Origin: Candidatus Saliniplasma sp.
GTDB taxonomy: Archaea > Thermoplasmatota > Thermoplasmata > Halarchaeoplasmatales > Halarchaeoplasmataceae
Reading direction: 5' to 3'
DNA length: 64,000 nt
Assembly: GCA_048622455.1 (NCBI GenBank)
Contig: JBMCUO010000001.1
Coordinates: 2,437-66,436, forward strand
Shown: positions 1 through 64,000 of the stretch, piece after piece
How positions within the stretch are numbered: position 1 is the stretch's first letter
Layout: every line of letters starts with the position of its first letter
Made by a program: the position numbers and the translations under genes
Notes under the pieces: generated by a model
The model's database searches: none
Told to the model about the DNA's origin: nothing
Seen by the model: only the letters and a program-made list of their open reading frames with translations

Positions 1-62
1 TGCCTGTAAGATCGGCAGCATAGAGGGAGTGGATTAAGATTACATCAAAAGAAAGCCTGACT

Positions 63-2069
63 TTGGTCGTAGTTATTTTGATAGTTGCTAGTATTTTTAC
101 CGCTGCAGTTGGCTCTGTGGCGAGTTTGGATGAGAGTGAAAGAGTTACTGTTGAAGATGAAAGCATAAGTGCAGATGATCCTATAGAGATTTATGACTGG
201 CATGACCTCGATAATGTTAGGAACAACTTGAGTGCCGACTATGTTTTGATGAACGATTTAGATGAGGATACTGAAGGTTACATGGATTACAATGACCCAG
301 ATACTGAAGGATGGGAGCCGATAGGCGATTGTGATGATGAAGATGTAGAGTTCAATGGAACTTTTGACGGAAATGGATATGAGATAAGAGACCTATACAT
401 TGACAGATCCGGTGAAGATTTTCTAGGTCTTTTTGGATGGTCTGAAGGAAAACTCGTAAACATCAGCCTTGTCAATACAAACGTGAGCGGAGACAGTTAT
501 GTAGGCGGGCTCGTGGGATTGAACGTTGGCACGGTGTCGAACTCGTATGCTACAGGGAACGTGAGGGGAAAAGAGCAAGTAGGCGGACTCGTCGGAGGGA
601 TCTCCCACGGACGGAGCCACCATGATAGCATTGTTGAGGATTCATATGCAACAGGAGATGTGAGCGGAGAAGAATATATTGGCGGGCTAGTAGGAAAGAA
701 CAGTGGTACGTTGAGCGATTCTTATTCAACGGGAAATGTGATCGGAGAAAGATATGTTGGTGGACTCGTTGGTAGTACATTGGACGGATCGACAAATGTT
801 GAAAATTCTCATTACAATATAGATGAAGTTTTGATCAACGGCGAACATAGAGTAACTCTAAGTGGCCTTTTCGATAAACAGTATCAAGATTGGATGGAGG
901 ATAAGGAATTGGATATAGAGGATTATAGTGATTCTCTAGAACCTGCAGGAGAATACTATGAGATAAGTGATGTCCAGGGTATTCGAGACCTTTTGGGTTT
1001 CGCAAGGGAGGATAAATATAAATTCCGTCTTGTTGATGATTTAGACTTATCAGGTGAACAAGATCTGTACATTCCTTATTTTGGAGCAGAGTTCGAGGGT
1101 AATGGTTATACAATATCTAACCTCGAACTAGATTTGCCTTTTGTAGCTTTTATAGGTTTGTTTGGATGCAATGATGGAGGACTAGTTAGAGATATTGAAT
1201 TAGTAAATATTAATATGACCGGATACTTTTTTGTAGGCGGACTCGTCGGATACAACTTTGGCACGGTGGAAAACTCGCACGCTACTGGAAACGTGAGCGG
1301 GGGAGATTATGTAGGTGGACTCGTCGGATCGAACGAAGGCACGGTCAGCAACTCGTATGCTACTGGAAACGTGAAAGGATCTGGTAATGTAGGCGGGCTA
1401 GTAGGACTTAACCGGGATATCGTTAAAAACTCTTACGCTACAGGAGATGTGAGCGGAGATAGGCAGGTAAGCGGACTCGTCGGATACAACTCTGGCACGA
1501 GCACGGTGTCAAACTCGTATGCTACCGGAGACGTGGACGGGGAAACGAATATAGGCGGGCTCGTGGGGGTCAACGATGGAAGCACGGTCAATAACTCGTA
1601 TGCTACGGGGAACGTGAGCGGAGGCGGAAATGTAGGCGGGCTTGTGGGGGTCAACGATGAAGGGACATTTACTGAAGGAACGGTGGAGAACTCGTATGCT
1701 ACAGGGAACGTGAGGGGAAAAGAGCAAGTAGGCGGACTCGTCGGATACAACTTTGGCACGGTTGAGAACTCCTTTTGGGATATAGAGACCTCAGGAATCG
1801 AAGATAGCGATGGAGGAACCGGTCTTACCACGGATGAGATGATTCAAAAGGAGACCTTCACCGACGCAGACTGGGATTTCGATGGGAACTGGGACATTCT
1901 CGAGGGAGAAACCTATCCTTTCCTTCAGTGGCAGGAAGAAGATACCTATCCCTATCAGGAAGAACCAGGAGAGGATGAAGACGACGGTATCCCAGGATTC
2001 ACTACGGCGCTCTTGTTACTGGCTTCCATCATCGCTGTAGCTATCTACCAGAAAAAGAGTAGGAAGTGA
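63..2069 (+). CDS. Secreted GLUG-motif repeat surface protein with C-terminal PGF-CTERM archaeal sorting signal. Start codon is uncertain (TTG at 63 or downstream; upstream in-frame stop at 21-23).
   Basis: N-terminal hydrophobic signal-like segment (VVILIVASIFTAAVGSVASL). About 12 tandem repeats of the form NSYATGNV.G....VGGLVG..NxGTVxNS, typical of the GLUG motif. C-terminus DGIPGFTTALLLLASIIAVAIYQKKSRK = PGF + TM helix + basic tail, as recognised by archaeosortase A. Confidence 0.7.
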   Translation: MVVVILIVASIFTAAVGSVASLDESERVTVEDESISADDPIEIYDWHDLDNVRNNLSADYVLMNDLDEDTEGYMDYNDPDTEGWEPIGDCDDEDVEFNGTFDGNGYEIRDLYIDRSGEDFLGLFGWSEGKLVNISLVNTNVSGDSYVGGLVGLNVGTVSNSYATGNVRGKEQVGGLVGGISHGRSHHDSIVEDSYATGDVSGEEYIGGLVGKNSGTLSDSYSTGNVIGERYVGGLVGSTLDGSTNVENSHYNIDEVLINGEHRVTLSGLFDKQYQDWMEDKELDIEDYSDSLEPAGEYYEISDVQGIRDLLGFAREDKYKFRLVDDLDLSGEQDLYIPYFGAEFEGNGYTISNLELDLPFVAFIGLFGCNDGGLVRDIELVNINMTGYFFVGGLVGYNFGTVENSHATGNVSGGDYVGGLVGSNEGTVSNSYATGNVKGSGNVGGLVGLNRDIVKNSYATGDVSGDRQVSGLVGYNSGTSTVSNSYATGDVDGETNIGGLVGVNDGSTVNNSYATGNVSGGGNVGGLVGVNDEGTFTEGTVENSYATGNVRGKEQVGGLVGYNFGTVENSFWDIETSGIEDSDGGTGLTTDEMIQKETFTDADWDFDGNWDILEGETYPFLQWQEEDTYPYQEEPGEDEDDGIPGFTTALLLLASIIAVAIYQKKSRK

Positions 2070-2240
2070 TGATAAGTTTAAATTCAACCGTAGAAATAAG
2101 AGATAAAAAACCATTTCATCCTTTCTTTCTTAATAGAAATTTTGTATACAAAACGGCGTTAGTTTCCCTTCCCTCGCATTCAATTAATTCACGAAATAGA
2201 TAGCAAAAATAATTTGTAGAATAGAAAATTATCTGATCAT

Positions 2241-2993
2241 ATGACGAAGAGATTGAAAGGAAAGAAGGCTCTGATAACTGGTGCTTCTAGGGGGATAGGA
2301 AGAGCTATAGCAAAGAAGTTTTCTGAAAAAGGGGCGTATATAGGGATAAATTATCACTCCAGCGATGAAAAAGCGAAAAATGTTTTAGATTTCATAAAAA
2401 AGAATTCGGAAGCAGTTCTGCTCAAAGGAGATGTAAGTGATAAAAACGATTGTAAACGCATTGTCGCAGAGTTTGTTGAAGAATTCGGTGGATTGGATAT
2501 ACTGGTGAATAATGCTGGAATTCTGGAGAAGAAAAATTTAGAAGAGTCCACTGTGGATATTTTCGACAAGACGATGGGGGTTAATGTAAGAGGACCGTTC
2601 ATGCTTTCTAAATATTCTATAAGGTATCTGAAGGATTCAAGGTCAGGCAGGATAATAAACATGTCTTCCCATTGGGCCTTTAGAGGTTCAGACCAAGCCA
2701 CATCTTACGTTGTGAGTAAAGCGGCACTTCTTGGACTGACTAGGGCATTGGCACTCGAATTGGGTCCTAAGGGAATCACGGTGAACGGGATAGCTCCCGG
2801 AACGATAGAAACTGATATGATAGAATCCCGCTATTCGGAAGAAGAGAAAAGGGAGCGAGCTGAAAACATTCCCGTCAGGAGATTGGGAAAACCGGAGGAT
2901 ATTGCAGGTACGGCTCTATTCTTAGCTTCGGAAGAAGGAAGTTATGTAAATGGGGAAGTTATCGGAGTCAATGGCGGCATAACCATTCATTAA
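2241..2993 (+). CDS. Short-chain dehydrogenase/reductase, 3-oxoacyl-ACP reductase (FabG)-like
   Basis: TGASRGIGRAIA Rossmann motif, NNAG, catalytic S...YVVSKAAL (YxxxK), 250 aa. Confidence 0.8.
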   Translation: MTKRLKGKKALITGASRGIGRAIAKKFSEKGAYIGINYHSSDEKAKNVLDFIKKNSEAVLLKGDVSDKNDCKRIVAEFVEEFGGLDILVNNAGILEKKNLEESTVDIFDKTMGVNVRGPFMLSKYSIRYLKDSRSGRIINMSSHWAFRGSDQATSYVVSKAALLGLTRALALELGPKGITVNGIAPGTIETDMIESRYSEEEKRERAENIPVRRLGKPEDIAGTALFLASEEGSYVNGEVIGVNGGITIH

Positions 2994-3104
2994 TCGATGT
3001 TTAAGATACATCCCATCTTCTTAAAGTGATTTTAGAAGTTATTCTGCTTCTAAGATCGATGGGAAATCCAAAGTTATTTAAAAGGAATTTAGTTACATCT
3101 GATA

Positions 3105-6100
3105 TCATGTGTCTCTTCTCTTAGAATTATATCGCCGATGATTCAAAATCGAAATAACTATAGCTAAAAGTAGTAACAAAAACCACCAAGGGTTGATCGA
3201 TGAGTACTCATCTCTGACGGTAATACTTATCTTTTCCTCATTCACGGATACATCATACTCTCCTGGTTCATTAATAGTGTGGATATGTGTAACGGTCACT
3301 GTTTCACCCCCATCTACGGTCACTGTTTCAGAACCGATATGTTCGCTATCTAAATAGAAATTGACAGTGTATTCTCCAGTTTCATCACCTATGTTAGTTA
3401 CGTCTATCGTCAATTTGAACTCATTACCAGGTTCGATTATTGATGTGTCTACACGTAAATTAGAGACTTCGAACTCCGCAGGAGTAGTTACCGATATCAC
3501 AGAGAAATCGTAGGATCTCTCAATCTCACCTATAGTTACAATTGCGGTATATTCATCTGCCTCATCTATATCATTCCAAGTATATTGTGAAGTACCTTCC
3601 GAGAATGTTAATACTTCTGTTTCAGTGTCTCCGCCTAGTTTCATGGTTACGGGATACTCTCTTTCTAGAACATTACCGTACTCATCCTGGACATCAGATA
3701 TTTCGATTACTGGACTATCTCCTACGTTGATATCATCCACAGAAACTACAAAATCATGGATATCCGCCATTTCCACCGTTAAGACTACAGTTCCTGATGA
3801 AACCTCCTCATATGTAGCTGTAATAAGATATTCTCCTACTGTTGTAACCTCAAACAGTCCTTCCTCCGTATTCTCCCATTCGAAGTCTGAATCCACATCT
3901 GTTATCAAATTGCCGTAGACGTCGTAGGCTACCGCACCAAATTCGATGATCTCTCCCGCTGTGATAGTTATGTTTTCTGTTGGGTCTATCTCCACAGTAT
4001 CTACAACCGAAGGTTCGACTTTTACACCAACCATCTCTGATGTCACATTCCCATAAATTGCAGAAACTTCATAGATGCCAGCTGTTGTCTGCTCGAATAA
4101 TCCATTTTCTGTGGTATTCCTCCAGATGAAATCTGTATCTGTTTCCGTTACCAAGTTACCATAGTCGTCATAGGCTGCTGCACTAAATTCGATGGACTCT
4201 CCTGCTGTGACGGTCGTGTTTCCAGTTGATCCTATCTCTACCATCCCGACTTCACCTGGCTCAACGGTCACCACAATTTCCTTGGATCTGATCCCTCCAT
4301 GTGTCGCAGTAACTACATAATCCCCAGTTATGGTTTTTTGGAACACCCCCGGATCAGTCGTATTCTCCCAACTAAAATCCTCCGGAGTCCGTGTTATTAT
4401 GTTTCCAAATTCATCGAATGCATATGCTGAGAATCGTAACGTTTCACCTGCAGAAATGTTTTGTTCCTTTGATGGCTCAATGATCACTTCGTGAACCTTT
4501 GAAGGTAGGACTTTCAATTTGGTAGTATTCTCTACCCCATCATGAACCGCTGTTATGGACCAATTTCCTTGAAATTCCGACAGATATATGTTATCATCCC
4601 AACTACCACCTGCCTCTTCATCTATCGACCAATCTACTGCGAAAGTGATATCTCCTATTTCCTCTCTGCTCCCCTCATACCCTTTAGCGGTGAATTGCTG
4701 CTCGTTTCCAGCTGTGATAGTCGTATCTCTTGGAGATATAACGATCTCGTCCACCTCATAATCTACGATAAAGGTGACGTTGTTTGTATCTACATTACCA
4801 TTTCCGTCAAAAGCTCTAACTTCAACTGTATATTCTCCGTTAGATAAATTCTCAAAGGTGTGTTCTGTTTGAGTCCCCACATCCTCCCATCCCTCGTTCA
4901 TCTTCAAAGAAAAATTTAAGGCGTCACTGAACCTGTACATAGCTGTCCAACTGACTTTAACAAAACTTTTCGAAATAGCCACTCCCTCAACAGGCTCATC
5001 TATCCTTACATGCGGTGTTGGAACAGGTTCCATCAGTGGATAATAATCAGTAAAAGAATCTCCCTCGTAAATGGAATCCACTACGCCATCGCTTCCTGAT
5101 ATGTTCTGAGACTCGTTATGATATTCATCGACACCGTCATGGTCTGACCAATAATTTCCGCCTGAGGGATACCCATCATCCCATCGATTAGTACCATCAT
5201 CATAGGCCTGGTGCTCATTTTCAATGAAATTGTTATGGTACACGGTATTGTTTCTTGAATCTTGAAGATAGATCCCGTAATCTTCATTAGATGTAAATGA
5301 ATTTTTTCTGATCTCATTTTCTTCGGAATCCCATGCATATAATGCACGGTCTATATTGAATTCGATATCATTACTACCTATAATGTTATCATCTGATCTA
5401 GATAAATAGATACCATATAGCTCACTGTGAGTGATTTTGTTGTCCCGCAGTGTGTTACCGCGAGCCGAGACATATACGCCGTGACCTGCATTGTTCGTTA
5501 TATTATTAGAAAGAATGGAATTAAAATGGGAAGCCCCGAACAACGAAACACCTCGAGTATTACCAAAAATATAATTTCCTTCCACTAGATTAGAACTAGA
5601 ATGGTACAACTCGATTCCAAACTCTTCACTTTTAGATACTTCATTTTCTACTATCTCGTTGAACTCTGAATGATATAGATAGACCCCATTTCCATCATTG
5701 TACTCTAGAGTGTTATTGAATACTACATTATCCGTGGCTTCCTCTATATCTATACCTCTATCATTTTCATCTACGATATTATGACTGATCGTATTATTTC
5801 CGCTCTCTAAAATACTGATACCTTGGCTGTTATCCTTGATAAAGTTATGTTCTACGCTGTTTTCGTCACTCTCATCCCTCAGAAATATACCTTCCTGGAT
5901 ATTAGAATATACCTCGTTATGTATCAGTTCATTAGCCCCTGCCCCATCATATAGGTATATACCCTGTGCTTCGTTCAAGGTTACATCTAAATTATAGACC
6001 GTATTGTTGCTGGACCAGGAGATATAAAGGCCTACAAGATTACCGAGCAGGGTACCATTCGAGATTTCGGTGTGATTGGATTTCCGGAGATAAACACCGT

Positions 6101-9100
6101 TCTCGTTATTGTACTCTATACTATTATCATTTAACGAGTTATGATCCGCGGCTAATAAGTATATCCCTTTACCGCCATTCTGGGCTACGTGATTATCTAC
6201 TAAACTATTCTGTTCGCTCTCTTGTAAAAACATACCGTCTCCATCGTTGTCAAAGATATTATTGGACTGGATTTTATTGTTCCTAGAATCACGTATATCC
6301 AACCCACTGTGACCAGTCCATGAAATCTCATTATCCATTATCTGGTTTCCATCAGAATTAATTAAAGAGATCCCGGTTCTACCACCGAAAACGATAATTG
6401 TTACATTTCTGGTAGCCTGCCATCCATCGATTTCAGCAGTGATCTCGAGTTCCACCTCCCCATATCCAGAAGGAGTCCATATACCCGTATAATACCCGTC
6501 TCCAGGTTCATCACTTCCAGACCCATCGTCTTCGAGGTTTAAAGGGTCCTCTCCAGAGCTGAATTTTACAGATACATCCGCTCCGTGAATGGGATGAACC
6601 CCGTCTGTTAAGGAGATAATGATCTCTGTTTCAGTGAGGATAGCGTGTTCCGACATATTAGTAGGACGATGCAGCCAAAATTGCGGGTCTTCGGGATCTT
6701 CCACCATACCCACGCCTTTAGATGCATTTATCCTGCCTTCAGTTAAGGTTACGCTGTTAAGGTTTTCTATATGATCTGTTGAAGAAAGTATGATATTTTT
6801 CAGGTTTGTATGGTCGTAAGAGCCGTTGTGAGAAGCTAAAAGAGCGGCTAAACCAGAAACATGAGGAGTAGCCATAGAGGTCCCGCTTAAAGATCTGTAA
6901 TCATCGTTACGCCATGTACTGTATATCTGCACTCCTGGAGCAGCTACATGAACACTGTTCTCACCGTAATTAGAGAATGAGGCTAACTCATCGTCCTCAT
7001 CAGTAGCTGCAACGGAGATGATGTTCGGAAGGTCATAACTAGCTGGATAAGTTGGTTCTAGGTCATTATTGGTTCCGTCATTACCTGCTGCAGCGATGCA
7101 TAATATCTCATTATCTCTATGCTTTTCGATAAGGTCGTTTATCAAATCACTTTCTGAGCCGGTCCAACCCCAACTGTTGCTGGTAGCAACAATGTTCACC
7201 CCCTCTTTTCTTTTTTCTAAAACATATTCTAAGGAAGCAGCAGCATCACCTAAAGTCGATGAACCACTGTCATCGAAGATTTTCAAAGCCATCAAACTGA
7301 CGTTCCAGTTAACTCCTGTTACGCCGATGCTGTTATTACCCACAGCCCCGATAGTACCTGCTACGTGAGTTCCGTGACCGTGGCCGTCCAAGGGATGATA
7401 TGAATCATTTACTGCGTTATAACCATGATTGCCGTTTTCATCCTCCCACATATTGGCCGCTAAATCTTCATGATTATAGTCGATACCCGTATCTATGACC
7501 CCAACTACCACATCCTCACTACCAGTGGTACTATTCCATGCTCCCGAGGCACTTATTTTATCCATACCCCAAAGGGAATCGTATCTTGGATCGTTAGGAT
7601 CTGTGGTCAATTCAGTATCACTCGCTAGTTCTATGTTATGATTCGGTTCCGCGTAAATAACTTCAGGCATATCTGAAAGTTTTTCGATAGCCTCTTGAAC
7701 TTCGTCCTCACTCTCTAGTTCTATCTCAGCACCACCCACTGAGGGGAAAACTCGGACTGTTTTACCTTGAATTTTGTTCGACAAACGGTCAGCTTTATTA
7801 TTTAATAAATTTCTAGCTTGTTCGAGTGATATATCTTTCTGAGGTATATCCATTTTGACTAGTAAGCTGTCAGGCGTATGTGATTCGTCTCGACTACGCC
7901 CTAAATTGTTTTCAACTTCCCCATCCACGTTCAAATAATTTTCATCTATTTTATTGCTCTTGGAATCATACAAACGGATACCATACCTGTTGTTAGAGAC
8001 CTGATTAGAACTTACATTATTAAAATTTGAACTGCCGAGATACATACCATATCTTTGGTTTGTTATGCTGTTTTCAGTGATCTTACCATTTTTAGAATCG
8101 ATAATTATGATGCCGTCGTTACTGCGTTGAACTAAATTCTTCTCGATAATGTATTCATCAGATGATTGCAGCATCAATCCGAACTCCGCATTGTCCGTTA
8201 TGCTGTTACCGTACACCTCGTTCCAATGCGACCTCCTGATATAAACTCCATTCTCGCTGCCCTCTGAAACCGTATTATTGATGAATTGGGTGTGATCAGA
8301 GAGGAATACGTATACAGATTGCTCGTTATGAAGTAATGAATTATCCTTTAAGATACTACCTTCAGAATTGTATATGAATGCACCTCTAAAACTATCTGAG
8401 ATATCGTTCGATACGAATCGATTTTCTGGGGATCTATCTATATGAATTCCGTTCCCATTCCTAACCATAGTATTATTTTCTATCAGATTACCCTTAGAAT
8501 TCTGAGCTTCAAAGCCAGAATAGAAGTTATCTTCGAGTGAACTATTTAAAATGACATTATAATCCGAGAAACCTAGTAATATACCCACACTAGCATTATA
8601 CAATTTCTGGTCATGAACCGTTATGCCGGTACTATTCGCTAAAATCACCTGTCCAGCATCCTCAGAGATTTCTTGGTTGGTCCTGTTACTCAAATAATAT
8701 ATCGGTGAACCGTTGACGGTATTCGTTAAATCTATATCATGAGTATTCCAATGTCGAAGGAACCTCCCCCGGATAACGAGACCACTTCGTTCTAAAGTAT
8801 TGTTCTCGATAACGTTTTTGGACGACGACGATAAAGAGATACCTTCTTCACCGTTCCCCTTTAACAGATTATCTTCCAATCGATTTCTGTCTGATGATGA
8901 TGAAACTATACCGATTGAATCGTTATCCGAGATATTATTATTTTTGACTAAAACTTCGTCGTTCTGGTAAATTCGTATTCCATTCATATTATTGATCGAA
9001 GTAGTGCCCATAATCTCATTTTTCTTCCCTGATCCCCATAACATGATGCCCCTGTACGTTTCGAAAACCGTGGTATTAACGATCTGGTTGTGATTAGAAT

Positions 9101-11159
9101 CCCTCATATTTATGCCGTCATCACTTTCATAAAACACAGAATCTTCGATGATATTTTGGTCAGAACTTTCCAATCTGACCCCGTGGAAGACGTTGTTTCC
9201 AGAAGTGACATTATCTAAATGATTGCCATCTGAAAAGGCAAACTGGATACCCGTGCAGACTTCGCTTATGTTCTGGTCCTTTATGGTGATGCTGCTGGAG
9301 TTCGCCAGTATTATCTGCCCAGCCGGTGAAGTTATCTCCTGTCCTACCTCATCTCTTAGATAATACAATGGAAGGCCATTAACAGTGTTAGTTTCTTCTA
9401 TAAGATGAGTGTTCCAGTATTCTACGGAACTCCCCTCTAGATACACTCCCTGATTCTCCATGATATTATCTTCTAGTGAATTTTCTTTTGAATTCGAAAG
9501 TATTATCCCAAAACGATGGTTGTTCAAAACTGAATTATTTTTTACTGCGACCTCATCTGAGTGATGGATATCGACAGCGTTTTGATTCGATTCGAAAGTG
9601 TTGTTGATAAGGTTATTGAATGGTGACTGGGTAAGTATTATGCCTCCAGAATTTCCAGAGATGTTGTTGTCTACAAAATTGTTTTCTTCTGAATCCTGAA
9701 GTGATATACCCTCTCTATTATCCCTAAACGTACAGTTCTTGATGGTGTTAGAATCGGATTTATCAAAAGATATACCGAATCGGGAGTTACTGTTGAATAG
9801 ACTGTCAGTTATTGTATTATTTTTCGAATAGGCGAAAAATAAACCTGTGCTTCCAAGACTGACGTCGATCCCATGGATCTGAATATCCGTGGTATTCACT
9901 AATATTACCTGACCCGCCGGTTCAGTGATGTTCCCACCCACTTGGTTTTTCACATAGTGAACCGGGTCCCTGTTCACTTCATTCGATGATTCGATCTCGT
10001 GTGTGTTCCAGTGATCTAATGCACTACCTTGTATGAAGATACCACAGTTATGCATAGAGTTATCCAAAACAACATTGTAATTAGATGTATCAAGAACTAT
10101 ACCTCCTTTAGATGCGTCAGCGATAGTATTGTTGAACACTTGATTCTGTGAAGACGATGATATCTTAATACCATGCTGCCCGTTTAAGAATTCATTTGTA
10201 TCGATAATATTGCTATCAGACTCATATAATATCAAGCCTTCTGAATTATCCAGGACCTCATTTGAAAATATGTTGTTCTCTCGAGTATCATCGTCCAAAG
10301 CTATACCTATTCCGTTGTTCTCGACTCGATTAGTGGATAGATTATTATCATATCCTCCAGAAACATATATTCCCTTACCATTATCCCATATCGAATTATT
10401 TTCGATATCTATGTTCGTACTCCCTCCAACCAATGATCCTCCTTCAAAATTATCGAATATATCATTATTTTCAATAAGGTTCTGAGACGAATCCCTTATA
10501 AGGATTCCAAAACTATTTTCAGAAAATGTATTATTTACTATATTTCCGTTATTGGTATTATCGAGCACAAGACCACCCCCTGTAGATCGTGTTGCATTGA
10601 ATATATAACAATCTTCTAGAAAGAAATGATCTGTAACATTGCCCATGAATATACCGGAGTCATGTCCCCGACCGTCGACAGCTAGTCCCCCAATTATGTA
10701 AGGGTCATCCTCCGTACCATCACCTGACCATCCTTCGGACTCTACATAGTCAGCCAGCTCTGTATCGCTGTTGATAACTATCCTGGGATGATCCTCATAA
10801 TCAGCAGATATCGTAGCTGAAGTATCGGTAGAGTTAGAGGGATGTGGATTTATCGATGATTCTTTAATATCCATATCCATATCTGAGTGTTCATCCCTTG
10901 GAGAAGGTCTCATGAACTCCTCAACTGAGTTTTCATAGTACCTCCAGTATGGTTTTTCTTCACCTTCACCTTCCCCATTCATCCTTTGTAAAAGATCTCG
11001 ACTAGAAGGGTCAAATCCAGTATCCCTTTCTTCATCCGAGGACATATCTAAGTTCATTTCATCCTCGATGTCAACTCTACCATGAAATAAAGAGATAATA
11101 GACGAGTTAAATAATAAGGAGATTATAGCTATAACACAGAGAATATCGGTCTTATCCAT
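3105..11159 (-). CDS. Giant (2684 aa) multidomain cell-surface protein: signal peptide, acidic linker, parallel beta-helix block, I9 propeptide + subtilisin S8 protease, second beta-helix block, 4 Big_2-like Ig repeats, CARDB-like domain, C-terminal TM anchor
   Basis: N-terminal hydrophobic signal (ILCVIAIISLLFNSSIISLF). Hundreds of NxxGIxLxxSxxNxIxxN-type parallel beta-helix (NosD/pectin-lyase-like) repeats. Inhibitor I9-like propeptide (KTVRVFPSVGGAEIELESEDEV...AEPNHNIEL). S8 catalytic triad motifs VGVIDTGIDYNHEDL / HGHGTHVAGTIGA / GTSMATPHVSGLAALL. Repeated approx 90-aa units (TVTAGESIEFSAAAYDDYGNLVT...) like Big_2/invasin Ig domains. Sequence ends NPWWFLLLLLAIVISILNHRRYNSKRRDT (TM + basic tail). 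Confidence 0.85.
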   Translation of the reverse strand: MDKTDILCVIAIISLLFNSSIISLFHGRVDIEDEMNLDMSSDEERDTGFDPSSRDLLQRMNGEGEGEEKPYWRYYENSVEEFMRPSPRDEHSDMDMDIKESSINPHPSNSTDTSATISADYEDHPRIVINSDTELADYVESEGWSGDGTEDDPYIIGGLAVDGRGHDSGIFMGNVTDHFFLEDCYIFNATRSTGGGLVLDNTNNGNIVNNTFSENSFGILIRDSSQNLIENNDIFDNFEGGSLVGGSTNIDIENNSIWDNGKGIYVSGGYDNNLSTNRVENNGIGIALDDDTRENNIFSNEVLDNSEGLILYESDSNIIDTNEFLNGQHGIKISSSSQNQVFNNTIADASKGGIVLDTSNYNVVLDNSMHNCGIFIQGSALDHWNTHEIESSNEVNRDPVHYVKNQVGGNITEPAGQVILVNTTDIQIHGIDVSLGSTGLFFAYSKNNTITDSLFNSNSRFGISFDKSDSNTIKNCTFRDNREGISLQDSEENNFVDNNISGNSGGIILTQSPFNNLINNTFESNQNAVDIHHSDEVAVKNNSVLNNHRFGIILSNSKENSLEDNIMENQGVYLEGSSVEYWNTHLIEETNTVNGLPLYYLRDEVGQEITSPAGQIILANSSSITIKDQNISEVCTGIQFAFSDGNHLDNVTSGNNVFHGVRLESSDQNIIEDSVFYESDDGINMRDSNHNQIVNTTVFETYRGIMLWGSGKKNEIMGTTSINNMNGIRIYQNDEVLVKNNNISDNDSIGIVSSSSDRNRLEDNLLKGNGEEGISLSSSSKNVIENNTLERSGLVIRGRFLRHWNTHDIDLTNTVNGSPIYYLSNRTNQEISEDAGQVILANSTGITVHDQKLYNASVGILLGFSDYNVILNSSLEDNFYSGFEAQNSKGNLIENNTMVRNGNGIHIDRSPENRFVSNDISDSFRGAFIYNSEGSILKDNSLLHNEQSVYVFLSDHTQFINNTVSEGSENGVYIRRSHWNEVYGNSITDNAEFGLMLQSSDEYIIEKNLVQRSNDGIIIIDSKNGKITENSITNQRYGMYLGSSNFNNVSSNQVSNNRYGIRLYDSKSNKIDENYLNVDGEVENNLGRSRDESHTPDSLLVKMDIPQKDISLEQARNLLNNKADRLSNKIQGKTVRVFPSVGGAEIELESEDEVQEAIEKLSDMPEVIYAEPNHNIELASDTELTTDPNDPRYDSLWGMDKISASGAWNSTTGSEDVVVGVIDTGIDYNHEDLAANMWEDENGNHGYNAVNDSYHPLDGHGHGTHVAGTIGAVGNNSIGVTGVNWNVSLMALKIFDDSGSSTLGDAAASLEYVLEKRKEGVNIVATSNSWGWTGSESDLINDLIEKHRDNEILCIAAAGNDGTNNDLEPTYPASYDLPNIISVAATDEDDELASFSNYGENSVHVAAPGVQIYSTWRNDDYRSLSGTSMATPHVSGLAALLASHNGSYDHTNLKNIILSSTDHIENLNSVTLTEGRINASKGVGMVEDPEDPQFWLHRPTNMSEHAILTETEIIISLTDGVHPIHGADVSVKFSSGEDPLNLEDDGSGSDEPGDGYYTGIWTPSGYGEVELEITAEIDGWQATRNVTIIVFGGRTGISLINSDGNQIMDNEISWTGHSGLDIRDSRNNKIQSNNIFDNDGDGMFLQESEQNSLVDNHVAQNGGKGIYLLAADHNSLNDNSIEYNNENGVYLRKSNHTEISNGTLLGNLVGLYISWSSNNTVYNLDVTLNEAQGIYLYDGAGANELIHNEVYSNIQEGIFLRDESDENSVEHNFIKDNSQGISILESGNNTISHNIVDENDRGIDIEEATDNVVFNNTLEYNDGNGVYLYHSEFNEIVENEVSKSEEFGIELYHSSSNLVEGNYIFGNTRGVSLFGASHFNSILSNNITNNAGHGVYVSARGNTLRDNKITHSELYGIYLSRSDDNIIGSNDIEFNIDRALYAWDSEENEIRKNSFTSNEDYGIYLQDSRNNTVYHNNFIENEHQAYDDGTNRWDDGYPSGGNYWSDHDGVDEYHNESQNISGSDGVVDSIYEGDSFTDYYPLMEPVPTPHVRIDEPVEGVAISKSFVKVSWTAMYRFSDALNFSLKMNEGWEDVGTQTEHTFENLSNGEYTVEVRAFDGNGNVDTNNVTFIVDYEVDEIVISPRDTTITAGNEQQFTAKGYEGSREEIGDITFAVDWSIDEEAGGSWDDNIYLSEFQGNWSITAVHDGVENTTKLKVLPSKVHEVIIEPSKEQNISAGETLRFSAYAFDEFGNIITRTPEDFSWENTTDPGVFQKTITGDYVVTATHGGIRSKEIVVTVEPGEVGMVEIGSTGNTTVTAGESIEFSAAAYDDYGNLVTETDTDFIWRNTTENGLFEQTTAGIYEVSAIYGNVTSEMVGVKVEPSVVDTVEIDPTENITITAGEIIEFGAVAYDVYGNLITDVDSDFEWENTEEGLFEVTTVGEYLITATYEEVSSGTVVLTVEMADIHDFVVSVDDINVGDSPVIEISDVQDEYGNVLEREYPVTMKLGGDTETEVLTFSEGTSQYTWNDIDEADEYTAIVTIGEIERSYDFSVISVTTPAEFEVSNLRVDTSIIEPGNEFKLTIDVTNIGDETGEYTVNFYLDSEHIGSETVTVDGGETVTVTHIHTINEPGEYDVSVNEEKISITVRDEYSSINPWWFLLLLLAIVISILNHRRYNSKRRDT

Positions 11160-11279
11160 GGTCTTTTACTCTCAACATATGCTATTAAAACATATAAGAC
11201 TTATAATTTTTCATCAAATAACGATTTTGGGACAAAAGATGTATATGTAAACGGTATATGATGCCAGTAGGAGATATAC

Positions 11280-12668
11280 ATGAACCTCAACAGCATGTTC
11301 GAACCAGAAAGTGTAGCGGTGATAGGGGCTTCCAATAAAGAGGGGAAGGTCGGAAACGCAATAATGAAATCTATGAAAAGAAAATATAAAGGAGATGTTT
11401 ACCCTATCAATCTCAATGAAAGTAAGGTATTGGGATTAGAGGCATATGAGTCTGTAATGAAAGTAGAGGGTAATATCGACCTGGCTATGATAGCAATACC
11501 TGCTGAATTCGTACCCCAGGCTGTTAGGAAGTGTGGTGAAAAGGGTATCGAAAACGTTATCATCGTGACTGCTGGTTTCAGAGAAGCCGGTCGGGTAGAA
11601 CTTGAAGAGGAAGTCGTAGAGATAGCTAAGGAACATGGAGTTAGATTCATCGGTCCTAACTGTTTGGGCATCTACAATTCTAAAAATGATCTCGATACGA
11701 TCTTTAATCCACCTGAAAGACAAGCGCGTCCAAAAAAAGGTTCGGTCGCATTTTTATCCCAGAGTGGTGCGTTTGGAGCGGCTATGCTAGATTGGTTCTC
11801 GGAGAGCGATATAGGTATCAGTAAGTTCGTGAGCTACGGGAATAGAGCGGGTCTAGATGAAGCTGATTTTATTGAATATCTAAACGAAGATGAGGAAACC
11901 AATGTTATAACATATTATATCGAAGGACTCAAGGACGGAAGGAAGTTCATGAAAGCCGCTGAGAAGTGCAGTAAGCCCATAGTTGCTTTGAAATCCGGAC
12001 GTACTAGTGCGGGTTCAAACGCTGCAGCGTCCCATACAGCATCCCTAGCAGGAAACGATGAGGTGTATGATGCCGCCTTCGACCAGTCAGGAATATTGCG
12101 GGTTAAAACTGTTAGAGAGATGGTCGTCGTACTGAGGACTCTAACAACACAACCCCCTGCAAAAGGAAATAAGATAGCCATAGTTACCAACGGAGGAGGA
12201 GTCGGCGTGATGTGTGCTGACTCTCTGGCTTGGAACGACCTTGAATTGACTGACTTTACTAAAAAAACATGTGACCGATTCAAAAAGGCGGTAGAAGAAG
12301 GGATTATCCCCGAGCATTCATCCCTTAACAATCCCATAGATATCGTGGGAGACGCGCCCTCAGAGAGATATGAAGCAGCTATGGAGATCGTCCTTGAAGA
12401 TGAAAACGTAGACGCTCTTATCGTGGCATTCCTTTTCCAATCTCCGGCTATCGAGGAGGACATAGTTTCGAAAACTGCAGGGATGAAAAAGTACGGCAAA
12501 CCCATCGTTGCAATCGCCCCGGGTGGTGAGTACACCCATAAGATGGGAAAAAAGATCGAAGACCAGGGCATACCAGTATATGAAACTCCTGAGGAAGGAG
12601 TTGAAGCGATCAGGGGGGTAGTAGAATTTGGAGACATATCAATTTCTAAAAATGGTACATGTGAATGA
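11280..12668 (+). CDS. Acetate--CoA ligase (ADP-forming) alpha subunit / CoA-binding succinyl-CoA-synthetase-like protein
   Basis: N-terminal CoA-binding motif VAVIGASNKEGKVGNAIMKS. Conserved phosphohistidine segment AAASHTASLAGNDEVYDAAFDQSGI. 462 aa, typical of ACD alpha. SD aggag 7 nt upstream of ATG. Confidence 0.75.
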   Translation: MNLNSMFEPESVAVIGASNKEGKVGNAIMKSMKRKYKGDVYPINLNESKVLGLEAYESVMKVEGNIDLAMIAIPAEFVPQAVRKCGEKGIENVIIVTAGFREAGRVELEEEVVEIAKEHGVRFIGPNCLGIYNSKNDLDTIFNPPERQARPKKGSVAFLSQSGAFGAAMLDWFSESDIGISKFVSYGNRAGLDEADFIEYLNEDEETNVITYYIEGLKDGRKFMKAAEKCSKPIVALKSGRTSAGSNAAASHTASLAGNDEVYDAAFDQSGILRVKTVREMVVVLRTLTTQPPAKGNKIAIVTNGGGVGVMCADSLAWNDLELTDFTKKTCDRFKKAVEEGIIPEHSSLNNPIDIVGDAPSERYEAAMEIVLEDENVDALIVAFLFQSPAIEEDIVSKTAGMKKYGKPIVAIAPGGEYTHKMGKKIEDQGIPVYETPEEGVEAIRGVVEFGDISISKNGTCE

Positions 12669-13292
12669 TCATACACCTTTTTTATCGCCCCATATCAATT
12701 TATGGAGCTGAGGTATTACTCTAACATCTAAACCGTCCTCGATTACCCATTCCGCTAAATTCTTTAGATCCACACCGTGAACCGGCTGGAAAACGATCTC
12801 TGACTGGGGTTTTAATCTATCTATTGTATTTTTTGCGAAAATGTAGTCCTGACTGTCAGCTATCACGAATTTAAGAACGTCGCTAGGTCTTAAAAATTCA
12901 ATATTTTCTTCCCTCATGTATTCGCACATACCAGAGGAAGGAGTTTTGTAGTCCATTGAGATGTGCAAATCCATTTTTGAGAGATCTTTGATATCTTTAG
13001 AACCGTTGGTTTCTATTGATAAGTCATATTGATTTGTGAGTTCCTCTATTAGGGTGTTGATCTCATCTTGTATCAAAGGTTCACCACCTGTTAAACACAC
13101 TCTTTGAACAGGATAATTGCTTATCTTTTTCATTATCTCATGAGTGGTGTATTCTTCTCCACCTTCCCAAGCGTACTCGGTATCGCACCATTCACATCTC
13201 AGATTGCATCCCGAAGTTCGGATGAATATGGTTGGTAAACCTATCTGTGTACCTTCCCCCTGAAGTGAATAAAATATCTCGACGATCTTCAT
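12669..13292 (-). CDS. queE: 7-carboxy-7-deazaguanine synthase QueE (radical SAM)
   Basis: MKIVEIFYSLQGEG...IFIRTSGCNLRCEWCDTEY radical-SAM cluster motif characteristic of QueE, approx 210 aa. Confidence 0.8.
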   Translation of the reverse strand: MKIVEIFYSLQGEGTQIGLPTIFIRTSGCNLRCEWCDTEYAWEGGEEYTTHEIMKKISNYPVQRVCLTGGEPLIQDEINTLIEELTNQYDLSIETNGSKDIKDLSKMDLHISMDYKTPSSGMCEYMREENIEFLRPSDVLKFVIADSQDYIFAKNTIDRLKPQSEIVFQPVHGVDLKNLAEWVIEDGLDVRVIPQLHKLIWGDKKGV

Positions 13293-13351
13293 ATGAACTT
13301 AATTCCGATAACTGATAAATATAATCTTGCTTCCAAAAACCTTATTTTGAT

Positions 13352-14497
13352 ATGAGGTTTTTAGATTTTGATAAAATGAAAATAGGATTCGTGATCAACC
13401 CAATAGCAGGGATGGGCGGAAAAGTCGGCTTGAAGGGGACCGATGGAGTCTATGAAAAGGCCATAGAGTTGGGGGCTGAACCAGTCGCCCAAAAAAGGGC
13501 AGAAAAAGCGTTGGAGAAAATGGAGGAGGGGCACGAGTGGTATACGGCAGAAGGTATCATGGGAGAAGATTCGTTGAAAAAATTCTTCATGGAAGATGAT
13601 GTCCGAGTTGTTTACGAATCTATAGATGATGAGATAGGTCACACCAAAGCAAACGACACCCATCGGGCTGTGAGAGAATTTTTAAAAGAAGAGATAGATC
13701 TGATCGTTTTCTGCGGAGGAGACGGTACAGCTAGAGACGTTTTCGAGGAAGTCGGTACAGAAATACCGATATTAGGTATCCCTGCAGGGGTAAAGATGCA
13801 CAGTGGAGTTTTCGGTATAAATCCAGAGGCTAGCGCTCAGCTGTTCAATGATTTCATAGAGGGAGATGCAGATATCGGGACAGTAGAGATAATGGATCTA
13901 GATGAAGACAGATACAGAGAGGGGAATTGGGAGATCAAACTCCACGGAGAAGCACGGAGTATCTACGAGCCGCACTATATCCAGTTGGGTAAGCAAAGCT
14001 ACCGCTCGGTAGCGGAAGACGAGATGAAATACGATATAGCGAGCTACATCATAGAGGAGATGGAGTATTACCCAGACCATATATTTGTATTGGGTCCGGG
14101 ATCAACCACCGCTGAGATCCAGAAGATCTTAGATATAGATCATACTATATTAGGTGTAGATATATTAAAGAATAAAGAAATAGTCCAACTTGATGTGGCG
14201 GAGAAGGATATATTAAAAGCATCTGAAGATGTTGCTGGTATCAAGATAGTTGTTTCCATGATCGGTAATCAGGGTTTCTTCCTGGGACGTGGTAACCAGC
14301 AGATTAGTCCCGAAGTAGTGAAAAAGGCTGGACTGAACAATATCTATATCTTATCGACTCCTACTAAATTAAAGAAGACACCTTACCTTAGGGCGGACAC
14401 GGGTGATGATGAACTGGATAAAATGATCAGAGAAAAAGGGTACATGAAAGTCGTAAGAGCTTTCAGGGAGTACAGGCTCGTTAAAGTTCAAGTCTGA
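13352..14497 (+). CDS. ATP-NAD kinase/diacylglycerol-kinase-like catalytic domain protein (COG3199-like)
   Basis: MKIGFVINPIAGMGGKVGLKG and FCGGDGTARDV (GGDGT) motifs. Confidence 0.5.
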   Translation: MRFLDFDKMKIGFVINPIAGMGGKVGLKGTDGVYEKAIELGAEPVAQKRAEKALEKMEEGHEWYTAEGIMGEDSLKKFFMEDDVRVVYESIDDEIGHTKANDTHRAVREFLKEEIDLIVFCGGDGTARDVFEEVGTEIPILGIPAGVKMHSGVFGINPEASAQLFNDFIEGDADIGTVEIMDLDEDRYREGNWEIKLHGEARSIYEPHYIQLGKQSYRSVAEDEMKYDIASYIIEEMEYYPDHIFVLGPGSTTAEIQKILDIDHTILGVDILKNKEIVQLDVAEKDILKASEDVAGIKIVVSMIGNQGFFLGRGNQQISPEVVKKAGLNNIYILSTPTKLKKTPYLRADTGDDELDKMIREKGYMKVVRAFREYRLVKVQV

Positions 14498-14509
14498 CTT
14501 ACCGATTTG

Positions 14510-15745
14510 TCACCTTTTCTTCTTACTTATCGGAAGAATTATCCCAACGATAACCAGAGCTACTGCACCGAACAGGAATGCAAAAGCTATCCCTTTTGTA
14601 TCTGCTAGGTAACCGAGGATGGGTGCTATTATCATACCCACAACCGACCTCAGTAAGTTCTGACCGCTGAATAACGTAGCTCTAGTTTGAGAGTCCATCC
14701 GATCTCCGACGTATCCGATCACCATGGGTTTTCTCAAATTGTAAAGTGTATAGAAAAAGAAAAAAGCGATTATAGACACTTCTATCAGATTCCAATGAAG
14801 TGAAACGGCGACTATCAAAAATAAAGAGGCCATTATGAAATAAAGTATGTCTAGGGCTTTGCTCATATCCCCTATCTTCTCCATGAAGCTTGCAGATTTA
14901 ATCGAAGAAGCAAAGCTGTTGATATATACGAAGAAATAGACGAACCCTACAAGTATCGCGGTCCTCTGCTGTTCATACTCGATAAACATCAGCAATGGAA
15001 GAGTGATCGCTAGAGATTCTATTATAGGTGAAAGGTAGTCTTTAGATATCTTGAAAAAGGAGTCGTAAACCGAGGCGTTGACCAACATCTTCCCAAGACC
15101 TGAATGCTTGTAAAGCTGTTTGAAACTGTTCTTCAGGTGATTCCATGTAGACACGATACTAGCACCTTCTGGTTCTCCGTCGAGTTCTTTTGGATATGTG
15201 AGCATCAGCATGAAAGCTAAAGTATATGGGATCAACGTAGCTAAGAAGATAACATTATAGTTCCCTACAAGATATACGATAGCACCAGCGATGACAGCAG
15301 ATAAAGCTGACCCGAGCCTCGAGGCAGCCCTGGTCTTCCCGTAATACCGCACCCTCTGGTCTTCCATACCCTCATTATCTAGATACTGCATTATCATAGA
15401 TTTGTGTGTACCGTGCCTCAGGGTTTCTCCCATTGCGAACAGGAACATGGCCGGGATGAATATCAAGATAGTTGAGTAGTAATAAAAGGCCGTGAAGGAA
15501 ACCATGTAACAGAAAAACGCTGTAGCCATGGCTCTTCGTCTTCCTGTGAGATCAGCTACCACACCCGTTGGCAGTTCTAGAACTATCGTTGATATCTCTC
15601 TTATCGAGATCAATATACCGATCTCAGTAAAGCTGAGACCATTTGCTAAGAAGAAAAGGTACAAGAAGGGTTCGAAGAACTTAAGATTCTTTAAGAACCC
15701 GTATGAAGAGAATCTAAGAAGCATGACCTTTTTAGCGTCCCACAT
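14510..15745 (-). CDS. MFS-type transporter
   Basis: 411 aa, approx 12 predicted TM helices, GRRRAM-type loop motif between TM2 and TM3. Confidence 0.65.
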   Translation of the reverse strand: MWDAKKVMLLRFSSYGFLKNLKFFEPFLYLFFLANGLSFTEIGILISIREISTIVLELPTGVVADLTGRRRAMATAFFCYMVSFTAFYYYSTILIFIPAMFLFAMGETLRHGTHKSMIMQYLDNEGMEDQRVRYYGKTRAASRLGSALSAVIAGAIVYLVGNYNVIFLATLIPYTLAFMLMLTYPKELDGEPEGASIVSTWNHLKNSFKQLYKHSGLGKMLVNASVYDSFFKISKDYLSPIIESLAITLPLLMFIEYEQQRTAILVGFVYFFVYINSFASSIKSASFMEKIGDMSKALDILYFIMASLFLIVAVSLHWNLIEVSIIAFFFFYTLYNLRKPMVIGYVGDRMDSQTRATLFSGQNLLRSVVGMIIAPILGYLADTKGIAFAFLFGAVALVIVGIILPISKKKR

Positions 15746-15814
15746 CGATCGGGATAATATATCTAAAATAAATAAATGTGTTGATTAAAACTCAACGTGG
15801 GATGTTGATGGTTT

Positions 15815-16507
15815 TCACTTCCTAAACCTATAAATTATGTTATTTTCTAAAAAAATTCCGATTCGATTTACGGGCTTCTTTATAAACGGGTACTGAAATA
15901 GTGTAGGGACTAAAACCACTATAGCTGCTGCAAGTAAGTACCCGGCTATGATATCTGTGATATAATGAAAACCTACGAAAACCCTAGAGTAGGCAGTGAT
16001 AACTGAAGCTGTGGAAAATAAAATGAGGTAAGGCCAATGATGCTCTATTTCTTTGTAAGAACAGTATAATACATAAATACCGATGAAAACCGTGAAAGAC
16101 ATGGTAGCATGACCACTTGGGTAAGCGAAGCTAGACCTATAAAATAAAAAATAGCTTGGTCTTGTCCTGCCTATCAACAATTTCAATGAAGAGTAAGTGA
16201 TTAATGATGCTGCTACCATGGATAGATATGTTATCATTTTATGGTAAGATCTTTCTCTGATGAAAAATATTATTCCAGTTGCGAAGGTAAGATATATTGG
16301 GATATCAGTATAGTCAAATAATATGGTCATATCCCTAGGGAGCGATTCTGAATAGTTGACCATAAAATGCAATATAGATACATCTACAGAGTTTGTGAAA
16401 CCAAAAGACACAAGGCCGGTCAATATAGAAAATGAAATCATAAATGATAGGGCTAATACAAAATTTCTATATGCATATGATTTAGTAGAAGGACTTTTTT
16501 CCATCAA
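15815..16507 (-). CDS. PAP2-family (type 2 phosphatidic acid phosphatase) membrane phosphatase
   Basis: Three PAP2 signature motifs: KLLIGRTRPS, YPSGHA, SRVFVGFHYITD; multiple TM helices. Confidence 0.75.
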   Translation of the reverse strand: MMEKSPSTKSYAYRNFVLALSFMISFSILTGLVSFGFTNSVDVSILHFMVNYSESLPRDMTILFDYTDIPIYLTFATGIIFFIRERSYHKMITYLSMVAASLITYSSLKLLIGRTRPSYFLFYRSSFAYPSGHATMSFTVFIGIYVLYCSYKEIEHHWPYLILFSTASVITAYSRVFVGFHYITDIIAGYLLAAAIVVLVPTLFQYPFIKKPVNRIGIFLENNIIYRFRK

Positions 16508-16588
16508 CCGTTCAACATGAATTATTCATTTAAATCTTTACCTTTATTTCTACAGGAACGTTTATAACGATTATTGATATGAAAAACT

Positions 16589-17170
16589 ATGGACATCGTG
16601 TTGAAAGAGATAACAATAGATGATATCGATGAGTACTCTAATATCCCTATAAAATTTGAAGTAGAGAAAATCTTCGATGTGAAACTCATCGATGATGGTT
16701 TAGGTGGCATCGAGTTGGTCGAAAAGAAACTTGATAAAAGTTATATCAAGGATTACGATAAGGATTCTGATTTAAGAAACTTAGAAGATGAATTCGAAAT
16801 AACCAACTGGGGCTTCTTCTTGGCTTCTATAGATGAAAGGCCCGTGGGTGGAGTGATTATAGCTTATGATACGGAGGGCGTCAATATGCTTTCAGGTCGT
16901 GATGATCTAGCTGCCGTTTGGGATATCAGGGTCCGCCCCGAATTTAGAGGAAAAGGGGTCGTTCATAAGTTGTTCCAGAAAGCTGTTCAGTGGGCGAAGG
17001 AAAGACATTGTAAATTGTTAAAAGTGGAAACACAAAACATCAACATACCCGCCTGCAAGTTTTACGTTAAAGAGGGTTGTAGATTGGGTAATATCGATAG
17101 GTATGCATACAGTGAGGAAGAAAATTTATCCCACGAAACTATGTTGATATGGTATCTAGAATTAGAGTAG
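16589..17170 (+). CDS. GNAT acetyltransferase, streptothricin-acetyltransferase-like
   Basis: RVRPEFRGKGVVHKLFQKAVQWA acetyl-CoA binding motif; ETQNINIPACKFYVKEGCRLG tail typical of the STAT subfamily. Confidence 0.65.
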   Translation: MDIVLKEITIDDIDEYSNIPIKFEVEKIFDVKLIDDGLGGIELVEKKLDKSYIKDYDKDSDLRNLEDEFEITNWGFFLASIDERPVGGVIIAYDTEGVNMLSGRDDLAAVWDIRVRPEFRGKGVVHKLFQKAVQWAKERHCKLLKVETQNINIPACKFYVKEGCRLGNIDRYAYSEEENLSHETMLIWYLELE

Positions 17171-17171
17171 G

Positions 17172-17741
17172 ATGGATATGAAAGATGAATACTTTGTAAT
17201 TTCTGAAGGTGAGAACATAATTCTAAGAGATGGGGTAAGCTCGGATATAGAGCGGTATATCAATTGGTGGGATGAAGGAGAGTGGCAGAAGTACGATGCT
17301 CCCTGGGAGGTAAAAGATAAAGATATGTCTGAAAAGAAAAGAAGGAAATTGTTTAAAGAATTGTACATCAAAAACAAAAGATCCCCAAGGAAAAGAGCCT
17401 TGATATCAACTACGGACGGGACACCCATAGGATGGGTCAACAGATATCAAGATAGGAAGGACCTTGATTTTTGGTATATAGGTATAGATATCTGTGAAGA
17501 TCAATATTTAGGGAAAGGGTTAGGAACGGAGGCGCTCGAACTATGGATCGATTATCTGTTTGAAAATTCCAATATACATAAGATAGCTCTGCGTACCTAT
17601 TCTTTCAATATTAGGATGAAAAGAGTAGCAGAGAAGTTAGGATTTGTAGAAGAGGGTGTCGAGAGGGAGATCAAAAGATGGGAGGGAAGATACATCGACT
17701 TGGTGGATTACGGTCTTTTAAGGAGAGAGTGGAAAGGATAA
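17172..17741 (+). CDS. GNAT-family N-acetyltransferase (RimJ/RimL-like)
   Basis: GKGLGTEALELWIDYLF motif; 2-bp gap after the preceding GNAT gene. Confidence 0.65.
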   Translation: MDMKDEYFVISEGENIILRDGVSSDIERYINWWDEGEWQKYDAPWEVKDKDMSEKKRRKLFKELYIKNKRSPRKRALISTTDGTPIGWVNRYQDRKDLDFWYIGIDICEDQYLGKGLGTEALELWIDYLFENSNIHKIALRTYSFNIRMKRVAEKLGFVEEGVEREIKRWEGRYIDLVDYGLLRREWKG

Positions 17742-17779
17742 AGTTAAAAATCGGTGACGATAATGATGAAGTGATATTG

Positions 17780-17998
17780 ATGGCGAACCTCACTGCGATG
17801 CCGGGTTTATTTACAGTTCCATTTACTATTTTTACTATTATGTGTGGCATCGTCGTGTTGACCATAATAGTACTAGTCCTACTCATCGTTCTTCTTAAAG
17901 ATGAAGTGTTCTCAACCACTAAAAAATGTCCCTACTGTATGAAAAGGATCCCAAAAGATGCTGTATGGTGTAAACACTGTAAAAGAGATTTGAGTTAG
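17780..17998 (+). CDS. Small membrane protein with C-terminal zinc ribbon (start moved to the internal ATG to avoid overlap with the GNAT gene)
   Basis: TM helix TIFTIMCGIVVLTIIVLVLLIVLL followed by CPYC...x10...CKHC. Confidence 0.4.
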   Translation: MANLTAMPGLFTVPFTIFTIMCGIVVLTIIVLVLLIVLLKDEVFSTTKKCPYCMKRIPKDAVWCKHCKRDLS

Positions 17999-18059
17999 AG
18001 TGTTAAGAAGGTATACACTAATTAACTATGGATTTCGTAGCCGCATCCATCACCTATAC

Positions 18060-18440
18060 CTACAGATCTGGTGGCGGTGGTGGAGTTTTTTGACTAGGAC
18101 TTTGTCTTGACCTAGAAGGTGAACTGCTCTTGAGTTTTACTGCAGTACCGTACGCAAGAATCTCAGCCCCTCCTTTAGTGATCTGGGAGGTCATAAATCT
18201 TACGTTAACGACGGCATCCGCACCCATCCTTTGAGCATCTTGAACCATCCGGCCTATTGCTTCTTCTCTTGCATCGGTCATAAGGTCTGAGTACGCTTTG
18301 AGTTCCCCGCCGAATATATTTCTTATCCCCTGCGTAAAGTCTCTAACGACGTTTTTTGCCCTTACGGTATTCCCTCTTACGAGACCCAGGTTCTCTACTA
18401 TCTCATCACCAGCTATATCTTCAGTGTTATATATTCGCAT
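18060..18440 (-). CDS. YbjQ/UPF0145 family protein with low-complexity S/P-rich C-terminal tail
   Basis: MRIYNTEDIAGDEIVENLGLVRGNTVRAKNVVRDFTQGIRNIFGGELKAYSDLM... matches the UPF0145 consensus over about 105 aa. Confidence 0.7.
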   Translation of the reverse strand: MRIYNTEDIAGDEIVENLGLVRGNTVRAKNVVRDFTQGIRNIFGGELKAYSDLMTDAREEAIGRMVQDAQRMGADAVVNVRFMTSQITKGGAEILAYGTAVKLKSSSPSRSRQSPSQKTPPPPPDL

Positions 18441-18557
18441 ATGTAAAAATAATGATTGAGATTATTTAAAGTTTAGTCTTTTTAATAACTCAAATTCTGA
18501 GAGACATTAAGTATATAAAAACGGAGAAGTATCATATCTAAAAATCGAGGTATATCT

Positions 18558-19661
18558 ATGAAAGACGCAACGATAAAGGAATTGGTAGAACGGCATGAAA
18601 AGTTAAGAAAAAATGGTATCAATCTTGTCGCCTCCGAGAACCGGGTTTCTGATGACGTGAAGAATGCATTATCATCGGACTTAGTAGGGAGATATCACTC
18701 GGATTATTATGGAGGGACAGAACCCGCTAGAGATATCTTGGATAGAACTGAAGGGTTAGCAAAGAAATTGTTCGGTGTGAAACACGCCTTGATAAAACTC
18801 CTATCGGGTAATTTATGTGACCTCAACGTTCTATTTTCCTTCACCGACCCGGGAGATCAGATAGCCATGATGGATTATGTGAACGGGGGGTACCCATTAG
18901 GTCTGGAAAAGTTCGATAGGAAAAGAGTGTCTCTTCCAGTTAAAAAGGGAACTTATGAGATCGACGTTGAGGAGGCAGGAAAAGTATATAGAAAAAATGA
19001 TGTGAAACTGACTATATTAGGCTCTTCTTACATACCCTTCCCACACCCTGTGAAAGAGATAAAAGGATTTGCTGAAAAGCACTGTGAAGAACATGTTTTA
19101 GTGTTCGATGGATCCCACGTTCTAGGCCTTATCGCTACCGGTGCCTTTCAGGACCCTATCGGAGAAGGGGCAGACGTTTTGATAGGGAGTACCCATAAAT
19201 CGTTTTACGGGCCCCAGGGTGGGATCATATTGACAGATTCTGACGAGTACGTTGAAATTATGCGTAGATACATAGAGATCGACCTGGAAACGGGGATAGG
19301 TCTCATAGATAATCCCCACGCCAACAGGATAGCTGCACTTGGTGCTGCTGTAGAAGAGATGTTGAAAGATCACGGATATGGTGAACGGATTGTCGAGAAC
19401 GCTAAAGAACTGGCTGGAGCGTTAGAGGAATCGGGAGTCCCCATGAGATTTTCTCAGAAAGGATACACAGAGTCGCACCAGATTTTCTTGGATATGGATG
19501 AACAAGAGACTATGAAGTTCTGCAAGAGATTAGAAAAGGAGAATATATTCATAGATATATCTGGAAGGATCGGTTTAGCTGAAGTCACACATATAGGACT
19601 CGAACCAAAAGATATGCATCCGATAGCTGAGAAAATATCAGATATTTATAAAAAGATTTAA
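18558..19661 (+). CDS. Serine hydroxymethyltransferase-like PLP enzyme (archaeal GlyA type, short form)
   Basis: INLVASENRVS, RYHSDYYGG and PLP-lysine segment STHKSFYGPQGGII resemble archaeal SHMT (THKTFPGPQGG); only 367 aa. Confidence 0.6.
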   Translation: MKDATIKELVERHEKLRKNGINLVASENRVSDDVKNALSSDLVGRYHSDYYGGTEPARDILDRTEGLAKKLFGVKHALIKLLSGNLCDLNVLFSFTDPGDQIAMMDYVNGGYPLGLEKFDRKRVSLPVKKGTYEIDVEEAGKVYRKNDVKLTILGSSYIPFPHPVKEIKGFAEKHCEEHVLVFDGSHVLGLIATGAFQDPIGEGADVLIGSTHKSFYGPQGGIILTDSDEYVEIMRRYIEIDLETGIGLIDNPHANRIAALGAAVEEMLKDHGYGERIVENAKELAGALEESGVPMRFSQKGYTESHQIFLDMDEQETMKFCKRLEKENIFIDISGRIGLAEVTHIGLEPKDMHPIAEKISDIYKKI

Positions 19662-19681
19662 TATGAGAGAACTATACGGAT

Positions 19682-20971
19682 TTGCAGGTATATAATATGG
19701 ATAAAAACGCAGCTATTCCGGAAGATGTAGACTCAGTGGCTTTGAAGTTCCTCGACTTGCAGGGTAGGATCAGGGAAATTCGTATAATACCAGACATGCT
19801 GGACATCATCCTTGAAGATGGTATGAGCTTTGACTCATCTAATGTGGGTTTTACAGACGTTTCAGAAAGCGACATGGTCGCTGTTCCCGATCCGGAAAGC
19901 TGTAGGATTTTAGAACTAGATAATGAGAAGATAGCTGTTTTTATATGTGAAATGCACTGGCCTGATGGAAAACTGTTCAAAGGTGATCCTCGGAATCTAT
20001 TGAGAACAACATTAAATGAATTGAAAGAGCAGGGGATCGATGTAAGAGTAAAGCCAGAATATGAATTTCACCTTTTGGATAAAGAAACTATAAAACCTAT
20101 AGATTCAGGCAGATATATCGACGGTAGGAGCGAATTTACTGAGATCGTAGGTAGATTGACAAGATTGGTAAGCAAGTTGGACATGAGAGTCGAGAAGATA
20201 CATCATGAGGCAGGTGCTGGTCAGTACGAAATTGAACCTATGCCTTATGATGATACCTTAAAGGCCGCCGACGATTTTATTTTCGTAAAAGATCTAGTGA
20301 AAAGAGAGGCTGAGAAACTCGGAGCTATCGCTACTTTCATGCCTAAACCGGTCATGGGCGACGCTGGTAACGGTATGCACGTTCATCTATCTCTTATCAA
20401 AGACGGGGAGTATCTTTTTTCTCCTGAAGAATTGAACTCAGAGGCGAAAGGTTTTGTGGGTGGTTTACTTGAACATGCTAAAGCACTTTCAGCCGTCTGC
20501 TCCCCTACGGTGAATTCTTATAGAAGACTGATACCCGGTTACGAAGCCCCGGTCTATATCTCGTGGGGCGGAGAAAACAGAAGTGTTCTTGTCAGGATAC
20601 CAGCTTATGGAAACAAGGAGGAATCAAAAGGCCGGGTAGAGTTCAGAGCCGGAGACGCTACAGCCAATATATACCTGATGTTGAATTCATTGATAAAAAC
20701 TGGCATGGATGGTATGGAAAGAGGTTTGGATCCAGGAGAGGAGTTAAAAGAGGATCTTTTCGAACTCGACATGGATGAGATCTGTGAAAGGGATATCAAA
20801 CTGCTGCCAGAAAGTCTCGAAGAAGCCCTTGACGAGCTGGAAAGGGATGAGGTAGTATCCGATTCGCTTGAAGAATCGTACGAACACTATCTAAGGTTGA
20901 AGAGAGAGGAGAGTCGTGACTTTAAAAGGACTGTAACGGATTGGGAATTAAATACATATTTGGAGTTCTAA
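19682..20971 (+). CDS. glnA: Glutamine synthetase (type I-like)
   Basis: FMPKPVMGDAGNGMHVHLSL, NSYRRLIPGYEAPVYISWGGENRSVLVRIP, 429 aa. Confidence 0.8.
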   Translation: MQVYNMDKNAAIPEDVDSVALKFLDLQGRIREIRIIPDMLDIILEDGMSFDSSNVGFTDVSESDMVAVPDPESCRILELDNEKIAVFICEMHWPDGKLFKGDPRNLLRTTLNELKEQGIDVRVKPEYEFHLLDKETIKPIDSGRYIDGRSEFTEIVGRLTRLVSKLDMRVEKIHHEAGAGQYEIEPMPYDDTLKAADDFIFVKDLVKREAEKLGAIATFMPKPVMGDAGNGMHVHLSLIKDGEYLFSPEELNSEAKGFVGGLLEHAKALSAVCSPTVNSYRRLIPGYEAPVYISWGGENRSVLVRIPAYGNKEESKGRVEFRAGDATANIYLMLNSLIKTGMDGMERGLDPGEELKEDLFELDMDEICERDIKLLPESLEEALDELERDEVVSDSLEESYEHYLRLKREESRDFKRTVTDWELNTYLEF

Positions 20972-21011
20972 CGACCCTAAAATTAATATTCTTAGTTTAC
21001 ATCGTTATACT

Positions 21012-21299
21012 ATGGTGGAAACTATTAAAGTTGAGGGGGAAAAGGATGAACACGATGTAAAGATATACACGTTGAGTACCTGTGGGTGGTGTAAAAAAAC
21101 TAAGAAATTTTTGAAGGAACATGGAGTAGAGTACGAATATATCGATATCGATCTATTAGAGGGGGATGAGCGAAAGGAGGTCATGGAAGAGTTCAAAGAG
21201 TACAATCCAAAAAAGAACTGTCCTACTATCGTAGTTGACGAGGGTGAAACAGTCATCGTAGGATACATGGAAGATGAGATAAAGGAAGTGCTGTGTTGA
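21012..21299 (+). CDS. Glutaredoxin-like (NrdH-like) small redoxin
   Basis: YTLSTCGWCKKTKKFL CxxC active site, thioredoxin fold length (95 aa). Confidence 0.7.
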   Translation: MVETIKVEGEKDEHDVKIYTLSTCGWCKKTKKFLKEHGVEYEYIDIDLLEGDERKEVMEEFKEYNPKKNCPTIVVDEGETVIVGYMEDEIKEVLC

Positions 21300-21799
21300 T
21301 GGATAAAGAGATGTTACAGTACGTGAAGAAGGACGCTGATGAGAACGGTTATTACGTGTGTCCGGATGAAGACCTCCTTGAAGATTTGATAAGCGGGTTG
21401 GTCGAAAACAAAAAAAGGTACGGCTATGCTAGTTGTCCCTGCAGGCAGGCTAGTGGGGTAAAACAGTACGATGTGGATATAATATGTCCATGCGAGTACA
21501 GAGATGCGGATGTTAACGAATACGGGATGTGCTACTGCGGACTTTTCGTTTCTGAAGAAGTAAGAGATGATCCATCTAAATTAGGACCGATCCCAGAGAG
21601 AAGACCTCAATCCATCATAGACGCTGGTCTCGAAGCAAAGGATCAGGGAGCTGAAGAATTTGTGGTCGATGAAAACGAAGATATTAAAGTCTGGAGATGT
21701 TCCGTTTGTGGTTATCTAGCGGCCAGGGAAGAACCTCCTCCTATTTGCCCTATCTGTAAAGCTAAAGCAGAACGATTCGTCGAATTCGAACTAGGTTGA
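21293..21799 (+). CDS. Ferredoxin:thioredoxin reductase catalytic-subunit-like protein with C-terminal rubredoxin domain
   Basis: CPCRQ...x17...CPCEY...CYCGLF cysteine pattern of FTR catalytic chain; C-terminal WRCSVCGY...x17...CPICKA rubredoxin knuckles; overlaps the glutaredoxin gene by 7 nt. Confidence 0.7.
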   Translation: MLMDKEMLQYVKKDADENGYYVCPDEDLLEDLISGLVENKKRYGYASCPCRQASGVKQYDVDIICPCEYRDADVNEYGMCYCGLFVSEEVRDDPSKLGPIPERRPQSIIDAGLEAKDQGAEEFVVDENEDIKVWRCSVCGYLAAREEPPPICPICKAKAERFVEFELG

Positions 21800-21813
21800 T
21801 TGAACTGGGTTGA

Positions 21814-22386
21814 TCAAGGCTTACCCCTCGATTCTCCCCTTACTATACCGGAGGCCACTATGTGACTGATCCTTATGGGTTCGGGTATCCTACCTCTTAT
21901 AGTGAATAGTTTGATGATCCTTTCCACTTTGGATATGTCAATACCTTCTACTTGGACAAAGATCGGTTTGTACTCTGTTTCGACCTTATATATCTTACCG
22001 GCGCTGATTTTTTCGTACTTGAACTCCCAATCTGACAGATGCTCTTTCATAGCTTCTTTGATACCTTCGAAATCAGGTTGATCCCTAGATATACTCACTG
22101 CAGGTATGCCTGTTTCTTCCCATAATCTTTTTAGATCAACAAGGTTAAAGCCCCCTAGTGCAGCACCATCTGTCATTATTATGAACGGTTGGTCAACGAA
22201 TCTAGAGGTGTTTATCATGCTGAGGAGTTTATCAGTTGCATCTGTTCCATCGACCGTGACTTTTGTCGATAAAATTCCTTCAAGGTAGTTAGGTGCCCTG
22301 ACTATACTCCCTACGACTAAAACATCCTCATCTTCGAATTCGAAAGGTGAATCGTCTATGCCCAATACCCTCATCTTCTGTTTCAA
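21814..22386 (-). CDS. DUF99/UPF0215 family protein (endonuclease-V-like fold)
   Basis: RVLGIDDSPF...VVGSIVRAP N-terminus typical of archaeal UPF0215 proteins. Confidence 0.55.
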   Translation of the reverse strand: MKQKMRVLGIDDSPFEFEDEDVLVVGSIVRAPNYLEGILSTKVTVDGTDATDKLLSMINTSRFVDQPFIIMTDGAALGGFNLVDLKRLWEETGIPAVSISRDQPDFEGIKEAMKEHLSDWEFKYEKISAGKIYKVETEYKPIFVQVEGIDISKVERIIKLFTIRGRIPEPIRISHIVASGIVRGESRGKP

Positions 22387-22395
22387 ACAATCACC

Positions 22396-22752
22396 TTACA
22401 ACAAAGAAAGGTCGCCGGTAATCTTATCCAATACATTATTAGGTCCGGGTCCTATACCAAGACATGTGACGGTCCCTGGTTCGACTTCCGTCAAACCTGC
22501 ATCCCTCACAAGACAGGTGGTTAAACCTTCCTTTTCTGCCATCTCTTTTAAAAACTTCATATGTTCAATATCATCACATTTTACGACCACTTTTTTTTGA
22601 CCCTCCTGGTACCACTTTCCAAAATAATTATCGTCGTCTCTGCTGTCCAAGGTACATTTGACCGCAGCGTGGGATACCTGAACAGCCAATTTTCCAGGTG
22701 ATAATTTTAGGTCACGGGAAACCACCAATACCATCTTGTAATCAAAACTCAT
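22396..22752 (-). CDS. pth2: Peptidyl-tRNA hydrolase, archaeal/eukaryal PTH2 type
   Basis: KMVLVVSRDLKLSPGKLAVQVSHAAV ... TVTCLGIGPGP; 118 aa. Confidence 0.85.
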   Translation of the reverse strand: MSFDYKMVLVVSRDLKLSPGKLAVQVSHAAVKCTLDSRDDDNYFGKWYQEGQKKVVVKCDDIEHMKFLKEMAEKEGLTTCLVRDAGLTEVEPGTVTCLGIGPGPNNVLDKITGDLSLL

Positions 22753-22760
22753 TTGATCAC

Positions 22761-23366
22761 CTAATAGAGTTCCTCCGCTCTCATCTTCTCTAACTCTTTA
22801 AGCCTTTCATCGACCTCTTTAAGTTCCGTTTCAGCCCTTTCCTTCTTTTTCTCGTAATGCTTCCTGATACTCTTAGCCTGGGCTCTACTCTTCTTTTTGG
22901 CTTCCTTTATCTGGTATTTCAACTGCTGTCTTCTCCTTGCTAGTTTCTGCATCTCATGGAGTAGATCTTTTTCATCTTCGAACTCTATGTCCTCGGGGCC
23001 CGGTTCTGGAGGGGCGGGTTTTTCAAGTTTAGGGTGCAGCCATCCCATCCATTGATATGCACCCCTGTACCACCCTACCCAGAAGAATAAGATAGTGACC
23101 GAAATAAGCATCAACCAGATATTCGTTCCAACGAAATATCCCATCTCACCCGGTTCTACCGGTATAGAACCCAAAAAGAATCCATTTAAAATTGTAATCA
23201 CTATACTCATCCCCATGCCCAGTGTTATCCTATACAGCATATCGAACTCTTTATCCAATTCTCCTTTCCTAGGGAATAGGGCGTTCACAAGCATAAAACC
23301 AGGTAGAAAGAATATGAACAGCGTAGCTACGAGGAGTCTGAGTATCATCTTTTCACTTATAACCAA
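22761..23366 (-). CDS. Membrane protein with 4 TM helices and charged coiled-coil C-terminus (DUF1616-like)
   Basis: Hydrophobic segments followed by a KR/E-rich heptad-like tail. Confidence 0.35.
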   Translation of the reverse strand: MVISEKMILRLLVATLFIFFLPGFMLVNALFPRKGELDKEFDMLYRITLGMGMSIVITILNGFFLGSIPVEPGEMGYFVGTNIWLMLISVTILFFWVGWYRGAYQWMGWLHPKLEKPAPPEPGPEDIEFEDEKDLLHEMQKLARRRQQLKYQIKEAKKKSRAQAKSIRKHYEKKKERAETELKEVDERLKELEKMRAEELY

Positions 23367-23395
23367 GGTTTTTATAAAAAGTTTATTGAACTTGT

Positions 23396-24382
23396 TCAGT
23401 CGAACTCATCATAGATCTCTCCCAGTAATTCTTCTAAAATATCTTCCAAAGTGATGACTCCGTCAAACTTACCTTTCTCATCCACAACTATCGCCATGTG
23501 GATCCTGTTACGACGCATGATCTCAAAAACGTCAGTTATCTCGTCCTTGTTACTCACATAGAAAGGGTCTTCTCCTATAAAATCTCCTATCTGAGCCCCC
23601 GAAATAGACAAAAGGTCCTTGCTGTATAGTATTCCTATCACCTCATTGCTTTCGTGCTTTGTGACTGGTATCCTGGTGAAACCATGTTCTTTTATGAACT
23701 CTTTTCCCTCATCAACACTCAATTTTTCATCTATGACGAAGGTATCTTCCTTGGGTACTTTTACATCCTTTACTTTTACGTCCCCAAACCAAAAAACCTG
23801 GTGAAGAATATCTTTCTCAATCTCTTTGATAACTCCTTCCCTTTCTAATATAGATGCGAGTTTTCTGACATCTGATTCGGTAACTTCGATATCCTCATCT
23901 TTTGTTTTCCCCCCGAAAAGGTCTATCAGAAAATCAGAGGTATTATCAAGAAGCAGTATCAATGGATTCAATATGATCGATAAATAATAAATCAACTTTG
24001 CATTGATGATGCTGAAGTGTTTATTGTTCTTGATTGCAAAGCCTTTAGGTGTTATCTCCCCAAAGATCAATAATACAATAGTAAGAATACCGACCGTTAG
24101 AGATACCCCCCAGCTACCTATAAGATCGTATGCCATGACCGTTGCTATAGCTGAAGCTGTCACATTGACGAGGTTATTGCCTATTAAAATGGTGATTATC
24201 GTTTTATCCATATCTGATTTTAGTTTGTAAATTATCTCCGCGTTCTTTTTATTATCCACTCTCATGTGTGCTAAATCCATTTTCGAGAGTGACGTTAGGG
24301 CGGTTTCAGAACCGGAAAAGCGTCCACTCAGGTAAACCAATACCGCCAATGATACCAGATAAATAATTAACATCCAATCCAT
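23396..24382 (-). CDS. HlyC/CorC-family transporter (DUF21 membrane domain + CBS pair)
   Basis: N-terminal 4-TM DUF21 region, two CBS motifs (GVITLEDILEELLGEI at C-terminus). Confidence 0.7.
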   Translation of the reverse strand: MDWMLIIYLVSLAVLVYLSGRFSGSETALTSLSKMDLAHMRVDNKKNAEIIYKLKSDMDKTIITILIGNNLVNVTASAIATVMAYDLIGSWGVSLTVGILTIVLLIFGEITPKGFAIKNNKHFSIINAKLIYYLSIILNPLILLLDNTSDFLIDLFGGKTKDEDIEVTESDVRKLASILEREGVIKEIEKDILHQVFWFGDVKVKDVKVPKEDTFVIDEKLSVDEGKEFIKEHGFTRIPVTKHESNEVIGILYSKDLLSISGAQIGDFIGEDPFYVSNKDEITDVFEIMRRNRIHMAIVVDEKGKFDGVITLEDILEELLGEIYDEFD

Positions 24383-24528
24383 TTTGTCTCACTCTTTTTC
24401 TACCGAGATGATTTCATTATATTATTATCTTTCACTTAGTAAGCGACTTAAACAATTTCTGCTTGTATGTAAATCTTTCAGTGGGTTCTTGGTTATGTGA
24501 TACATATTTTTCATCAATATATCTTTCA

Positions 24529-24924
24529 TCAAGTTTCCGTGATCTTATTGATCAATTTATCGATATCTTCAGATTCTATCGTAACATGGATACCACCAAG
24601 GGGTTGGTCTTCATCGGATAGATTTACCTTACGGTTACAGGACGCCTGTTTCGAAAGTGTAAATGAACATCTATCCCCAATTATTCTATCCTTGATATAA
24701 CTGCGAACCGTATCCCTTATCCTCATATTCTGGATTATTTCGGCGAAGGTTTTCAAAGAAGTAGATTCACCTGTAATCTTTTTTTCATTAATTTCCCATA
24801 TAGCTTCCGGGAAGATCTTATTTAGACAATCTATTATCCTGTCAGGGTTCTCAGTAGGATATACAGGGGTTCTGATCTTTACTTTAAATTCAATTTGTTC
24901 TGGATGCATCTCCATTGTTCGCAT
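24529..24924 (-). CDS. UPF0201-family putative RNA-binding protein
   Basis: IEFKVKIRTPVYPTENPDRIIDCLNKIFPE resembles the conserved PTED..KV...N.FP segment of archaeal UPF0201 proteins. Confidence 0.4.
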   Translation of the reverse strand: MRTMEMHPEQIEFKVKIRTPVYPTENPDRIIDCLNKIFPEAIWEINEKKITGESTSLKTFAEIIQNMRIRDTVRSYIKDRIIGDRCSFTLSKQASCNRKVNLSDEDQPLGGIHVTIESEDIDKLINKITET

Positions 24925-24974
24925 GCAGTAATAGATAAAATACTTTGTGATTTTAAAAGTTTTAGAGAAAATAC

Positions 24975-24982
24975 TTTTAAAT
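24975..24982 (+). promoter_or_regulatory. Putative archaeal TATA box for the tRNA-Val gene
   Basis: ttttaaat located about 33-40 nt upstream of the mature tRNA 5' end. Confidence 0.3.
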
Positions 24983-25014
24983 GTGAGTGGGTATAACGTA
25001 TGCGTGAATAACTC

Positions 25015-25088
25015 GGGCTCATAGTCTAGTTGGTTATGATGTCGCCTTCACATGGCGGAGGTCGCCGGTTCGAATCCGGCTGAGCCCA
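25015..25088 (+). tRNA. tRNA-Val (anticodon CAC)
   Basis: 7-bp acceptor GGGCTCA/TGAGCCC + discriminator A. Anticodon arm TCGCC-TTCACAT-GGCGG. T arm GCCGG-TTCGAAT-CCGGC. 74 nt, CCA not encoded. Confidence 0.85.
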
Positions 25089-25108
25089 TTTTTTCACAAA
25101 AAATGGGC
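25084..25108 (+). terminator. Perfect 11-bp inverted repeat overlapping the tRNA-Val 3' end (GCCCATTTTTT-CAC-AAAAAATGGGC)
   Basis: Seen directly; T-run follows the tRNA as in archaeal terminators. Confidence 0.35.
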
Positions 25109-25221
25109 AGTTAGAATCTATGATTCTGACGAGCCCACTATACCCACTATAAAAGGGTATATTTTTAGTGGGGTAAGAGAATGCGCGAGTATTTTGTGTA
25201 TGCCGACTTGAGGTAGATAAG

Positions 25222-25917
25222 ATGAAAACCATAGGTTTGATAGGAGGTATGAGTTGGGAATCCACTCTAGAATATTATAGGATAGTGAATGAGGAAATGA
25301 AGAAAAAACTGGGAGAGGACCACTCTGGCGAACTGGCCATATATTCATTTGACTTTTATGACATCGTAAAACTCCAAGAAGAAGGAGATTGGAAAGTATT
25401 GGAAGATATGATGGTCAAAGCTGGAGAAGGACTCAAACATACTGGTGCTGACTTCCTGCTGATCTGTGCAAATACCATGAACAAGATGGCCGATAAAGTA
25501 GAACAAAGAGTTGGTTTACCTGTTATACACATCGGAGATGCCACCGCTGAAGTTATAAAAGAAAGGGGTATAGATACAGTTGGTCTGATCGGCACCAAGT
25601 ACGTTATGGAGGAGGATTTTTACAGAAGACGGTTGAAAGAAAGACATGATATCGATGTATTGATTCCTGATAAAAGTAACAGGAACAAAGTCCACGAAAT
25701 AATCTACAACGAGTTATGTAAAGGTGTAGTGAAAGAACCTTCGAAAAATAACCTTCTAGACATGATCGATGATCTGTTAGATAGAGGTGCGCAGGGTATA
25801 ATCCTTGGATGTACTGAGATACCTTTGTATATCTCTGAAGAAGAAGTTGGAAGTCCCCTATTCAATACTACTAAGATCCACGCTGAAGCCGCTGTAGATT
25901 ATGCATTAAAAGACTGA
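25222..25917 (+). CDS. Aspartate racemase (Asp/Glu/hydantoin racemase family)
   Basis: MKTIGLIGGMSWESTLEYYR N-terminus and the two conserved Cys-containing segments (LLICANTMN, ILGCTEIPL). Confidence 0.75.
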   Translation: MKTIGLIGGMSWESTLEYYRIVNEEMKKKLGEDHSGELAIYSFDFYDIVKLQEEGDWKVLEDMMVKAGEGLKHTGADFLLICANTMNKMADKVEQRVGLPVIHIGDATAEVIKERGIDTVGLIGTKYVMEEDFYRRRLKERHDIDVLIPDKSNRNKVHEIIYNELCKGVVKEPSKNNLLDMIDDLLDRGAQGIILGCTEIPLYISEEEVGSPLFNTTKIHAEAAVDYALKD

Positions 25918-26107
25918 TCGATCGAAGTGTATAACTTACGTAAGTATGCATACAAAACAGTTATATCCTAGTAAACCAAATCTAACATCCGTAAAAGATG
26001 AGGAAACATAAAGATATGCTCGATGATACCAATCTATCTACAAATATTAATCATAATTTTTTAGGAATATTAATATACCTAGTCACGATTATGCTTAGTA
26101 ATTTGAA

Positions 26108-26112
26108 GGAGG
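26108..26112 (+). promoter_or_regulatory. Shine-Dalgarno GGAGG 10 nt upstream of the cphB ATG
   Basis: gaaGGAGGtgtaaagaggATG. Confidence 0.45.
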
Positions 26113-26122
26113 TGTAAAGAGG

Positions 26123-26962
26123 ATGCCAAAAGGCCAGGTCGTCACTATAGGTGGCAATCTAGATTTCTTCCCAGAAGACCCTATAATAGTAGAATTTTTA
26201 AACAGGATCAGGGAAAATCTTGAACATTCTCCGATGATAGGTATCATCCCTTCTGCTAGTTTGAACCCTATAAGAACGGGAAAAAAATATTCTCACCTTT
26301 TCAGATGTGATGATATTCAAACCAAAGTGATATACCCAGAGGATCGTGAGGAAGCTAACAAAGAGAGTACTATAAGGGATATCGAAGACTGCGACGCTTT
26401 TTTCTTCACCGGTGGAAATCAACTTAGGATCACAGCTTTATTGGGCGGTACACAATCATTAAGAACTATCAAAGAGAAATTCGAGAACGGAGCGTTCATA
26501 GGGGGGACTAGTGCTGGGTCGGTGTGCCTTACCAGGACCATGATCGCTTACGGTAAGAGTAAAGAATCCTTACTACATGGTAAAGTTGAACTTTCTCCAG
26601 GCCTCAACATCATAGAAGATGCGGTCATAGATACACATTTCACAGCTCGAGGGAGATTCCCAAGGTTGGTACATGTTGTTACTGAACATCCCGGGATACT
26701 GGGAGTGGGATTAGGAGAGGATACAGCGGCTTTCTGGGATTTTGAAAAGAAGGAATTCTTTGTAGTAGGATCCAGGAACATAGTGGTGGTTGATGGAAAG
26801 GAGATAGGGCTATCCAGCGTTCCGCATATTAAGTACCGTGAGCCTATCTGTGTAGAGGGTATCATAGTCCATATATTGGGTAATGGCTGGGGTTTCGACC
26901 TCGAGAATAAAAAGCCTTATTTCAACGAGGATTTCAAAGTTACCCACCCAGAAGATTGGTGA
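26123..26962 (+). CDS. cphB: Cyanophycinase (peptidase S51)
   Basis: FFFTGGNQLRITALLGG and nucleophile segment FIGGTSAGSVCL match the CphB consensus (FFTGGDQLRI / GGTSAG); 279 aa. Confidence 0.8.
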   Translation: MPKGQVVTIGGNLDFFPEDPIIVEFLNRIRENLEHSPMIGIIPSASLNPIRTGKKYSHLFRCDDIQTKVIYPEDREEANKESTIRDIEDCDAFFFTGGNQLRITALLGGTQSLRTIKEKFENGAFIGGTSAGSVCLTRTMIAYGKSKESLLHGKVELSPGLNIIEDAVIDTHFTARGRFPRLVHVVTEHPGILGVGLGEDTAAFWDFEKKEFFVVGSRNIVVVDGKEIGLSSVPHIKYREPICVEGIIVHILGNGWGFDLENKKPYFNEDFKVTHPEDW

Positions 26963-26963
26963 T

Positions 26964-29612
26964 TCAGTTATTTTTCCTAAAGTTAAAAGGTCTGAGATCA
27001 GTTTTAGAACCGTTTTTAGATAATATTTTCAAGATATCCTGAGAGGTCACATCTAGGTCCGCAAATACCAATCTGTCGCCGGGCTTTCTATTTTGTAAAA
27101 CAAACTCAATTGCCTCATATTTATCAGATATCGATATAGGTACGTTACCATCGTTATCTAATACTCCCTGAGCCACCAGGTTACATGTTTCCCCATATTC
27201 CCTACCCCTGACAATCTCCTCATTTTCAGTACATATCACTATGTCGAACTTATCTGAGGCCTCTTTACCACACTGTTTTATAAATTCATCACTCCTATCC
27301 CCAGGGATGGTCAATGCGATTATCTTCCTACTGCCTGGCAGATGATCTGAATAATCACCTAATGCTTTGATTCCCTCGATATTATGCGCATAATCCAAAA
27401 CTATCAGAGAATCGTCCAATTCATAAGTATTAGCACGGCCAGGATTCATATCTTCATCCATGGAGAACACCTTCAATCTACGGATGATGTTTTTCATAGA
27501 TACACCAGAAGCATGACTTGCTGCGATTGCTGCCAACGTATTCTCCAACCACATCTTAACACCTCCCATCAGATATGGAATATCCGAGATATTCACTAGT
27601 TTCTTTCCTTCTCCCTCTTCGTATAATACTATACTAGAATCTTCCACGACTATTGTTTTGATACCTTGTTCGATAAATGAAGATATTTTATCATCTTTAT
27701 TCACAGCGAAAATAAATGGTATTCCTCTACATCTTTCAAGCAATCCATCTGCAAATTCGTCGTTCCCGTTGAAAACGCAGTATCCCTCTTTTTGAGTCGT
27801 TTCTAGAAGAAGAGATTTTACATGGAATATACCTTCTAAAGTTTCGATACCATCCATTCCCAAATGGTCCTTCTGAATATTCGTCACTACGCTAACCTTA
27901 GTTTTATCAAATCCAAGGCCACTCCTTAAGATGCCTCCCCTAGCTGTTTCGAGAACAGCGTATTCTACATCAGGATTGTCTAAAACCACTCGAGCACTCC
28001 AAGGCCCAGTGTTATCACCCTCCATTATCCTTTCACCATCAAGATATATGCCGCCTGTAACTGTCATACCAGTTTTGAAACCGACTCCTCTTGCGATCCA
28101 CTCGATGAGACGGACAGTAGTTGTCTTTCCGTTAGTTCCAGTAACTGCTATTAAAGGTATCCTACCATCTTTGTTAGGGTATAAATGATCTATCACATAT
28201 TCTCCAACATCTATGGGCTCACCTATGGCAGGGTCAGTGTGCATCCTGAGTCCAGGACTTGCGTTCACCTCTATTATACCCCATCTCATATCATCTGGGT
28301 GTTTGGTAACGTCTTCAGCGATGATATCTATCCCGACCATATCCATATCAATTACTTTACTAGCCCTCTCGATGATTTTTATCAATTCTGGATTTACACG
28401 ACCTGTATAATTCTCTGAGATCGCTCCTGTACTTAGGTTACCACCCACCCTAAGATAGACTTTTTCTCCTTTGTCGGGTACTGATTCAGGTATGAAACCT
28501 CGAGTTCTCAAGTATCTTTTCTCCTCCTTACCCAATCTGATAATGGTAAGAACGCCTTGATGCCCTTCACTTCTACGGGGATCCTCGTTTTCCTTTTCGA
28601 CCAGTTCCTCGATGGTAGATTCACCATCTCCAGTCACATGAGGGGGGATCCTCTTTGAAACGGCTTTTACTTCATCATCTATAACTAAAAACCTGAAATC
28701 ATCACCTGGGATATGCTCCTCTAAAAGTAATTTATCCGAGTATTGTTTCGAGATATCGTAGGCTTCCTCCAATTCGTCTTCATCGATTATATCCCCTATA
28801 ACACCCTTCCCTTGATGACCATCTACTGGTTTTATTATGACCGGATATCTGAGTGTTTTAGCGGCTTGGATAGCCTCTTCTTTGGAAGTCACCGTTTCAC
28901 CTTCTGGCACTGAAAAACCTGTTTCATGTAGGACCTTTTTAGTCAATAATTTGTCTTGTGCGATATCAGAGGATATCATGGATGTTTTGGAAGTCACCGG
29001 TCCCCAGATCCTCCTTTTTTTTACACCCCAACCCAAGGAGTAAAGGCTGTAGTCCTTATGAATATGTCGGAATGGGATATCATGTCGTTTGGCAGCATCT
29101 AAAATAGCTTTTGTACTCGGTCCCTTCTTACTCAGCATGTATACCTTACGGGCCTTTTTTATGATGCTGTTGACTTTACCTTTAAGACCCTCTTCTCCTT
29201 TTAGTATCAAATTGTATATTTCTACCGCCTTATCGAGAGCATGATCCACGAGTTCTTCATAATTGTATTCTATGATTAAGTTATAAACATTACCAGAGTC
29301 TTTACGACTTTTACCAAAAAATATTTCGTCTCCTGCCATATTTTGGATTGCTATAGCGATGTGTTCGATAACGTGTGTTGGATATGTTCCCTCATCGAGT
29401 CTCTCTAAAAATCCACCTTTGTAACCTGGAGAACAAGTATGATTTTTAATCTCCGGAAAGAAATTTACCAAGAGTTCTTTTATACGCTCATCAGACGGAA
29501 CATCTGTCATATCTCCTAGATCTAAGGTTACATCTAATACGGGAAAAAGAGCATGGATATTTGGCCCTTTAAGATAATTCTTCTTTATGATCCGTATCTC
29601 TTCATTGGACAT
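26964..29612 (-). CDS. cphA: Cyanophycin synthetase
   Basis: 882 aa. Central ATP-grasp domain. C-terminal Mur-ligase module with IPLIAVTGTNGKTTTVRLI P-loop and VLETARGGILRSGLGFD...NIQKDHLG. This architecture is diagnostic for CphA. Confidence 0.85.
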   Translation of the reverse strand: MSNEEIRIIKKNYLKGPNIHALFPVLDVTLDLGDMTDVPSDERIKELLVNFFPEIKNHTCSPGYKGGFLERLDEGTYPTHVIEHIAIAIQNMAGDEIFFGKSRKDSGNVYNLIIEYNYEELVDHALDKAVEIYNLILKGEEGLKGKVNSIIKKARKVYMLSKKGPSTKAILDAAKRHDIPFRHIHKDYSLYSLGWGVKKRRIWGPVTSKTSMISSDIAQDKLLTKKVLHETGFSVPEGETVTSKEEAIQAAKTLRYPVIIKPVDGHQGKGVIGDIIDEDELEEAYDISKQYSDKLLLEEHIPGDDFRFLVIDDEVKAVSKRIPPHVTGDGESTIEELVEKENEDPRRSEGHQGVLTIIRLGKEEKRYLRTRGFIPESVPDKGEKVYLRVGGNLSTGAISENYTGRVNPELIKIIERASKVIDMDMVGIDIIAEDVTKHPDDMRWGIIEVNASPGLRMHTDPAIGEPIDVGEYVIDHLYPNKDGRIPLIAVTGTNGKTTTVRLIEWIARGVGFKTGMTVTGGIYLDGERIMEGDNTGPWSARVVLDNPDVEYAVLETARGGILRSGLGFDKTKVSVVTNIQKDHLGMDGIETLEGIFHVKSLLLETTQKEGYCVFNGNDEFADGLLERCRGIPFIFAVNKDDKISSFIEQGIKTIVVEDSSIVLYEEGEGKKLVNISDIPYLMGGVKMWLENTLAAIAASHASGVSMKNIIRRLKVFSMDEDMNPGRANTYELDDSLIVLDYAHNIEGIKALGDYSDHLPGSRKIIALTIPGDRSDEFIKQCGKEASDKFDIVICTENEEIVRGREYGETCNLVAQGVLDNDGNVPISISDKYEAIEFVLQNRKPGDRLVFADLDVTSQDILKILSKNGSKTDLRPFNFRKNN

Positions 29613-29641
29613 ATAAACCTCACCTTAGTTAGTTAAAATTA

Positions 29642-29890
29642 TTAATCAGAGTCCAACAGCATTTTTTTTTCTACAAACGTATGTAGTTTTTGCTCATATA
29701 AGGGGCCATCGATATCAATCTCGAATTCTGTACGACAGAGTTTCATCATCCCTCTTACAAATTGATCTTCTAAATCTGGTGGAATACGTCTTCCGTGAAA
29801 GCCCATTTTATTTTTTTGAATCCGGTAAATGACTGGAATAACATACCCTAGTTTATCATTAAGTATACACTCTATATCTGACTCCACCAT
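29642..29890 (-). CDS. Hypothetical small protein
   Basis: ORF only. Confidence 0.25.
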   Translation of the reverse strand: MVESDIECILNDKLGYVIPVIYRIQKNKMGFHGRRIPPDLEDQFVRGMMKLCRTEFEIDIDGPLYEQKLHTFVEKKMLLDSD

Positions 29891-30020
29891 ATCACCATAC
29901 GGAAGGTATAATAGGTTATCAAGTTATTTTAACTTTTTTAATTATAGACCAATAAATATTAATCCTGTTATTTTTAGTAGCTTGATAAATTTAATAAACT
30001 ACCTCCTATGATATAGGTCC

Positions 30021-30476
30021 ATGAAGAAGCTAGTGGTTTATATCTTGATCATCCTCCTGGTGGCGGTAGCTTTCGTGGGCTGTAATACCGAAACACCAAG
30101 ACCACCTGCTTACGATATACCTAAATTTGTCATGGATTATCCAGCCCAGGAAGAAGGACCAAATGAAACTGCCATTTTTATCCACGGTGTTGAGGATGTT
30201 ATTTACGATAGACTGATTTTACAAGTCGATAATGAAACCATTTTTAACAAAACCCGAGCTTTTTCTATCGAATATAAAACCAACCGCACTGATTTTCATA
30301 TCAATACTTATGTGTACAGAGACGAAGATATATACAATTTTAACGCTACCATTGAAACTTTCCATAATGAAGAGGTTGCATATCGTTTTAGATTAACACA
30401 TATTGATGGGAGCGAAGAAAATATAAAGCCTGAAAATCTACCCTTCGTAAGGAGAATGAACATCATGGAGGATTAA
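30021..30476 (+). CDS. Predicted secreted/lipoprotein (signal peptide with VGC lipobox-like site)
   Basis: MKKLVVYILIILLVAVAFVGCNTE. Confidence 0.4.
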   Translation: MKKLVVYILIILLVAVAFVGCNTETPRPPAYDIPKFVMDYPAQEEGPNETAIFIHGVEDVIYDRLILQVDNETIFNKTRAFSIEYKTNRTDFHINTYVYRDEDIYNFNATIETFHNEEVAYRFRLTHIDGSEENIKPENLPFVRRMNIMED

Positions 30477-30479
30477 ACT

Positions 30480-30788
30480 ATGAGAAAAATACCCGTATCA
30501 TTGATACTTCTAGGTTCTCTAATTGTTGGAGTGGGGCTAGTAGCGGTAGCCACGATGACAGGAGTTCTACCCATGAGAAACATATTAACAGGTTTCTATA
30601 CCTTTGTCTTCGGATTGGTCGTTATCTCCATATTGGCTATAATCGGTGCGGTGTTTTTCGGGATGTACATATCCCATAGGATATTCTCTACCCGCCAATT
30701 CACTACTTTTGAAGAAGAGATGCTCAAGATGAAAGATGATGTACAGGAGATCAAGAAAAAATTGGAAGAAAAAGACAAGAAAAACTAA
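30480..30788 (+). CDS. Small membrane protein (2 TM) with charged C-terminal helix
   Basis: Hydrophobic segments; 3-nt gap to the preceding gene. Confidence 0.35.
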   Translation: MRKIPVSLILLGSLIVGVGLVAVATMTGVLPMRNILTGFYTFVFGLVVISILAIIGAVFFGMYISHRIFSTRQFTTFEEEMLKMKDDVQEIKKKLEEKDKKN

Positions 30789-31777
30789 ACCAAAGATTCC
30801 GGACATATCTCCCGTCGGGAACAATTTCTGCATTTTCCTTTTCTATTATGGTTCCTGTGAACGTCCTCTGTTTGAAATATCTCCCTCATCTCTTCGAGCT
30901 TTTCTATTAACAGATCTTTCAACGAGTCGTCATATTCAACCTCGAACTCTTTTTCACCATACTTAACGATACCATATGGTGGTGCCTTACCAGTATCTTC
31001 TTCCATCAGTAAACAGTAAGCAGCGACCTGAAGTATATGTGAGAAAAAGGGTCCTTTGGGAACTCGGCCTGTTTTAATCTCCACTGGGATCCTTGTTTCG
31101 TTCTCCTTTACAACATAATCTGGTCTACCTCTTAATCGGTATTTATCAGAGGCGAACATCTTACTACTTTCTTCGTATAGATCAACGTAATCTACCTCTG
31201 CATCGGGCATGTGTAACTTTTCTTTTTTAGTTTTAACTTCTCTACCCAATGAAAGTGACCTTTTAAGCCAGTAGCTGGCCCCTATCAACCAGATCAAAGA
31301 GATAACTTGAGTTATCCTAGCTAGATAATCGTCCAATATAGGGAGTGTTATACTCATTATCCCTAAACCGGTAGCAACCATGGCAAAAACAAGTATCACA
31401 CGTTCAGACTTGAATTCATCCTCCTTGATAACACCCTTCTCACTCATAAAGAGTAAAAAAGTAGCCGCTAAAAGCCATATCAAAGCGTTCACTTGGAATA
31501 TCTGACTGAATATTTTTTCTGGTCTGATCAAAGTCAATCCAGCTATAGATAGAAAAGTTGCTGAAACAGCTAACCACAAGATGAGGTTTTCAATCCTCTT
31601 TGTAGCCTCCTCTTTTTCTTTGACCTCATCTATCTCTCCAGTTATTTTTTTATGTTCTTCCCTGCCCTCTTTTAGACTTTCGTTTATAACTTCCTTCTCA
31701 GACTCGTTCAACCACCAACTAAGAGGACAGTATCCATATTTTTCAACATCACTGGCCGATATCCAAGGTTCTCCCAT
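30785..31777 (-). CDS. Cas4-like PD-(D/E)XK nuclease with Fe-S cysteine tetrad and an inserted 4-helix membrane domain
   Basis: N-terminal ISASDVEKYGYCPLSWWL (first Cys). Core RGRPDYV...VEIKTG (D...ExK). QVAAYCLLMEE (QxxxY). C-terminal CRNCSRREICPE (CxxCx5C). Residues approx 65-180 form four hydrophobic helices. Confidence 0.6.
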   Translation of the reverse strand: MGEPWISASDVEKYGYCPLSWWLNESEKEVINESLKEGREEHKKITGEIDEVKEKEEATKRIENLILWLAVSATFLSIAGLTLIRPEKIFSQIFQVNALIWLLAATFLLFMSEKGVIKEDEFKSERVILVFAMVATGLGIMSITLPILDDYLARITQVISLIWLIGASYWLKRSLSLGREVKTKKEKLHMPDAEVDYVDLYEESSKMFASDKYRLRGRPDYVVKENETRIPVEIKTGRVPKGPFFSHILQVAAYCLLMEEDTGKAPPYGIVKYGEKEFEVEYDDSLKDLLIEKLEEMREIFQTEDVHRNHNRKGKCRNCSRREICPESLV

Positions 31778-31823
31778 GACATTTTTATATCTGATAGATT
31801 AAGTTAAATAGTTTTTGGTTATT

Positions 31824-32807
31824 TTAGAACATTTTTTGTATGTTTGAAGGTGAAAATACTCCTTTTTCGGTGATAAAACCAGTTATGTATTTTGATGGAG
31901 TAACGTCGAAGGCGGGGTTGCGTGCTGTTGAACCTTTTGGAATGATCTTGTTATCGTTTATATGGGAAACCTCTTCTTGATTTCTTTCCTCTATAGGTAT
32001 ATACCTTCCGTGTTGGATATCTTTATCGAAGGTGGTAACAGGAGCTGCAACATAGAATGGTATATCGTTCTCTTTAGCTACAACCGCTTTCTCATAGGTA
32101 CCTATCTTATTGGCGATATCTCCGTTAGCGACTATCCTATCTGTTCCTACGATAACCATATCGATATCACCTCTCTGCATGTAATGTCCGGCTGCATTGT
32201 CTACGATGACCGCATGTGAAATATCTTCGTTGTACAATTCCCATGCTGTGAGTCTAGCTCCCTGTAACCTTGGCCGGGTTTCATCAGCGTAAACAAAGAT
32301 ATCTTTTTCCTTAGCTGCTCTTATGGGCGCCAAAGCGGTACCGTAATCCACCGTAGCTAGGGCACCAGCGTTGCAGTGTGTTAGTATATTGTCTCCCCGG
32401 TTGATCAGCTCATTTCCATGCTGTCCTATAGACCTACATTTATCTACAACCGAGTCGACATATTTTTCTGCAGTTTTTATAGGGTCGTTCCCTGGATGTT
32501 TTAACATATAATCCACAGCGTAGAACAGGTCATAAGCCGTAGGTCTCGCTGACTTGATGATTTCAGCCGCTGATTCGGTTTGACCTTTTTCCAAAGCCTG
32601 CGCCATCCCGTAGGCCGCCGTAGCTCCTATCGCAGGTGCGCCGCGAACCATCATCTCCTTGATGGACCTTTTTATATCTTTGTGATCCTCAGCTTCGAAA
32701 TACCTCAACTCATGGGGCAGATATCTCTGATCTATCATCTTGACTAAGTTTCCATCCATCCAAACAGCCCTCATATCTTCGATCCCATCTTTTGTTTTAA
32801 CTTTCAT
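31824..32807 (-). CDS. mtnA: S-methyl-5-thioribose-1-phosphate isomerase (MtnA) / eIF-2B-family sugar-phosphate isomerase
   Basis: AVWMDGNLVKMIDQRYLP N-terminus and MMVRGAPAIGATAAYG motif. Confidence 0.7.
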   Translation of the reverse strand: MKVKTKDGIEDMRAVWMDGNLVKMIDQRYLPHELRYFEAEDHKDIKRSIKEMMVRGAPAIGATAAYGMAQALEKGQTESAAEIIKSARPTAYDLFYAVDYMLKHPGNDPIKTAEKYVDSVVDKCRSIGQHGNELINRGDNILTHCNAGALATVDYGTALAPIRAAKEKDIFVYADETRPRLQGARLTAWELYNEDISHAVIVDNAAGHYMQRGDIDMVIVGTDRIVANGDIANKIGTYEKAVVAKENDIPFYVAAPVTTFDKDIQHGRYIPIEERNQEEVSHINDNKIIPKGSTARNPAFDVTPSKYITGFITEKGVFSPSNIQKMF

Positions 32808-33559
32808 ATCTTCACCTCTTCGTAGGCTTCTAAAAGTTTAGGAACAGTTTTCATGTCTTGGAGTTCTTTTTCTTTTACCCATCTATACTCTATATTCTCC
32901 CAGTTAAGAACGGGATCGTTTTTAGTTTTGAATAGATAAGGGTGTACTTCCCATATCTTGTTCTCTCCTCTGGCAAGAACAACGTCCCCCTTTCTTATAA
33001 ATTCCACATCCATCCTGGTCTCCTCTCTGATCTCATTGACAGCCTGTTCTAACGGGTCTTTACTTTCCAGATATCCCGAGATCCCTGACCACCTTCCCTG
33101 AAAACTGCCTACCTGGTCTCCTCTCTTAACGACTAAAATTTTTCCTTCCCTAACGATGAAACTGGTCACCACGGGAGTGGATGTGATGTCGGGAAGTTCT
33201 AATTCCCCTGTTTTTCCGTTCAAGATGACCCTATCTTCGTTTTTTAGTAGTCCGATATCTATCTTGTCTATTAAAGGTATATCCGAGATGATAGCACCCG
33301 CCGCTACGATAGTTTCGGTCTCCTCATTCACTATAGCTCTAGGTGCACATCCATTCTTTTTTAGCTGATATATAACGTATGAACCAACCGTACTTCCTTT
33401 TCCCCTTGGAAATACGAATATAGAATCTGAGATATTGAATTTTTGAAATACAGTGCCAGAATCTGGATCCACGTCGCCCAGGAAAGACACCGGTTCTCGA
33501 ACTTTTACCACGTTTCCTTCTGCAGTTCCAGGTGACACTCCCCTTCCTTTCATGATCAA
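32804..33559 (-). CDS. Fusion protein: AcnX small (swivel, DUF126) subunit of phosphomevalonate dehydratase + C-terminal NUDIX hydrolase domain
   Basis: Residues 1-130 GRGVSPGTAEGNVVKV...FVFPRGKGSTVGSYVIYQL...GCAPRAIV match the AcnX small subunit. Residues approx 140-251 contain a Nudix box GYLESKDPLEQAVNEIREETRMD. Overlaps the upstream large subunit gene by 4 nt. Confidence 0.6.
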   Translation of the reverse strand: MIMKGRGVSPGTAEGNVVKVREPVSFLGDVDPDSGTVFQKFNISDSIFVFPRGKGSTVGSYVIYQLKKNGCAPRAIVNEETETIVAAGAIISDIPLIDKIDIGLLKNEDRVILNGKTGELELPDITSTPVVTSFIVREGKILVVKRGDQVGSFQGRWSGISGYLESKDPLEQAVNEIREETRMDVEFIRKGDVVLARGENKIWEVHPYLFKTKNDPVLNWENIEYRWVKEKELQDMKTVPKLLEAYEEVKI

Positions 33560-34713
33560 GATATCATCTCCATCAGCGTATCTAAATCGGCGTATATGAC
33601 TTTCTGATGAGCGAGTTTAGGTAGGTAAGCAGCGGCTTTACCCGAGTTGGTGGCAGCGGTACCGTACCGGTTCTCTAAGGGGCTGACCACCATGCAGGTA
33701 TCAGTGATGACTTTACCTCCTTTATCCTGTATGACCTCGACTGCTCTTGGATTATCTTCTTTTACCCTCCTGCTGGTGTATATGAATAATTCTGGCCTAT
33801 GTTTTATACATTTATTCTTTAGTAACGTTGCGATGTGGTTCAATTCTTTTGAAGAGAGATGAGGACATCCTAAAACTATAACGTCTGGATCGTTCTCTTC
33901 GGTAAGCTGTAGTCTTATCTCTTCTATGTCTTCTTTTGTAACAGTGAAGGTTTCTAGATCTCCGACTGCGAAATCATCATATTCGGGAGTGATACCTTCT
34001 ACGTGATAAAGTGCCACCGCCCCGGTAGCAGCCATTGCGGCACCTAGTGATTTAAGTTCGTCCTCATCAGGTGAAATACCTCTAAAATACGGGATTTCAT
34101 TGCCAACCTCGTTTCCTACCAGGTATCCCAGTAAAGCAGCAGGTACGTCATCCCCTATATCATAAACCACATCCGGTGACCTGTTCTCTTTGATGTGTAG
34201 ACCATAGTAAGGCGTTTTACCGATGACAGCTGCCATGAGTGCTGATGGACCGCCTTCTCTGTTGGTCCGGGCACCCAGTACCGAGTTGGCAAAAGATACA
34301 GCTGAACTTTCACTCCAGGCCAGATGTGTATCCTTTCCTGGTCTGTTTCCCGCAAGGTACGGTGTACACGTACATGACGGTTCAATACCCATACTCCTAT
34401 AGGCCTCGATCAACTTCAGCTGCTGTTTTCTGAAGTTCTTACTTTCAATACCCTTCTCATCCAGATCCATTCCAGCGGGGTTCATCAGTGTTCGAACTTT
34501 AACTTCTGCGATATTAGAAAAATCTTCTACAAATTCTAACCCTGCATCTCCCATCGTTTTGTAAGAAACCCCTGCAACCTGTGCAGACTCGATAGGTATG
34601 AGCTTTTCAGCGTCGTATATCTTACCTATCGCTACGAGTAACTTCATCGCTTTTTCAGGCCCAGGTCCTTGTTCACCTTCTAAGATACCTTCTTCTTCCT
34701 TTGTCAGATACAA
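33556..34713 (-). CDS. AcnX-type large subunit (DUF521), predicted phosphomevalonate dehydratase large subunit of the archaeal mevalonate pathway
   Basis: MYLTKEEEGILEGEQGPGPEKAMKLLVAIGKIYDAEKLIPIESAQVAGVSYKTMGDAGLEF N-terminus typical of AcnX catalytic subunits; 385 aa. Confidence 0.7.
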   Translation of the reverse strand: MYLTKEEEGILEGEQGPGPEKAMKLLVAIGKIYDAEKLIPIESAQVAGVSYKTMGDAGLEFVEDFSNIAEVKVRTLMNPAGMDLDEKGIESKNFRKQQLKLIEAYRSMGIEPSCTCTPYLAGNRPGKDTHLAWSESSAVSFANSVLGARTNREGGPSALMAAVIGKTPYYGLHIKENRSPDVVYDIGDDVPAALLGYLVGNEVGNEIPYFRGISPDEDELKSLGAAMAATGAVALYHVEGITPEYDDFAVGDLETFTVTKEDIEEIRLQLTEENDPDVIVLGCPHLSSKELNHIATLLKNKCIKHRPELFIYTSRRVKEDNPRAVEVIQDKGGKVITDTCMVVSPLENRYGTAATNSGKAAAYLPKLAHQKVIYADLDTLMEMIS

Positions 34714-34751
34714 ATTATCATGCGGAATAATGTAGTGAAGTTGATTATACT

Positions 34752-34979
34752 TTACGGTGTTTTTTTCAACTTGAAGATCCTAGTTACAACCAGGTAAATA
34801 ACAAGGGCTAATGCGGCTCCGTACATCCAATAAAAAAAGTATCCGATCATGGTTCCTACTAACCACATCATGTACACTTTATTATCGAAACCCTGTTTTT
34901 TGATATCCCACTTCACGAAGAGTAAAGCAAGGAACAATACAGCCATATCGACGAGCAGGGCAGTAACACCTTCAAGCAT
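34752..34979 (-). CDS. Small 2-TM membrane protein
   Basis: 75 aa, hydrophobic; overlaps the marR-like gene by 8 nt. Confidence 0.3.
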   Translation of the reverse strand: MLEGVTALLVDMAVLFLALLFVKWDIKKQGFDNKVYMMWLVGTMIGYFFYWMYGAALALVIYLVVTRIFKLKKTP

Positions 34980-35406
34980 CTAAATTCTCCAGTATCCTTT
35001 CGAGATATTTCCTTAATCTCCTTTTTTCATCTTCATCGAATCCTTCCAACATCTTGTCCTCAGCTTTTTCATCGAGTTCCTTCATCAACTCTTCGACCTC
35101 GTTCTTTTTATCTGTTAAATATATCCTCTTAGCACGTCCGTCCCTCTTATCCTTCTCTCTCTTTAAATAACCCTTCTTGACCAAACTTTGAATGATCTTG
35201 GATGTCGTGGATTTTGAAACGTAAAGCATCCCACATATCTCTTTTTGAGTGATCCCATCTCCCTTTTTGATCAATTTGAATAGTAATGGAAACTCACCCC
35301 GGTTAAAATCGTAAGGGTCCAGCTCCTGCTTTATGAACTTGATCAGCCTTTTGTGAACTACCTGATGTAAATTATGTATCGAGTCTTCATCTGAATATTC
35401 TACCAT
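34972..35406 (-). CDS. MarR-family winged-helix transcriptional regulator
   Basis: ITQKEICGMLYVSKSTTSKIIQSLVKKGYLKREKD HTH-wing; upstream of and co-directional with the MATE gene. Confidence 0.65.
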   Translation of the reverse strand: MVEYSDEDSIHNLHQVVHKRLIKFIKQELDPYDFNRGEFPLLFKLIKKGDGITQKEICGMLYVSKSTTSKIIQSLVKKGYLKREKDKRDGRAKRIYLTDKKNEVEELMKELDEKAEDKMLEGFDEDEKRRLRKYLERILENLDA

Positions 35407-35416
35407 ATATTCTCAC

Positions 35417-36985
35417 CTATTTTTTAAGTTGATCACTTTGTACTTTTTTATCCCTAGATACTGTCGTTTTGGAAACGGATTCGTCATGTATTACCTTTTC
35501 TTTCCACCAACCCCTGGAATAGAAAGTGAACGCTAAGGCTGCAGCTGCTACGTTGCTGATGGCCATACCTATCCACACACCTGTATCGGCCATACCGAGG
35601 TATATACCAAGGAGGAAAACGAAAATTAATCTAAAAGCCCATATCCTGGTGAGGTCGAGTATCATCTTTTGCACCGTATGTCCAGACCCGCCAAAGATAT
35701 CAGTAATCCCCCTGAATATTCCAAAGAAGGGCATGGATAACGAGAATAAAAGAAGGAATTCAGCACCAGAGCTGATAACTTCGGGTTGGTTTGGGACTAT
35801 GAAACCGAGTAAGATATTTCGGGTAAAGAAGATGGTTATTGCGATGATAGACATCAATACAGCTAACCCTGTTAGTCCAGTTTTAGCAACTTTTTCAGTC
35901 CTTTCTACTAAGTCTGCTCCCAACCCCTGTCCCACCATAATCGCCATAGCCATACTCACACCGCCTGTGATTAAGAACGTTATATTTAGTATCCGGCTCC
36001 CTGCCCCGTAAGCTGCTCCTGCGACCTTGGGATTTGGTAGCCTATAAACTACTGCCCAGAGTATCAAAAATCCCATTGCACTAAAAAATCTACCTGCAGA
36101 GGCAGGAAGACCCACTTTGATGAACTGCGTGATCTTTGTTATATCTGGGATTAGGTATGAAAGTTTAATTTTGATGCCAAGTTTTCCTGAGAATATGAGA
36201 TAAATCGAATAGATCGTTCCTAAAGCTCTAGTTCCTATGGTAGCGTAAGCTGCACCTTTTATACCTAATTTAGGTATGGAATAGCCAAAGAAAGTAGGTA
36301 CAGTGAAGCTTAACGGACCTAAACTTACGGCAGCGCCAGAGCCAAATATAAGGATTGGGTCCAAGATCATATTTAAAGTTGCCGTGACTGCAACTATCTT
36401 CATAGGAGTGATATTATCCCCCCATCCCCTCAATATGAACATGAATGCAAAGAAAAGGAACATGGCGGGTATCCCCATGAATATGATCTGTAAATATGCA
36501 GTCCCGTATTCAGCTAAACCAGCGGCATCAGCTCCTGTTCCGGTTAGAAGGTCTAATAGATAAGGACTTGTGAAATACCCTACTGCCCCTAAGATTATCG
36601 ATAATACTATAATTAGGAAGTAAAGCTGGCCGGCATACTCTGACGCTTTATCGAACTTTTTTGCTCCAGTGTACTGAGATATTAGGGCGATTGTTGCGAT
36701 ACCCATACCGATCTCAACCGACATTATGATAAAAATAACGGACCAAGCCTGGCTTGCTGCAGCTACCGAGTAAGCTGCCTCATCACCGGGTAATCTACCC
36801 AGCCATATAGTATCCACTAAATTGTAAAGGGTCCGCAAAAAAGTTGCTACCATTATCGGCCAACCCAGCTTGAACATCACCGCGATTATATTTCCTTCAA
36901 GTATCTCGTCCTTTCTAGGTCTACCCATCTTTCTTTTTAGGGTGTCGTAAATGTTCCTGAATATCGAAGTTGTTCCGTCAGGCAT
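35417..36985 (-). CDS. MATE-family efflux transporter
   Basis: 522 aa, 12 TM; conserved MATE N-terminal LGRLPGDEAAYSVAAAS segment. Confidence 0.8.
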   Translation of the reverse strand: MPDGTTSIFRNIYDTLKRKMGRPRKDEILEGNIIAVMFKLGWPIMVATFLRTLYNLVDTIWLGRLPGDEAAYSVAAASQAWSVIFIIMSVEIGMGIATIALISQYTGAKKFDKASEYAGQLYFLIIVLSIILGAVGYFTSPYLLDLLTGTGADAAGLAEYGTAYLQIIFMGIPAMFLFFAFMFILRGWGDNITPMKIVAVTATLNMILDPILIFGSGAAVSLGPLSFTVPTFFGYSIPKLGIKGAAYATIGTRALGTIYSIYLIFSGKLGIKIKLSYLIPDITKITQFIKVGLPASAGRFFSAMGFLILWAVVYRLPNPKVAGAAYGAGSRILNITFLITGGVSMAMAIMVGQGLGADLVERTEKVAKTGLTGLAVLMSIIAITIFFTRNILLGFIVPNQPEVISSGAEFLLLFSLSMPFFGIFRGITDIFGGSGHTVQKMILDLTRIWAFRLIFVFLLGIYLGMADTGVWIGMAISNVAAAALAFTFYSRGWWKEKVIHDESVSKTTVSRDKKVQSDQLKK

Positions 36986-37140
36986 CGATAGTTTCGGATA
37001 AAACCATCTTATATAATAGTTTCCCTCAAAACTAAAATTGGGATAAGTTTTATTCGTAAATAGTAAAAATAAAAAATAGGGAAAATTGTTTACTTAAGTT
37101 TAGTTAAAATAAGTACGTGATAAAACATGTACTAACTAAC

Positions 37141-37335
37141 TTAATCGATCTTTTTGACGTTAACAGCCCTAGGACCTCTATCACTCTGTTCAGTATCGAA
37201 TTTAACTCTGTCGCCTTCGCTCAAATAGTTATCTTCTAAATCACTGCTATGAACAAACAGGTCTTCATCACCTTCATCAGGTTTAATGAATCCAAAATTT
37301 TTCATGGTATTATAGAACTTAACTTCTCCTTCCAT
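37141..37335 (-). CDS. Cold-shock domain protein
   Basis: GEVKFYNTMKNFGFIKPDEGDEDLFVHSS RNP1/RNP2-like CSD motifs; 64 aa. Confidence 0.8.
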   Translation of the reverse strand: MEGEVKFYNTMKNFGFIKPDEGDEDLFVHSSDLEDNYLSEGDRVKFDTEQSDRGPRAVNVKKID

Positions 37336-37420
37336 ATCTAGTTCACCTCCTACATTATCATATCGTAGCTAAGACTTACACTGCTATCATATATAGTTAT
37401 GGGTGCATGTATGGACTATT

Positions 37421-37972
37421 TCATTTATATTCCTGACATGTAGGACAGTACCATCGGTTGTATTCGTAATTCATCTTAGTTCCACAGTCCGGACAGAATC
37501 TTTCCTCCTGTTTTGTAGATCGTACTCCCTGTATCGAAGATTGTTTTGAGTAAGAAGGTGGTGGTACGTCATTCCCCTTTCCTTCAAATTCTTCTTTTGA
37601 CATGTATATCAGCACCAGAGCTATCAAAGAAATTAAACTTGCAAGAAATAATGGACCAAACGAAAATATTCCTGCTATCGATGCACCTAAAGCAAACCTC
37701 CAATGGATTCGCTTTATGGCTAAGATCCCACCAATCAACAAAACTATACCCAAGATCAAAAAGACCGCACCACAAACGTTCATGATAGTTTGTATAATAG
37801 ATTCGAGTCCCTGGACTTCCCCATCTTGGATCTCATCTTCTATATTCAATGTGTTTATATCCAATAGTAAAATCTGGGCAGCACTTGCTATAGCCAGTAT
37901 ACAAGCGATAATCATCAATATCCCAGCGACCAAAGGTTTTTTGCTTTCATCTCTTTGATGATAAGTCCTCAA
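37421..37972 (-). CDS. Membrane protein (4 TM) with C-terminal zinc ribbon
   Basis: CPDCGTKMNYEYNRWYCPTC at the C-terminus after hydrophobic helices. Confidence 0.45.
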   Translation of the reverse strand: MRTYHQRDESKKPLVAGILMIIACILAIASAAQILLLDINTLNIEDEIQDGEVQGLESIIQTIMNVCGAVFLILGIVLLIGGILAIKRIHWRFALGASIAGIFSFGPLFLASLISLIALVLIYMSKEEFEGKGNDVPPPSYSKQSSIQGVRSTKQEERFCPDCGTKMNYEYNRWYCPTCQEYK

Positions 37973-38043
37973 GTCTATCTCCTCTTACCGCTAACTTTTA
38001 TGTATTCTATACATATATAATTTTCGTAAAAATCAATAGAAGA

Positions 38044-38116
38044 TGCCGCAGGCCGGACTTGAACCGGCGACATTCGCATCTTCAGTGCGACACTCTCCCA
38101 ACTGAGTTACTGCGGC
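38044..38116 (-). tRNA. tRNA-Phe (anticodon GAA)
   Basis: Reverse complement GCCGCAGTAACTCAGTTGGGAGAGTGTCGCACTGAAGATGCGAATGTCGCCGGTTCAAGTCCGGCCTGCGGCA folds into a full cloverleaf. Anticodon loop CTGAAGA. Confidence 0.85.
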
Positions 38117-38162
38117 TCAGTTGAGGACATATACTCATCAGATTTTAATCTTACGCTTGAAT

Positions 38163-38429
38163 TTAACGAATAATTTCAGTAAAATGATCTCCTAGGCCTA
38201 TAGAGGAAAGAAGGTCTCTCAGCGATAGCACCTGTATTTCACTGCACAGTTCTCTGATATGATCCTCTTTCATACCAGCTTTTTCGAGTTCTCTTCTGAG
38301 ATACTTCTCTTTTCTTTTTACTTTTCTTTTATATTTTAAGTAAACTAACAACAGTTTTAGAAACAGGGGGAGGATTAGAGCTATTACACGTATGACCTTG
38401 ACCGGTGCTCTATCCTCCTTTTCCTTCAT
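38163..38429 (-). CDS. Hypothetical small protein with one TM helix and basic stretch
   Basis: ORF; abuts the next gene. Confidence 0.3.
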   Translation of the reverse strand: MKEKEDRAPVKVIRVIALILPLFLKLLLVYLKYKRKVKRKEKYLRRELEKAGMKEDHIRELCSEIQVLSLRDLLSSIGLGDHFTEIIR

Positions 38430-38807
38430 CTAATCCCAATCCTCTTCATCCATCTTCTTTTTCATCTTCTCTTCTATCTTCTTCTTGATATCTTCCCCGA
38501 AATCCTCGTTCATCTCCCCGCCGCTCATTAAACCAGAGCTTCCAAGAGCTTCTCTCACGAGGCTCGTTACGTCTCTACCTTTCATGAAATCCCTTGTTAG
38601 CTGATAAGCTTGGTCCTTCTCCATACCTGCATCGACAAGTTCTTTGTAGAAATTGGCCGTGTTCTTGGCTAACTCCTTGCTGTTCTCAGCATTGTAGACC
38701 GCTTCAACTATCCCTGATATCAAGGAGGGGACCGTTTCATTCAGGGTTTCCATCACGCCTTTCAACTCTTTTATATCTTCCATATCATCTATATCCATCT
38801 TTAACAC
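38430..38807 (-). CDS. Hypothetical acidic helical protein
   Basis: ORF, K/E/D-rich C-terminus. Confidence 0.3.
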   Translation of the reverse strand: MLKMDIDDMEDIKELKGVMETLNETVPSLISGIVEAVYNAENSKELAKNTANFYKELVDAGMEKDQAYQLTRDFMKGRDVTSLVREALGSSGLMSGGEMNEDFGEDIKKKIEEKMKKKMDEEDWD

Positions 38808-38831
38808 CTATATACTATAAGGGTGACCAAA

Positions 38832-39284
38832 CTATTTCTTGATACCGAGCAATTCTGCCCACTTTTCGATGATCTTATCGGTAAGGGTGTAATTTTTCCC
38901 CGTACCACTTTCTACCCTTTTCACTACATTTTTTTCTTCGAGTTTTTTGAGCCTGTCTCTGACTGTGTGTCTGGAAGCGGATCCCTTCTTGTGTCTCATC
39001 CTCTCTGTAATCTGAGTGATATTAGCGCTTTTGGTGTCGAGAAGTATCTCGACTATATTCTCGGAAATCGGGTCTTTGATATCGGGCAGTACTGATGGAG
39101 ATATCTTACCATATCGCTTATAAAGGGAGAGCATATTGAGGTATCTTTTTTCGATATCTGAATCCATGGAGACTTTTTGTAAAACATTCTTGTGCATATC
39201 CATCAGATTCTTAAGCATACCTTGCATGGTATCTACCTGTTTTTTGAGTGACTCGATTTCCTTTTTTAATTCCTCTTCTCCCAT
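38832..39284 (-). CDS. Coiled-coil protein with C-terminal winged-helix DNA-binding domain
   Basis: Heptad-rich N-half; C-terminal ITERMRHKKGSASRHTVRDRLKKLEEKNVVKRVESGTGKNYTLT wHTH-like. Confidence 0.4.
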   Translation of the reverse strand: MGEEELKKEIESLKKQVDTMQGMLKNLMDMHKNVLQKVSMDSDIEKRYLNMLSLYKRYGKISPSVLPDIKDPISENIVEILLDTKSANITQITERMRHKKGSASRHTVRDRLKKLEEKNVVKRVESGTGKNYTLTDKIIEKWAELLGIKK

Positions 39285-39377
39285 GGGGGTGTATTTTTTA
39301 TATGTATAATATAAGTTTGGTTAAAAGTTTGGTTAACAAAATGGTTAAGTAATATAAGGACATAACCGTTAAACGAT

Positions 39378-39722
39378 ATGAAACCTGACTTCTCGATAGA
39401 AAACGTAGATTGTGAAAATGTATTAGAATATCTGTTCGACTTCTCCAAACTCGATAAAAGGGTTTTGAAGATATTGAACGAAGGAGGCGAATACCGTTCA
39501 AAGGATCTAGCCGAAGAATTGGAAAAGGATCAGAGTACTGTATACAGGTCATTGGAAAATCTAGTAAGATGTGGATTGGTGTATAAAGAGAAGCGGACCA
39601 TCAGGAAAGGTGGTTATTATTTCCTTTACTCCTCTAGGCCCATAGACAAGATACGTGAAGAGGCTGAAGAATGCCTTGAGGATTGGTACTCTAAGATTCG
39701 TTCCTCGATCGAAGATCTGTGA
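39378..39722 (+). CDS. Winged-helix transcriptional regulator (TrmB/ArsR-like)
   Basis: KRVLKILNEGGEYRSKDLAEELEKDQSTVYRSLENLVRCGLVYKEKR. Confidence 0.55.
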   Translation: MKPDFSIENVDCENVLEYLFDFSKLDKRVLKILNEGGEYRSKDLAEELEKDQSTVYRSLENLVRCGLVYKEKRTIRKGGYYFLYSSRPIDKIREEAEECLEDWYSKIRSSIEDL

Positions 39723-39726
39723 AGTT

Positions 39727-40059
39727 TTAAAGGTCGAATACGTCCTCGATCTTATCAGCCATAGCTTCTTTTTGGACCATCCCTGTTATCTGGTCCACAG
39801 GTTTCCCGTTTTTGATGAATATGAATGACGGGATCCCTTGTATACCAAATTTAGAAGTTACCTGCGAATTGTTCTCAGTATTTACCTTTCCGAACAATAC
39901 ATCCTTGTAATCCTCTGCTAGGCTTTCTATGACAGGTTCCATCTTCTTGCAGGGGCCACACCAGGTAGCCCAGAAATCTACCACCACGTTATCGTGCTTT
40001 CCGATGAGTTCATCGAAGTTACCATCGGTCATCTTAACTAGTCGTTCGTTTTTAGACAT
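39727..40059 (-). CDS. trxA: Thioredoxin (start moved to the internal ATG, which has a GGAGG 7 nt upstream)
   Basis: FWATWCGPCKKMEPV active site; SD ggagg precedes MSKNERLVKMTDG. Confidence 0.8.
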   Translation of the reverse strand: MSKNERLVKMTDGNFDELIGKHDNVVVDFWATWCGPCKKMEPVIESLAEDYKDVLFGKVNTENNSQVTSKFGIQGIPSFIFIKNGKPVDQITGMVQKEAMADKIEDVFDL

Positions 40060-40180
40060 TTCAGATCCTCCAAATACTGTTGGTTTTCTGGAAAACATGC
40101 AAGGTATTTAATTTTTTCACTTGGAGTTGAATCTCTATGAATCAAAAGATTAAAATTGGGGTACTCTACTTATTTCATCG

Positions 40181-40453
40181 ATGAACGAAGAAGATGGAAA
40201 GGTCAAGATGGAATTCATCTATTCTGAAACTTGCCCAGATTGTCCACCGGCAAAAGAAGCAGTAGAAAGGATCAAAGCAGATCACGATGATCTAGATGTG
40301 GAGTATATCAAAGCCAAAGACCGAGCAGATATCATTCAAAAGTATGATATTACTTATGTACCCACTATCGTGATAAACGAGAATGTTGAATTCGTCGAGA
40401 CTTTGACCGAAGAAAAACTCCGGAACCGGTTAGAGGAAATACGGAATGGATAA
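40181..40453 (+). CDS. Thioredoxin-fold small redoxin (CPDC active site)
   Basis: EFIYSETCPDCPPAKEAV ... YVPTIVIN. Confidence 0.55.
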   Translation: MNEEDGKVKMEFIYSETCPDCPPAKEAVERIKADHDDLDVEYIKAKDRADIIQKYDITYVPTIVINENVEFVETLTEEKLRNRLEEIRNG

Positions 40454-41429
40454 ACTCATTTTTGAACTGCAGGGGCCCGAATACGACTTGGCTTCTGCAG
40501 AGGTCAGAGCTGTTTTTGAAAGTTTGGATTGTGAATACAGCTTTAAAGATACATCGAAGTATGTCGAGATGGTCGAAACTGACTGTGGCGTAGAAGTTTT
40601 GGGAGAGAGACTAGGCCTAACTCATCGCATAATGGATCACGGAACCGCTTTTTTAGAAGATTCGCTTGAGCGATGTGATGTTTTTATAGATGTTCCAGAA
40701 GGTAGTTGTGCCGTAGATACCCGAAGACTTGGGGGTAAAAAGGCTGATTCGGTAGCAGTTAGGAAAAAGATCGGTTCTTTGATATCTGAAAGTAACGAGA
40801 TCGATTTAACTGATCCAGAGAATGTAGTGTTGGTCCTGATATCAGATAGGATCTATTTAGGTAGAGTTAGTTTCACCGTCGATAAAGAGAGTTTTAGGGA
40901 GAGAAAGGTCAAGAATCGGGAGTTCTTCAGCCCCATATCTCTTGAACCATGGTACGCTCGAGCCATGGTAAATCTAGGACGGGTTTCACCCGGTGATACA
41001 GTTCACGACCCTTTTTGCGGGACTGGAGGACTGCTCATCGAAGCTGGCATGTTGGGGTTGGAAGTGTCCGGTGGGGATCTGGGTCCAGAGATGGTGGAAG
41101 GATGTAGAAGAAACCTCCATCAGTTCGGTTTAGATGGGGAATTGGTGTGTGGCGACGTTTCCGAGACTGTGCCTTCTGGTGTTGATTGTGTGATTACTGA
41201 CCCTCCCTATGGCCGTGCTTCTTCTACAGGTGGAGAGGACATCAAAGAAGTGTACCAAAGGTTGTTAGAGAGCTGTAACGAGAATCTTAAAGAAGGCGGT
41301 TACCTATCCACGATATTTCCCGAAGAACGGTTCGTGGAGATCGGGGAGGAATATATGAAATTGGTAGAAAAATATGAGAGTAGAGTACACGGTTCCCTGA
41401 AACGTATCTATTGTGTGTTCAGGAATTAA
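40446..41429 (+). CDS. THUMP-domain tRNA (guanine-N2)-methyltransferase, Trm11-like
   Basis: N-terminal THUMP-like region; class I MTase motif I VHDPFCGTGGLLIEAG and N6/N2-MTase motif IV ITDPPYG. Confidence 0.7.
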   Translation: MDKLIFELQGPEYDLASAEVRAVFESLDCEYSFKDTSKYVEMVETDCGVEVLGERLGLTHRIMDHGTAFLEDSLERCDVFIDVPEGSCAVDTRRLGGKKADSVAVRKKIGSLISESNEIDLTDPENVVLVLISDRIYLGRVSFTVDKESFRERKVKNREFFSPISLEPWYARAMVNLGRVSPGDTVHDPFCGTGGLLIEAGMLGLEVSGGDLGPEMVEGCRRNLHQFGLDGELVCGDVSETVPSGVDCVITDPPYGRASSTGGEDIKEVYQRLLESCNENLKEGGYLSTIFPEERFVEIGEEYMKLVEKYESRVHGSLKRIYCVFRN

Positions 41430-43297
41430 GGTTCTACACCTATGAACTCTAAATCACGTGTTCGACCTGAACCCAACGATTCTATTTGGATGTTGAAACG
41501 AACGACGACGTTTGAGTTTTGGTGCTGTTCCGCAGGGTAGAATTCTATCTCATCACCGTTTTCGTCCCTCTGCAGAAGCATACCAACTGTCTCAGATTCC
41601 CCGGGCAGAACATTGGCTGTTTTATTGGTTGAATCGTCGTAAGTTATGTTCCAGCTTTCATTCGAAACGTATTGAGTAGAGATAAGATAAGAGTCTATCC
41701 TGCCTTGGTTTTCGAGGGAGATGTTGAACAGGTAATCATCCTGATAAGATTCCATCAGGAATATATTCTGATAGATGAGATCGTCACTGGTGATATCTAC
41801 ATCGTAATCAAATCCAATATTGACTGCAAGGTCTGAAGTTTTTCTCAGGTTAGTTACGTTAGAATCCACTCTGAGCTCGACGTCCGTACTAGTGGCATTG
41901 ACTGCAACCGGTTCAACCTCGAGTTTCATAGTGATGTTATCGTTTCTACTCAAGGTATCTGTTATATACTCCTCTCCAACATATTGCCAGGTTTCGTTTT
42001 GTAAGAGGTATAGAGACGAAGACCATGTTTCGTTACCGGTTCCATAACTTACACGGTACTGGTCGCTGATGTCGTATAGGTCTCCCTGGGACATGCCTTG
42101 GTTTGTGATAGTGAAGGTGTAAACTGCCGTGTCATTGATGGATATGTTCTGCATAGCAGGTTCTTCAAGTTCTATTGAATAATCGAACTGGTATTCCGCC
42201 TGCTCTATGGGTACTGGATGGAAGCTGATGAAAAGTATTATGACAGCTGCCACGCCGATGAACTTTCTTTTGTTATCCAAATTCGTAAAATCGTTGAGTG
42301 GTGGAGGATGCTTCACACCCACCAAGAAGAGTATGAACAGAGCGAATACGAGCCATCCGATATACTGCCATAGTCCTACAGCTATAAGGAAGATCACAGC
42401 AGCGTAACTGGCATATTTTGATTTTTTTCCGAATAATGCACGTACGACGTGACCGCCGTCGAGTTGTCCCGCCGGTAGAAGATTGAGTCCTGTCACTAAG
42501 AATCCTACCCATCCTGCGAATAGAGTTGGATGGAACGAACCCTCTTCACCGAAGGGCAGCAGGTATGAAAGTACTCTCAGGATAGCCGGGAACTTGAAAT
42601 CCCAGATCATACCCTGTGGACTTATAGGAGCTGTGGCCGGCATGACGTCCCCTAAATATAATCCTATTATGGAAACAGGGATGGCTACTAAAAGACCACC
42701 TATCGGTCCGGCGACCCCCACGTCTAAGAGTGATTTCTTATCGGGTATCGGTTCTCTGATACTTATAAAGGCACCTATAGTCCCTAGCGGAGGGGGTGCC
42801 GGTATAAAGAAAGGTAATGATGCGTGGATGCTGTGTCCTTTGGCCAAGAAATAATGACTTAGTTCGTGGACTCCTAAAATAGTCATCAGAGGTAAAGTGA
42901 AGAAAAGTCCACCATTCAAGATGTTGTGAAGTGAGAAAAAATCTCCTTGTGGTCGGTAAGAATGCCACCAGAAGGTACCAGCTATGAGGGTGGTGACGAT
43001 GGTTATACCCAGCATCAATATGTTAGTTTTGATCGATCGGTAATTCTTTTCAGGCGTTTTTTTAACGGAGATCACGTACTCCCCGCTGTCTTCCCTGAGG
43101 TATGGAATGTAGTTTTTTGGTACCATTTCTTTTCTTAGATCATCGAATCTGTCTTCGATGTCCTCCCCTCTGTATACGTTGATGTAAACCGATACCATGT
43201 CGTATTCCACTTGGGTTTTGTAAGTAGGAAAATACTTACCTATAGTGGATTGGATAAAATCTATCTCGTCTCTGTAACCGTCAGGACCGTAGGCCAT
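41426..43297 (-). CDS. Site-2 protease (peptidase M50) with large extracytoplasmic C-terminal domain
   Basis: HExxH zinc site LGVHELSHYFLAKGH, multiple TM helices, LDGG motif (NLLPAGQLDGGHV); 623 aa. Confidence 0.7.
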   Translation of the reverse strand: MAYGPDGYRDEIDFIQSTIGKYFPTYKTQVEYDMVSVYINVYRGEDIEDRFDDLRKEMVPKNYIPYLREDSGEYVISVKKTPEKNYRSIKTNILMLGITIVTTLIAGTFWWHSYRPQGDFFSLHNILNGGLFFTLPLMTILGVHELSHYFLAKGHSIHASLPFFIPAPPPLGTIGAFISIREPIPDKKSLLDVGVAGPIGGLLVAIPVSIIGLYLGDVMPATAPISPQGMIWDFKFPAILRVLSYLLPFGEEGSFHPTLFAGWVGFLVTGLNLLPAGQLDGGHVVRALFGKKSKYASYAAVIFLIAVGLWQYIGWLVFALFILFLVGVKHPPPLNDFTNLDNKRKFIGVAAVIILFISFHPVPIEQAEYQFDYSIELEEPAMQNISINDTAVYTFTITNQGMSQGDLYDISDQYRVSYGTGNETWSSSLYLLQNETWQYVGEEYITDTLSRNDNITMKLEVEPVAVNATSTDVELRVDSNVTNLRKTSDLAVNIGFDYDVDITSDDLIYQNIFLMESYQDDYLFNISLENQGRIDSYLISTQYVSNESWNITYDDSTNKTANVLPGESETVGMLLQRDENGDEIEFYPAEQHQNSNVVVRFNIQIESLGSGRTRDLEFIGVEP

Positions 43298-43332
43298 CAG
43301 TTGATTTCATAGAACGATGGTATTAATAAGTG

Positions 43333-44766
43333 TTATGTGCGAGGTAATCTATCTTTATCGATGACTTTCTCCTTCCACTTACCTCTCTTGTAAACAACGT
43401 AGGCGGCGGTACCCGCTATAACGTTACTGAAAGCTATAGCTATCCAGACTCCTGTAGAGTGAAGAGTAAGTAGGAATGCAAAGATAGCTACGAATGGGAT
43501 CCTGATCGCCCACAATCTCGTTATGCTTAAGAGCATCTGTTTGAACGTGTGACCCGCACCGTTCAATGTTCCTGAAACCGCCTCGAATATTCCGAAGAAC
43601 GGACCTCCTATGGCTAGGATAGCTAAGAACATGGCGCCCATCCGGATGACCACTGGATCTTCAGGTATGAAGAAAGTCATCAGTGGATAACGGAGGATTA
43701 CTAATACCAATGAGATAAGTACCATGAAACCTGCCATGAGGATGATACCTTTCTTTGCGATCAGGTCAGCACGATCTTTCTTATCCGCACCTAGAGCTTG
43801 TCCCAATATGGTACTTAGAGCGATACCCAAACCGAAGACTATGACGAAAGTGATGTTGATGATACGGCTGCCTATACCGTAAGCGGCTAGAACTTTTTCT
43901 TGACGCGGTAATCTAGCTAGGAGTCCTGCGAGAACTACGAAACCTACGGCATCGAAGACTCTTGCTCCCGTTGCAGGGAGAGCTATCTTGAAGAACTTCT
44001 TGATCTTATCTATATTCGGTTTAAGGTAATGGAGTTCGAGTTCTAAACCAACTTTACCGGTGAATAGCATGTACAGTGAGATCACAGTGCCTATGCCCCT
44101 TGAAAAAACGGTGGCTATTGCGGCTCCTTTTATACCTAAGGCTGGAAAAGGTCCCCACCCGAAAATCAGGAACGGGTCCAAAGCAATGTTGATTATCACG
44201 GTTAAAGACATGACGGCCATGGGAGTTATGGTGTCGCCCCGGGCCCTTAGTGCGAAAGAGAACGCGGCGAAAGTCAGTAGAAAGGGGAAACCGATGAATA
44301 TGACCTGAAGATAATCTATGGCGTAGGCTGCTACAGGTCCTTCCTCAGCTAAAAAGTTCAGGAAAACCGGGGCTGTAAGGTATCCCATCGCTCCTAAGAC
44401 TATGGAAAGGACTATGAGTATGAAGTAGAGTTGACCGGCATCCTCTTGAGCTTCCTTGAAGCGTTTAGCACCAGTGTGCTGGGAGATCAATGCGACTGCA
44501 GCTATACCCAGACCTAATTCTACGGAGAGTAAAAGGAAAACGAAGGGCCAGGCAAGGCTCATGGCTCCCACGGAGAGGGTGTTTTCCGGGACGGGTAATC
44601 GTCCCAGCCATAAAGTGTCAGCTAAGTTGTAAGTAGTTTGGAGTAGGTTGGCTATCATAAGGGGCCAACCCAGTTTGAACAGTAAGGGTACTATATCTCC
44701 CTCGAGTATCTCTTCTTTTGATGGTCGTCCCATCCTCTGCTTAAGGTAATTGAAAAGGTTTTCCAT
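43333..44766 (-). CDS. MATE-family efflux transporter (paralog of 35417..36985)
   Basis: 477 aa, 12 TM; same N-terminal MGRP..EIL.G motif as the other MATE gene. Confidence 0.8.
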   Translation of the reverse strand: MENLFNYLKQRMGRPSKEEILEGDIVPLLFKLGWPLMIANLLQTTYNLADTLWLGRLPVPENTLSVGAMSLAWPFVFLLLSVELGLGIAAVALISQHTGAKRFKEAQEDAGQLYFILIVLSIVLGAMGYLTAPVFLNFLAEEGPVAAYAIDYLQVIFIGFPFLLTFAAFSFALRARGDTITPMAVMSLTVIINIALDPFLIFGWGPFPALGIKGAAIATVFSRGIGTVISLYMLFTGKVGLELELHYLKPNIDKIKKFFKIALPATGARVFDAVGFVVLAGLLARLPRQEKVLAAYGIGSRIINITFVIVFGLGIALSTILGQALGADKKDRADLIAKKGIILMAGFMVLISLVLVILRYPLMTFFIPEDPVVIRMGAMFLAILAIGGPFFGIFEAVSGTLNGAGHTFKQMLLSITRLWAIRIPFVAIFAFLLTLHSTGVWIAIAFSNVIAGTAAYVVYKRGKWKEKVIDKDRLPRT

Positions 44767-44865
44767 TCTTTCAGCACATCCTCAATCATCTATATACAAT
44801 TTATGCATCAGTATGCAAGTGTTTCGACAAAGAATTAATATCATAGAATACATTTATTATTTACG

Positions 44866-45969
44866 ATGAGTATCGTTAAAGTCCTGTCTATGGTACTGGT
44901 CGCACTGGTTTTCTTTAGTTTGATCTCTGTTTTTTGTGTGGGGGAGGAGGCCGGGGACCCACCTATAAGGATAGATAGTGATGAAGAGTTTGAAACCATA
45001 GCTGAACAGGAAGGATGGGACGGTAACGGGAGCTCCGATGATCCATGGGTCATCGAAGGCTATGAGATAGACGGGAGTGAGTACGGTTACGGGATATTTA
45101 TCGGGAACGTGAGTGGTCATTTTAGGATTTCGGGATGCCGCATTCATAATTCTAGTGACCGTATAGATGACTATTTCCTAAACTCTGGAATATACATCTA
45201 CAACTCGGAGAACGGCGTCGTATCCAGTAATATAGTTGTAGATAACTTATGGCACGGTATCTATGTTGTGAATTCTAAAAATATCAATATCAGTGAGAAT
45301 GAAGTTCAGGGGAATCTTATAGCGGAGACGGTGGAACACGGGGTTCAGATCGTAGATTCAGAGAACGTGACAATAGAAAGTAATGAAGTCAGATGGACCG
45401 ACGGTGAAGGAGTGGGTTTGGAGGGAACCAATAACAGCGTGGTGAGGGACAACTTACTTGAAGAGAATTCATTCGGAGTTTACCTGGAAGGGGCTAGTAT
45501 GAATGAGGTGTTCAATAACATCATATTAAAGAATGGTCACGGAGTCTACATAGAACGGTTGGATGACGATAACGAAGAACAACTACCTTCAGAGCACAAC
45601 AGGATATATCATAACGATTTCGTCCGCAACGGTAATCCCGCTTGGGACAGCTTCGGTCTGGAAGGTGAGAACCAGTGGGACGATGGTACGACCGGTAATT
45701 ACTGGTCAGATTACAGGCGTAAGTATCCCGATGAGAATCACACTGCAGGAACATGGGATACTCCCTACGAGATACCCGGAGTAGAAGAAGATAGAAGCTT
45801 AGACAGATATCCGCTAGTAGAACCCATGAAGTACGACGAAGACGATCCCGACGAACCAGAAGGTTCACATCCGGTGTGGTTAGTTGTGTTTGGATTCATC
45901 ATACTTCTGATATTGCTGCGAGCGGGTTTATGGGCAAGAGAGCGTTATGGAGTCAAAGTGGAGAAGTAA
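44866..45969 (+). CDS. Secreted parallel beta-helix repeat protein with C-terminal TM anchor; paralog of the N-terminal block of the giant protein
   Basis: Signal peptide. EEFETIAEQEGWDGNGSSDDPWVIEGYEIDG and C-terminal GNYWSDY...DRYPLVEPM segments mirror SDTELADYVESEGWSGDGTEDDPYIIGG and GGNYWSDHDG...DYYPLMEPV in the 2684-aa protein. TM tail VWLVVFGFIILLILL. Confidence 0.65.
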   Translation: MSIVKVLSMVLVALVFFSLISVFCVGEEAGDPPIRIDSDEEFETIAEQEGWDGNGSSDDPWVIEGYEIDGSEYGYGIFIGNVSGHFRISGCRIHNSSDRIDDYFLNSGIYIYNSENGVVSSNIVVDNLWHGIYVVNSKNINISENEVQGNLIAETVEHGVQIVDSENVTIESNEVRWTDGEGVGLEGTNNSVVRDNLLEENSFGVYLEGASMNEVFNNIILKNGHGVYIERLDDDNEEQLPSEHNRIYHNDFVRNGNPAWDSFGLEGENQWDDGTTGNYWSDYRRKYPDENHTAGTWDTPYEIPGVEEDRSLDRYPLVEPMKYDEDDPDEPEGSHPVWLVVFGFIILLILLRAGLWARERYGVKVEK

Positions 45970-46210
45970 AATCTGAGATCCTGGAAGACTAATATAGGGG
46001 GTATGTTGGGATACTAAAACAAAAATACGAGTTAGCTAATTTTAACCCCTTTTAGAAAATATGTTTTGTTAATCTGGCATTTACTCCTATGAAGAAGTCT
46101 ATAGAAATTAGATATCTAGTGGACTGATGTACGAAGGTCAAGGCAAAATTGTAAATAGCTTTTTCAAGATTTGGGGCTAAGATCTAGTTTAAAAGGTAGG
46201 AGGATTCTAG

Positions 46211-47341
46211 ATGAAAGATTTAATGAAAGGATTTTGTTTTAAGATGCCGATAGAACTTGAATTTGGAGTCGGAAAGATAGAAATTTTAGCTGAAAAACTT
46301 GAAGAGATGGATATAGAAAAACTGCTGATAGTGACAGATAGAGGCATCGAAAAGGCGGGTATCCTTGACAAGATAGAGGACAATCTGATTGATATCGATT
46401 ACAAGATCTATGAAGATGTTGAGCCCAATCCTAAAGATTTCCATGTGGTAAAGGGTGCCGAGATAGCAAAAGGATTTGGTCCCGATGGGATGATGGCTAT
46501 TGGGGGAGGAAGTCCTATCGACTGCTCTAAAGGTATAGGAGCGCTTCTAAGCGGAGTAGATGAAGATATCAGAAAATATTTTGGTAAAGGCACCGTGAAA
46601 AAAGAAATTCTGCCTTTTATCGCTGTACCAACAACAGCGGGGACCGGAAGTGAAGTAACATTCTCATCTGTGATAACGGACAAGAATAACAAGAAGAGCA
46701 TCAGGAGTCCTTTTCTTGCTCCCGATCTAAGCATACTAGATCCTGAACTGACCAAGAGTCTGCCAAAAAGCCTCACTGCTTACTCAGGGATGGACGCACT
46801 CACCCACGCCGTCGAAGCTTACACCGCAAAAACAGCTACAGCTCTAACCAATAGCTTCGCATTAGGTTCTATAGAACTAGTATCGAGGAACATCGAGAAG
46901 GTATTTCGAAAACCAAATGATATGGACTCCAGGTCAGCTATGCTATTGGGTAGTACTATGGCAGGGATCGCTTTCAATCATTCCGATGTAGCTTCAGTAC
47001 ACTGTATGGCAGAATCCTTGGGAGGGAAATATGACGCTCCTCATGGACTGTGCAATTCGATCATCCTTCCCTACGTTATGGAATATAATATGGAATATTG
47101 TCCAGAGAAATATAATAGAGTGGCAAAGGTCATGGGATATGACACCATGGAGGCTGGGGCAGTAAAAGCTGTTAAGGAACTTAATGAAAAGCTAAAGATA
47201 CCTTCTATAGATGAAATAGGTTTAAAAGAAAAAGATATAGAAGAACTGGCGGAGATGTCCGTGAACAATCTTTCTAACGAAAGTAATCCTAGAGAGATGG
47301 AAAAAGAGGATTACGTCAGATTGTTTAATAAAATGCGGTGA
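46211..47341 (+). CDS. Iron-containing (group III) alcohol dehydrogenase
   Basis: GGGSPIDCSKG, AVPTTAGTGSEV and HxxxH metal-site segments (HAVEAY, HGLCNSI); SD aggaggat upstream. Confidence 0.8.
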   Translation: MKDLMKGFCFKMPIELEFGVGKIEILAEKLEEMDIEKLLIVTDRGIEKAGILDKIEDNLIDIDYKIYEDVEPNPKDFHVVKGAEIAKGFGPDGMMAIGGGSPIDCSKGIGALLSGVDEDIRKYFGKGTVKKEILPFIAVPTTAGTGSEVTFSSVITDKNNKKSIRSPFLAPDLSILDPELTKSLPKSLTAYSGMDALTHAVEAYTAKTATALTNSFALGSIELVSRNIEKVFRKPNDMDSRSAMLLGSTMAGIAFNHSDVASVHCMAESLGGKYDAPHGLCNSIILPYVMEYNMEYCPEKYNRVAKVMGYDTMEAGAVKAVKELNEKLKIPSIDEIGLKEKDIEELAEMSVNNLSNESNPREMEKEDYVRLFNKMR

Positions 47342-47448
47342 ACTAGATCTTATTTCTAAGGAAATCTAGTCGAATTCATAATGAATTTAAATAATGTAAA
47401 CTAAAAGCACTAACAAATCTTAAATAACTTTAGAGCTTAATCAGATAT

Positions 47449-48162
47449 ATGGGACAAACTGTTAACCTTGAATTATTCAGGGAAACAGCAGAATTCCGTA
47501 GGAAATACGGTTATAGAGCTAGTTTGAATGACTTAACTGAAGGTTCAATCGAAATTTTGAAATCTTTTGAGAAAAAATTAACAAGAGGTTATAAGTACAT
47601 CCTCAGGTCAGATGAGATCCGGAAGGAAAAGAAGAATTTAGGGATAAAGAAAGATGCTAGGGACAAATGGAGATGTGCTGCCTGTACCTCCACACTCGCA
47701 GCTTCCACCATGCCGTACTTCCCAAAAAAACTGGGAAAATTGTTGAGGTCCAATAAGGGAGGATTTTACGACTACGTTCATGACGAACTCGCAGATTTCA
47801 TGGAAGAGCACTGGGATATGAAAGGTGGGACAGGTACATCTCGAAGGGATAGAGTTATTAGTATCAACAAAGGGGATGTTAGAGGGGGAGACAAAAGCGA
47901 AGGGTACCTTATATTCCCGTGGGACAAAGTTCCACATTACTTCAATGAAGACCTTATCAGAGACGTGGGTAGCGAAGATTTTCTTGGAGGTCAGATTGAA
48001 CTGACAGCCCTTGAAAGGATGTGTAAGAACAGGCGGCACGTCATAGAATATTACCCCGGTTACAAGACCTTCCAATTCTACAAAAAATATGCTCTCAGTG
48101 GAAAGATCAAACGATTCACACCTGATGAGATCGTATTCAGAGAATGGGAATTCCACCTGTGA
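47449..48162 (+). CDS. Hypothetical protein, no recognisable motif
   Basis: 237-aa ORF in an AT-rich island-like stretch. Confidence 0.3.
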   Translation: MGQTVNLELFRETAEFRRKYGYRASLNDLTEGSIEILKSFEKKLTRGYKYILRSDEIRKEKKNLGIKKDARDKWRCAACTSTLAASTMPYFPKKLGKLLRSNKGGFYDYVHDELADFMEEHWDMKGGTGTSRRDRVISINKGDVRGGDKSEGYLIFPWDKVPHYFNEDLIRDVGSEDFLGGQIELTALERMCKNRRHVIEYYPGYKTFQFYKKYALSGKIKRFTPDEIVFREWEFHL

Positions 48163-48263
48163 TCATGTTAAGTAACTCGTTCCACTAATTAGTTACTATA
48201 TACAATAATTTTTATACCGTTTTAGAGTAATTACAAATAGTCGTAACAATCTGGTGAGAACTG

Positions 48264-49004
48264 ATGTCTGAAAAGGATTGGTTCAAGGACCAGTGGTTCT
48301 GGGAGGATTATAGGTCTATCCTATTTCCGAAAGAAAGGTTGCAGAGGACCGAAGAACAGGTGGACAGGATCGAAGATCTGTTAAATCTAGATAAAGATGA
48401 CAAGATACTGGACTTGGCCTGCGGTATCGGAAGGCACGCTTTCGAGCTGGCTGAGAGAGGTTACGAGGTCACTGGTTTGGATCTTTCAGAAACCTATATG
48501 AAGGAGGCTTCTAGTAAAGTGAAGAATGATGATCTAGAATTTGTTCAAGGAGATATGAGAGAGTTCGTAAAGGAGGGATATTACGACGTTATAATCAATT
48601 TCTGGTCCTCGTTCGGATATTTCGAAGATGAAATGGATAACGAAAAGGTCGTTAACAACGTTTATGATTCCTTGAAAAGCGATGGTAGATTCCTTTTAGA
48701 TGTCATGGGGAAAGAGATCATGGGCAGACTCTACACGGAGAGGGATTGGGCTAGAATCGATGATGGCTTTTTCCTGGAAGAAAGGTTTCTAAAGGATAAC
48801 GGCGATTACCTGGAAAGTGACTGGATCCTTATCAAAAACGGGAAAGTTAAAGAACATAAATTTCTATATAGATTTTACTCGAAGTCTGAGATAAAAGATC
48901 TACTAAAAAAAGCGGGTTTCTCAAATGTTGATATCTACGGGGACCTCTACGGTTCCGAGTACAACAGGAACGCTGATAGACTGGTAGCTATAGCTTGGAA
49001 GTAA
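48264..49004 (+). CDS. Class I SAM-dependent methyltransferase
   Basis: ILDLACGIGRHAFELAERGYEVTGLDLS motif I and acidic motif II. Confidence 0.7.
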   Translation: MSEKDWFKDQWFWEDYRSILFPKERLQRTEEQVDRIEDLLNLDKDDKILDLACGIGRHAFELAERGYEVTGLDLSETYMKEASSKVKNDDLEFVQGDMREFVKEGYYDVIINFWSSFGYFEDEMDNEKVVNNVYDSLKSDGRFLLDVMGKEIMGRLYTERDWARIDDGFFLEERFLKDNGDYLESDWILIKNGKVKEHKFLYRFYSKSEIKDLLKKAGFSNVDIYGDLYGSEYNRNADRLVAIAWK

Positions 49005-49089
49005 TAACTTATGAGAACCTTCGTCCATCTTTTATCTTTTTAACCAAAAGAAATATATCAAAATATATAATTCATAACTTGAACGTTAG

Positions 49090-51918
49090 ATGGCGGATGA
49101 AAAAGAGTACTACAGGATGACAGTCGACGAATGTTTAGATGAATTAGATACTTCTACTGAGGGACTCACCAGAGAGGAAGCTGAGAAACGGTTAAAGAAA
49201 TACGGTAAGAACGAACTCACCGGGAAGGTCCAAACACCCAAACTTCTACTCTTCTTAGCACAGTTCAAAGAACTGCTTGTCATGGTTTTGATAATAGCTG
49301 GGATCGTCTCACTTTTCCTAGGGATTTACCAGAACGATCCAGGCAGCTTGAAAAGTGCAGCCGCAATGTTCATCATAGTTTTCATCAACGCAGTTATAGG
49401 TTTTTTTCAGAAGTATAAAGCTCAACAGATCATCGAGAAGTTAAAATCCCTCATCAAATCTCCAGCTCAGGTCAAGCAGGCAGGGGATTGGAAGGAGATA
49501 GATCAAGAAGAATTGGTTTCTGGAGATATCATCAAGATCGAAGAGGGTGACAAGATCCCTGCGGACATCAGAGTCATACGGTCTTTCAATCTGAAGACCA
49601 ACGATTTCTCACTAACGGGCGAATCAATGCCCCAGGAGAAACACAGCAACGCTATAAAAGAGAAGGTCACCCTAGCAGATAGGGACAACATGGCATACGT
49701 GGGGACCACTGTAGCCACCGGGAACGCGATAGGAGTTGTCATCGCCACAGGTATGAAAACCGAGATGGGTAAGATCGCAGATATGACAGAAGAGACAGGA
49801 GAACTCAAATCCCCTCTACAGAAAGAGTTGGACCTTCTTGCCAAACATCTAACAGCGATAGTCGTTGTCATCAGCACTGCCTTATTCTTCGTCGCTTATT
49901 GGCAGGGACTGGGTTTGACCATCAGTTTGATATATGCTGTGGGTATAGCCGTATCCGCCGTTCCACAGGCTTTACCTGCTCAGGTTACGGTAGCACTTTC
50001 AACGGGCAGTAACAGGTTAGCTAACAGAAATGCGGTTGTAAAGAATCTATCGTCCGTTGAAACTTTAGGTTCCACTACAGTGATATGTACCGATAAGACA
50101 GGTACATTGACTAAGAACGAGATGACCGTCAAGAACGTTTGGTTCGAAGAGAAGGAATACAAACTAACTGGATTAGGTTACAAACCAGAAGGGAATATCT
50201 TAGATGAGAATGAGAACGAACTCAACCAGGAACAGATAAACGAATTAGAGATCCTCATGGACGCCGCCACCATGGCTTCTACTGCAGAGATACACCCCCC
50301 AGACGATCAACACGACAGCTGGTACCCTGTGGGGGACCCTACTGAAGCCGCCTTGATAACCATGTCGACAAAACTCGGCACTCGCTCGGAGAGTGAGGAT
50401 GAAGAGAACCCTGAGATTATCGAATTCCCCTTCGATTCAGAAAGAAAAAGGATGAGTTCTATCAGGGATATAGGTGAGGGATACGAAGACAAAAAAGTCG
50501 AGAAAGCCCTTGAAGGCAACACCAAAGGTATGAGAGTATTGGCCATGAAAGGTGCTACTGACAGCGTTCTATCGGTGAGTAAGTATATCTATCGTGATGG
50601 AGAGGTCCAAAAGATAACTGAAGAAGATAAAGAAAGGATCAGAAAGATCAACGAAAAATATTCAGAAAAGGCCATGAGGGTTCTAGCTATAGCGTACAGA
50701 CCCCTGGAAAAACAGAGTGAGGATTACGTTGAGGATGAGGTAGAAAAGGACGTGATCTTCCTGGGGCTTGTCAGCATGATAGACCCCCCTAAAGAAGGGG
50801 TAAAAGAAGCTATCCAGAAGTGTAGAGACGCTCATATCAGAACCTTCATAATGACAGGAGATCACGCTATCACCGCTAGAGCCGTCGGTGACGAGATAGG
50901 TTTGTCCGTTGAAGGGGAGCCAATGACTGTTATCACCGGTAAAGAATTGAAGAAGATGGATGACAAAGACATCACCCAGAAGATGAAAGAGTCGGAATCC
51001 ATGATATTCTCTAGAGTGGACCCCGAGGACAAACTAAGGATCGTTAAAATGTTAGAGCAGGACGACGAGATCGTTGCGGTCACCGGCGACGGTGTCAACG
51101 ACGCACCTGCTCTAAAAAGAGCTCATATAGGGGTTGCTATGGGACAGAAAGGTACCGATGTAGCAAAGGAAGCCTCTGAACTCGTACTGCTTGACGATAG
51201 TTTTCCCACATTAGTCCACGCAGTGAGAGAGGGGAGAACAATCTACAACAACCTTAAGAAAACCGTACTAGCTTCTATGACCACAAACGGTGCGGAACTC
51301 ACAACAGTCCTAGCAGGATTGGCTATGATCGGCCTTATCGGTTGGAGCGAGTGGGCTATCCCGATACTCGTTATCCAGATATTAGCTGTGGACCTTTTAG
51401 CTGAAGTCATGCCCCTGACTTTCCTATCATACGACCCTCCTTCAGCGGAGATGATGAAATCACCACCTAGAAGAAGGGAGGAACATATACTGGATCTTCC
51501 ACACTCGGTCGAAGTGATATTCCTTGGTCTTCTGATAGGGTCACTAGCTGCGGGAAACTTCTGGTTATTCTTCAGCAGGCAGGGTTTGTCTCTTACAGGT
51601 GCGAAACTACCGGAATACGCCGCAGCTACCACGGTTTCCTATCTAACCTTAGTCTACTGTCAGTTCGCGAATATAATGTCGAGAAGATACGAGTATGAAT
51701 CCATATTCAGTAAGAACTTCTTCTCCAACAAGATCATACTGTATTCGATAGTAATATCCATCGGATTGGTCTTCCTGGGAGTTTACGGTCCTTATATCAG
51801 CGGTTTCCTTGAATTTGCCGATATCGGTCTGATGGGATGGACACAGGTTCTAGGAGCTATGGGTGTGTATTTAGGGATCTTTGAAATCATCAAACTGGTA
51901 AAAAGAGTGAGGAAGTGA
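49090..51918 (+). CDS. P-type cation-transporting ATPase (type II, Ca2+/Mg2+-like)
   Basis: ICTDKTGTLT phosphorylation site, MTGDHAITA, VTGDGVNDAPALKRAHIGVAMG, 942 aa with 10 TM. Confidence 0.85.
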   Translation: MADEKEYYRMTVDECLDELDTSTEGLTREEAEKRLKKYGKNELTGKVQTPKLLLFLAQFKELLVMVLIIAGIVSLFLGIYQNDPGSLKSAAAMFIIVFINAVIGFFQKYKAQQIIEKLKSLIKSPAQVKQAGDWKEIDQEELVSGDIIKIEEGDKIPADIRVIRSFNLKTNDFSLTGESMPQEKHSNAIKEKVTLADRDNMAYVGTTVATGNAIGVVIATGMKTEMGKIADMTEETGELKSPLQKELDLLAKHLTAIVVVISTALFFVAYWQGLGLTISLIYAVGIAVSAVPQALPAQVTVALSTGSNRLANRNAVVKNLSSVETLGSTTVICTDKTGTLTKNEMTVKNVWFEEKEYKLTGLGYKPEGNILDENENELNQEQINELEILMDAATMASTAEIHPPDDQHDSWYPVGDPTEAALITMSTKLGTRSESEDEENPEIIEFPFDSERKRMSSIRDIGEGYEDKKVEKALEGNTKGMRVLAMKGATDSVLSVSKYIYRDGEVQKITEEDKERIRKINEKYSEKAMRVLAIAYRPLEKQSEDYVEDEVEKDVIFLGLVSMIDPPKEGVKEAIQKCRDAHIRTFIMTGDHAITARAVGDEIGLSVEGEPMTVITGKELKKMDDKDITQKMKESESMIFSRVDPEDKLRIVKMLEQDDEIVAVTGDGVNDAPALKRAHIGVAMGQKGTDVAKEASELVLLDDSFPTLVHAVREGRTIYNNLKKTVLASMTTNGAELTTVLAGLAMIGLIGWSEWAIPILVIQILAVDLLAEVMPLTFLSYDPPSAEMMKSPPRRREEHILDLPHSVEVIFLGLLIGSLAAGNFWLFFSRQGLSLTGAKLPEYAAATTVSYLTLVYCQFANIMSRRYEYESIFSKNFFSNKIILYSIVISIGLVFLGVYGPYISGFLEFADIGLMGWTQVLGAMGVYLGIFEIIKLVKRVRK

Positions 51919-51971
51919 ACTTTTAAAAAGGAAGATTAAAATAGAGCCTTGTTATATTAGACAGCATAAGG

Positions 51972-52403
51972 GTGGATATAATGAGGGTAAACATAGTTTT
52001 TGACAGTAAATACGGTAACGGTAAGAAGATAGCAGAATATTTGGATAATTCCTTCGAGAACAACAACGTCAAGGTTTTTTTTGTAAAAGATGCTGACCCA
52101 GATTATATCAGAACTGCTGACCTTTATATATTCAGCACACCTACGCACATGGGAAAAGCTACCAGAAAGATGAGAAAATTTGTAAAGAACTTACAGGTGG
52201 ACGGTGAGGCACAGAAATATGGACTTATCACGACGTACACCAAAGATAAAACAGATTCACTTGTAGAGCTTGAAAGAATGCTGAAAGGAAAAGGTTTAAA
52301 GAAAGCTACAGAAAACCTCAAATTGAAAATTCGGGGTAAGAAAGGACCCCTAGAAGATGGGTATCAAAAGAAATTAGATCAGTTCCTAGATAATTTAACT
52401 TAA
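51972..52403 (+). CDS. Flavodoxin-like fold protein
   Basis: MRVNIVFDSKYGNGKKIAEYL and FSTPTHMGKA segments. Confidence 0.45.
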   Translation: MDIMRVNIVFDSKYGNGKKIAEYLDNSFENNNVKVFFVKDADPDYIRTADLYIFSTPTHMGKATRKMRKFVKNLQVDGEAQKYGLITTYTKDKTDSLVELERMLKGKGLKKATENLKLKIRGKKGPLEDGYQKKLDQFLDNLT

Positions 52404-53656
52404 AGTGTCATGTAGATACAATCTACATCCTCTTTTTTGAACATACCTCTAACATCGACAATTACCGGATCATCGCTCATGGATCTGACTAGTTCATCAA
52501 CTCCTATTTTATAGAATTCATCGTGGGCGACGGTTATCACTGCGCAGTCAAAATCCTGAACATCATCAACTGCCTTCACATCGAAGGTCTCTATCTCCTC
52601 ATCACTCAGGTACGGATCGTATCCGTAAACGTCCACATCGTATTCTTTCAATAATTTCACGATATCTTTAGCAGGAGACTTTCTCACGTCCTCTACATTC
52701 TCTTTGTAGGTCAAACCCATTATTACGACCTTTGAGTCCTTGATGACCTTACCTGCTCGATTGAGACCCTTCACGGTCATCTCACCGACGTGTTTCGGCA
52801 TCCCGTCGTTGATAGCCCTACCTGCAAGTATGACCTGAGGATGATAGTCCAACCGCTTGGCTTTGTAAACAAGGTAATAGGGATCTACAGGGATGCAGTG
52901 CCCTCCTACCAATCCAGGATGGTACCTGTGGAAATTCCATTTGGTAGCTGCGGCTTCCAGTACCTCATCGGTATCCAACTTCATCTTGTTGAAAATTATC
53001 GACAATTCATTCATCAAAGCGATATTCAGATCCCTCTGAATGTTCTCGATAACTTTGGCGGCTTCTGCGGTCTTTATATCTTTTGTTAGATGAACTGTGG
53101 TTATCAATCCATAGAGCTTAGCAAGAACTTCACCTACTTCCTCGTTCATACCGCCGACCACTTTAGTGATCTTATCGATGGTGTGCTCTTTATCACCAGG
53201 GTTCACCCTTTCTGGTGAGTATCCCACGTAGAAATCCTCCCCACACTTCATTCCAGAAGTTCTCTCAAGTACTGGGACACATTCTTCTTCCGTAACACCT
53301 GGATATACCGTGCTCTCATAGGATACCACGGCTCCCTTCTTCATGTTCATACCTACGGTCTCCGATGCACTCTTTACAAAAGACAATTCAGGTTCTTTTG
53401 ATTCGTTAACTGGAGTTGGGACACAGATAATCACAAAGTCAGCCTTACCTATACTCTTTTCATCCGAAGAAAACTCTAAAAGGTCTTTTCTCGAATCCCT
53501 GTTAAAACGCTCAACCTTATCCTCATCGATATCATAACCGATGACCGTAACATGGTCGGATAGGTACTCGGCCAGTGGTCTTCCAACGTACCCCATCCCA
53601 ACAACGCAAACTACCGCATCTCTATCATCCAATTTCCTCTTAAGCTTGTCAAGCAT
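52400..53656 (-). CDS. Nucleotide-sugar dehydrogenase (UDP-N-acetyl-D-mannosamine / UDP-GlcNAc 6-dehydrogenase family)
   Basis: VVGMGYVGRPLA Rossmann motif; GGHCIPVDPYYL catalytic Cys segment of the WecC/WbpA type. Confidence 0.8.
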   Translation of the reverse strand: MLDKLKRKLDDRDAVVCVVGMGYVGRPLAEYLSDHVTVIGYDIDEDKVERFNRDSRKDLLEFSSDEKSIGKADFVIICVPTPVNESKEPELSFVKSASETVGMNMKKGAVVSYESTVYPGVTEEECVPVLERTSGMKCGEDFYVGYSPERVNPGDKEHTIDKITKVVGGMNEEVGEVLAKLYGLITTVHLTKDIKTAEAAKVIENIQRDLNIALMNELSIIFNKMKLDTDEVLEAAATKWNFHRYHPGLVGGHCIPVDPYYLVYKAKRLDYHPQVILAGRAINDGMPKHVGEMTVKGLNRAGKVIKDSKVVIMGLTYKENVEDVRKSPAKDIVKLLKEYDVDVYGYDPYLSDEEIETFDVKAVDDVQDFDCAVITVAHDEFYKIGVDELVRSMSDDPVIVDVRGMFKKEDVDCIYMTL

Positions 53657-53775
53657 GATCTATCACCTTTCTGAAACAAGCAGTGTAATCTACGGTTGTT
53701 AAATAAATCTTACCATACCTGTAAACAAGACCCGTCAGCGGTAAATCAATATATGTTGACTCTTCTTAAGGCAGT

Positions 53776-54267
53776 ATGTTCGAGTTCAAGAAAGGACTCG
53801 TTGCGGTATTACTTCTGATCCTGGTGATACTGTTCATATGGTACGGTTCTGCAAGTCCAGAGCCTGAGAAAGGACACTATCCTGGTTCTGAACACATCAT
53901 AAAAGACCACGAGACTTACGTAGGTGAGCTGGTGGAGGTGGGCGGTAAAGTCGTCGATACGGACCCTCTCACCATCGAAGTCGAGTACGGTGATGAATCT
54001 CTACTGTTAGAAGTTACCGACACTGACGAGACCGCTGAATTAGGCGATCGGGTGAGTGTTTTTGGAACTTTAGAAGATGATAACACCGTAAGGGCTGAAA
54101 AAATCATAGTCAGACCACGAAGGAATTGGTACTACATGTACGGAGTTTCCGGGATCGCTGCTGTCTGGCTTCTGATTCGCATTATATCGTATTGGGAATA
54201 CACTGCGAAAGGTTTTAAACCAAGAGAGGAACCGATGAACATATTGAGGAGGGATGATCACGGCTGA
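53776..54267 (+). CDS. Membrane protein with two terminal TM helices flanking an OB-fold-like domain
   Basis: Hydrophobic N- and C-terminal helices; central beta-rich acidic segment. Confidence 0.3.
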   Translation: MFEFKKGLVAVLLLILVILFIWYGSASPEPEKGHYPGSEHIIKDHETYVGELVEVGGKVVDTDPLTIEVEYGDESLLLEVTDTDETAELGDRVSVFGTLEDDNTVRAEKIIVRPRRNWYYMYGVSGIAAVWLLIRIISYWEYTAKGFKPREEPMNILRRDDHG

Positions 54268-54766
54268 CCTTCTAACTCACGTTCTCGTAGCATTCAGTGT
54301 TGGTGTTATACTTTCATGGAGATTCAAGTGGATCAGCAGAAACTACATCACGATTATCATGCTGGGAGCGGTACTACCTGACCTGACACGCATAGGATTG
54401 ATAATAGAACCTGCTTATATTGAGAACACATTTGGTGTCCCTTTTTCATGGTCTCCACTGCACACCGTCGCAGGGGTCTTCATAATAATACTGCTTCTGA
54501 CTTTAGTGGTTCACGAACGGTACTCAAAACCCGTATTTATACTACTAGTCCTCGGCGCCTTCACACACCTATTCATGGATTCGTTTCTTTTGACCACAAC
54601 AGGCACTTCGTACACTGTTTTCTTCCCGATAACATTCTACAATCCTCCGACACCGGGATTCTACCTCAGCACTGACATGTGGCCATCTATGGTTTCAGCA
54701 CTTGCCGCATCTGCGATATGGAGTATCGATAATACCTCCATAATCAAGGAAAAATTATTTAAATAA
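54254..54766 (+). CDS. Membrane-bound metal-dependent hydrolase-like protein (DUF457/YdjM-like)
   Basis: MITADLLTHVLVAFSVG N-terminus and H-rich TM segments. Confidence 0.35.
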   Translation: MITADLLTHVLVAFSVGVILSWRFKWISRNYITIIMLGAVLPDLTRIGLIIEPAYIENTFGVPFSWSPLHTVAGVFIIILLLTLVVHERYSKPVFILLVLGAFTHLFMDSFLLTTTGTSYTVFFPITFYNPPTPGFYLSTDMWPSMVSALAASAIWSIDNTSIIKEKLFK

Positions 54767-54813
54767 GATGGCCTAACAGCCAGCCCCGATAATCCCTTTC
54801 AAAGGAGAAAAAG

Positions 54814-56226
54814 ATGCCTGAATCAGGAAATAAGTTGAGCACCATCCTCGTTATCTTCCTCATAGGTGCAATTATCACTCGATTACCGTTTCCAGAACAG
54901 TTCAGTACCGATGCTAAGATGATGATCGCTATAGCCTTCGTTGCCGCTGCCCTTTGGGTCACGGAGGCCCTCCCTATACCCGTAACGGCCATGCTTGTCA
55001 TCCTTCTACAGGGTCTATTCGGGATACAGCCCTTTTCCGTCGCTTTATCTTTCATCGCTCACAAAGTTAACGTTCTGCTGGTAGCGGGTTTTATAATCGC
55101 AGCCGGTTTAAAAAAGTACGATCTCGACAAAAGGATAGGACTCAAGTTCGTATCATTAGTGGGTGAGAGGACCGATCGTTTGATCCTAGGCATCATGGCA
55201 GGAACAGCTTTTCTTTCCATGTGGATTTCCAACACTGCAGCAACAGCCATAATGATACCGATCGGTATAGGGATACTGAAAAAGGCTAAGGATTACCCAA
55301 AGGGAACCAACATGGGTAAGGCCATGATTCTAGGTATAGCATTCGCTGCAAATATCGGCGGTATGGGTACTCCAGTGGGAACCCCTCCTGTACCGATAAC
55401 CATAGCGTTCCTTGAAGATTTAGCTGGGATCAGTATATCATTCTTCGATTGGGTTATCAGAGCGGTGCCCTTACTGATCCTCCTTATCCCGTTATCATGG
55501 AAATTGGTCACAACCATCTACAAACCTGAGATAGACAGGATCGAAGGAGGGATAGAGATGGTAAAAGAGGAGTTAAAAGAACTAGGTTCTTTAACACACC
55601 GTCAAAAACATTTTCTAGCCCTATTCGCTATCGCATTAGGACTCTGGTTACTGAGTGCCTTCGATGTATGGCTGCCTTTACCCGAGGATTGGCTATACAT
55701 AGCTTCAGTTTTGATCTGTTTTATTTTCGTGTTTCCCAGAGTAGGAGTACTGAACTGGAAAGAAGCCACTGATGAGATAGGATGGGGGATATTGATACTG
55801 GTCGGAGGAGGATTAGCACTGGGTTCAGGACTTCAGGTCACAGGAGTCATCGATATCATCGCCAATAATATGGAATATCTCGTAGCAGATGCTGGACTTA
55901 TCTTCGTGATAGCTGCAGTTGGTTTTATCACAGCTTACAGTATAACACTATTTTCAAGCTTGACAGCAACTTCCAGTACCTTCGTACCAGTGGCTATAGC
56001 TATGGCATTAAAACTTGATATGAGTCCCACCCTTCTAGCTCTAGTGGCGGGCGTTGCAGCTTGTTTCGCCTTCCTTTTACCGGCTAATACTCCTCCGAAC
56101 GCCATCGCTTACAGCAGTGGTTACTTTGAAACAATGGAGATGACAAAAGCAGGGATTATATTGACCGCACTTTGTATATCAGCACTTGTAATAGTTGCAT
56201 ACGTATTTTGGGCACCATTCTCCTAA
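54814..56226 (+). CDS. Anion permease of the ArsB/NhaD-DASS (SLC13-like) superfamily
   Basis: 470 aa, approx 12-14 TM, internal duplicated hairpin-loop motifs (SNTAATAIMIPI / ANTPPNAIAYSSG). Confidence 0.65.
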   Translation: MPESGNKLSTILVIFLIGAIITRLPFPEQFSTDAKMMIAIAFVAAALWVTEALPIPVTAMLVILLQGLFGIQPFSVALSFIAHKVNVLLVAGFIIAAGLKKYDLDKRIGLKFVSLVGERTDRLILGIMAGTAFLSMWISNTAATAIMIPIGIGILKKAKDYPKGTNMGKAMILGIAFAANIGGMGTPVGTPPVPITIAFLEDLAGISISFFDWVIRAVPLLILLIPLSWKLVTTIYKPEIDRIEGGIEMVKEELKELGSLTHRQKHFLALFAIALGLWLLSAFDVWLPLPEDWLYIASVLICFIFVFPRVGVLNWKEATDEIGWGILILVGGGLALGSGLQVTGVIDIIANNMEYLVADAGLIFVIAAVGFITAYSITLFSSLTATSSTFVPVAIAMALKLDMSPTLLALVAGVAACFAFLLPANTPPNAIAYSSGYFETMEMTKAGIILTALCISALVIVAYVFWAPFS

Positions 56227-56228
56227 GA

Positions 56229-56807
56229 TCAATCCTCAAATCTCTTTTGAACCTTATTTCGAAGTTCCTCAGTAGAGATGTTGATACTCAATGCGTACCG
56301 GTTTTTATTTTTGCACTCTAAATTCACTGAAAAGTCTTCAGTATCGAAATAGTACGGATTGAATTTAAGCATTATATGGTTGTAAATAGACCGCTCCATC
56401 TTTCTTAAAGACTTCAAAGATTCCGCTGCTACCAACCGTTCGATATCCTTAACCGCCTGACCCACATCTTCAGTGGGACTTCTACCGTTGACGATATCGT
56501 GGACTGAATCCGCAAGTTTGTGTTCCGCATCATTCAATTCTTCCTTGAATCCTTTGAATCCTTCCTCCACCTTCTTATGTTTGATACAGGCTCCGGCTGC
56601 GGTCTTTTTTTTGATATCTTTTTCCTCCTCGCCATCCTGGGGCATCCATTTCTCGTATACATCTACAGTCTCTCTGTGAGTTGCGTTATCTTCTAAGAAT
56701 TTTGCGAGGACATGGGAGAACAGCACGACCTCGTGCCAATCTCCCTGAAATCTGACACCGGAATTTGTCTGTTCGATCTGCTTCATTATGAGTTCATAAT
56801 AATCCAA
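56229..56807 (-). CDS. Hypothetical cytosolic protein
   Basis: 192-aa ORF, no motif recognised. Confidence 0.3.
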   Translation of the reverse strand: MDYYELIMKQIEQTNSGVRFQGDWHEVVLFSHVLAKFLEDNATHRETVDVYEKWMPQDGEEEKDIKKKTAAGACIKHKKVEEGFKGFKEELNDAEHKLADSVHDIVNGRSPTEDVGQAVKDIERLVAAESLKSLRKMERSIYNHIMLKFNPYYFDTEDFSVNLECKNKNRYALSINISTEELRNKVQKRFED

Positions 56808-56879
56808 GTTTATATAATGGTTTTGAACACATATCCCCTTCCAAAAATTTTATCTAAGGAGTTATTCTGTGGCACCGAG

Positions 56880-57365
56880 ATGCTTGATAATAGGGACCTT
56901 ACTTCAGATGAACGCGGCGACATACCTGGTTTACCAATGGAGATGCTGATAATTTCAGTAGTGATGTTGATATCCATACCTCTAATATTCTCTTACTCAT
57001 CCATGTACGTACGTCGACAGACCGAATCGGACCTGAGAGTTCAGCTAGACAAGATGGTAGAAATCTTTGAAGAGGTCAAGGAATCAGAGGTCGGTAACCG
57101 CAGGACATTTTCTTTGAATCTCAACGATCATCCTCTAGCTAGGGTATCATATGTGGAGATAGGCGGAGAAAACTATCATCTAAGAACAACGATCCGATAC
57201 AAATTAAGAGATGATTCTGAGGTTGCCTTGAATTTAGATGGTTTAGAAGCGTCAGGTAGGACCGATGGAGATTTTACCAATGTACAACTCCCTTTGGATG
57301 GCGGGACGGTTCTCATTGAGTATTCCCAGAACCTGGACTTCGTACAAATATCGGTGGGTGAGTAA
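56880..57365 (+). CDS. Predicted membrane-anchored protein, possible class III (type IV pilin-like) signal peptide. Start moved to an internal ATG to remove a 95-nt overlap with the opposite-strand gene.
   Basis: Charged N-region DNRDLTSDERGD followed by hydrophobic MEMLIISVVMLISIPLIF. Confidence 0.3.
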   Translation: MLDNRDLTSDERGDIPGLPMEMLIISVVMLISIPLIFSYSSMYVRRQTESDLRVQLDKMVEIFEEVKESEVGNRRTFSLNLNDHPLARVSYVEIGGENYHLRTTIRYKLRDDSEVALNLDGLEASGRTDGDFTNVQLPLDGGTVLIEYSQNLDFVQISVGE

Positions 57366-57367
57366 GT

Positions 57368-57865
57368 GTGAAAAGATCAAACCGGGGAACTATGGAACTT
57401 CCATTTAAATTGATGATGATGATGCTTCTGATCGGCATGGTAATACCTACAACTCTTATCGGGTACAGGAATGTAAATAGGACCATGTACGAAAATAGAG
57501 TAATGAACGAACTGCATGACCTTATCGCGTTCTCAAGGAAGTTGAAGCGAGAAGGTGACTTATCCAGTATGACTATAGAGTTGGATCTAACAGGTGATAC
57601 CTTTGCCAGTTTAGAGTACCTTCACATTGGAGATTCATTGGATAAGAGACCTTGGATGTTAAATTACAGATTGTCGTGGAAAGAGTCCGACGGTTATCTT
57701 TCAGCCGTAGATCCCCTAGTGAAACTCACCTCGCCCAACAACAACACCTTCCGTCTCACGTCCGGGTCACACAGGTTAAAACTAACGCATATCTACACGG
57801 AGGACACCTCTTTTATCGTGGTCAGTAACGTTAACCAAGTTATCGACGGCTCTAGATTCACTTAA
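57368..57865 (+). CDS. Predicted pilin-like protein with class III signal-peptide-like N-terminus
   Basis: MKRSNRG-TMELPFKLMMMMLLIGMVIP (basic region, Gly, then hydrophobic helix with Glu near start); GTG start 2 nt after the preceding stop. Confidence 0.3.
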   Translation: MKRSNRGTMELPFKLMMMMLLIGMVIPTTLIGYRNVNRTMYENRVMNELHDLIAFSRKLKREGDLSSMTIELDLTGDTFASLEYLHIGDSLDKRPWMLNYRLSWKESDGYLSAVDPLVKLTSPNNNTFRLTSGSHRLKLTHIYTEDTSFIVVSNVNQVIDGSRFT

Positions 57866-58292
57866 AATCATCTAATGAACGTTTTTTCCATCCTCCGCCT
57901 TTACCGATATGTACCACATCCCAACCCTCATCTTCCATCCGGTCAGATATGAACCTTCGGTGGCACTGGTACGGGTCTTTTTCCATGCACATCATCACTG
58001 TATTTCCATCTCTAGCCAAATTTTTCAGTTCCTCGTATGACGTATTCCACCTGTCTGACAGCATCACTTTTTCATACTCTTTTTCCCTAAGACCTCCCAA
58101 TCCAGGAAGGTGCTTGTACATCACACCCTTTTGAAACAGAGTCGTTTTGAGATTCTCTTTAATGAACTCCTGCCTTTTGGAACTAGGGTAGGAACGAACG
58201 TCTACTAGATGGTCTATATCGTGCTTATCTAGCAGGTCCAAAAACTCTTCTTCAGTTAGACCTTGATAACCGAGGGTGTATATTTTTTTCAC
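57858..58292 (-). CDS. DUF488-family protein
   Basis: MKKIYTLGYQGLTEEEFLDLLDKHDIDHLVDVRSYPSSKRQEF matches the DUF488 N-terminal consensus. Confidence 0.65.
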   Translation of the reverse strand: MKKIYTLGYQGLTEEEFLDLLDKHDIDHLVDVRSYPSSKRQEFIKENLKTTLFQKGVMYKHLPGLGGLREKEYEKVMLSDRWNTSYEELKNLARDGNTVMMCMEKDPYQCHRRFISDRMEDEGWDVVHIGKGGGWKKRSLDDFK

Positions 58293-58426
58293 AGTTTGTC
58301 ATGAAATTCAATTAATAAATAAATTTTGAGAAAACAGGGGAAATTATTATATAATGTGTGTATAATATACTTGTGCGACAAAAGGGGTACAATAGATGCC
58401 TAATAGACATATACAGGAGGTAGAAA

Positions 58427-58660
58427 GTGTCCGAAAATGAAAAGATATCGATAAGGCTTCCAAAAAACTTCTTGGAACGCATCGATTTTCTTGTTGAGAT
58501 GGACGACTTTCCCTCTAGGTCAGAGGCGATTCGTACAGCAGTGAGGGATATGTTGTATTACAGAGTCGACCTTGTGGCCGATAAAGTTGAAAAGATGGCT
58601 GAGCAGGAACAGAAGATGGCTCAAGCCAAAGCTATAAAAGAAGAATATTTAAAAAGATAA
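58427..58660 (+). CDS. Ribbon-helix-helix (CopG/NikR-like) DNA-binding protein
   Basis: ISIRLPKNFLERIDFLVEMDDFPSRSEAIRTAVRDML beta-alpha-alpha; GTG start with aggagg 6 nt upstream. Confidence 0.6.
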   Translation: MSENEKISIRLPKNFLERIDFLVEMDDFPSRSEAIRTAVRDMLYYRVDLVADKVEKMAEQEQKMAQAKAIKEEYLKR

Positions 58661-58693
58661 TCCTAGGGATGGGATGCCCTTAACTTACTAGCC

Positions 58694-58757
58694 GGGGTTT
58701 CTACCCCTTTTCCCCGCATATCACGATACTATATCTCCCCCCCTTTTTTTTCTTTTT
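58694..58757. terminator. Short GC hairpin (GGGG-tttcta-CCCC) followed by an oligo-C/T tract between convergent genes
   Basis: Seen in sequence; archaeal terminators are typically T-rich tracts. Confidence 0.25.
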
Positions 58758-59887
58758 CAAACTCCCATGGCCAAGCGGAGCATGTTCCTAAATCCAGGAG
58801 CTAGACCCAGTACGATTATAACAAATTTAACGAGTACGGTCACACTTCTCATATCTTTCAATTCTTCCCTGAGCCCAACATCTAACACGTATATGGACCC
58901 GACTATTATGAGAAGTTTCATGAGATACATGACCAAGGAAGTTCCGATCAGATCTATCAGGAGGGTGGGTACTACATGTTTTTCCACATAACCGTAATAT
59001 TCGATACCTCTGTAGGTAGAGGAAGCGTCGAAGAAGTGAGCAAACGCTATCAATAAGTTCAAAATCGAGAGATATCCTTTCGAAATCCTATCAGAACGCT
59101 GAAGTAGATATAATGTGGTTACAAAAAGTGAGGTGGCCAAGAAGGCGTAACCCAGTATGATAGGGACTTCCCACGGGTTTGAATTCTGCAAAGTCAGTAT
59201 ATAATGAGTACAATATATCAGAGCTACAGCTAAGAACGAACCTCCGTAGGCTGAGAATAGGTACTTCTCGTTCTGCCATCTGTACTTGATCCCAACGAAG
59301 TAAAATACCACCAGAACTGCGAACATGACCACTGAAAGTACAGTATAGAACTTCAAACGCAGGAGTAAAAATATCAGCAGAGGCGGGACCAAGACGAAGG
59401 CTCTACTCGTATGTCCCAACTCATTCAACCAACTCCCAAGAACCATGGTCAGTATCGCGGATATACCCAGCACGAAATAGATGATAGGTGAAATAAATAA
59501 AGGTGCGATGCTCTCTCTGAACAATCCAGCATCTTCAAGTGCTCTGAGAGAACCTCCGAGCAGAAGCCATGGTAACAGGGATAGCACGAAATTCTTATTC
59601 ACTTCGATATCATAATGATCGATGATCTCGTAGATCCCTAACAGCGAAAGTGCTACAACGAGACCGTATGCAAGTGTATTCACCCAGTTGTATCCCTCAG
59701 AAATGCCGTTCACCGGTTCATCTCGTGCATCCGCCAGAACGGGACCCCATAAATATCTGAACAAGAATGAGTCCCAGAACAGCTCTGGTAAGACCAGCGA
59801 ACCAAAAATTAAGATCACCGTGGGAACTGTTAAAATTAAAATCCAGGACTTCAGTTTATTATCTAGATATATTTCGCTCAAGTTCAT
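58757..59887 (-). CDS. Polytopic membrane protein (DUF63-like), last gene of the glmU-glmS operon
   Basis: 376 aa, 9-10 TM; start overlaps the glmS stop by 4 nt. Confidence 0.45.
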   Translation of the reverse strand: MNLSEIYLDNKLKSWILILTVPTVILIFGSLVLPELFWDSFLFRYLWGPVLADARDEPVNGISEGYNWVNTLAYGLVVALSLLGIYEIIDHYDIEVNKNFVLSLLPWLLLGGSLRALEDAGLFRESIAPLFISPIIYFVLGISAILTMVLGSWLNELGHTSRAFVLVPPLLIFLLLRLKFYTVLSVVMFAVLVVFYFVGIKYRWQNEKYLFSAYGGSFLAVALIYCTHYILTLQNSNPWEVPIILGYAFLATSLFVTTLYLLQRSDRISKGYLSILNLLIAFAHFFDASSTYRGIEYYGYVEKHVVPTLLIDLIGTSLVMYLMKLLIIVGSIYVLDVGLREELKDMRSVTVLVKFVIIVLGLAPGFRNMLRLAMGV

Positions 59888-61668
59888 TCCACTGTCACGC
59901 TCTTAGCCAGATTGCGGGGTTTATCGATATCTCTACCGAGTTCGTAAGCTGTGTAATAAGCAAACAGCTGTAGAACGACGTTCACAATTATAGGTGAAAA
60001 CAGAGGTAGAACTTTTGGAATAGATATGTGATGATCACAGAGCTTTTTCATTTCCTTATCATTTTCACCGACACCGTATATAGGACTCCCTCTAGCTGCG
60101 ATCTCACCCACGTTCCCCAGCATCTTCTGATACGTATTGTCCTTAATGCAGATAGATATGACAGGAGTATTTTCAGTCAGGAGTGCAAAGGGACCGTGTT
60201 TTAACTCTCCCGCGGGATAACCAGCTGCGTGGATGTAAGCGATCTCTTTAAGTTTTAAAGCCCCTTCTAGGGCAACCGGGTAGTTGATGTTCCTACCGAC
60301 AAAGAATATATCCTCCGCTGAAGCCAGTTTCCCGGAAAGTTTCTTTATGGTTTCAGACTTATTTAATATCTTTTCAACCAGCCTGGGAAGTCTTCTCAAT
60401 TCATCTCTATACGTTTCAGCCTCATCAACACGAAGGGTCCTCTTCATCAATCCTAATTCGATCGCTATCAAATAGAGAACCACTAGCTGCGTTGTGAATG
60501 TTTTAGTAGCCGCTACACCTATCTCAGGTCCCGCTTGAGTATATATTACCTCGTCGACCTCCCTTGTGAGTGAACTGTCGAGCACATTGGTTATACCAAG
60601 AGTCTTACATCCTCTCTGGGAAGCCTCTTTAGCTGCACCCAGGGTATCGGCAGTCTCCCCACTTTGACTCAATAATATGGTGAACGGATACTCACTCAAG
60701 CGAGAAGAGTACCTGTATTCCGAGGCCATCTCTACCATGCACGGTATCCCGGAGATCTCCTCTATGATGTATTTCCCGACTAAAGCGGCGTGGTAAGATG
60801 TACCGCATGCGATGAGTCTTATGGAATCGATCCGATATTTTTTAAGGTCCAGTTCTTGGAAACCTTTCAACCTGCCCAGTAACGATTCGTGGATAGCTTT
60901 GGGCTGCTCGTGGATCTCTTTCATCATATAATGTTCGTAACCACCCTTCTCAGCATCTTCGATGGACCATTCAACGGTTTTCGTTTCCCTCTCGACCGAT
61001 TTTCCATCCCTATCCCATATCTCAACAGTATCTTCAGTCAACCGGGCTATGTCGCCGTCGCGAAGGTACTTCACATCCTCAGTGTGATCCAGTAAAGCAG
61101 GTACGTCTGAAGCCAGCAAGTTCTCGCCGTCTCCGACGCCCACGACCAACGGGCTCTGTTCTCTAGTAGCGGCTATCTCGTTCTTATCAGAATGTATTGC
61201 AACTATGGCGTAAGCCCCATTGAGTTTTTTAACAGTTTCCCGGAGAGCATCCACAAGGTCACCATCATAGTTCTCCTCGATCATATGCGCGATGACCTCA
61301 CTGTCCGTATCCGAAGTGAACTCGTGTCCTCGGCCTACAAGCTCTTCTTTTAATGACACGAAATTTTCGATTATACCATTATGTATTATAGATATATCTC
61401 CCGAGCAGTCCGAAAACGGATGAGCGTTCTTATCAGAAGGTTTACCGTGCGTAGCCCACCGGGTATGTCCGATACCTATGTAACTTTCAGGTATCTGTTC
61501 CTTCGGAAGGTCTTCGATCCTACCTTTTTTCTTAACTAATGATATCTCTCCATCACTCTTGACAGCTATACCGATAGAGTCGTAACCCCGGTATTCCAAG
61601 CGTTTCAACCCTCTTAGGAGTATGTCTCTGACTGCAGAACTGCCTATGTATCCGACTATCCCACACAT
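59884..61668 (-). CDS. glmS: Glutamine--fructose-6-phosphate aminotransferase (isomerising)
   Basis: MCGIVGYIG N-terminal nucleophile, two SIS domains, C-terminal ...AKSVTVE; 594 aa. Confidence 0.9.
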   Translation of the reverse strand: MCGIVGYIGSSAVRDILLRGLKRLEYRGYDSIGIAVKSDGEISLVKKKGRIEDLPKEQIPESYIGIGHTRWATHGKPSDKNAHPFSDCSGDISIIHNGIIENFVSLKEELVGRGHEFTSDTDSEVIAHMIEENYDGDLVDALRETVKKLNGAYAIVAIHSDKNEIAATREQSPLVVGVGDGENLLASDVPALLDHTEDVKYLRDGDIARLTEDTVEIWDRDGKSVERETKTVEWSIEDAEKGGYEHYMMKEIHEQPKAIHESLLGRLKGFQELDLKKYRIDSIRLIACGTSYHAALVGKYIIEEISGIPCMVEMASEYRYSSRLSEYPFTILLSQSGETADTLGAAKEASQRGCKTLGITNVLDSSLTREVDEVIYTQAGPEIGVAATKTFTTQLVVLYLIAIELGLMKRTLRVDEAETYRDELRRLPRLVEKILNKSETIKKLSGKLASAEDIFFVGRNINYPVALEGALKLKEIAYIHAAGYPAGELKHGPFALLTENTPVISICIKDNTYQKMLGNVGEIAARGSPIYGVGENDKEMKKLCDHHISIPKVLPLFSPIIVNVVLQLFAYYTAYELGRDIDKPRNLAKSVTVE

Positions 61669-61671
61669 TGT

Positions 61672-62853
61672 TCATACCACCCTGCTTCCCTGAGTAATAT
61701 TCTTTCTCACAGTTTTACCAGAATCTATTATACAATCGTTTCCAACGATCAAGCCCTTCTCCATAACAACTCCAGCACCGATATCGGTATCCTCTGCTAT
61801 CATACATCCTATATCTGAAACTTTGTTGTAACCCGAACTCACTTTGATATCAGCATCGCCTACGTATGTTGTGAAATTCCCTCCTATACGTACACCATCC
61901 CCGATAACTGAATTTCCTATGAAGGAATGAGGCCCTACTTCGACAGTATTCATGAGAAGTGAGTTCTGAATGAGTGCGAATGGGTAGATCTTTGAATCTT
62001 TTCCTATGCTGGTTGAAGGTAAGATGCATGCTTTCGGTCCGATCTCACTTCCAGAACCGATGACAGCGGGTCCCTGGATGTGTGTGCCACTTTTGATGAC
62101 CGTCCCTTCTCCGATGTAAACCGGTCCGGAGATAGAAACATTTTCCTCTATGACACCGTTTTTAACATCTACCACGTTGGTCAAAGCGGTCGAATTGACG
62201 GACCGTAGATCCCAAGGATAGACCGCATCTATCCACATAGCTTCTGTGATTATCCCTTTTAGATTCTCTAAATTCTGTACAACAGAGGTCAGGTCATAGA
62301 CCTGTTCTGACATGAAATCTCTTATACGATCGAATATCTCATAAGGAAAAGAATATATTCCAGTCGAGATCAGATGTGAATAACTCTTCTCTGGCTTCTC
62401 TATGATCTCTTTCACATAACCATTGGACAAAGAAACCACGCCATATTTTGAAGGGGTATCACTTTCGGTGATCAGGACTGAGCGAGTTGACTTGTCTTTA
62501 AGTAGATGAGCTACCGTTTCTTTGGAGATAACGTTATCGCCTGGTAAAACAATAAAATCGCCATGGATTTTCTCTTCGGCCTGAGCTAGTGCATGTGCAG
62601 TACCGAGCTGTTTCTTTTGAACCACATACTCGATATCAGCGTTGAACTCTTCACCGTTACCGAAGTAAGTCAATATCTTTTCTTTCTTGTAACCCACTAA
62701 CATAACTATCTCAGTTATACCGTTCTCAACAAGTGCTTCCACAACGTATTCCAGGATCGGTTTGTTAGCCACGGGTATCATCACTTTGGGTTCAGATACC
62801 GTAAAGGGTCGTAATCTAGTTCCCTCTCCCGCTGCTAGGATTACAGCTTTCAT
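61672..62853 (-). CDS. Bifunctional sugar-1-phosphate nucleotidyltransferase / hexapeptide-repeat acetyltransferase (archaeal GlmU-like)
   Basis: MKAVILAAGEGTRLRP nucleotidyltransferase motif; C-terminal left-handed beta-helix hexapeptide repeats (IGEGTVI, IGSGSEI, IGNSVI); 3-nt gap to glmS. Confidence 0.8.
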   Translation of the reverse strand: MKAVILAAGEGTRLRPFTVSEPKVMIPVANKPILEYVVEALVENGITEIVMLVGYKKEKILTYFGNGEEFNADIEYVVQKKQLGTAHALAQAEEKIHGDFIVLPGDNVISKETVAHLLKDKSTRSVLITESDTPSKYGVVSLSNGYVKEIIEKPEKSYSHLISTGIYSFPYEIFDRIRDFMSEQVYDLTSVVQNLENLKGIITEAMWIDAVYPWDLRSVNSTALTNVVDVKNGVIEENVSISGPVYIGEGTVIKSGTHIQGPAVIGSGSEIGPKACILPSTSIGKDSKIYPFALIQNSLLMNTVEVGPHSFIGNSVIGDGVRIGGNFTTYVGDADIKVSSGYNKVSDIGCMIAEDTDIGAGVVMEKGLIVGNDCIIDSGKTVRKNITQGSRVV

Positions 62854-63024
62854 GGATAGATATTACCGGATGGGAATTTAATAGTTTTGCTTATCGCAGA
62901 TCTTCCCAATTTATATATATCTGAGATTCATTATGTATATAACCTTGCAAAAGGGTGTTAATCTGGATCTGCAGAAAGGATATGACTTCGCTGACATCCT
63001 TGAAGGTTAGATGGTGGAAAATAT

Positions 63025-64000
63025 ATGAAAATGAAGATATCTGTTTTAGGTGTTGGGATGTTATTGCTCTTCTCGATGTTTGTTGTTGGTGTGAGTGTAT
63101 CGAATGGACATGGAGAAGAAATAAACGAAAATTTGGAAAGTGAACCTAAATTGACCCAACTGGCTGATTCACCGTGGCCTAGCTTCGGTCGTGATCAACA
63201 GAACACCCGAAGGAGTCCATACGACACTAGTCACGTAGATGGAACGGAGAAATGGAGCTTTGATACTGACGATAAAGTGTTTTCTTCGGCAGCTATTGAT
63301 GGGGATGGAACTATATATGTAGGGTCCCACGATAATCACTTTTATGCTTTGAATCCGAATGGAACGGAAAAATGGAGCTTCCAAACCGATGGGTCAGTGT
63401 ATTCTTCGGCAGCGATAGATGAAGACGGGACTTTATATTTCGGCTCCTATGATGGTTATTTGTATGCTTTGAATCCAAATGGAACGGAAAAATGGAGCTT
63501 CCAAACCGGTGCGCGTGTGATTTCTTCTCCGACCATCGCTGACGACGGTACTATCTATGTAGGATCCTGCGACAATAACTTGTATGCGGTGAATCCAGAT
63601 GGCTCAGAAGAATGGAATTTTACCACAGGTGATGAGATATGGTCTTCGCCCGGTATAGCTGAGGACGGCATCGTTTACATCGGCTCCGATGACGGTAATC
63701 TGTACGCGGTTAATCCAGAAGATGGTACAGAAGAATGGAGTTTTGGAACTGGCAATAAGTTTTGGACTACCCCGACGATCGCTGATGACGGTACGATCTA
63801 TGTCAGCGATTATGACGAGGATACATACAATAACAATCATCTCTACGCAATAAATCCAGATGGTTCTGAAAAATGGAATTTCGAAATAGGTTGGAACCCG
63901 ACTGCTAATCCTGCCATCGGTGATGATGGTACGATATATGTCGGTGGCGGGGACCATAAGATGTATGCTGTCAATCCAGATGGGTCAGAAAAATGGACTT
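63025..64000 (+). CDS. Secreted PQQ-like beta-propeller repeat protein, 3'-partial (runs off the window end)
   Basis: Signal peptide MKMKISVLGVGMLLLFSMFVVGVSVS. At least 8 repeats of GTEKWSF.T...SS.AI..DGTIYVGS.D..LYA.NP (PQQ/BamB-like blade). Frame stays open to position 64000. Confidence 0.7.
   Translation, partial: MKMKISVLGVGMLLLFSMFVVGVSVSNGHGEEINENLESEPKLTQLADSPWPSFGRDQQNTRRSPYDTSHVDGTEKWSFDTDDKVFSSAAIDGDGTIYVGSHDNHFYALNPNGTEKWSFQTDGSVYSSAAIDEDGTLYFGSYDGYLYALNPNGTEKWSFQTGARVISSPTIADDGTIYVGSCDNNLYAVNPDGSEEWNFTTGDEIWSSPGIAEDGIVYIGSDDGNLYAVNPEDGTEEWSFGTGNKFWTTPTIADDGTIYVSDYDEDTYNNNHLYAINPDGSEKWNFEIGWNPTANPAIGDDGTIYVGGGDHKMYAVNPDGSEKWT

Follow-up and report, generated by a model that had tools for sequence, protein, structure and literature searches.

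The genome of Candidatus Saliniplasma, a salt-lake archaeon of the Thermoplasmatota, probably encodes a complete and functional cyanophycin make-and-break module, i.e. a cyanophycin synthetase 1 (CphA1, gene cphA) and a cyanophycinase (CphB, gene cphB), located within the 64,000-nt stretch of DNA analysed here (the window). This reading draws on the observed family membership, active-site residues, phylogeny, synteny and selection of the two genes, from which we infer that the polymer is made, that it serves for storage and that the genes are under antisense regulation. With ATP, CphA1 would join L-Asp and L-Arg into the polymer, its ATP-grasp G domain lengthening the poly-Asp backbone and its Mur-ligase-like M domain adding Arg onto each Asp side chain. 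In the N domain, a metallopeptidase-like site (Cx19HxxEH) would cleave the nascent polymer into primers, so that no added primer should be needed. CphB, a cytoplasmic serine peptidase, would cut the polymer to beta-Asp-Arg dipeptides, and a dipeptidase encoded elsewhere would complete the breakdown.

These proteins are already named by NCBI, but archaeal cyanophycin synthesis is not described in the literature searched. Several points stand against the module reading: that literature holds no biochemical evidence of cyanophycin in any archaeon, in agreement with an earlier note on this DNA, and no report of its synthesis there; CphA carries Gln at the His267 position; and no dipeptidase was found among the scanned window ORFs. 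It is quite possible, and proposed here tentatively, that Thermoplasmatota including salt-in halophiles make cyanophycin and draw on it again as a store of nitrogen and carbon inside the cell, by means of an acid-adapted CphA1/CphB that was acquired long ago and has been passed on vertically, with the tail-to-tail gene order rendering synthesis and degradation mutually exclusive by overlapping antisense 3' transcripts, possibly helped by a small protein, orf82. If true, Archaea would for the first time be shown to make such a polymer.

The locus and its archaeal surroundings

The features of the region are as follows.

25015-25088, plus strand: tRNA-Val(CAC), a conserved landmark at which synteny breaks and a hotspot of local recombination
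25089-25134, plus strand: inserted ~40 nt (25089-25127) with one hairpin arm and the loop, then GAGCCCA (25128-25134)
25222-25917, plus strand: predicted YgeA/RacX-type PLP-independent amino-acid racemase, 231 aa, Ala83/Cys197 (TIGR00035)
25918-26122, plus strand: A/T-rich spacer of 205 nt from the racemase gene to cphB; a GGAGGTG ribosome-binding site precedes the cphB start
26123-26962, plus strand: cphB, predicted intracellular cyanophycinase, S51 peptidase, 279 aa (TIGR02069)
26960-26966, strand not applicable: tail-to-tail junction with the cphB and cphA stops
26964-29612, minus strand: cphA, predicted cyanophycin synthetase 1, 882 aa (TIGR02068)
29133-29612, minus strand: CphA N domain, approximate, aa 1-160, with the Cx19HxxEH site
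28158-29132, minus strand: CphA ATP-grasp G domain, approximate, aa 161-485
26967-28157, minus strand: CphA Mur-ligase-like M domain, approximate, aa 486-882
29642-29890, minus strand: orf82, conserved helical protein, 82 aa, 29 nt upstream of cphA

An ORF, tRNA and motif check of the window recovered every feature where the earlier note had placed it. The surroundings, described there as archaeal, are indeed so by the Pfam families matched in the window (Endo_dU, PTH2, AcnX with its swivel subunit, DUF63, DUF1616, PF01877 and the alpha subunit of ADP-forming ACS), and the contig is collinear with NCBI MAGs labelled Ca. Saliniplasma or Thermoplasmatota. Cyanophycin genes being otherwise bacterial and the source a metagenome assembly, a bacterial fragment might have been mis-joined to an archaeal contig during assembly or binning; yet this gene order, flanked on both sides by archaeal genes, recurs in the independent assemblies GCA_046497075.1, GCA_051745305.1 and GCA_048623815.1, and again in JGI 3300027784, soda-lake contig SL_5KL_010_SED and Logan SRR21542049/50. 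Because at least six independent assemblies share the arrangement, the contig is not chimeric; the replicated synteny rules out the artefact, against which the host-like composition of the genes also speaks, and its probability is negligible. Five relatives were examined at this chromosomal slot (L082, L083, L084, L092 and L094), and each has the cphAB pair in it, relatives with a CphA of 66-71% identity included.

The cphB stop (TGA, 26960-26962) and the cphA stop (TCA, the reverse complement of TGA, 26964-26966) are separated by one base, as first noticed in the earlier note. This convergent order is present in 6/6 archaeal loci versus 0/53 bacterial loci. The nearest T5 runs at the junction fall within the opposite gene, and therefore the 3' ends of the cphA and cphB transcripts, which are antagonistic in the proposed mechanism, probably overlap; antisense regulation of the two genes through these ends may follow. 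Judged from sequence, cphB probably has its own promoter in the 205-nt spacer.

On the other side of cphA, orf82 lies on the same strand and is probably co-transcribed with it. Its orthologs, 63-67% identical, hold the same position in three relatives (L082, L083 and L084), and its dN/dS is 0.12. No Pfam or NCBIfam match was found for orf82, and only four relatives were detected among 1.8 billion representatives; the predicted model is a four-helix structure (pLDDT 69) with no fold match.

Family membership and active-site residues

The 882-aa protein, read in the earlier note as a CphA, scores 944.1 bits against the CphA1 model TIGR02068 (cut-off 850) and 905.9 bits against NF010623 (cut-off 877), and its translation contains the motifs GTNGKTTT, VLETARGGILRSGLGFD and DHLG. 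Pfam domains are arranged in the order PF18921 Cyanophycin_syn (aa 28-137), PF08443 RimK (218-322), PF08245 Mur_ligase_M (490-698) and PF02875 Mur_ligase_C (726-850), and the protein is colinear with SuCphA1 (7lg5) over residues 7-866 (565 bits). Residues essential for activity have been mapped by mutagenesis in both TeCphA1 and SuCphA1. The G-domain essentials of these enzymes (Te/Su K220, K261, R309, R323, N394, S396, E450, G456 and R458) are all kept in the window CphA, as K221, K261, R307, R321, N392, S394, E448, G454 and R456, and the ATP-, Asp- and polymer-binding columns of the domain, invariant or at least 90% conserved, are retained throughout. In the M domain, Te/Su N497, D585/H586, R731 and H748 correspond to conserved N494, D582/H583, R726 and H743, and the P-loop GxxGKT is represented by GTNGKTTT with K496. 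The N domain contains C60, H80, E83 and H84 with exactly 19 residues from C to H; this Cx19HxxEH site, which confers primer independence and is found in 83% of CphA1s, has been lost in three members of the archaeal clade (P0004, P0005 and P0040). The window CphA would carry out ATP-dependent synthesis of multi-L-arginyl-poly-L-aspartate.

One position differs. At His267 of the G-domain P-loop, a residue that stabilises the acyl-phosphate, the window CphA has Gln (G-H-Q-G, codon CAA), and the codon is identical in a 96% relative. The replacement could mean that the G domain is impaired, or that the product is not classical insoluble Asp-Arg cyanophycin (e.g. a soluble or Lys-containing polymer in a high-salt cytoplasm). 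H267A abolishes or reduces activity in both mutagenised enzymes, SuCphA1 and TeCphA1, His267 is present in all five solved CphA1 sequences, and Gln267 is rare within the archaeal clade, being confined to the window and P0001 (2/43); moreover, the host order is predicted to be a salt-in strategist and both enzymes are acid-shifted. Among the sampled bacterial homologs, however, Gln is the majority state (60/74), and so His267 is not family-defining; all other Asp-, ATP- and polymer-binding residues are conserved, cphA in the Gln lineage evolves at a dN/dS of 0.147, and the cognate cphB is maintained. An altered product or an impaired G domain is thus unlikely.

The 279-aa protein was likewise confirmed as CphB (TIGR02069, 193.5 bits versus cut-off 126.6; PF03575), with FFTGGNQLRI and GGTSAGS in its translation. 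Aligned to 7uqv and 3en0, it keeps the context of the Ser nucleophile in a Ser130-His172-Glu199 triad, and the pocket residues are Gln100, Asp170, Arg176, Arg178 and Arg181; triad and pocket residues are invariant among 57 CphBs. Position 171 is Thr, not Gln, and Thr is part of the bacterial variation. No signal-like hydrophobic segment was seen at the N-terminus of CphB, and because it is without signal peptide, the enzyme is of the intracellular type. It would hydrolyse cyanophycin to beta-Asp-Arg.

Descent of the pair and its neighbours

The archaeal CphA sequences form a clade apart from bacteria in 60/60 NJ bootstraps (43 sequences, of which only a part is labelled by taxon or has been checked for context), and the archaeal CphBs do so in 100/100. 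The tree is an unrooted distance tree with only the closest bacterial hits sampled, and therefore the direction and number of transfers are matters of inference: the genes may have passed from bacteria to archaea, and an acquisition from bacteria would be ancient and at the level of the clade. Deep members (L086-L088) keep cphA and cphB tail-to-tail on contigs carrying archaeal RNA polymerase, S3Ae and Trm1 genes. Selection on both genes is purifying, with a dN/dS of 0.147 (cphA) and 0.113 (cphB), similar to the 0.08-0.20 of neighbouring housekeeping genes. The comparison with the flanks proposed in the earlier note was run, and GC3, codon usage and pI of cphA, cphB and the racemase gene match them; Asp plus Glu make up 16.4% of archaeal CphA versus 13.1% of bacterial CphA. 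The pair appears to be intact and selectively maintained, and to belong to an old, archaea-specific branch of otherwise bacterial enzymes. In the proposed scenario, one ancient acquisition would have founded the archaea-specific clade, which was afterwards inherited largely vertically and during that descent took on the host's acidic composition and the clade-specific tail-to-tail order.

The earlier note had suggested, as one of two possibilities, a horizontally acquired N/C-storage module that begins at tRNA-Val; of this, the CphA1/CphB pair stands and a recent island does not, given the host-like composition and the shared slot at 66-71% CphA identity. The 11-bp hairpin at the tRNA-Val 3' end (GCCCATTTTTT/AAAAAATGGGC) was confirmed (dG -14.3 kcal/mol, z = -3.5 versus shuffles). 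One of its arms and the loop are supplied by the insert 25089-25127, the following GAGCCCA is a duplicated pseudo-3' end of tRNA-Val, and from 25128 onward the window aligns with the tRNA 3' end and flank of sister genomes. The tRNA itself is conserved in L082, L084, L091, L092 and L093. If cphA, cphB and the racemase gene had recently integrated together at this 3' end, one could account for the 12-nt duplicate of the tRNA 3' end 96 nt downstream in L084, the partial copies in L082 and L092, the ~40-nt window insertion bounded by GAGCCCA, the synteny with the more distant L093 that stops exactly at the tRNA, and the differing tRNA-adjacent gene content among genomes. These duplicates, however, enclose only tens of nucleotides and not the module; the cphA-cphB slot is constant and it is the cphB-to-tRNA slot that changes; in GC, GC3, RSCU distance and pI, none of the three genes falls outside the range of the window itself; the 19-mer from the tRNA 3' end occurs only once in the 64 kb (up to 3 mismatches allowed); and no scanned ORF of the region or its vicinity matched an integrase family. 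With host-like composition, cphAB at the slot in 5/5 relatives and only short-spaced duplications, such an island is largely refuted and highly improbable. The tRNA-Val is a recombination hotspot only for the small variable slot between it and cphB, to which the variation is limited, and not a boundary of the whole module.

Within that slot lies the racemase gene, whose assignment to the Asp/Glu-racemase family was upheld (TIGR00035, 225.4 bits versus cut-off 93.1). The protein falls below the YgeA equivalog cut-off (PRK10200, 266 bits versus 417) and matches 3ojc with 264 bits and YgeA 5hqt with 233 bits. A classical two-cysteine aspartate racemase was rejected: position 83 is Ala, leaving Cys197 alone, and Pyrococcus AspR (1jfl), an enzyme of that class, is matched weakly (78 bits). 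Ala83 is found in 33/47 homologs and Cys197 in 47/47, and fold, residues and TIGR00035 match predict a YgeA/RacX-type enzyme. As a functional partner of the cyanophycin enzymes, it might provide D-Asp or D-Arg or clear them away, or else act as an epimerase on beta-Asp-Arg. The gene adjoins cphB, co-oriented, in the window and L094 and is near it in L082, and its Ala/Cys active-site type is that of Halocola RacX, which is of broad specificity and acts on basic amino acids, e.g. Lys. But it adjoins cphB only within the species-level group of the window itself (window, L001, L094). In L082 it is found two genes from cphB, in L084 AFOR takes its place, L092, L085-L088 and the deeper archaeal loci lack it, and none of 80 bacterial cphA loci has it nearby. 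Orthologs 70-79% identical occur in other, unrelated gene neighbourhoods that do not include cphAB, the family is spread widely among Thermoplasmatota and Archaeoglobus, the 205-nt A/T-rich spacer parts the gene from cphB, and cyanophycin is composed of L-Asp and L-Arg. The linkage not being conserved, a partnership is quite improbable. The slot next to tRNA-Val holds other genes or is empty in sister genomes; racemase gene, tRNA-Val and hairpin are accidental neighbours in a recombination-prone slot, not components of the module.

Comparison with known systems

Compared with the bacterial CphA1s (SuCphA1 of Synechocystis sp. UTEX2470, 7lg5; TeCphA1 of Trichodesmium, 7wac), the window CphA is of the same length class and N-G-M architecture; at both ligase sites it shares the residues for catalysis and substrate binding, and it shares Cx19HxxEH. 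It differs in its ~37-40% identity to any bacterial sequence, its separate clade (Thermoplasmatota as far as labelled or checked), the Gln for His267 and a more acidic composition, and cphA is convergent with cphB, whereas bacterial cphA is downstream of or divergent from cphB. The window CphB belongs to the same S51 family as CphB of Synechocystis (3en0/7uqw) and Acinetobacter baylyi (7uqv) and has the same triad, Gln100, Asp170 and three Arg, but is at most 37% identical to the bacterial CphBs sampled, from which the archaeal clade is set apart with 100/100 support; Thr replaces the Synechocystis pocket residue Gln173, as it does in 15/51 bacterial sequences. The racemase aligns gap-free with the broad-specificity enzyme YgeA of E. 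coli (EcL-DER, 5hqt/5ell) over 229 residues (233 bits) with Cys197 conserved, and its Ala83/Cys197 matches Ala79/Cys193 of Halocola ammonii RacX.

No beta-Asp-Arg dipeptidase (IadA, IaaA, CphZ) was found by Pfam/NCBIfam among the ~50 window ORFs scanned (all but a 2684-aa ORF and a few small ones), a search covering 64 kb of the genome; bacteria, too, frequently carry the genes for such dipeptidases at unlinked sites. Only bacterial genomes entered the main census of cyanophycin genes. Among archaea, S51 cyanophycinase homologs have been predicted, without experimental evidence, in Culexarchaeia and a few Euryarchaea and Asgard archaea (PMC9723716). These enzymes, which stand without a synthetase, were read as scavenging; in contrast, the window has a synthetase paired with its cyanophycinase, which implies endogenous synthesis and turnover.

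The cphA and cphB genes and their products

The features described in the earlier note are all present in the sequence with their coordinates, and the motifs that it quoted were seen in the translations. The tRNA gene was located with ARAGORN and the racemase, cphB and cphA genes were taken from the ORF list; an additional small ORF (orf82), encoded on the strand of cphA, lies 29 nt upstream of that gene.

Features of the cphAB locus (coordinates, strand, description)
25015-25088, plus, tRNA-Val(CAC)
25222-25917, plus, 231-aa ORF, racemase
26123-26962, plus, 279-aa ORF, cyanophycinase gene (cphB)
26964-29612, minus, 882-aa ORF, cyanophycin synthetase gene (cphA)
29642-29890, minus, 82-aa ORF, orf82

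The stop codons of the two convergent genes are indeed 1 base apart (cphB TGA, 26960-26962; cphA stop, 26964-26966, minus strand), and the T5 runs nearest past each stop fall within the opposing gene. Scanning with bacterial sigma-70 and intrinsic-terminator models, which are not applicable to archaea, gave a number of sites not above that in shuffled sequences. Two copies of a 34-nt A/T-rich direct repeat (26042-26075 and 29954-29987, plus strand; 71% identity, sharing AAATATTAATC) are located 5' of cphB and in the divergent orf82/cphA-orf151 intergenic region; the repeat could be a shared promoter/operator element or a chance match.

The 882-aa protein scored 944 bits against the CphA equivalog model TIGR02068 (cut-off 850) and only 70-100 bits against MurE or RimK models, which argues against the MurE/RimK-type ligase that the earlier note had considered as the other possible placement. 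Its Pfam domains are the Cyanophycin_syn N domain, ATP-grasp (G domain), and Mur-ligase M and C, and it can be aligned end to end with the Synechocystis CphA1 (7lg5, 565 bits). Mutagenesis and cryo-EM have identified the binding residues for ATP, for the incoming Asp and for the C-terminus of the polymer (PMC9427784; PMC9262961). All of the mapped residues of Te/SuCphA1 are kept in the window CphA, in alignment columns that are invariant or near-invariant (Te/SuCphA1 to window: K220 to K221, K261 to K261, R309 to R307, R323 to R321, N394 to N392, S396 to S394, E450 to E448, G456 to G454, R458 to R456, N497 to N494, D585/H586 to D582/H583, R731 to R726, and H748 to H743). The Cx19HxxEH motif of the N domain, which confers primer independence on CphA1 (PMC9262961), is also intact (C60, H80, E83, H84). 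Three members of the archaeal clade described below have lost this motif (window positions 60-84), i.e., P0004, P0005 (the CphA of locus L084) and P0040 (that of L087); these enzymes are predicted to be primer-dependent, though P0005 occupies the syntenic slot of the window gene.

The sole departure noted is a Gln at the G-domain P-loop position of His267, a residue present in all solved CphA1s. The H267A substitution serves as a G-domain-dead CphA1 mutant (PMC9262961; PMC9427784), and an inactivated G domain was therefore considered. In the archaeal clade Gln267 is found in 2 of 43 proteins, the window CphA and its 96% identical relative; among the 74 closest bacterial CphA1s it is the majority residue (60/74). 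Because Gln predominates in these bacterial homologs and the dN/dS of cphA in the window lineage is 0.147, we consider Gln267 to be natural variation and reject it as a disabling change, while keeping it as a caveat.

The 279-aa protein scored 193.5 bits against the cyanophycinase equivalog model (cut-off 126.6) and is alignable to the A. baylyi and Synechocystis cyanophycinase structures. The context of the Ser nucleophile is kept, with Ser130, His172 and Glu199 invariant across 57 aligned CphBs, as are Gln100, Asp170 and Arg176/178/181. The window CphB carries no signal-peptide-like N-terminus and is therefore assigned to the intracellular type. Judged by sequence, the three active sites of CphA1 and the active site of CphB are intact, with the caveat on Gln267, and both genes are under purifying selection. 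In comparison of the same genome pairs (L082, L084 and L092 against the window), CphB is 84-87% identical and CphA 66-71%; constraint appears tighter on the hydrolase than on the synthetase.

The small ORF orf82 is a real gene, since its dN/dS of 0.12 indicates purifying selection and orthologs of 63-67% identity occupy the same position in L082-L084. It is confined to the Saliniplasma-level group and has no Pfam or NCBIfam match; 4 remote relatives were found among 1.8 billion representatives, one being a low-complexity 1065-aa protein, and a low-confidence 4-helix model gave no fold match.

Host assignment, clade structure and gene order

The earlier note had taken the contig to be archaeal, and this was borne out by gene order in independent assemblies and by scanning about 50 of the window's ORFs with Pfam and NCBIfam models. 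Archaeal markers flank the module on both sides (Endo_dU, PTH2, DUF1616, PF01877, AcnX with its swivel subunit, DUF63, an archaeal-type GlmU and an ADP-forming ACS alpha subunit). The closest CphA relatives carry the NCBI name cyanophycin synthetase and come from Ca. Saliniplasma or Thermoplasmatota MAGs, and a 68.7-kb Ca. Saliniplasma contig at NCBI encodes a protein that is 100% identical to the product of the small ORF adjoining cphA. Saliniplasma has been placed in Halarchaeoplasmatales, an order proposed from soda-saline lake sediment and predicted to follow a salt-in strategy (PMC11332174). The same gene order was found in Logan SRR21542050 and SRR21542049, in JGI 3300027784, in a soda-lake sediment contig, and in GCA_048623815.1, GCA_046497075.1 and GCA_051745305.1; chimerism or contamination is excluded because the exact order recurs in independent assemblies.

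Four syntenic relatives (L082, L083, L084 and L092), with a CphA identity of only 66-71%, carry the module in the same slot as the window. One flank in the relatives consists of AcnX, AcnX-swivel-NUDIX, MtnA, a Cas4-like gene, two small ORFs and orf82, and the other of tRNA-Val, PF01877, CNNM, DUF1616, PTH2, Endo_dU, FTR-rubredoxin, glutaredoxin, glutamine synthetase and SHMT. The glutamine synthetase gene (19682-20971, plus strand) is some 4 kb away from the module and belongs to a block kept in L082, L084 and L092; its closeness to nitrogen-storage genes may be coincidental. The Cas4-like PD-(D/E)XK protein (30785-31777, minus strand, 330 aa; TIGR00372, 97 bits, cut-off 65) has a long N-terminal half outside the nuclease models and is syntenic beside MtnA in all relatives; it stands alone, with no CRISPR or other cas genes seen among its neighbours. 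The gene at 32804-33559 (minus strand) encodes the small (swivel) subunit of an AcnX-type phosphomevalonate dehydratase fused to a NUDIX domain. L082 and L083 share this fusion; the sole gene call at that place in L084 is a 127-aa NUDIX gene.

Relationships among CphAs were examined in an alignment of 117 sequences (NJ tree, 60 bootstraps). The 43 closest CphAs (44-96% identity to the window protein; several labelled Thermoplasmatota) form one bipartition in 60/60 bootstraps, and within it the window CphA and five close relatives form a sub-clade (60/60). A cluster look-up for taxa supplied just one further Thermoplasmatota name. Median identities of 0.51 for the rest of the archaeal clade, 0.37-0.38 for archaeal against bacterial proteins and 0.44 among the sampled bacterial ones mark the clade as deep. 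Four deep members (L085-L088) have archaeal contexts, e.g., TFIIB, Gar1 and S3Ae in L085, S3Ae and Trm1 in L086, and RNA polymerase Rpb2/Rpb5 in L087, and cphB adjoins cphA in 3 of the 4. The window CphB is 84-87% identical to those of the syntenic relatives, 49-53% to those of the deep members and at most 37% to bacterial ones, and the archaeal CphB clade is supported in 100/100 replicates. A second CphA type of about 909 aa (P0008) shares just 50% identity with the window protein and likewise carries a Ca. Saliniplasma label, which implies two divergent CphA lineages within one labelled genus, be it by paralogy, intra-phylum transfer or loose taxonomy.

Bacterial cphA loci for outgroups and gene-order statistics were collected by a profile search of genome contigs, in which the matches listed were all bacterial (a genome-contig search with a single protein gave no match). 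The cphB gene is downstream of and convergent with cphA in 6/6 archaeal loci and in 0/53 bacterial loci among the matches listed; in these 53 it is upstream-divergent (26), upstream co-oriented (23) or downstream co-oriented (4). The convergent order is thus clade-specific. CphAs from archaea are also richer in acidic residues than those from bacteria (D+E 16.4% vs 13.1%) and have a lower mean pI (5.1-5.2 vs 6.0).

The earlier note had suggested horizontal acquisition as one option, and of this an old event is retained and a recent one is not. Among the 34 window ORFs of at least 200 aa (median GC3 0.426, sd 0.045), the GC3 and RSCU-distance rank are 0.357 and 10/34 for cphA, 0.419 and 26/34 for cphB, and 0.377 and 28/34 for the racemase gene, and all three products have the acidic pI typical for the window, giving no sign of recent transfer. 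The separate archaeal CphA and CphB clades, taken together with the identities, contexts, gene order and acidity, point to one old acquisition followed by long residence; we infer the direction, from bacteria to archaea, from the far wider bacterial distribution.

The tRNA-Val slot and the racemase gene

The earlier note had also raised the possibility of an island bounded by the tRNA-Val gene. The slot between cphB and tRNA-Val has four different states in four lineages.

Contents of the cphB-tRNA-Val slot
Window (25089-26122) and L094 of the same species-level group: racemase
L082 (13476-16342): 155-aa ORF, Fe-ADH and racemase
L084 (11280-13602): aldehyde:ferredoxin oxidoreductase (AFOR)
L092 (2002-2275): empty, 275 nt

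A 12-nt duplicate of the tRNA-Val 3' end is found in L084 (13497-13508), 96 nt downstream, and partial copies are found 55-60 nt downstream in L082 (~16270-16290) and L092 (~2225-2240). In the window (25089-25134), about 40 nt (25089-25127) are inserted between the true tRNA 3' end and a duplicated GAGCCCA, and, starting with this duplicate, the sequence can be aligned with the tRNA end and flank of L092 and L082. The insert pairs with the tRNA 3' end to form the 11-bp hairpin, which is real (GCCCATTTTTT-CAC-AAAAAATGGGC, overlapping the tRNA; -14.3 kcal/mol, z = -3.5 vs shuffles). The short inserts between copies differ among the four related genomes, and the duplicates resemble footprints left behind by repeated integration and excision at this tRNA. 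In the more distant relative L093 (CNNM 62% identical), the tRNA and right flank are kept, and an LSM-like ORF and an MGMT-endonuclease V fusion are found beyond the tRNA. We conclude that tRNA-Val is a synteny breakpoint and local hotspot because the slot varies, the footprints recur and L093 diverges past the tRNA. An island is unsupported: the footprints bound mere tens of nucleotides, the 19-nt tRNA 3' end has no second copy in the 64-kb window, no ORF scanned within the region or close to it matches an integrase family, composition is host-like, and relatives carry the module in the same slot.

The 231-aa protein belongs to the Asp/Glu-racemase family (TIGR00035, 225 bits, cut-off 93) and is closest to the YgeA group (3ojc, 264 bits; E. 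coli YgeA, 233 bits, gap-free). It keeps Cys197, but its residue 83 is Ala, a position taken by Thr in YgeA and by Cys in classical aspartate racemases. This Ala/Cys configuration, found in 33/47 close homologs, matches that of Halocola RacX, a racemase shown by experiment to work in both directions and with broad specificity (PMC12838360). The suggestion that the racemase is a partner in cyanophycin metabolism did not hold up: outside the window's own group a homolog is near cphAB in L082 only, with none in L084, L085-L088 or L092, and none in 80 bacterial loci among the matches listed, up to 8 kb away from cphA. The orthologs in L090 (79%) and L089 (70%) are surrounded by ribosomal, ECF-transporter or isoprenoid-lipid genes and have no cphAB close by. 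Members of the family are common in Thermoplasmatota and extend to Archaeoglobus (55% identity). An A/T-rich 205-nt spacer carrying its own ribosome-binding site precedes cphB. With the linkage variable and orthologs elsewhere, a D-amino-acid link to cyanophycin is unsupported. In L089 (Ca. Natronoplasma, 5990-8696) the ortholog is beside an Amidohydro_1 protein and a PCMT-like methyltransferase; the former was rejected as an isoaspartyl dipeptidase (no IadA-type NCBIfam match, weak generic amidohydrolase matches only), and the amidohydrolase in L087 is a TRZ/ATZ-type deaminase.

Predicted function and relation to known cyanophycin systems

From the biochemistry of the family, the G domain would phosphorylate the polymer C-terminus and add L-Asp, the M domain would attach L-Arg to the Asp beta-carboxylate, and the N-domain site would trim the product to generate primers. 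CphB would release beta-Asp-Arg, and degradation would be finished by an unlinked dipeptidase. No beta-Asp-Arg dipeptidase was found among the scanned ORFs within the 64-kb window; in bacteria, too, such genes are often unlinked or unrecognised according to the cyanophycin gene census. The 1-nt tail-to-tail junction, with the T5 runs inside the opposing genes, would produce a short antisense overlap of the cphA and cphB transcripts, and one may speculate from the conserved arrangement that this overlap helps separate synthesis from degradation.

The locus is part of a coherent, deep and selectively maintained archaeal clade of synthetase and hydrolase, which would widen the reach of this nitrogen-storage strategy to Archaea and to the sediments of hypersaline soda lakes, and archaeal cyanophycin synthesis is now a question open to direct expression. 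An acid-shifted, probably salt-tolerant CphA1 with predicted primer independence may interest biotechnological polymer producers. Two attractive ideas, the racemase link and the tRNA-bounded island, are removed from consideration.

The literature regards cyanophycin as a polymer of bacteria, and its main gene census covers bacterial genomes only. In the literature searched, no paper links cyanophycin synthetase with Thermoplasmatota, and the sole archaeal discussion concerns cyanophycinase homologs, for which experiments are stated to be lacking (PMC9723716). The names of these proteins were already given by the NCBI pipeline and the enzymes are canonical; what is new is their archaeal clade, together with the gene order and halophile setting of that clade.

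Follow-up and report, generated by a model that had tools for sequence, protein, structure and literature searches.

A predicted membrane-anchored Cas4-type nuclease built around transmembrane hairpins in Thermoplasmatota

We analysed a 64-kb stretch of DNA (hereafter, the window) whose reverse strand encodes a Cas4-like protein with an inserted hydrophobic domain, here called Cas4-TM. In a protein search the product matched P0001, from a Ca. Saliniplasma MAG (Thermoplasmatota), with 100% identity. The reading frame is unbroken in the ORF listing of the window, starts with ATG and gives a product of 330 aa. The gene, its parts and its two convergent neighbours are as follows.

30785..31777 (-): Cas4-TM gene, predicted membrane-anchored solo-Cas4 of 330 aa; ORF including the stop codon, with Cas4 and PDDEXK_1 matches
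31595..31777 (-): N-terminal part of the Cas4 fold, residues 1-61; C17 (YGYCPLSWW) and motif I (G38, H42)
31439..31594 (-): predicted TM hairpin 1 (TM1, TM2), residues 62-113; from hydrophobicity, AF2 helices and homology to hairpin 2
31262..31405 (-): predicted TM hairpin 2 (TM3, TM4), residues 125-172; from hydrophobicity, AF2 and hhalign
30788..31210 (-): RecB-like nuclease core, residues 190-330; D220, E233, K235, Q250 and Y254, HRNH at 307-310, C316/C319/C325
30480..30788 (+): 2-TM protein of 102 aa with a charged C-terminal helix, convergent with Cas4-TM
30021..30476 (+): predicted lipoprotein of 151 aa; signal peptide, lipobox Cys (...FVGC), beta-sandwich

Profile searches placed the protein in the Cas4 family. 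TIGR00372 (cas4) matched at 97.2 bits (cut-off 65) and PF01930 at 49.1 bits (cut-off 22.7), and PF12705 also matched. The Pfam matches (E-values of 1.3e-14 for PDDEXK_1 and 8.8e-13 for Cas_Cas4) are confined to residues 176-326, and the coverage of Cas4 family profiles is limited to residues 155-326 because of the insert. An earlier note on this DNA had attributed to the protein a full set of Cas4/DUF83 signatures, and every motif that it quoted was found: YGYCPLSWW (C17), RGRPDYV (D220), VEIKTG (E233, K235), QVAAYCLLMEE (Q250, Y254) and CRNCSRREICPE (C316, C319, C325). Residues H42, D220, E233, K235, Q250 and Y254, together with the N-terminal Cys (C17) and the three cysteines of the CX2CX5C motif (C316, C319, C325), do not vary among 35 homologs and reach a conservation of 95% or more among 79 genomic homologs, which removes the doubt, raised in the same note, that the catalytic D/E/K and Cys residues might not be conserved. 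G38 is likewise invariant, alongside C17 and H42, in the 35 homologs.

Alignment of profiles put D220/E233/K235 in register with D99/E113/K115 of SSO0001 (4ic1); the QxxxY motif and the Cys residues are also in register with SSO0001 and with 8d3l. Moreover, residues 1-61 align with the N-terminus of the type I-C Cas4 8d3l ('FQFCKRQWAL...EGQHLH'). In Foldseek searches with the nuclease part, the best matches were 8d3l (E 1.4e-5), 7mi5 and 4r5q, and further matches included Dna2, ACE1 and MGME1. The AF2 model has a mean pLDDT of 75, reaching 77-96 across most of the core; it is only moderate for the membrane part, at 53-73, and for the tail that holds the Cys triad, at 53-57. Judged by its sequence, Cas4-TM has everything expected of a Cas4-type PD-(D/E)XK nuclease, including the four cysteines of an Fe-S site; its activity and Fe-S binding are predicted.

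The insert comprises approximately 115-130 extra residues, with hydrophobic helices at about 62-172. It lies between the first Cys and the core, as the earlier note had stated. However, that note had overlooked the motif I residue H42 (in 'EGREEH'), which precedes the insert; the insert therefore sits between motifs I and II and not simply after the first Cys. Kyte-Doolittle analysis gave three hydrophobic segments (62-85, 89-112 and 125-149), and a fourth (approximately 155-172) was read off the sequence by eye and is helical in the AF2 model, in agreement with the four strongly hydrophobic helices originally described. The AF2 helices span residues 33-83, 88-113, 123-144 and 150-187. Hydrophobicity and the model together delimit four TM segments of 16-22 residues each. 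Hairpins 1 and 2 are homologous to one another (hhalign probability 99.3%, E 6.9e-21), and by this sequence relationship a TM hairpin of approximately 60 residues has been duplicated in tandem to give the insert. Representatives of the relatives harbour 1, 2 or 4 hairpins (2, 4 or 8 TM helices), the number of helices being always even. Residues F131, W163, L164 and A167 of hairpin 2 are invariant, and identity of the TM region within clades (approximately 47-51%) is on a par with that of the N-terminal nuclease segment. Channel-like polar residues were not seen in the TM helices of Cas4-TM, and the insert gave no meaningful family in Pfam, NCBIfam or PADLOC.

The mean number of K+R residues is high on the nuclease side (3.8, 3.1 and 5.3, approximately 12 in all) compared to the opposite loops (0.8 and 0.8, approximately 1.6). 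Fe-S domains are expected in the cytoplasm. Sequence and model together predict that Cas4-TM is an integral membrane protein with four TM helices and an N-in/C-in topology. That both halves of the nuclease are cytoplasmic is suggested by the model, by the need for an Fe-S cluster and by where the charges lie. In the model, long continuous helices (33-83 running into TM1, and TM4 running into 150-187) would hold the nuclease directly beneath the membrane, with the active site probably a few nanometres off the lipid surface.

Family members, conserved along their entire length, make up more than 100 protein clusters and occur in at least 370 species genomes; their named sources are almost all Thermoplasmatota, and a 2-TM relative is present in Methermicoccus. 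All of the 120 matches listed are 315-349 aa long, and nearly all span at least 98% of the Cas4-TM query. This bears on the concern that an error of sequencing or assembly fused a membrane-protein gene to a Cas4 gene, or that the locus is a degenerate pseudogene, for which nothing speaks except the odd architecture. The same continuous ORF, at 43-100% identity, recurs in independent assemblies (NCBI, JGI, ENA and Logan), the Cys/His segment that completes the Cas4 fold stands N-terminal to the insert, and the catalytic residues are all conserved. Full-length conservation in that many clusters and genomes, together with the intact catalytic residues, excluded a frameshift, a mis-assembled two-gene fusion or a pseudogene, and we regard an artefact as vanishingly improbable.

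Divergence of Cas4-TM tracks the identity of the neighbouring enzymes (Pearson 0.83-0.91), and Pfam scans of the window showed metabolic and housekeeping genes on its flanks. By sequence comparison, inheritance of the gene appears vertical. A viral or mobile origin was considered and dropped, as neither a scan of IMG/VR nor tblastn against phage records revealed relatives of Cas4-TM. The gene lies outside CRISPR-cas and mobile contexts and appears to be inherited mainly vertically in an archaeal lineage, as described for solo-Cas4 by Hudaiberdiev et al. (2017).

The absence of a CRISPR array or cas genes nearby, noted originally from the letters alone, was borne out by repeat searches and Pfam scans. 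No CRISPR-like array was detected in the 64-kb window (TRF, direct-repeat search and k-mer array scan), and the Pfam scan revealed no cas or defence-system domains in the window ORFs that are 80 aa or longer. Extended to 88 family loci, the k-mer array scan showed no CRISPR array out to 10 kb from each family member. Adjacent cas1/cas2 and an array, the marks of a CRISPR-associated Cas4, were not found in the window. In PADLOC, Cas4-TM itself matched Cas4/DruK-type PD-(D/E)XK nuclease models and its neighbours gave no match; these nuclease models were the only link obtained to any described uptake or defence system. Public records label the family 'CRISPR-associated protein Cas4'.

The neighbours are as first described: the 151-aa lipoprotein, the small membrane protein of 102 aa and an 82-aa protein without a family match. 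The lipoprotein gene is the first of a two-gene unit that converges on Cas4-TM, and the ends of the Cas4-TM and 2-TM genes overlap by 4 nt (CTAA). This overlap by itself could fix the convergent gene order without a functional link. Of 83 loci, 54 have a 2-TM homolog as the next gene downstream of Cas4-TM, and no locus has one in any other position. In the same number of loci the convergent pair of 2-TM protein and lipoprotein is present, distant 8-TM loci included, while the outer flanks are variable on both sides. The pair is missing from the other 29 loci, where the TM regions are equally conserved. The 102-aa protein shares 41% identity with its counterpart in an 8-TM locus, and the 2-TM protein diverges at the rate of Cas4-TM. 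Neither the lipoprotein nor the 2-TM protein gave a meaningful family in Pfam, NCBIfam or PADLOC. The AF2 model of the lipoprotein is all-beta at low confidence (pLDDT 61); it matched generic Ig/FnIII sandwiches only (E approximately 0.01 or weaker) and gave no lead to a function, and a sequence search returned just 9 close homologs.

Upstream partners differ between clades. An LTDx2-PLDc_2x2-PKD protein with a TM anchor is arranged operon-like upstream of Cas4-TM in 13 loci. In 10 loci this place is taken by a TPD (CDIN1-like) PD-(D/E)XK nuclease, only 3 nt separating the two genes in 5 of them. An HhH/Zn-ribbon/TPR-TM-LTD protein was upstream, again operon-like, in all four of the 8-TM loci examined, its domains being confirmed in one locus and the relationship shown for three. 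LTD-containing genes are found upstream in two clades. LTD domains in prokaryotes accompany envelope hydrolases of the uptake-nuclease kind, and PLD-family enzymes can act on lipids instead of DNA. In the cultivable Methermicoccus shengliensis, the gene for the 2-TM variant, WP_052353351.1, immediately precedes those for XPB-Bax1 and PolD-DP1. At the locus studied here, the co-directional upstream gene (46 nt away) encodes a metabolic enzyme of the eIF2B-like / ribose-1,5-bisphosphate isomerase family, so that the nucleic-acid-related upstream partners are absent.

Our preferred reading, which we consider about evenly balanced between right and wrong, is that Cas4-TM is a solo-Cas4 tethered to the membrane, where it acts on DNA. 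What is known of the family, taken together with the gene context, suggests that it would cut or resect DNA, most likely free ends, on the cytoplasmic side of the membrane. Possible substrates would be incoming DNA (virus, conjugation, uptake) or chromosomal DNA attached to the membrane. The tether would keep a potentially toxic nuclease off the bulk chromosome; overexpression of the M. mazei solo-Cas4 slows growth (PMC12501428). Probable partners of Cas4-TM would be the conserved, convergently encoded 2-TM protein and lipoprotein and, in other lineages, envelope proteins whose domains are of the HhH DNA-binding, LTD and PLD-type hydrolase kinds. The earlier suggestion of a function on DNA at the envelope is supported in this respect by context (2-TM/lipoprotein, LTD-PLD, HhH-LTD and TPD neighbours), but its 'defence' part is disfavoured by the behaviour of the gene, which is that of a vertically inherited housekeeping gene and not of a defence-island gene.

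Several of these observations would also fit a housekeeping nuclease for DNA repair or chromosome maintenance, in which the anchor only localises or limits the enzyme (for example, to membrane-attached replication, segregation or repair intermediates), with no role on incoming DNA and no real envelope partnership. The vertical-looking inheritance with a divergence like that of adjacent enzymes, the housekeeping neighbourhood and the absence from the viral collections searched all point this way, as do the XPB-Bax1 and PolD genes next to the Methermicoccus variant, the TPD nuclease as operon partner in one clade and the equally conserved TM region of the partner-less clade. Solo-Cas4 genes, moreover, generally evolve as ordinary cellular genes (PMC5704561). 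However, three types of envelope-exposed neighbour (LTD-PLD, HhH-LTD and lipoprotein + 2-TM) in separate clades would be left unexplained, and so would the invariant residues and variable copy number of the hairpins if these were a mere anchor. We consider this reading clearly less probable than not, and the strongest competitor of our preferred one. It is unlikely that Cas4-TM is the effector of a membrane-associated antiviral system, in which infection or a perturbed membrane would be sensed by the envelope partners and the nuclease then released or activated to attack the DNA of the invader or, as abortive infection, that of the host. Such a role would suit the link of the Cas4 family to defence, the match to a DruK-like PADLOC model and the membrane or extracellular nature of the partners, and membrane-embedded complexes such as Kiwa (PMC11785009) offer a precedent. 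Against it, no known defence genes lie close by and PADLOC gave no match for the neighbours; the gene is stable and vertical within housekeeping order rather than in variable islands; searches of viral and mobile contigs yielded no member of the family; and solo-Cas4 genes carry no arms-race signature (PMC5704561).

That Cas4-TM is a true CRISPR adaptation Cas4, working in trans with a distant Cas1-Cas2 module and array, is suggested by its public name and by a score above the TIGR00372 'equivalog' cut-off. We find this highly improbable: the window has neither array nor cas gene, the 88 loci have no array within 10 kb, and a membrane tether seems hard to square with a soluble Cas4-Cas1-Cas2 assembly. 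Furthermore, CRISPR-linked cas4 genes move horizontally with the adaptation module (PMC5704561), whereas the Cas4-TM lineage appears vertical. A more elaborate version of a membrane role is improbable, and we offer it as speculation: Cas4-TM may oligomerise, its hairpins and the 2-TM partner may build a membrane assembly with the lipoprotein outside (LTD-PLD or HhH-LTD proteins in other lineages), and this assembly may move DNA through the membrane or along it, a nuclease ring resecting it meanwhile. Soluble Cas4 proteins do oligomerise, SSO0001 and the M. mazei Solo-Cas4 forming decameric rings. If such an assembly existed, it would be a new archaeal nuclease machine coupled to DNA import or export, functionally comparable to ComEC-based uptake, and solo-Cas4 would gain its first cellular role.

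For the membrane-tethered reading, a lineage built into the membrane gives a concrete localisation clue, namely that this solo-Cas4 would act on DNA at the cytoplasmic membrane, and the lineage extends over hundreds of species and keeps its conserved envelope-protein neighbours. In terms of protein evolution, a TM hairpin appears amplifiable in tandem (1, 2 or 4 copies) within a soluble catalytic fold while all of the catalytic residues are retained. The label 'CRISPR-associated protein Cas4' misleads counts of cas genes in Thermoplasmatota genomes.

Nucleases of bacterial DNA uptake include ComEC (a channel with a metallo-beta-lactamase nuclease), B. subtilis NucA and S. pneumoniae EndA. They have only a concept in common with Cas4-TM, that of a membrane-fixed nuclease processing DNA that crosses the envelope; they act outside the membrane and their folds are unrelated, while Cas4-TM is predicted to face the cytoplasm. 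Kiwa (KwaA/KwaB; PMC11785009) and Cas4-TM both couple a multi-helix membrane part to a cytoplasmic part acting on DNA (predicted, in Cas4-TM), but there is no homology between them, and the partners of Cas4-TM have neither a PADLOC match nor a defence-island context. In addition to Kiwa, the JCVI-syn3.0 Cas4-DEDD fusion and a survey of CRISPR-linked genes were considered and set aside as unrelated to Cas4-TM. The Fe-S 'staple' nucleases (AddB, RecB-like, Dna2 and MGME1) belong to the same fold class (Dna2 and MGME1 by Foldseek), and by analogy with them Cas4-TM likely acts on DNA ends; it differs from them in having no helicase partner domain, in being far smaller and in its predicted integration into the membrane.

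The best structural and sequence matches are CRISPR Cas4 proteins (SSO0001, 4ic1; Pcal_0546, 4r5q; type I-C, 8d3l), which align with Cas4-TM at the D/E/K residues, at the Cys and His near the N-terminus and at the CX2CX5C motif near the C-terminus. Unlike them, Cas4-TM has no adjacent cas1, cas2 or array, and a membrane domain of approximately 115-130 residues has been added. In the literature searched by full text we found no description of a membrane-integrated Cas4, and a survey of the PD-(D/E)XK superfamily mentions transmembrane elements in general terms only. The closest known group is solo-Cas4 (COG1468/PF01930), whose phylogenomics was reported by Hudaiberdiev et al. in 2017 (PMC5704561), a survey in which the word 'transmembrane' does not occur. 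Archaeal solo-Cas4 and Cas4-TM share the nuclease core, the four Fe-S cysteines, QxxxY, a location away from CRISPR-cas loci and vertical inheritance within an archaeal lineage. Cas4-TM has an intact RecB motif, whereas the M. mazei enzyme characterised by Rentz et al. in 2025 (PMC12501428) reportedly lacks this motif. Known solo-Cas4 proteins are soluble, approximately 170-270 aa long and in some cases decameric; by contrast, proteins of the Cas4-TM family are predicted to carry 2, 4 or 8 TM helices within the fold, and their genes are accompanied by conserved membrane and envelope gene neighbours.

The gene of Cas4-TM, the membrane-anchored solo-Cas4 in the window, has the following position and convergent neighbours:

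30785-31777, minus strand: Cas4-TM (330 aa, ATG start)
30480-30788, plus strand: 2-TM protein
30021-30476, plus strand: lipoprotein

All of the Cas4 motifs quoted in the earlier note were present in the translation. Pfam matched residues 176-326 only (PDDEXK_1, E 1.3e-14; Cas_Cas4/DUF83, E 8.8e-13), NCBIfam TIGR00372 'cas4' scored 97.2 bits (curated cut-off 65), and the matching PADLOC models were exclusively of Cas4 type. Cas4-TM has five cysteines (17, 255, 316, 319 and 325). When 35 homologs (43-88% identity) were aligned, C17, G38, H42, D220, E233, K235, Q250, Y254, C316, C319 and C325 were invariant, as was the HRNH motif (residues 307-310); conservation of these residues was at least 95% in 79 genomic copies, which settled the question, raised earlier, of whether the catalytic and cysteine residues are conserved. 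The family profile aligned with SSO0001 (4ic1), 'RGRPD' corresponding to 'KGRAD' (D99) and 'VEvKtG' to 'IEIKTS' (E113, K115), and with type I-C Cas4 (8d3l), where the alignment included the N-terminal 'CPlsWW...eGekkH' segment. Since the profile aligns with solved Cas4 structures, N-terminal segment included, the Cas4 fold is, judged by these alignments, complete.

An AlphaFold2 model built with a 35-sequence alignment had a mean pLDDT of 75 and a pTM of 0.69. Most of the nuclease core reached a pLDDT of 77-96, the membrane part 53-73 and the Cys-triad tail 53-57, the last being expected because the model lacks a metal cluster. In Foldseek searches against the PDB, the nuclease part matched type I-C Cas4 (8d3l, E 1.4e-5), Cas4-Cas1 (7mi5) and Pcal_0546 (4r5q), and also Dna2, ACE1 and MGME1; the nuclease core, whose integrity the earlier note had proposed to check by structure prediction, has a Cas4-like fold in the model.

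Motif I (H42) precedes the insert and motif II (D220) follows it. Hydrophobic stretches were found at 62-85, 89-112 and 125-149 (Kyte-Doolittle), with a fourth at about 155-172 read from the sequence, and the model has helices at 33-83, 88-113, 123-144 and 150-187, in agreement with the four-helix region described earlier. In the model, an unbroken helix runs from motif I into TM1, and TM4 is prolonged into a helix that returns to the first strand of the core. Profile-profile comparison of residues 52-118 with 115-181 gave a probability of 99.3% (E 6.9e-21, 34% identity, 61 columns); therefore, at the sequence level, the four helices are one transmembrane hairpin in two tandem copies, with the pattern 'E-x-x-I-L-x-F-A-x-x-A-T ... 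(A/S)-L-I-W-L-x-(A/G)-A-(S/T)-x-F-L'. Searched exhaustively, a set of 1.84 billion cluster representatives yielded 1286 relatives at E ≤1e-3 (81 at E ≤1e-30), among them ordinary Cas4 of about 175 aa and three size classes.

Size classes of membrane-anchored relatives
about 265-285 aa: 2 TM helices
about 325-345 aa: 4 TM helices (the commonest)
about 500-645 aa: 8 TM helices

The query matched most of the 500-645 aa proteins in 3-5 separate stretches (phmmer), indicating repeated hairpins. The number of helices was even among apparently full-length relatives, as expected if both nuclease halves must share one side of the membrane. Within clades, the identity of the TM region (47-51%) was about equal to that of the N-terminal nuclease segment, and W101, L103, F131, W163, L164 and A167 were invariant; by these measures of conservation, the TM region is more than a generic anchor. 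Mean Lys+Arg content in 35 homologs was 3.8 before TM1, 3.1 in the TM2-TM3 loop and 5.3 after TM4, compared to 0.8 in each of the two short opposite loops. The cytoplasm is also where Fe-S domains are assembled. From this and the positive-inside rule, we infer that the nuclease faces the cytoplasm, tethered close under the membrane. Taken together, there is little doubt that Cas4-TM comprises an entire Cas4-family nuclease and, inserted within it, a duplicated transmembrane hairpin.

Cas4-TM is 100% identical to a protein from a Candidatus Saliniplasma MAG (genus of the Halarchaeoplasmatales, Thermoplasmata). The best 120 of 1579 database matches were 315-349 aa long, with query coverage of at least 98% in nearly all and identities down to 44%, and their named sources were all Thermoplasmatota or 'Methanobacteriota' MAGs. 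With each species represented by a single genome, relatives turned up in at least 370 genomes; the best 80 were Thermoplasmata or Methanomassiliicoccales MAGs, the two exceptions bearing the labels Aenigmatarchaeota and simply 'archaeon'. The 8-TM forms likewise came from Thermoplasmata and Methanomassiliicoccales, and a 2-TM form (WP_052353351.1) in the cultured methanogen Methermicoccus shengliensis indicates that the design extends, at least in this case, beyond a single phylum. A mis-assembled fusion of two genes, the refutation the earlier note had envisaged, was ruled out by the near-uniform full-length relatives and invariant catalytic and cysteine residues; the continuous ORF is conserved in the at least 370 species genomes, and there is practically no chance of an artefact. 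The identity of Cas4-TM to the window copy tracked that of neighbouring enzymes (Pearson 0.83-0.91), consistent with vertical descent, which is reported for solo-Cas4 generally (PMC5704561). No relatives were found in IMG/VR viral contigs or phage records. The contig labelled Candidatus Aenigmatarchaeota (JBKHKA010000001.1, locus L015) carries a Cas4-TM 57% identical to the window copy, in the gene order of Halarchaeoplasmatales loci (neighbour-gene clusters 12, 11, 9, 4, 3, Cas4-TM, 2, 1); its label may stem from a mistake in binning or labelling.

The convergent gene of the 2-TM protein (about 100 aa) lay directly 3' of Cas4-TM in 54 of the 83 loci, followed in all but one of these by the lipoprotein gene (about 150 aa); neither occurred elsewhere within a locus, and the pair was absent from the other 29. 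The three-gene unit was constant while both outer flanks varied, and it was also present in distant 8-TM loci (41% and 23% identity to the window 2-TM protein and lipoprotein). The 2-TM protein diverges like Cas4-TM (mean identity 56% for both), the lipoprotein much faster (36%). In most pair-bearing loci the ends of the Cas4-TM and 2-TM genes overlapped by 4 nt (CTAA at 30785-30788 in the window: TAA on the plus strand, TAG on the minus strand), which obliges the two transcripts to overlap at their 3' ends. Such an overlap can preserve adjacency without a functional link.

Co-directional genes upstream of Cas4-TM were clade-dependent and often operon-like. In 13 loci the upstream product was an LTDx2-PLDc_2x2-PKD protein bearing a signal peptide and, at its C-terminus, a TM anchor (gaps of -38 to +24 nt); in 10 it was a TPD-domain protein (PF14811, CDIN1/C15orf41-like PD-(D/E)XK nuclease; -35 to +62 nt, 3 nt in five). 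All four 8-TM loci examined had a gene for a large protein upstream. Three of these proteins (1447-2098 aa) were clearly related, and these loci and that of Methermicoccus are:

L081:3646-7989: large protein
L087:727-7023: large protein
L088:1669-7068: large protein
L084:4144-8657 (DUIH01000011.1): Methermicoccus shengliensis locus with the 266-aa 2-TM Cas4 variant WP_052353351.1

The three large proteins have in common a TM helix in mid-sequence and, at the C-terminus, a hydrophobic anchor that follows the residues 'IPEF', and each of their genes abuts or overlaps the start of the 8-TM Cas4 gene. Of these, the L081 protein was analysed with Pfam, which placed HhH, Zn-ribbon and TPR domains in its N-terminal part and LTDs (Lamin-tail domains) in its C-terminal part. 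In L084, the 2-TM Cas4, a 127-aa protein without assigned function, XPB helicase and Bax1 (DUF790) follow on the same strand, placing Cas4 two genes upstream of XPB-Bax1, with the PolD small subunit (PolD-DP1) further along; by gene content this is a DNA-repair/replication neighbourhood in a cultured organism.

In the window, an IF-2B-family enzyme (eIF2B-like/ribose-1,5-bisphosphate isomerase family) is encoded upstream of Cas4-TM, together with an AcnX 'swivel' small subunit fused to a NUDIX hydrolase domain (32804-33559, minus strand; kept in related loci as cluster 4) and, directly upstream of that fusion, the AcnX large subunit (33556-34713). Downstream lies a cyanophycin synthetase gene (25222-29612; 882 aa; Cyanophycin_syn, ATP-grasp and Mur ligase domains) adjoined by Peptidase_S51 (cyanophycinase family) and Asp/Glu racemase genes, which would be a cyanophycin storage/turnover cluster in a Thermoplasmatota archaeon. 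At 59884-62853 (minus strand), some 28 kb away from Cas4-TM, are a GlmS-like and a GlmU-like (nucleotidyltransferase plus hexapeptide) gene; in a different clade (L041, L050, L053, L067 and others) a GlmS-like gene is directly 3' of Cas4-TM, and in most such loci so is a GlmU-like gene. Probable surface proteins are a 2684-aa protein with 12 NosD/beta-helix stretches and a subtilase S8 domain (3105-11159, minus strand) and an adjoining 668-aa GLUG-motif protein (63-2069, plus strand; 81-nt repeat, eight copies, at 528-1757). The edge of the window (63239-63616) has a tandem repeat of 120 nt (3.2 copies, 75% matches), and a run of four small ORFs without Pfam match (183, 88, 125 and 150 aa; 37421-39284, minus strand) separates a MatE transporter gene from a TrmB/ArsR-type regulator gene.

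We propose that Cas4-TM would cut or resect DNA, most likely its ends, on the cytoplasmic side of the membrane, probably working with the 2-TM protein and the lipoprotein and, in other clades, with envelope proteins that have HhH (DNA-binding), LTD and PLD-type hydrolase domains. The tether would also hold a potentially harmful nuclease off the bulk chromosome; Solo-Cas4 of M. mazei is harmful on overexpression (PMC12501428). As a whole, this proposal stands evenly poised between right and wrong. The DNA may be incoming (uptake, conjugation, virus) or membrane-attached chromosomal, both being compatible with the sequence.

A purely housekeeping nuclease of repair or segregation is a possible but rather unlikely alternative. 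When every window ORF of 80 aa or more was scanned with Pfam, the genes recognised were those of metabolism, transport and housekeeping, and neither a cas domain nor a defence domain appeared, as the earlier note had stated for cas genes; a defence effector is improbable, as the context is stable and housekeeping, without any defence-island features. Repeat searches upheld the reported absence of a CRISPR-like array from the window, and none lay within 10 kb of Cas4-TM in any of 88 loci; CRISPR adaptation in trans is very improbable. Cas4-TM is conserved across a phylum-level lineage outside any CRISPR context.

No description of a membrane-integrated Cas4 was found in the freely readable full-text literature, including the Cas4 phylogenomics paper (PMC5704561), where the word 'transmembrane' does not occur; in public records their names are 'CRISPR-associated protein Cas4' or 'PD-(D/E)XK nuclease family protein'. 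Specialists would find the architecture surprising, and the predicted localisation gives a handle on the role of solo-Cas4, the function being one that we infer. By sequence and structure Cas4-TM has all the features of the Cas4 family; it lacks the gene setting of a CRISPR-associated Cas4 and fits the solo-Cas4 category.
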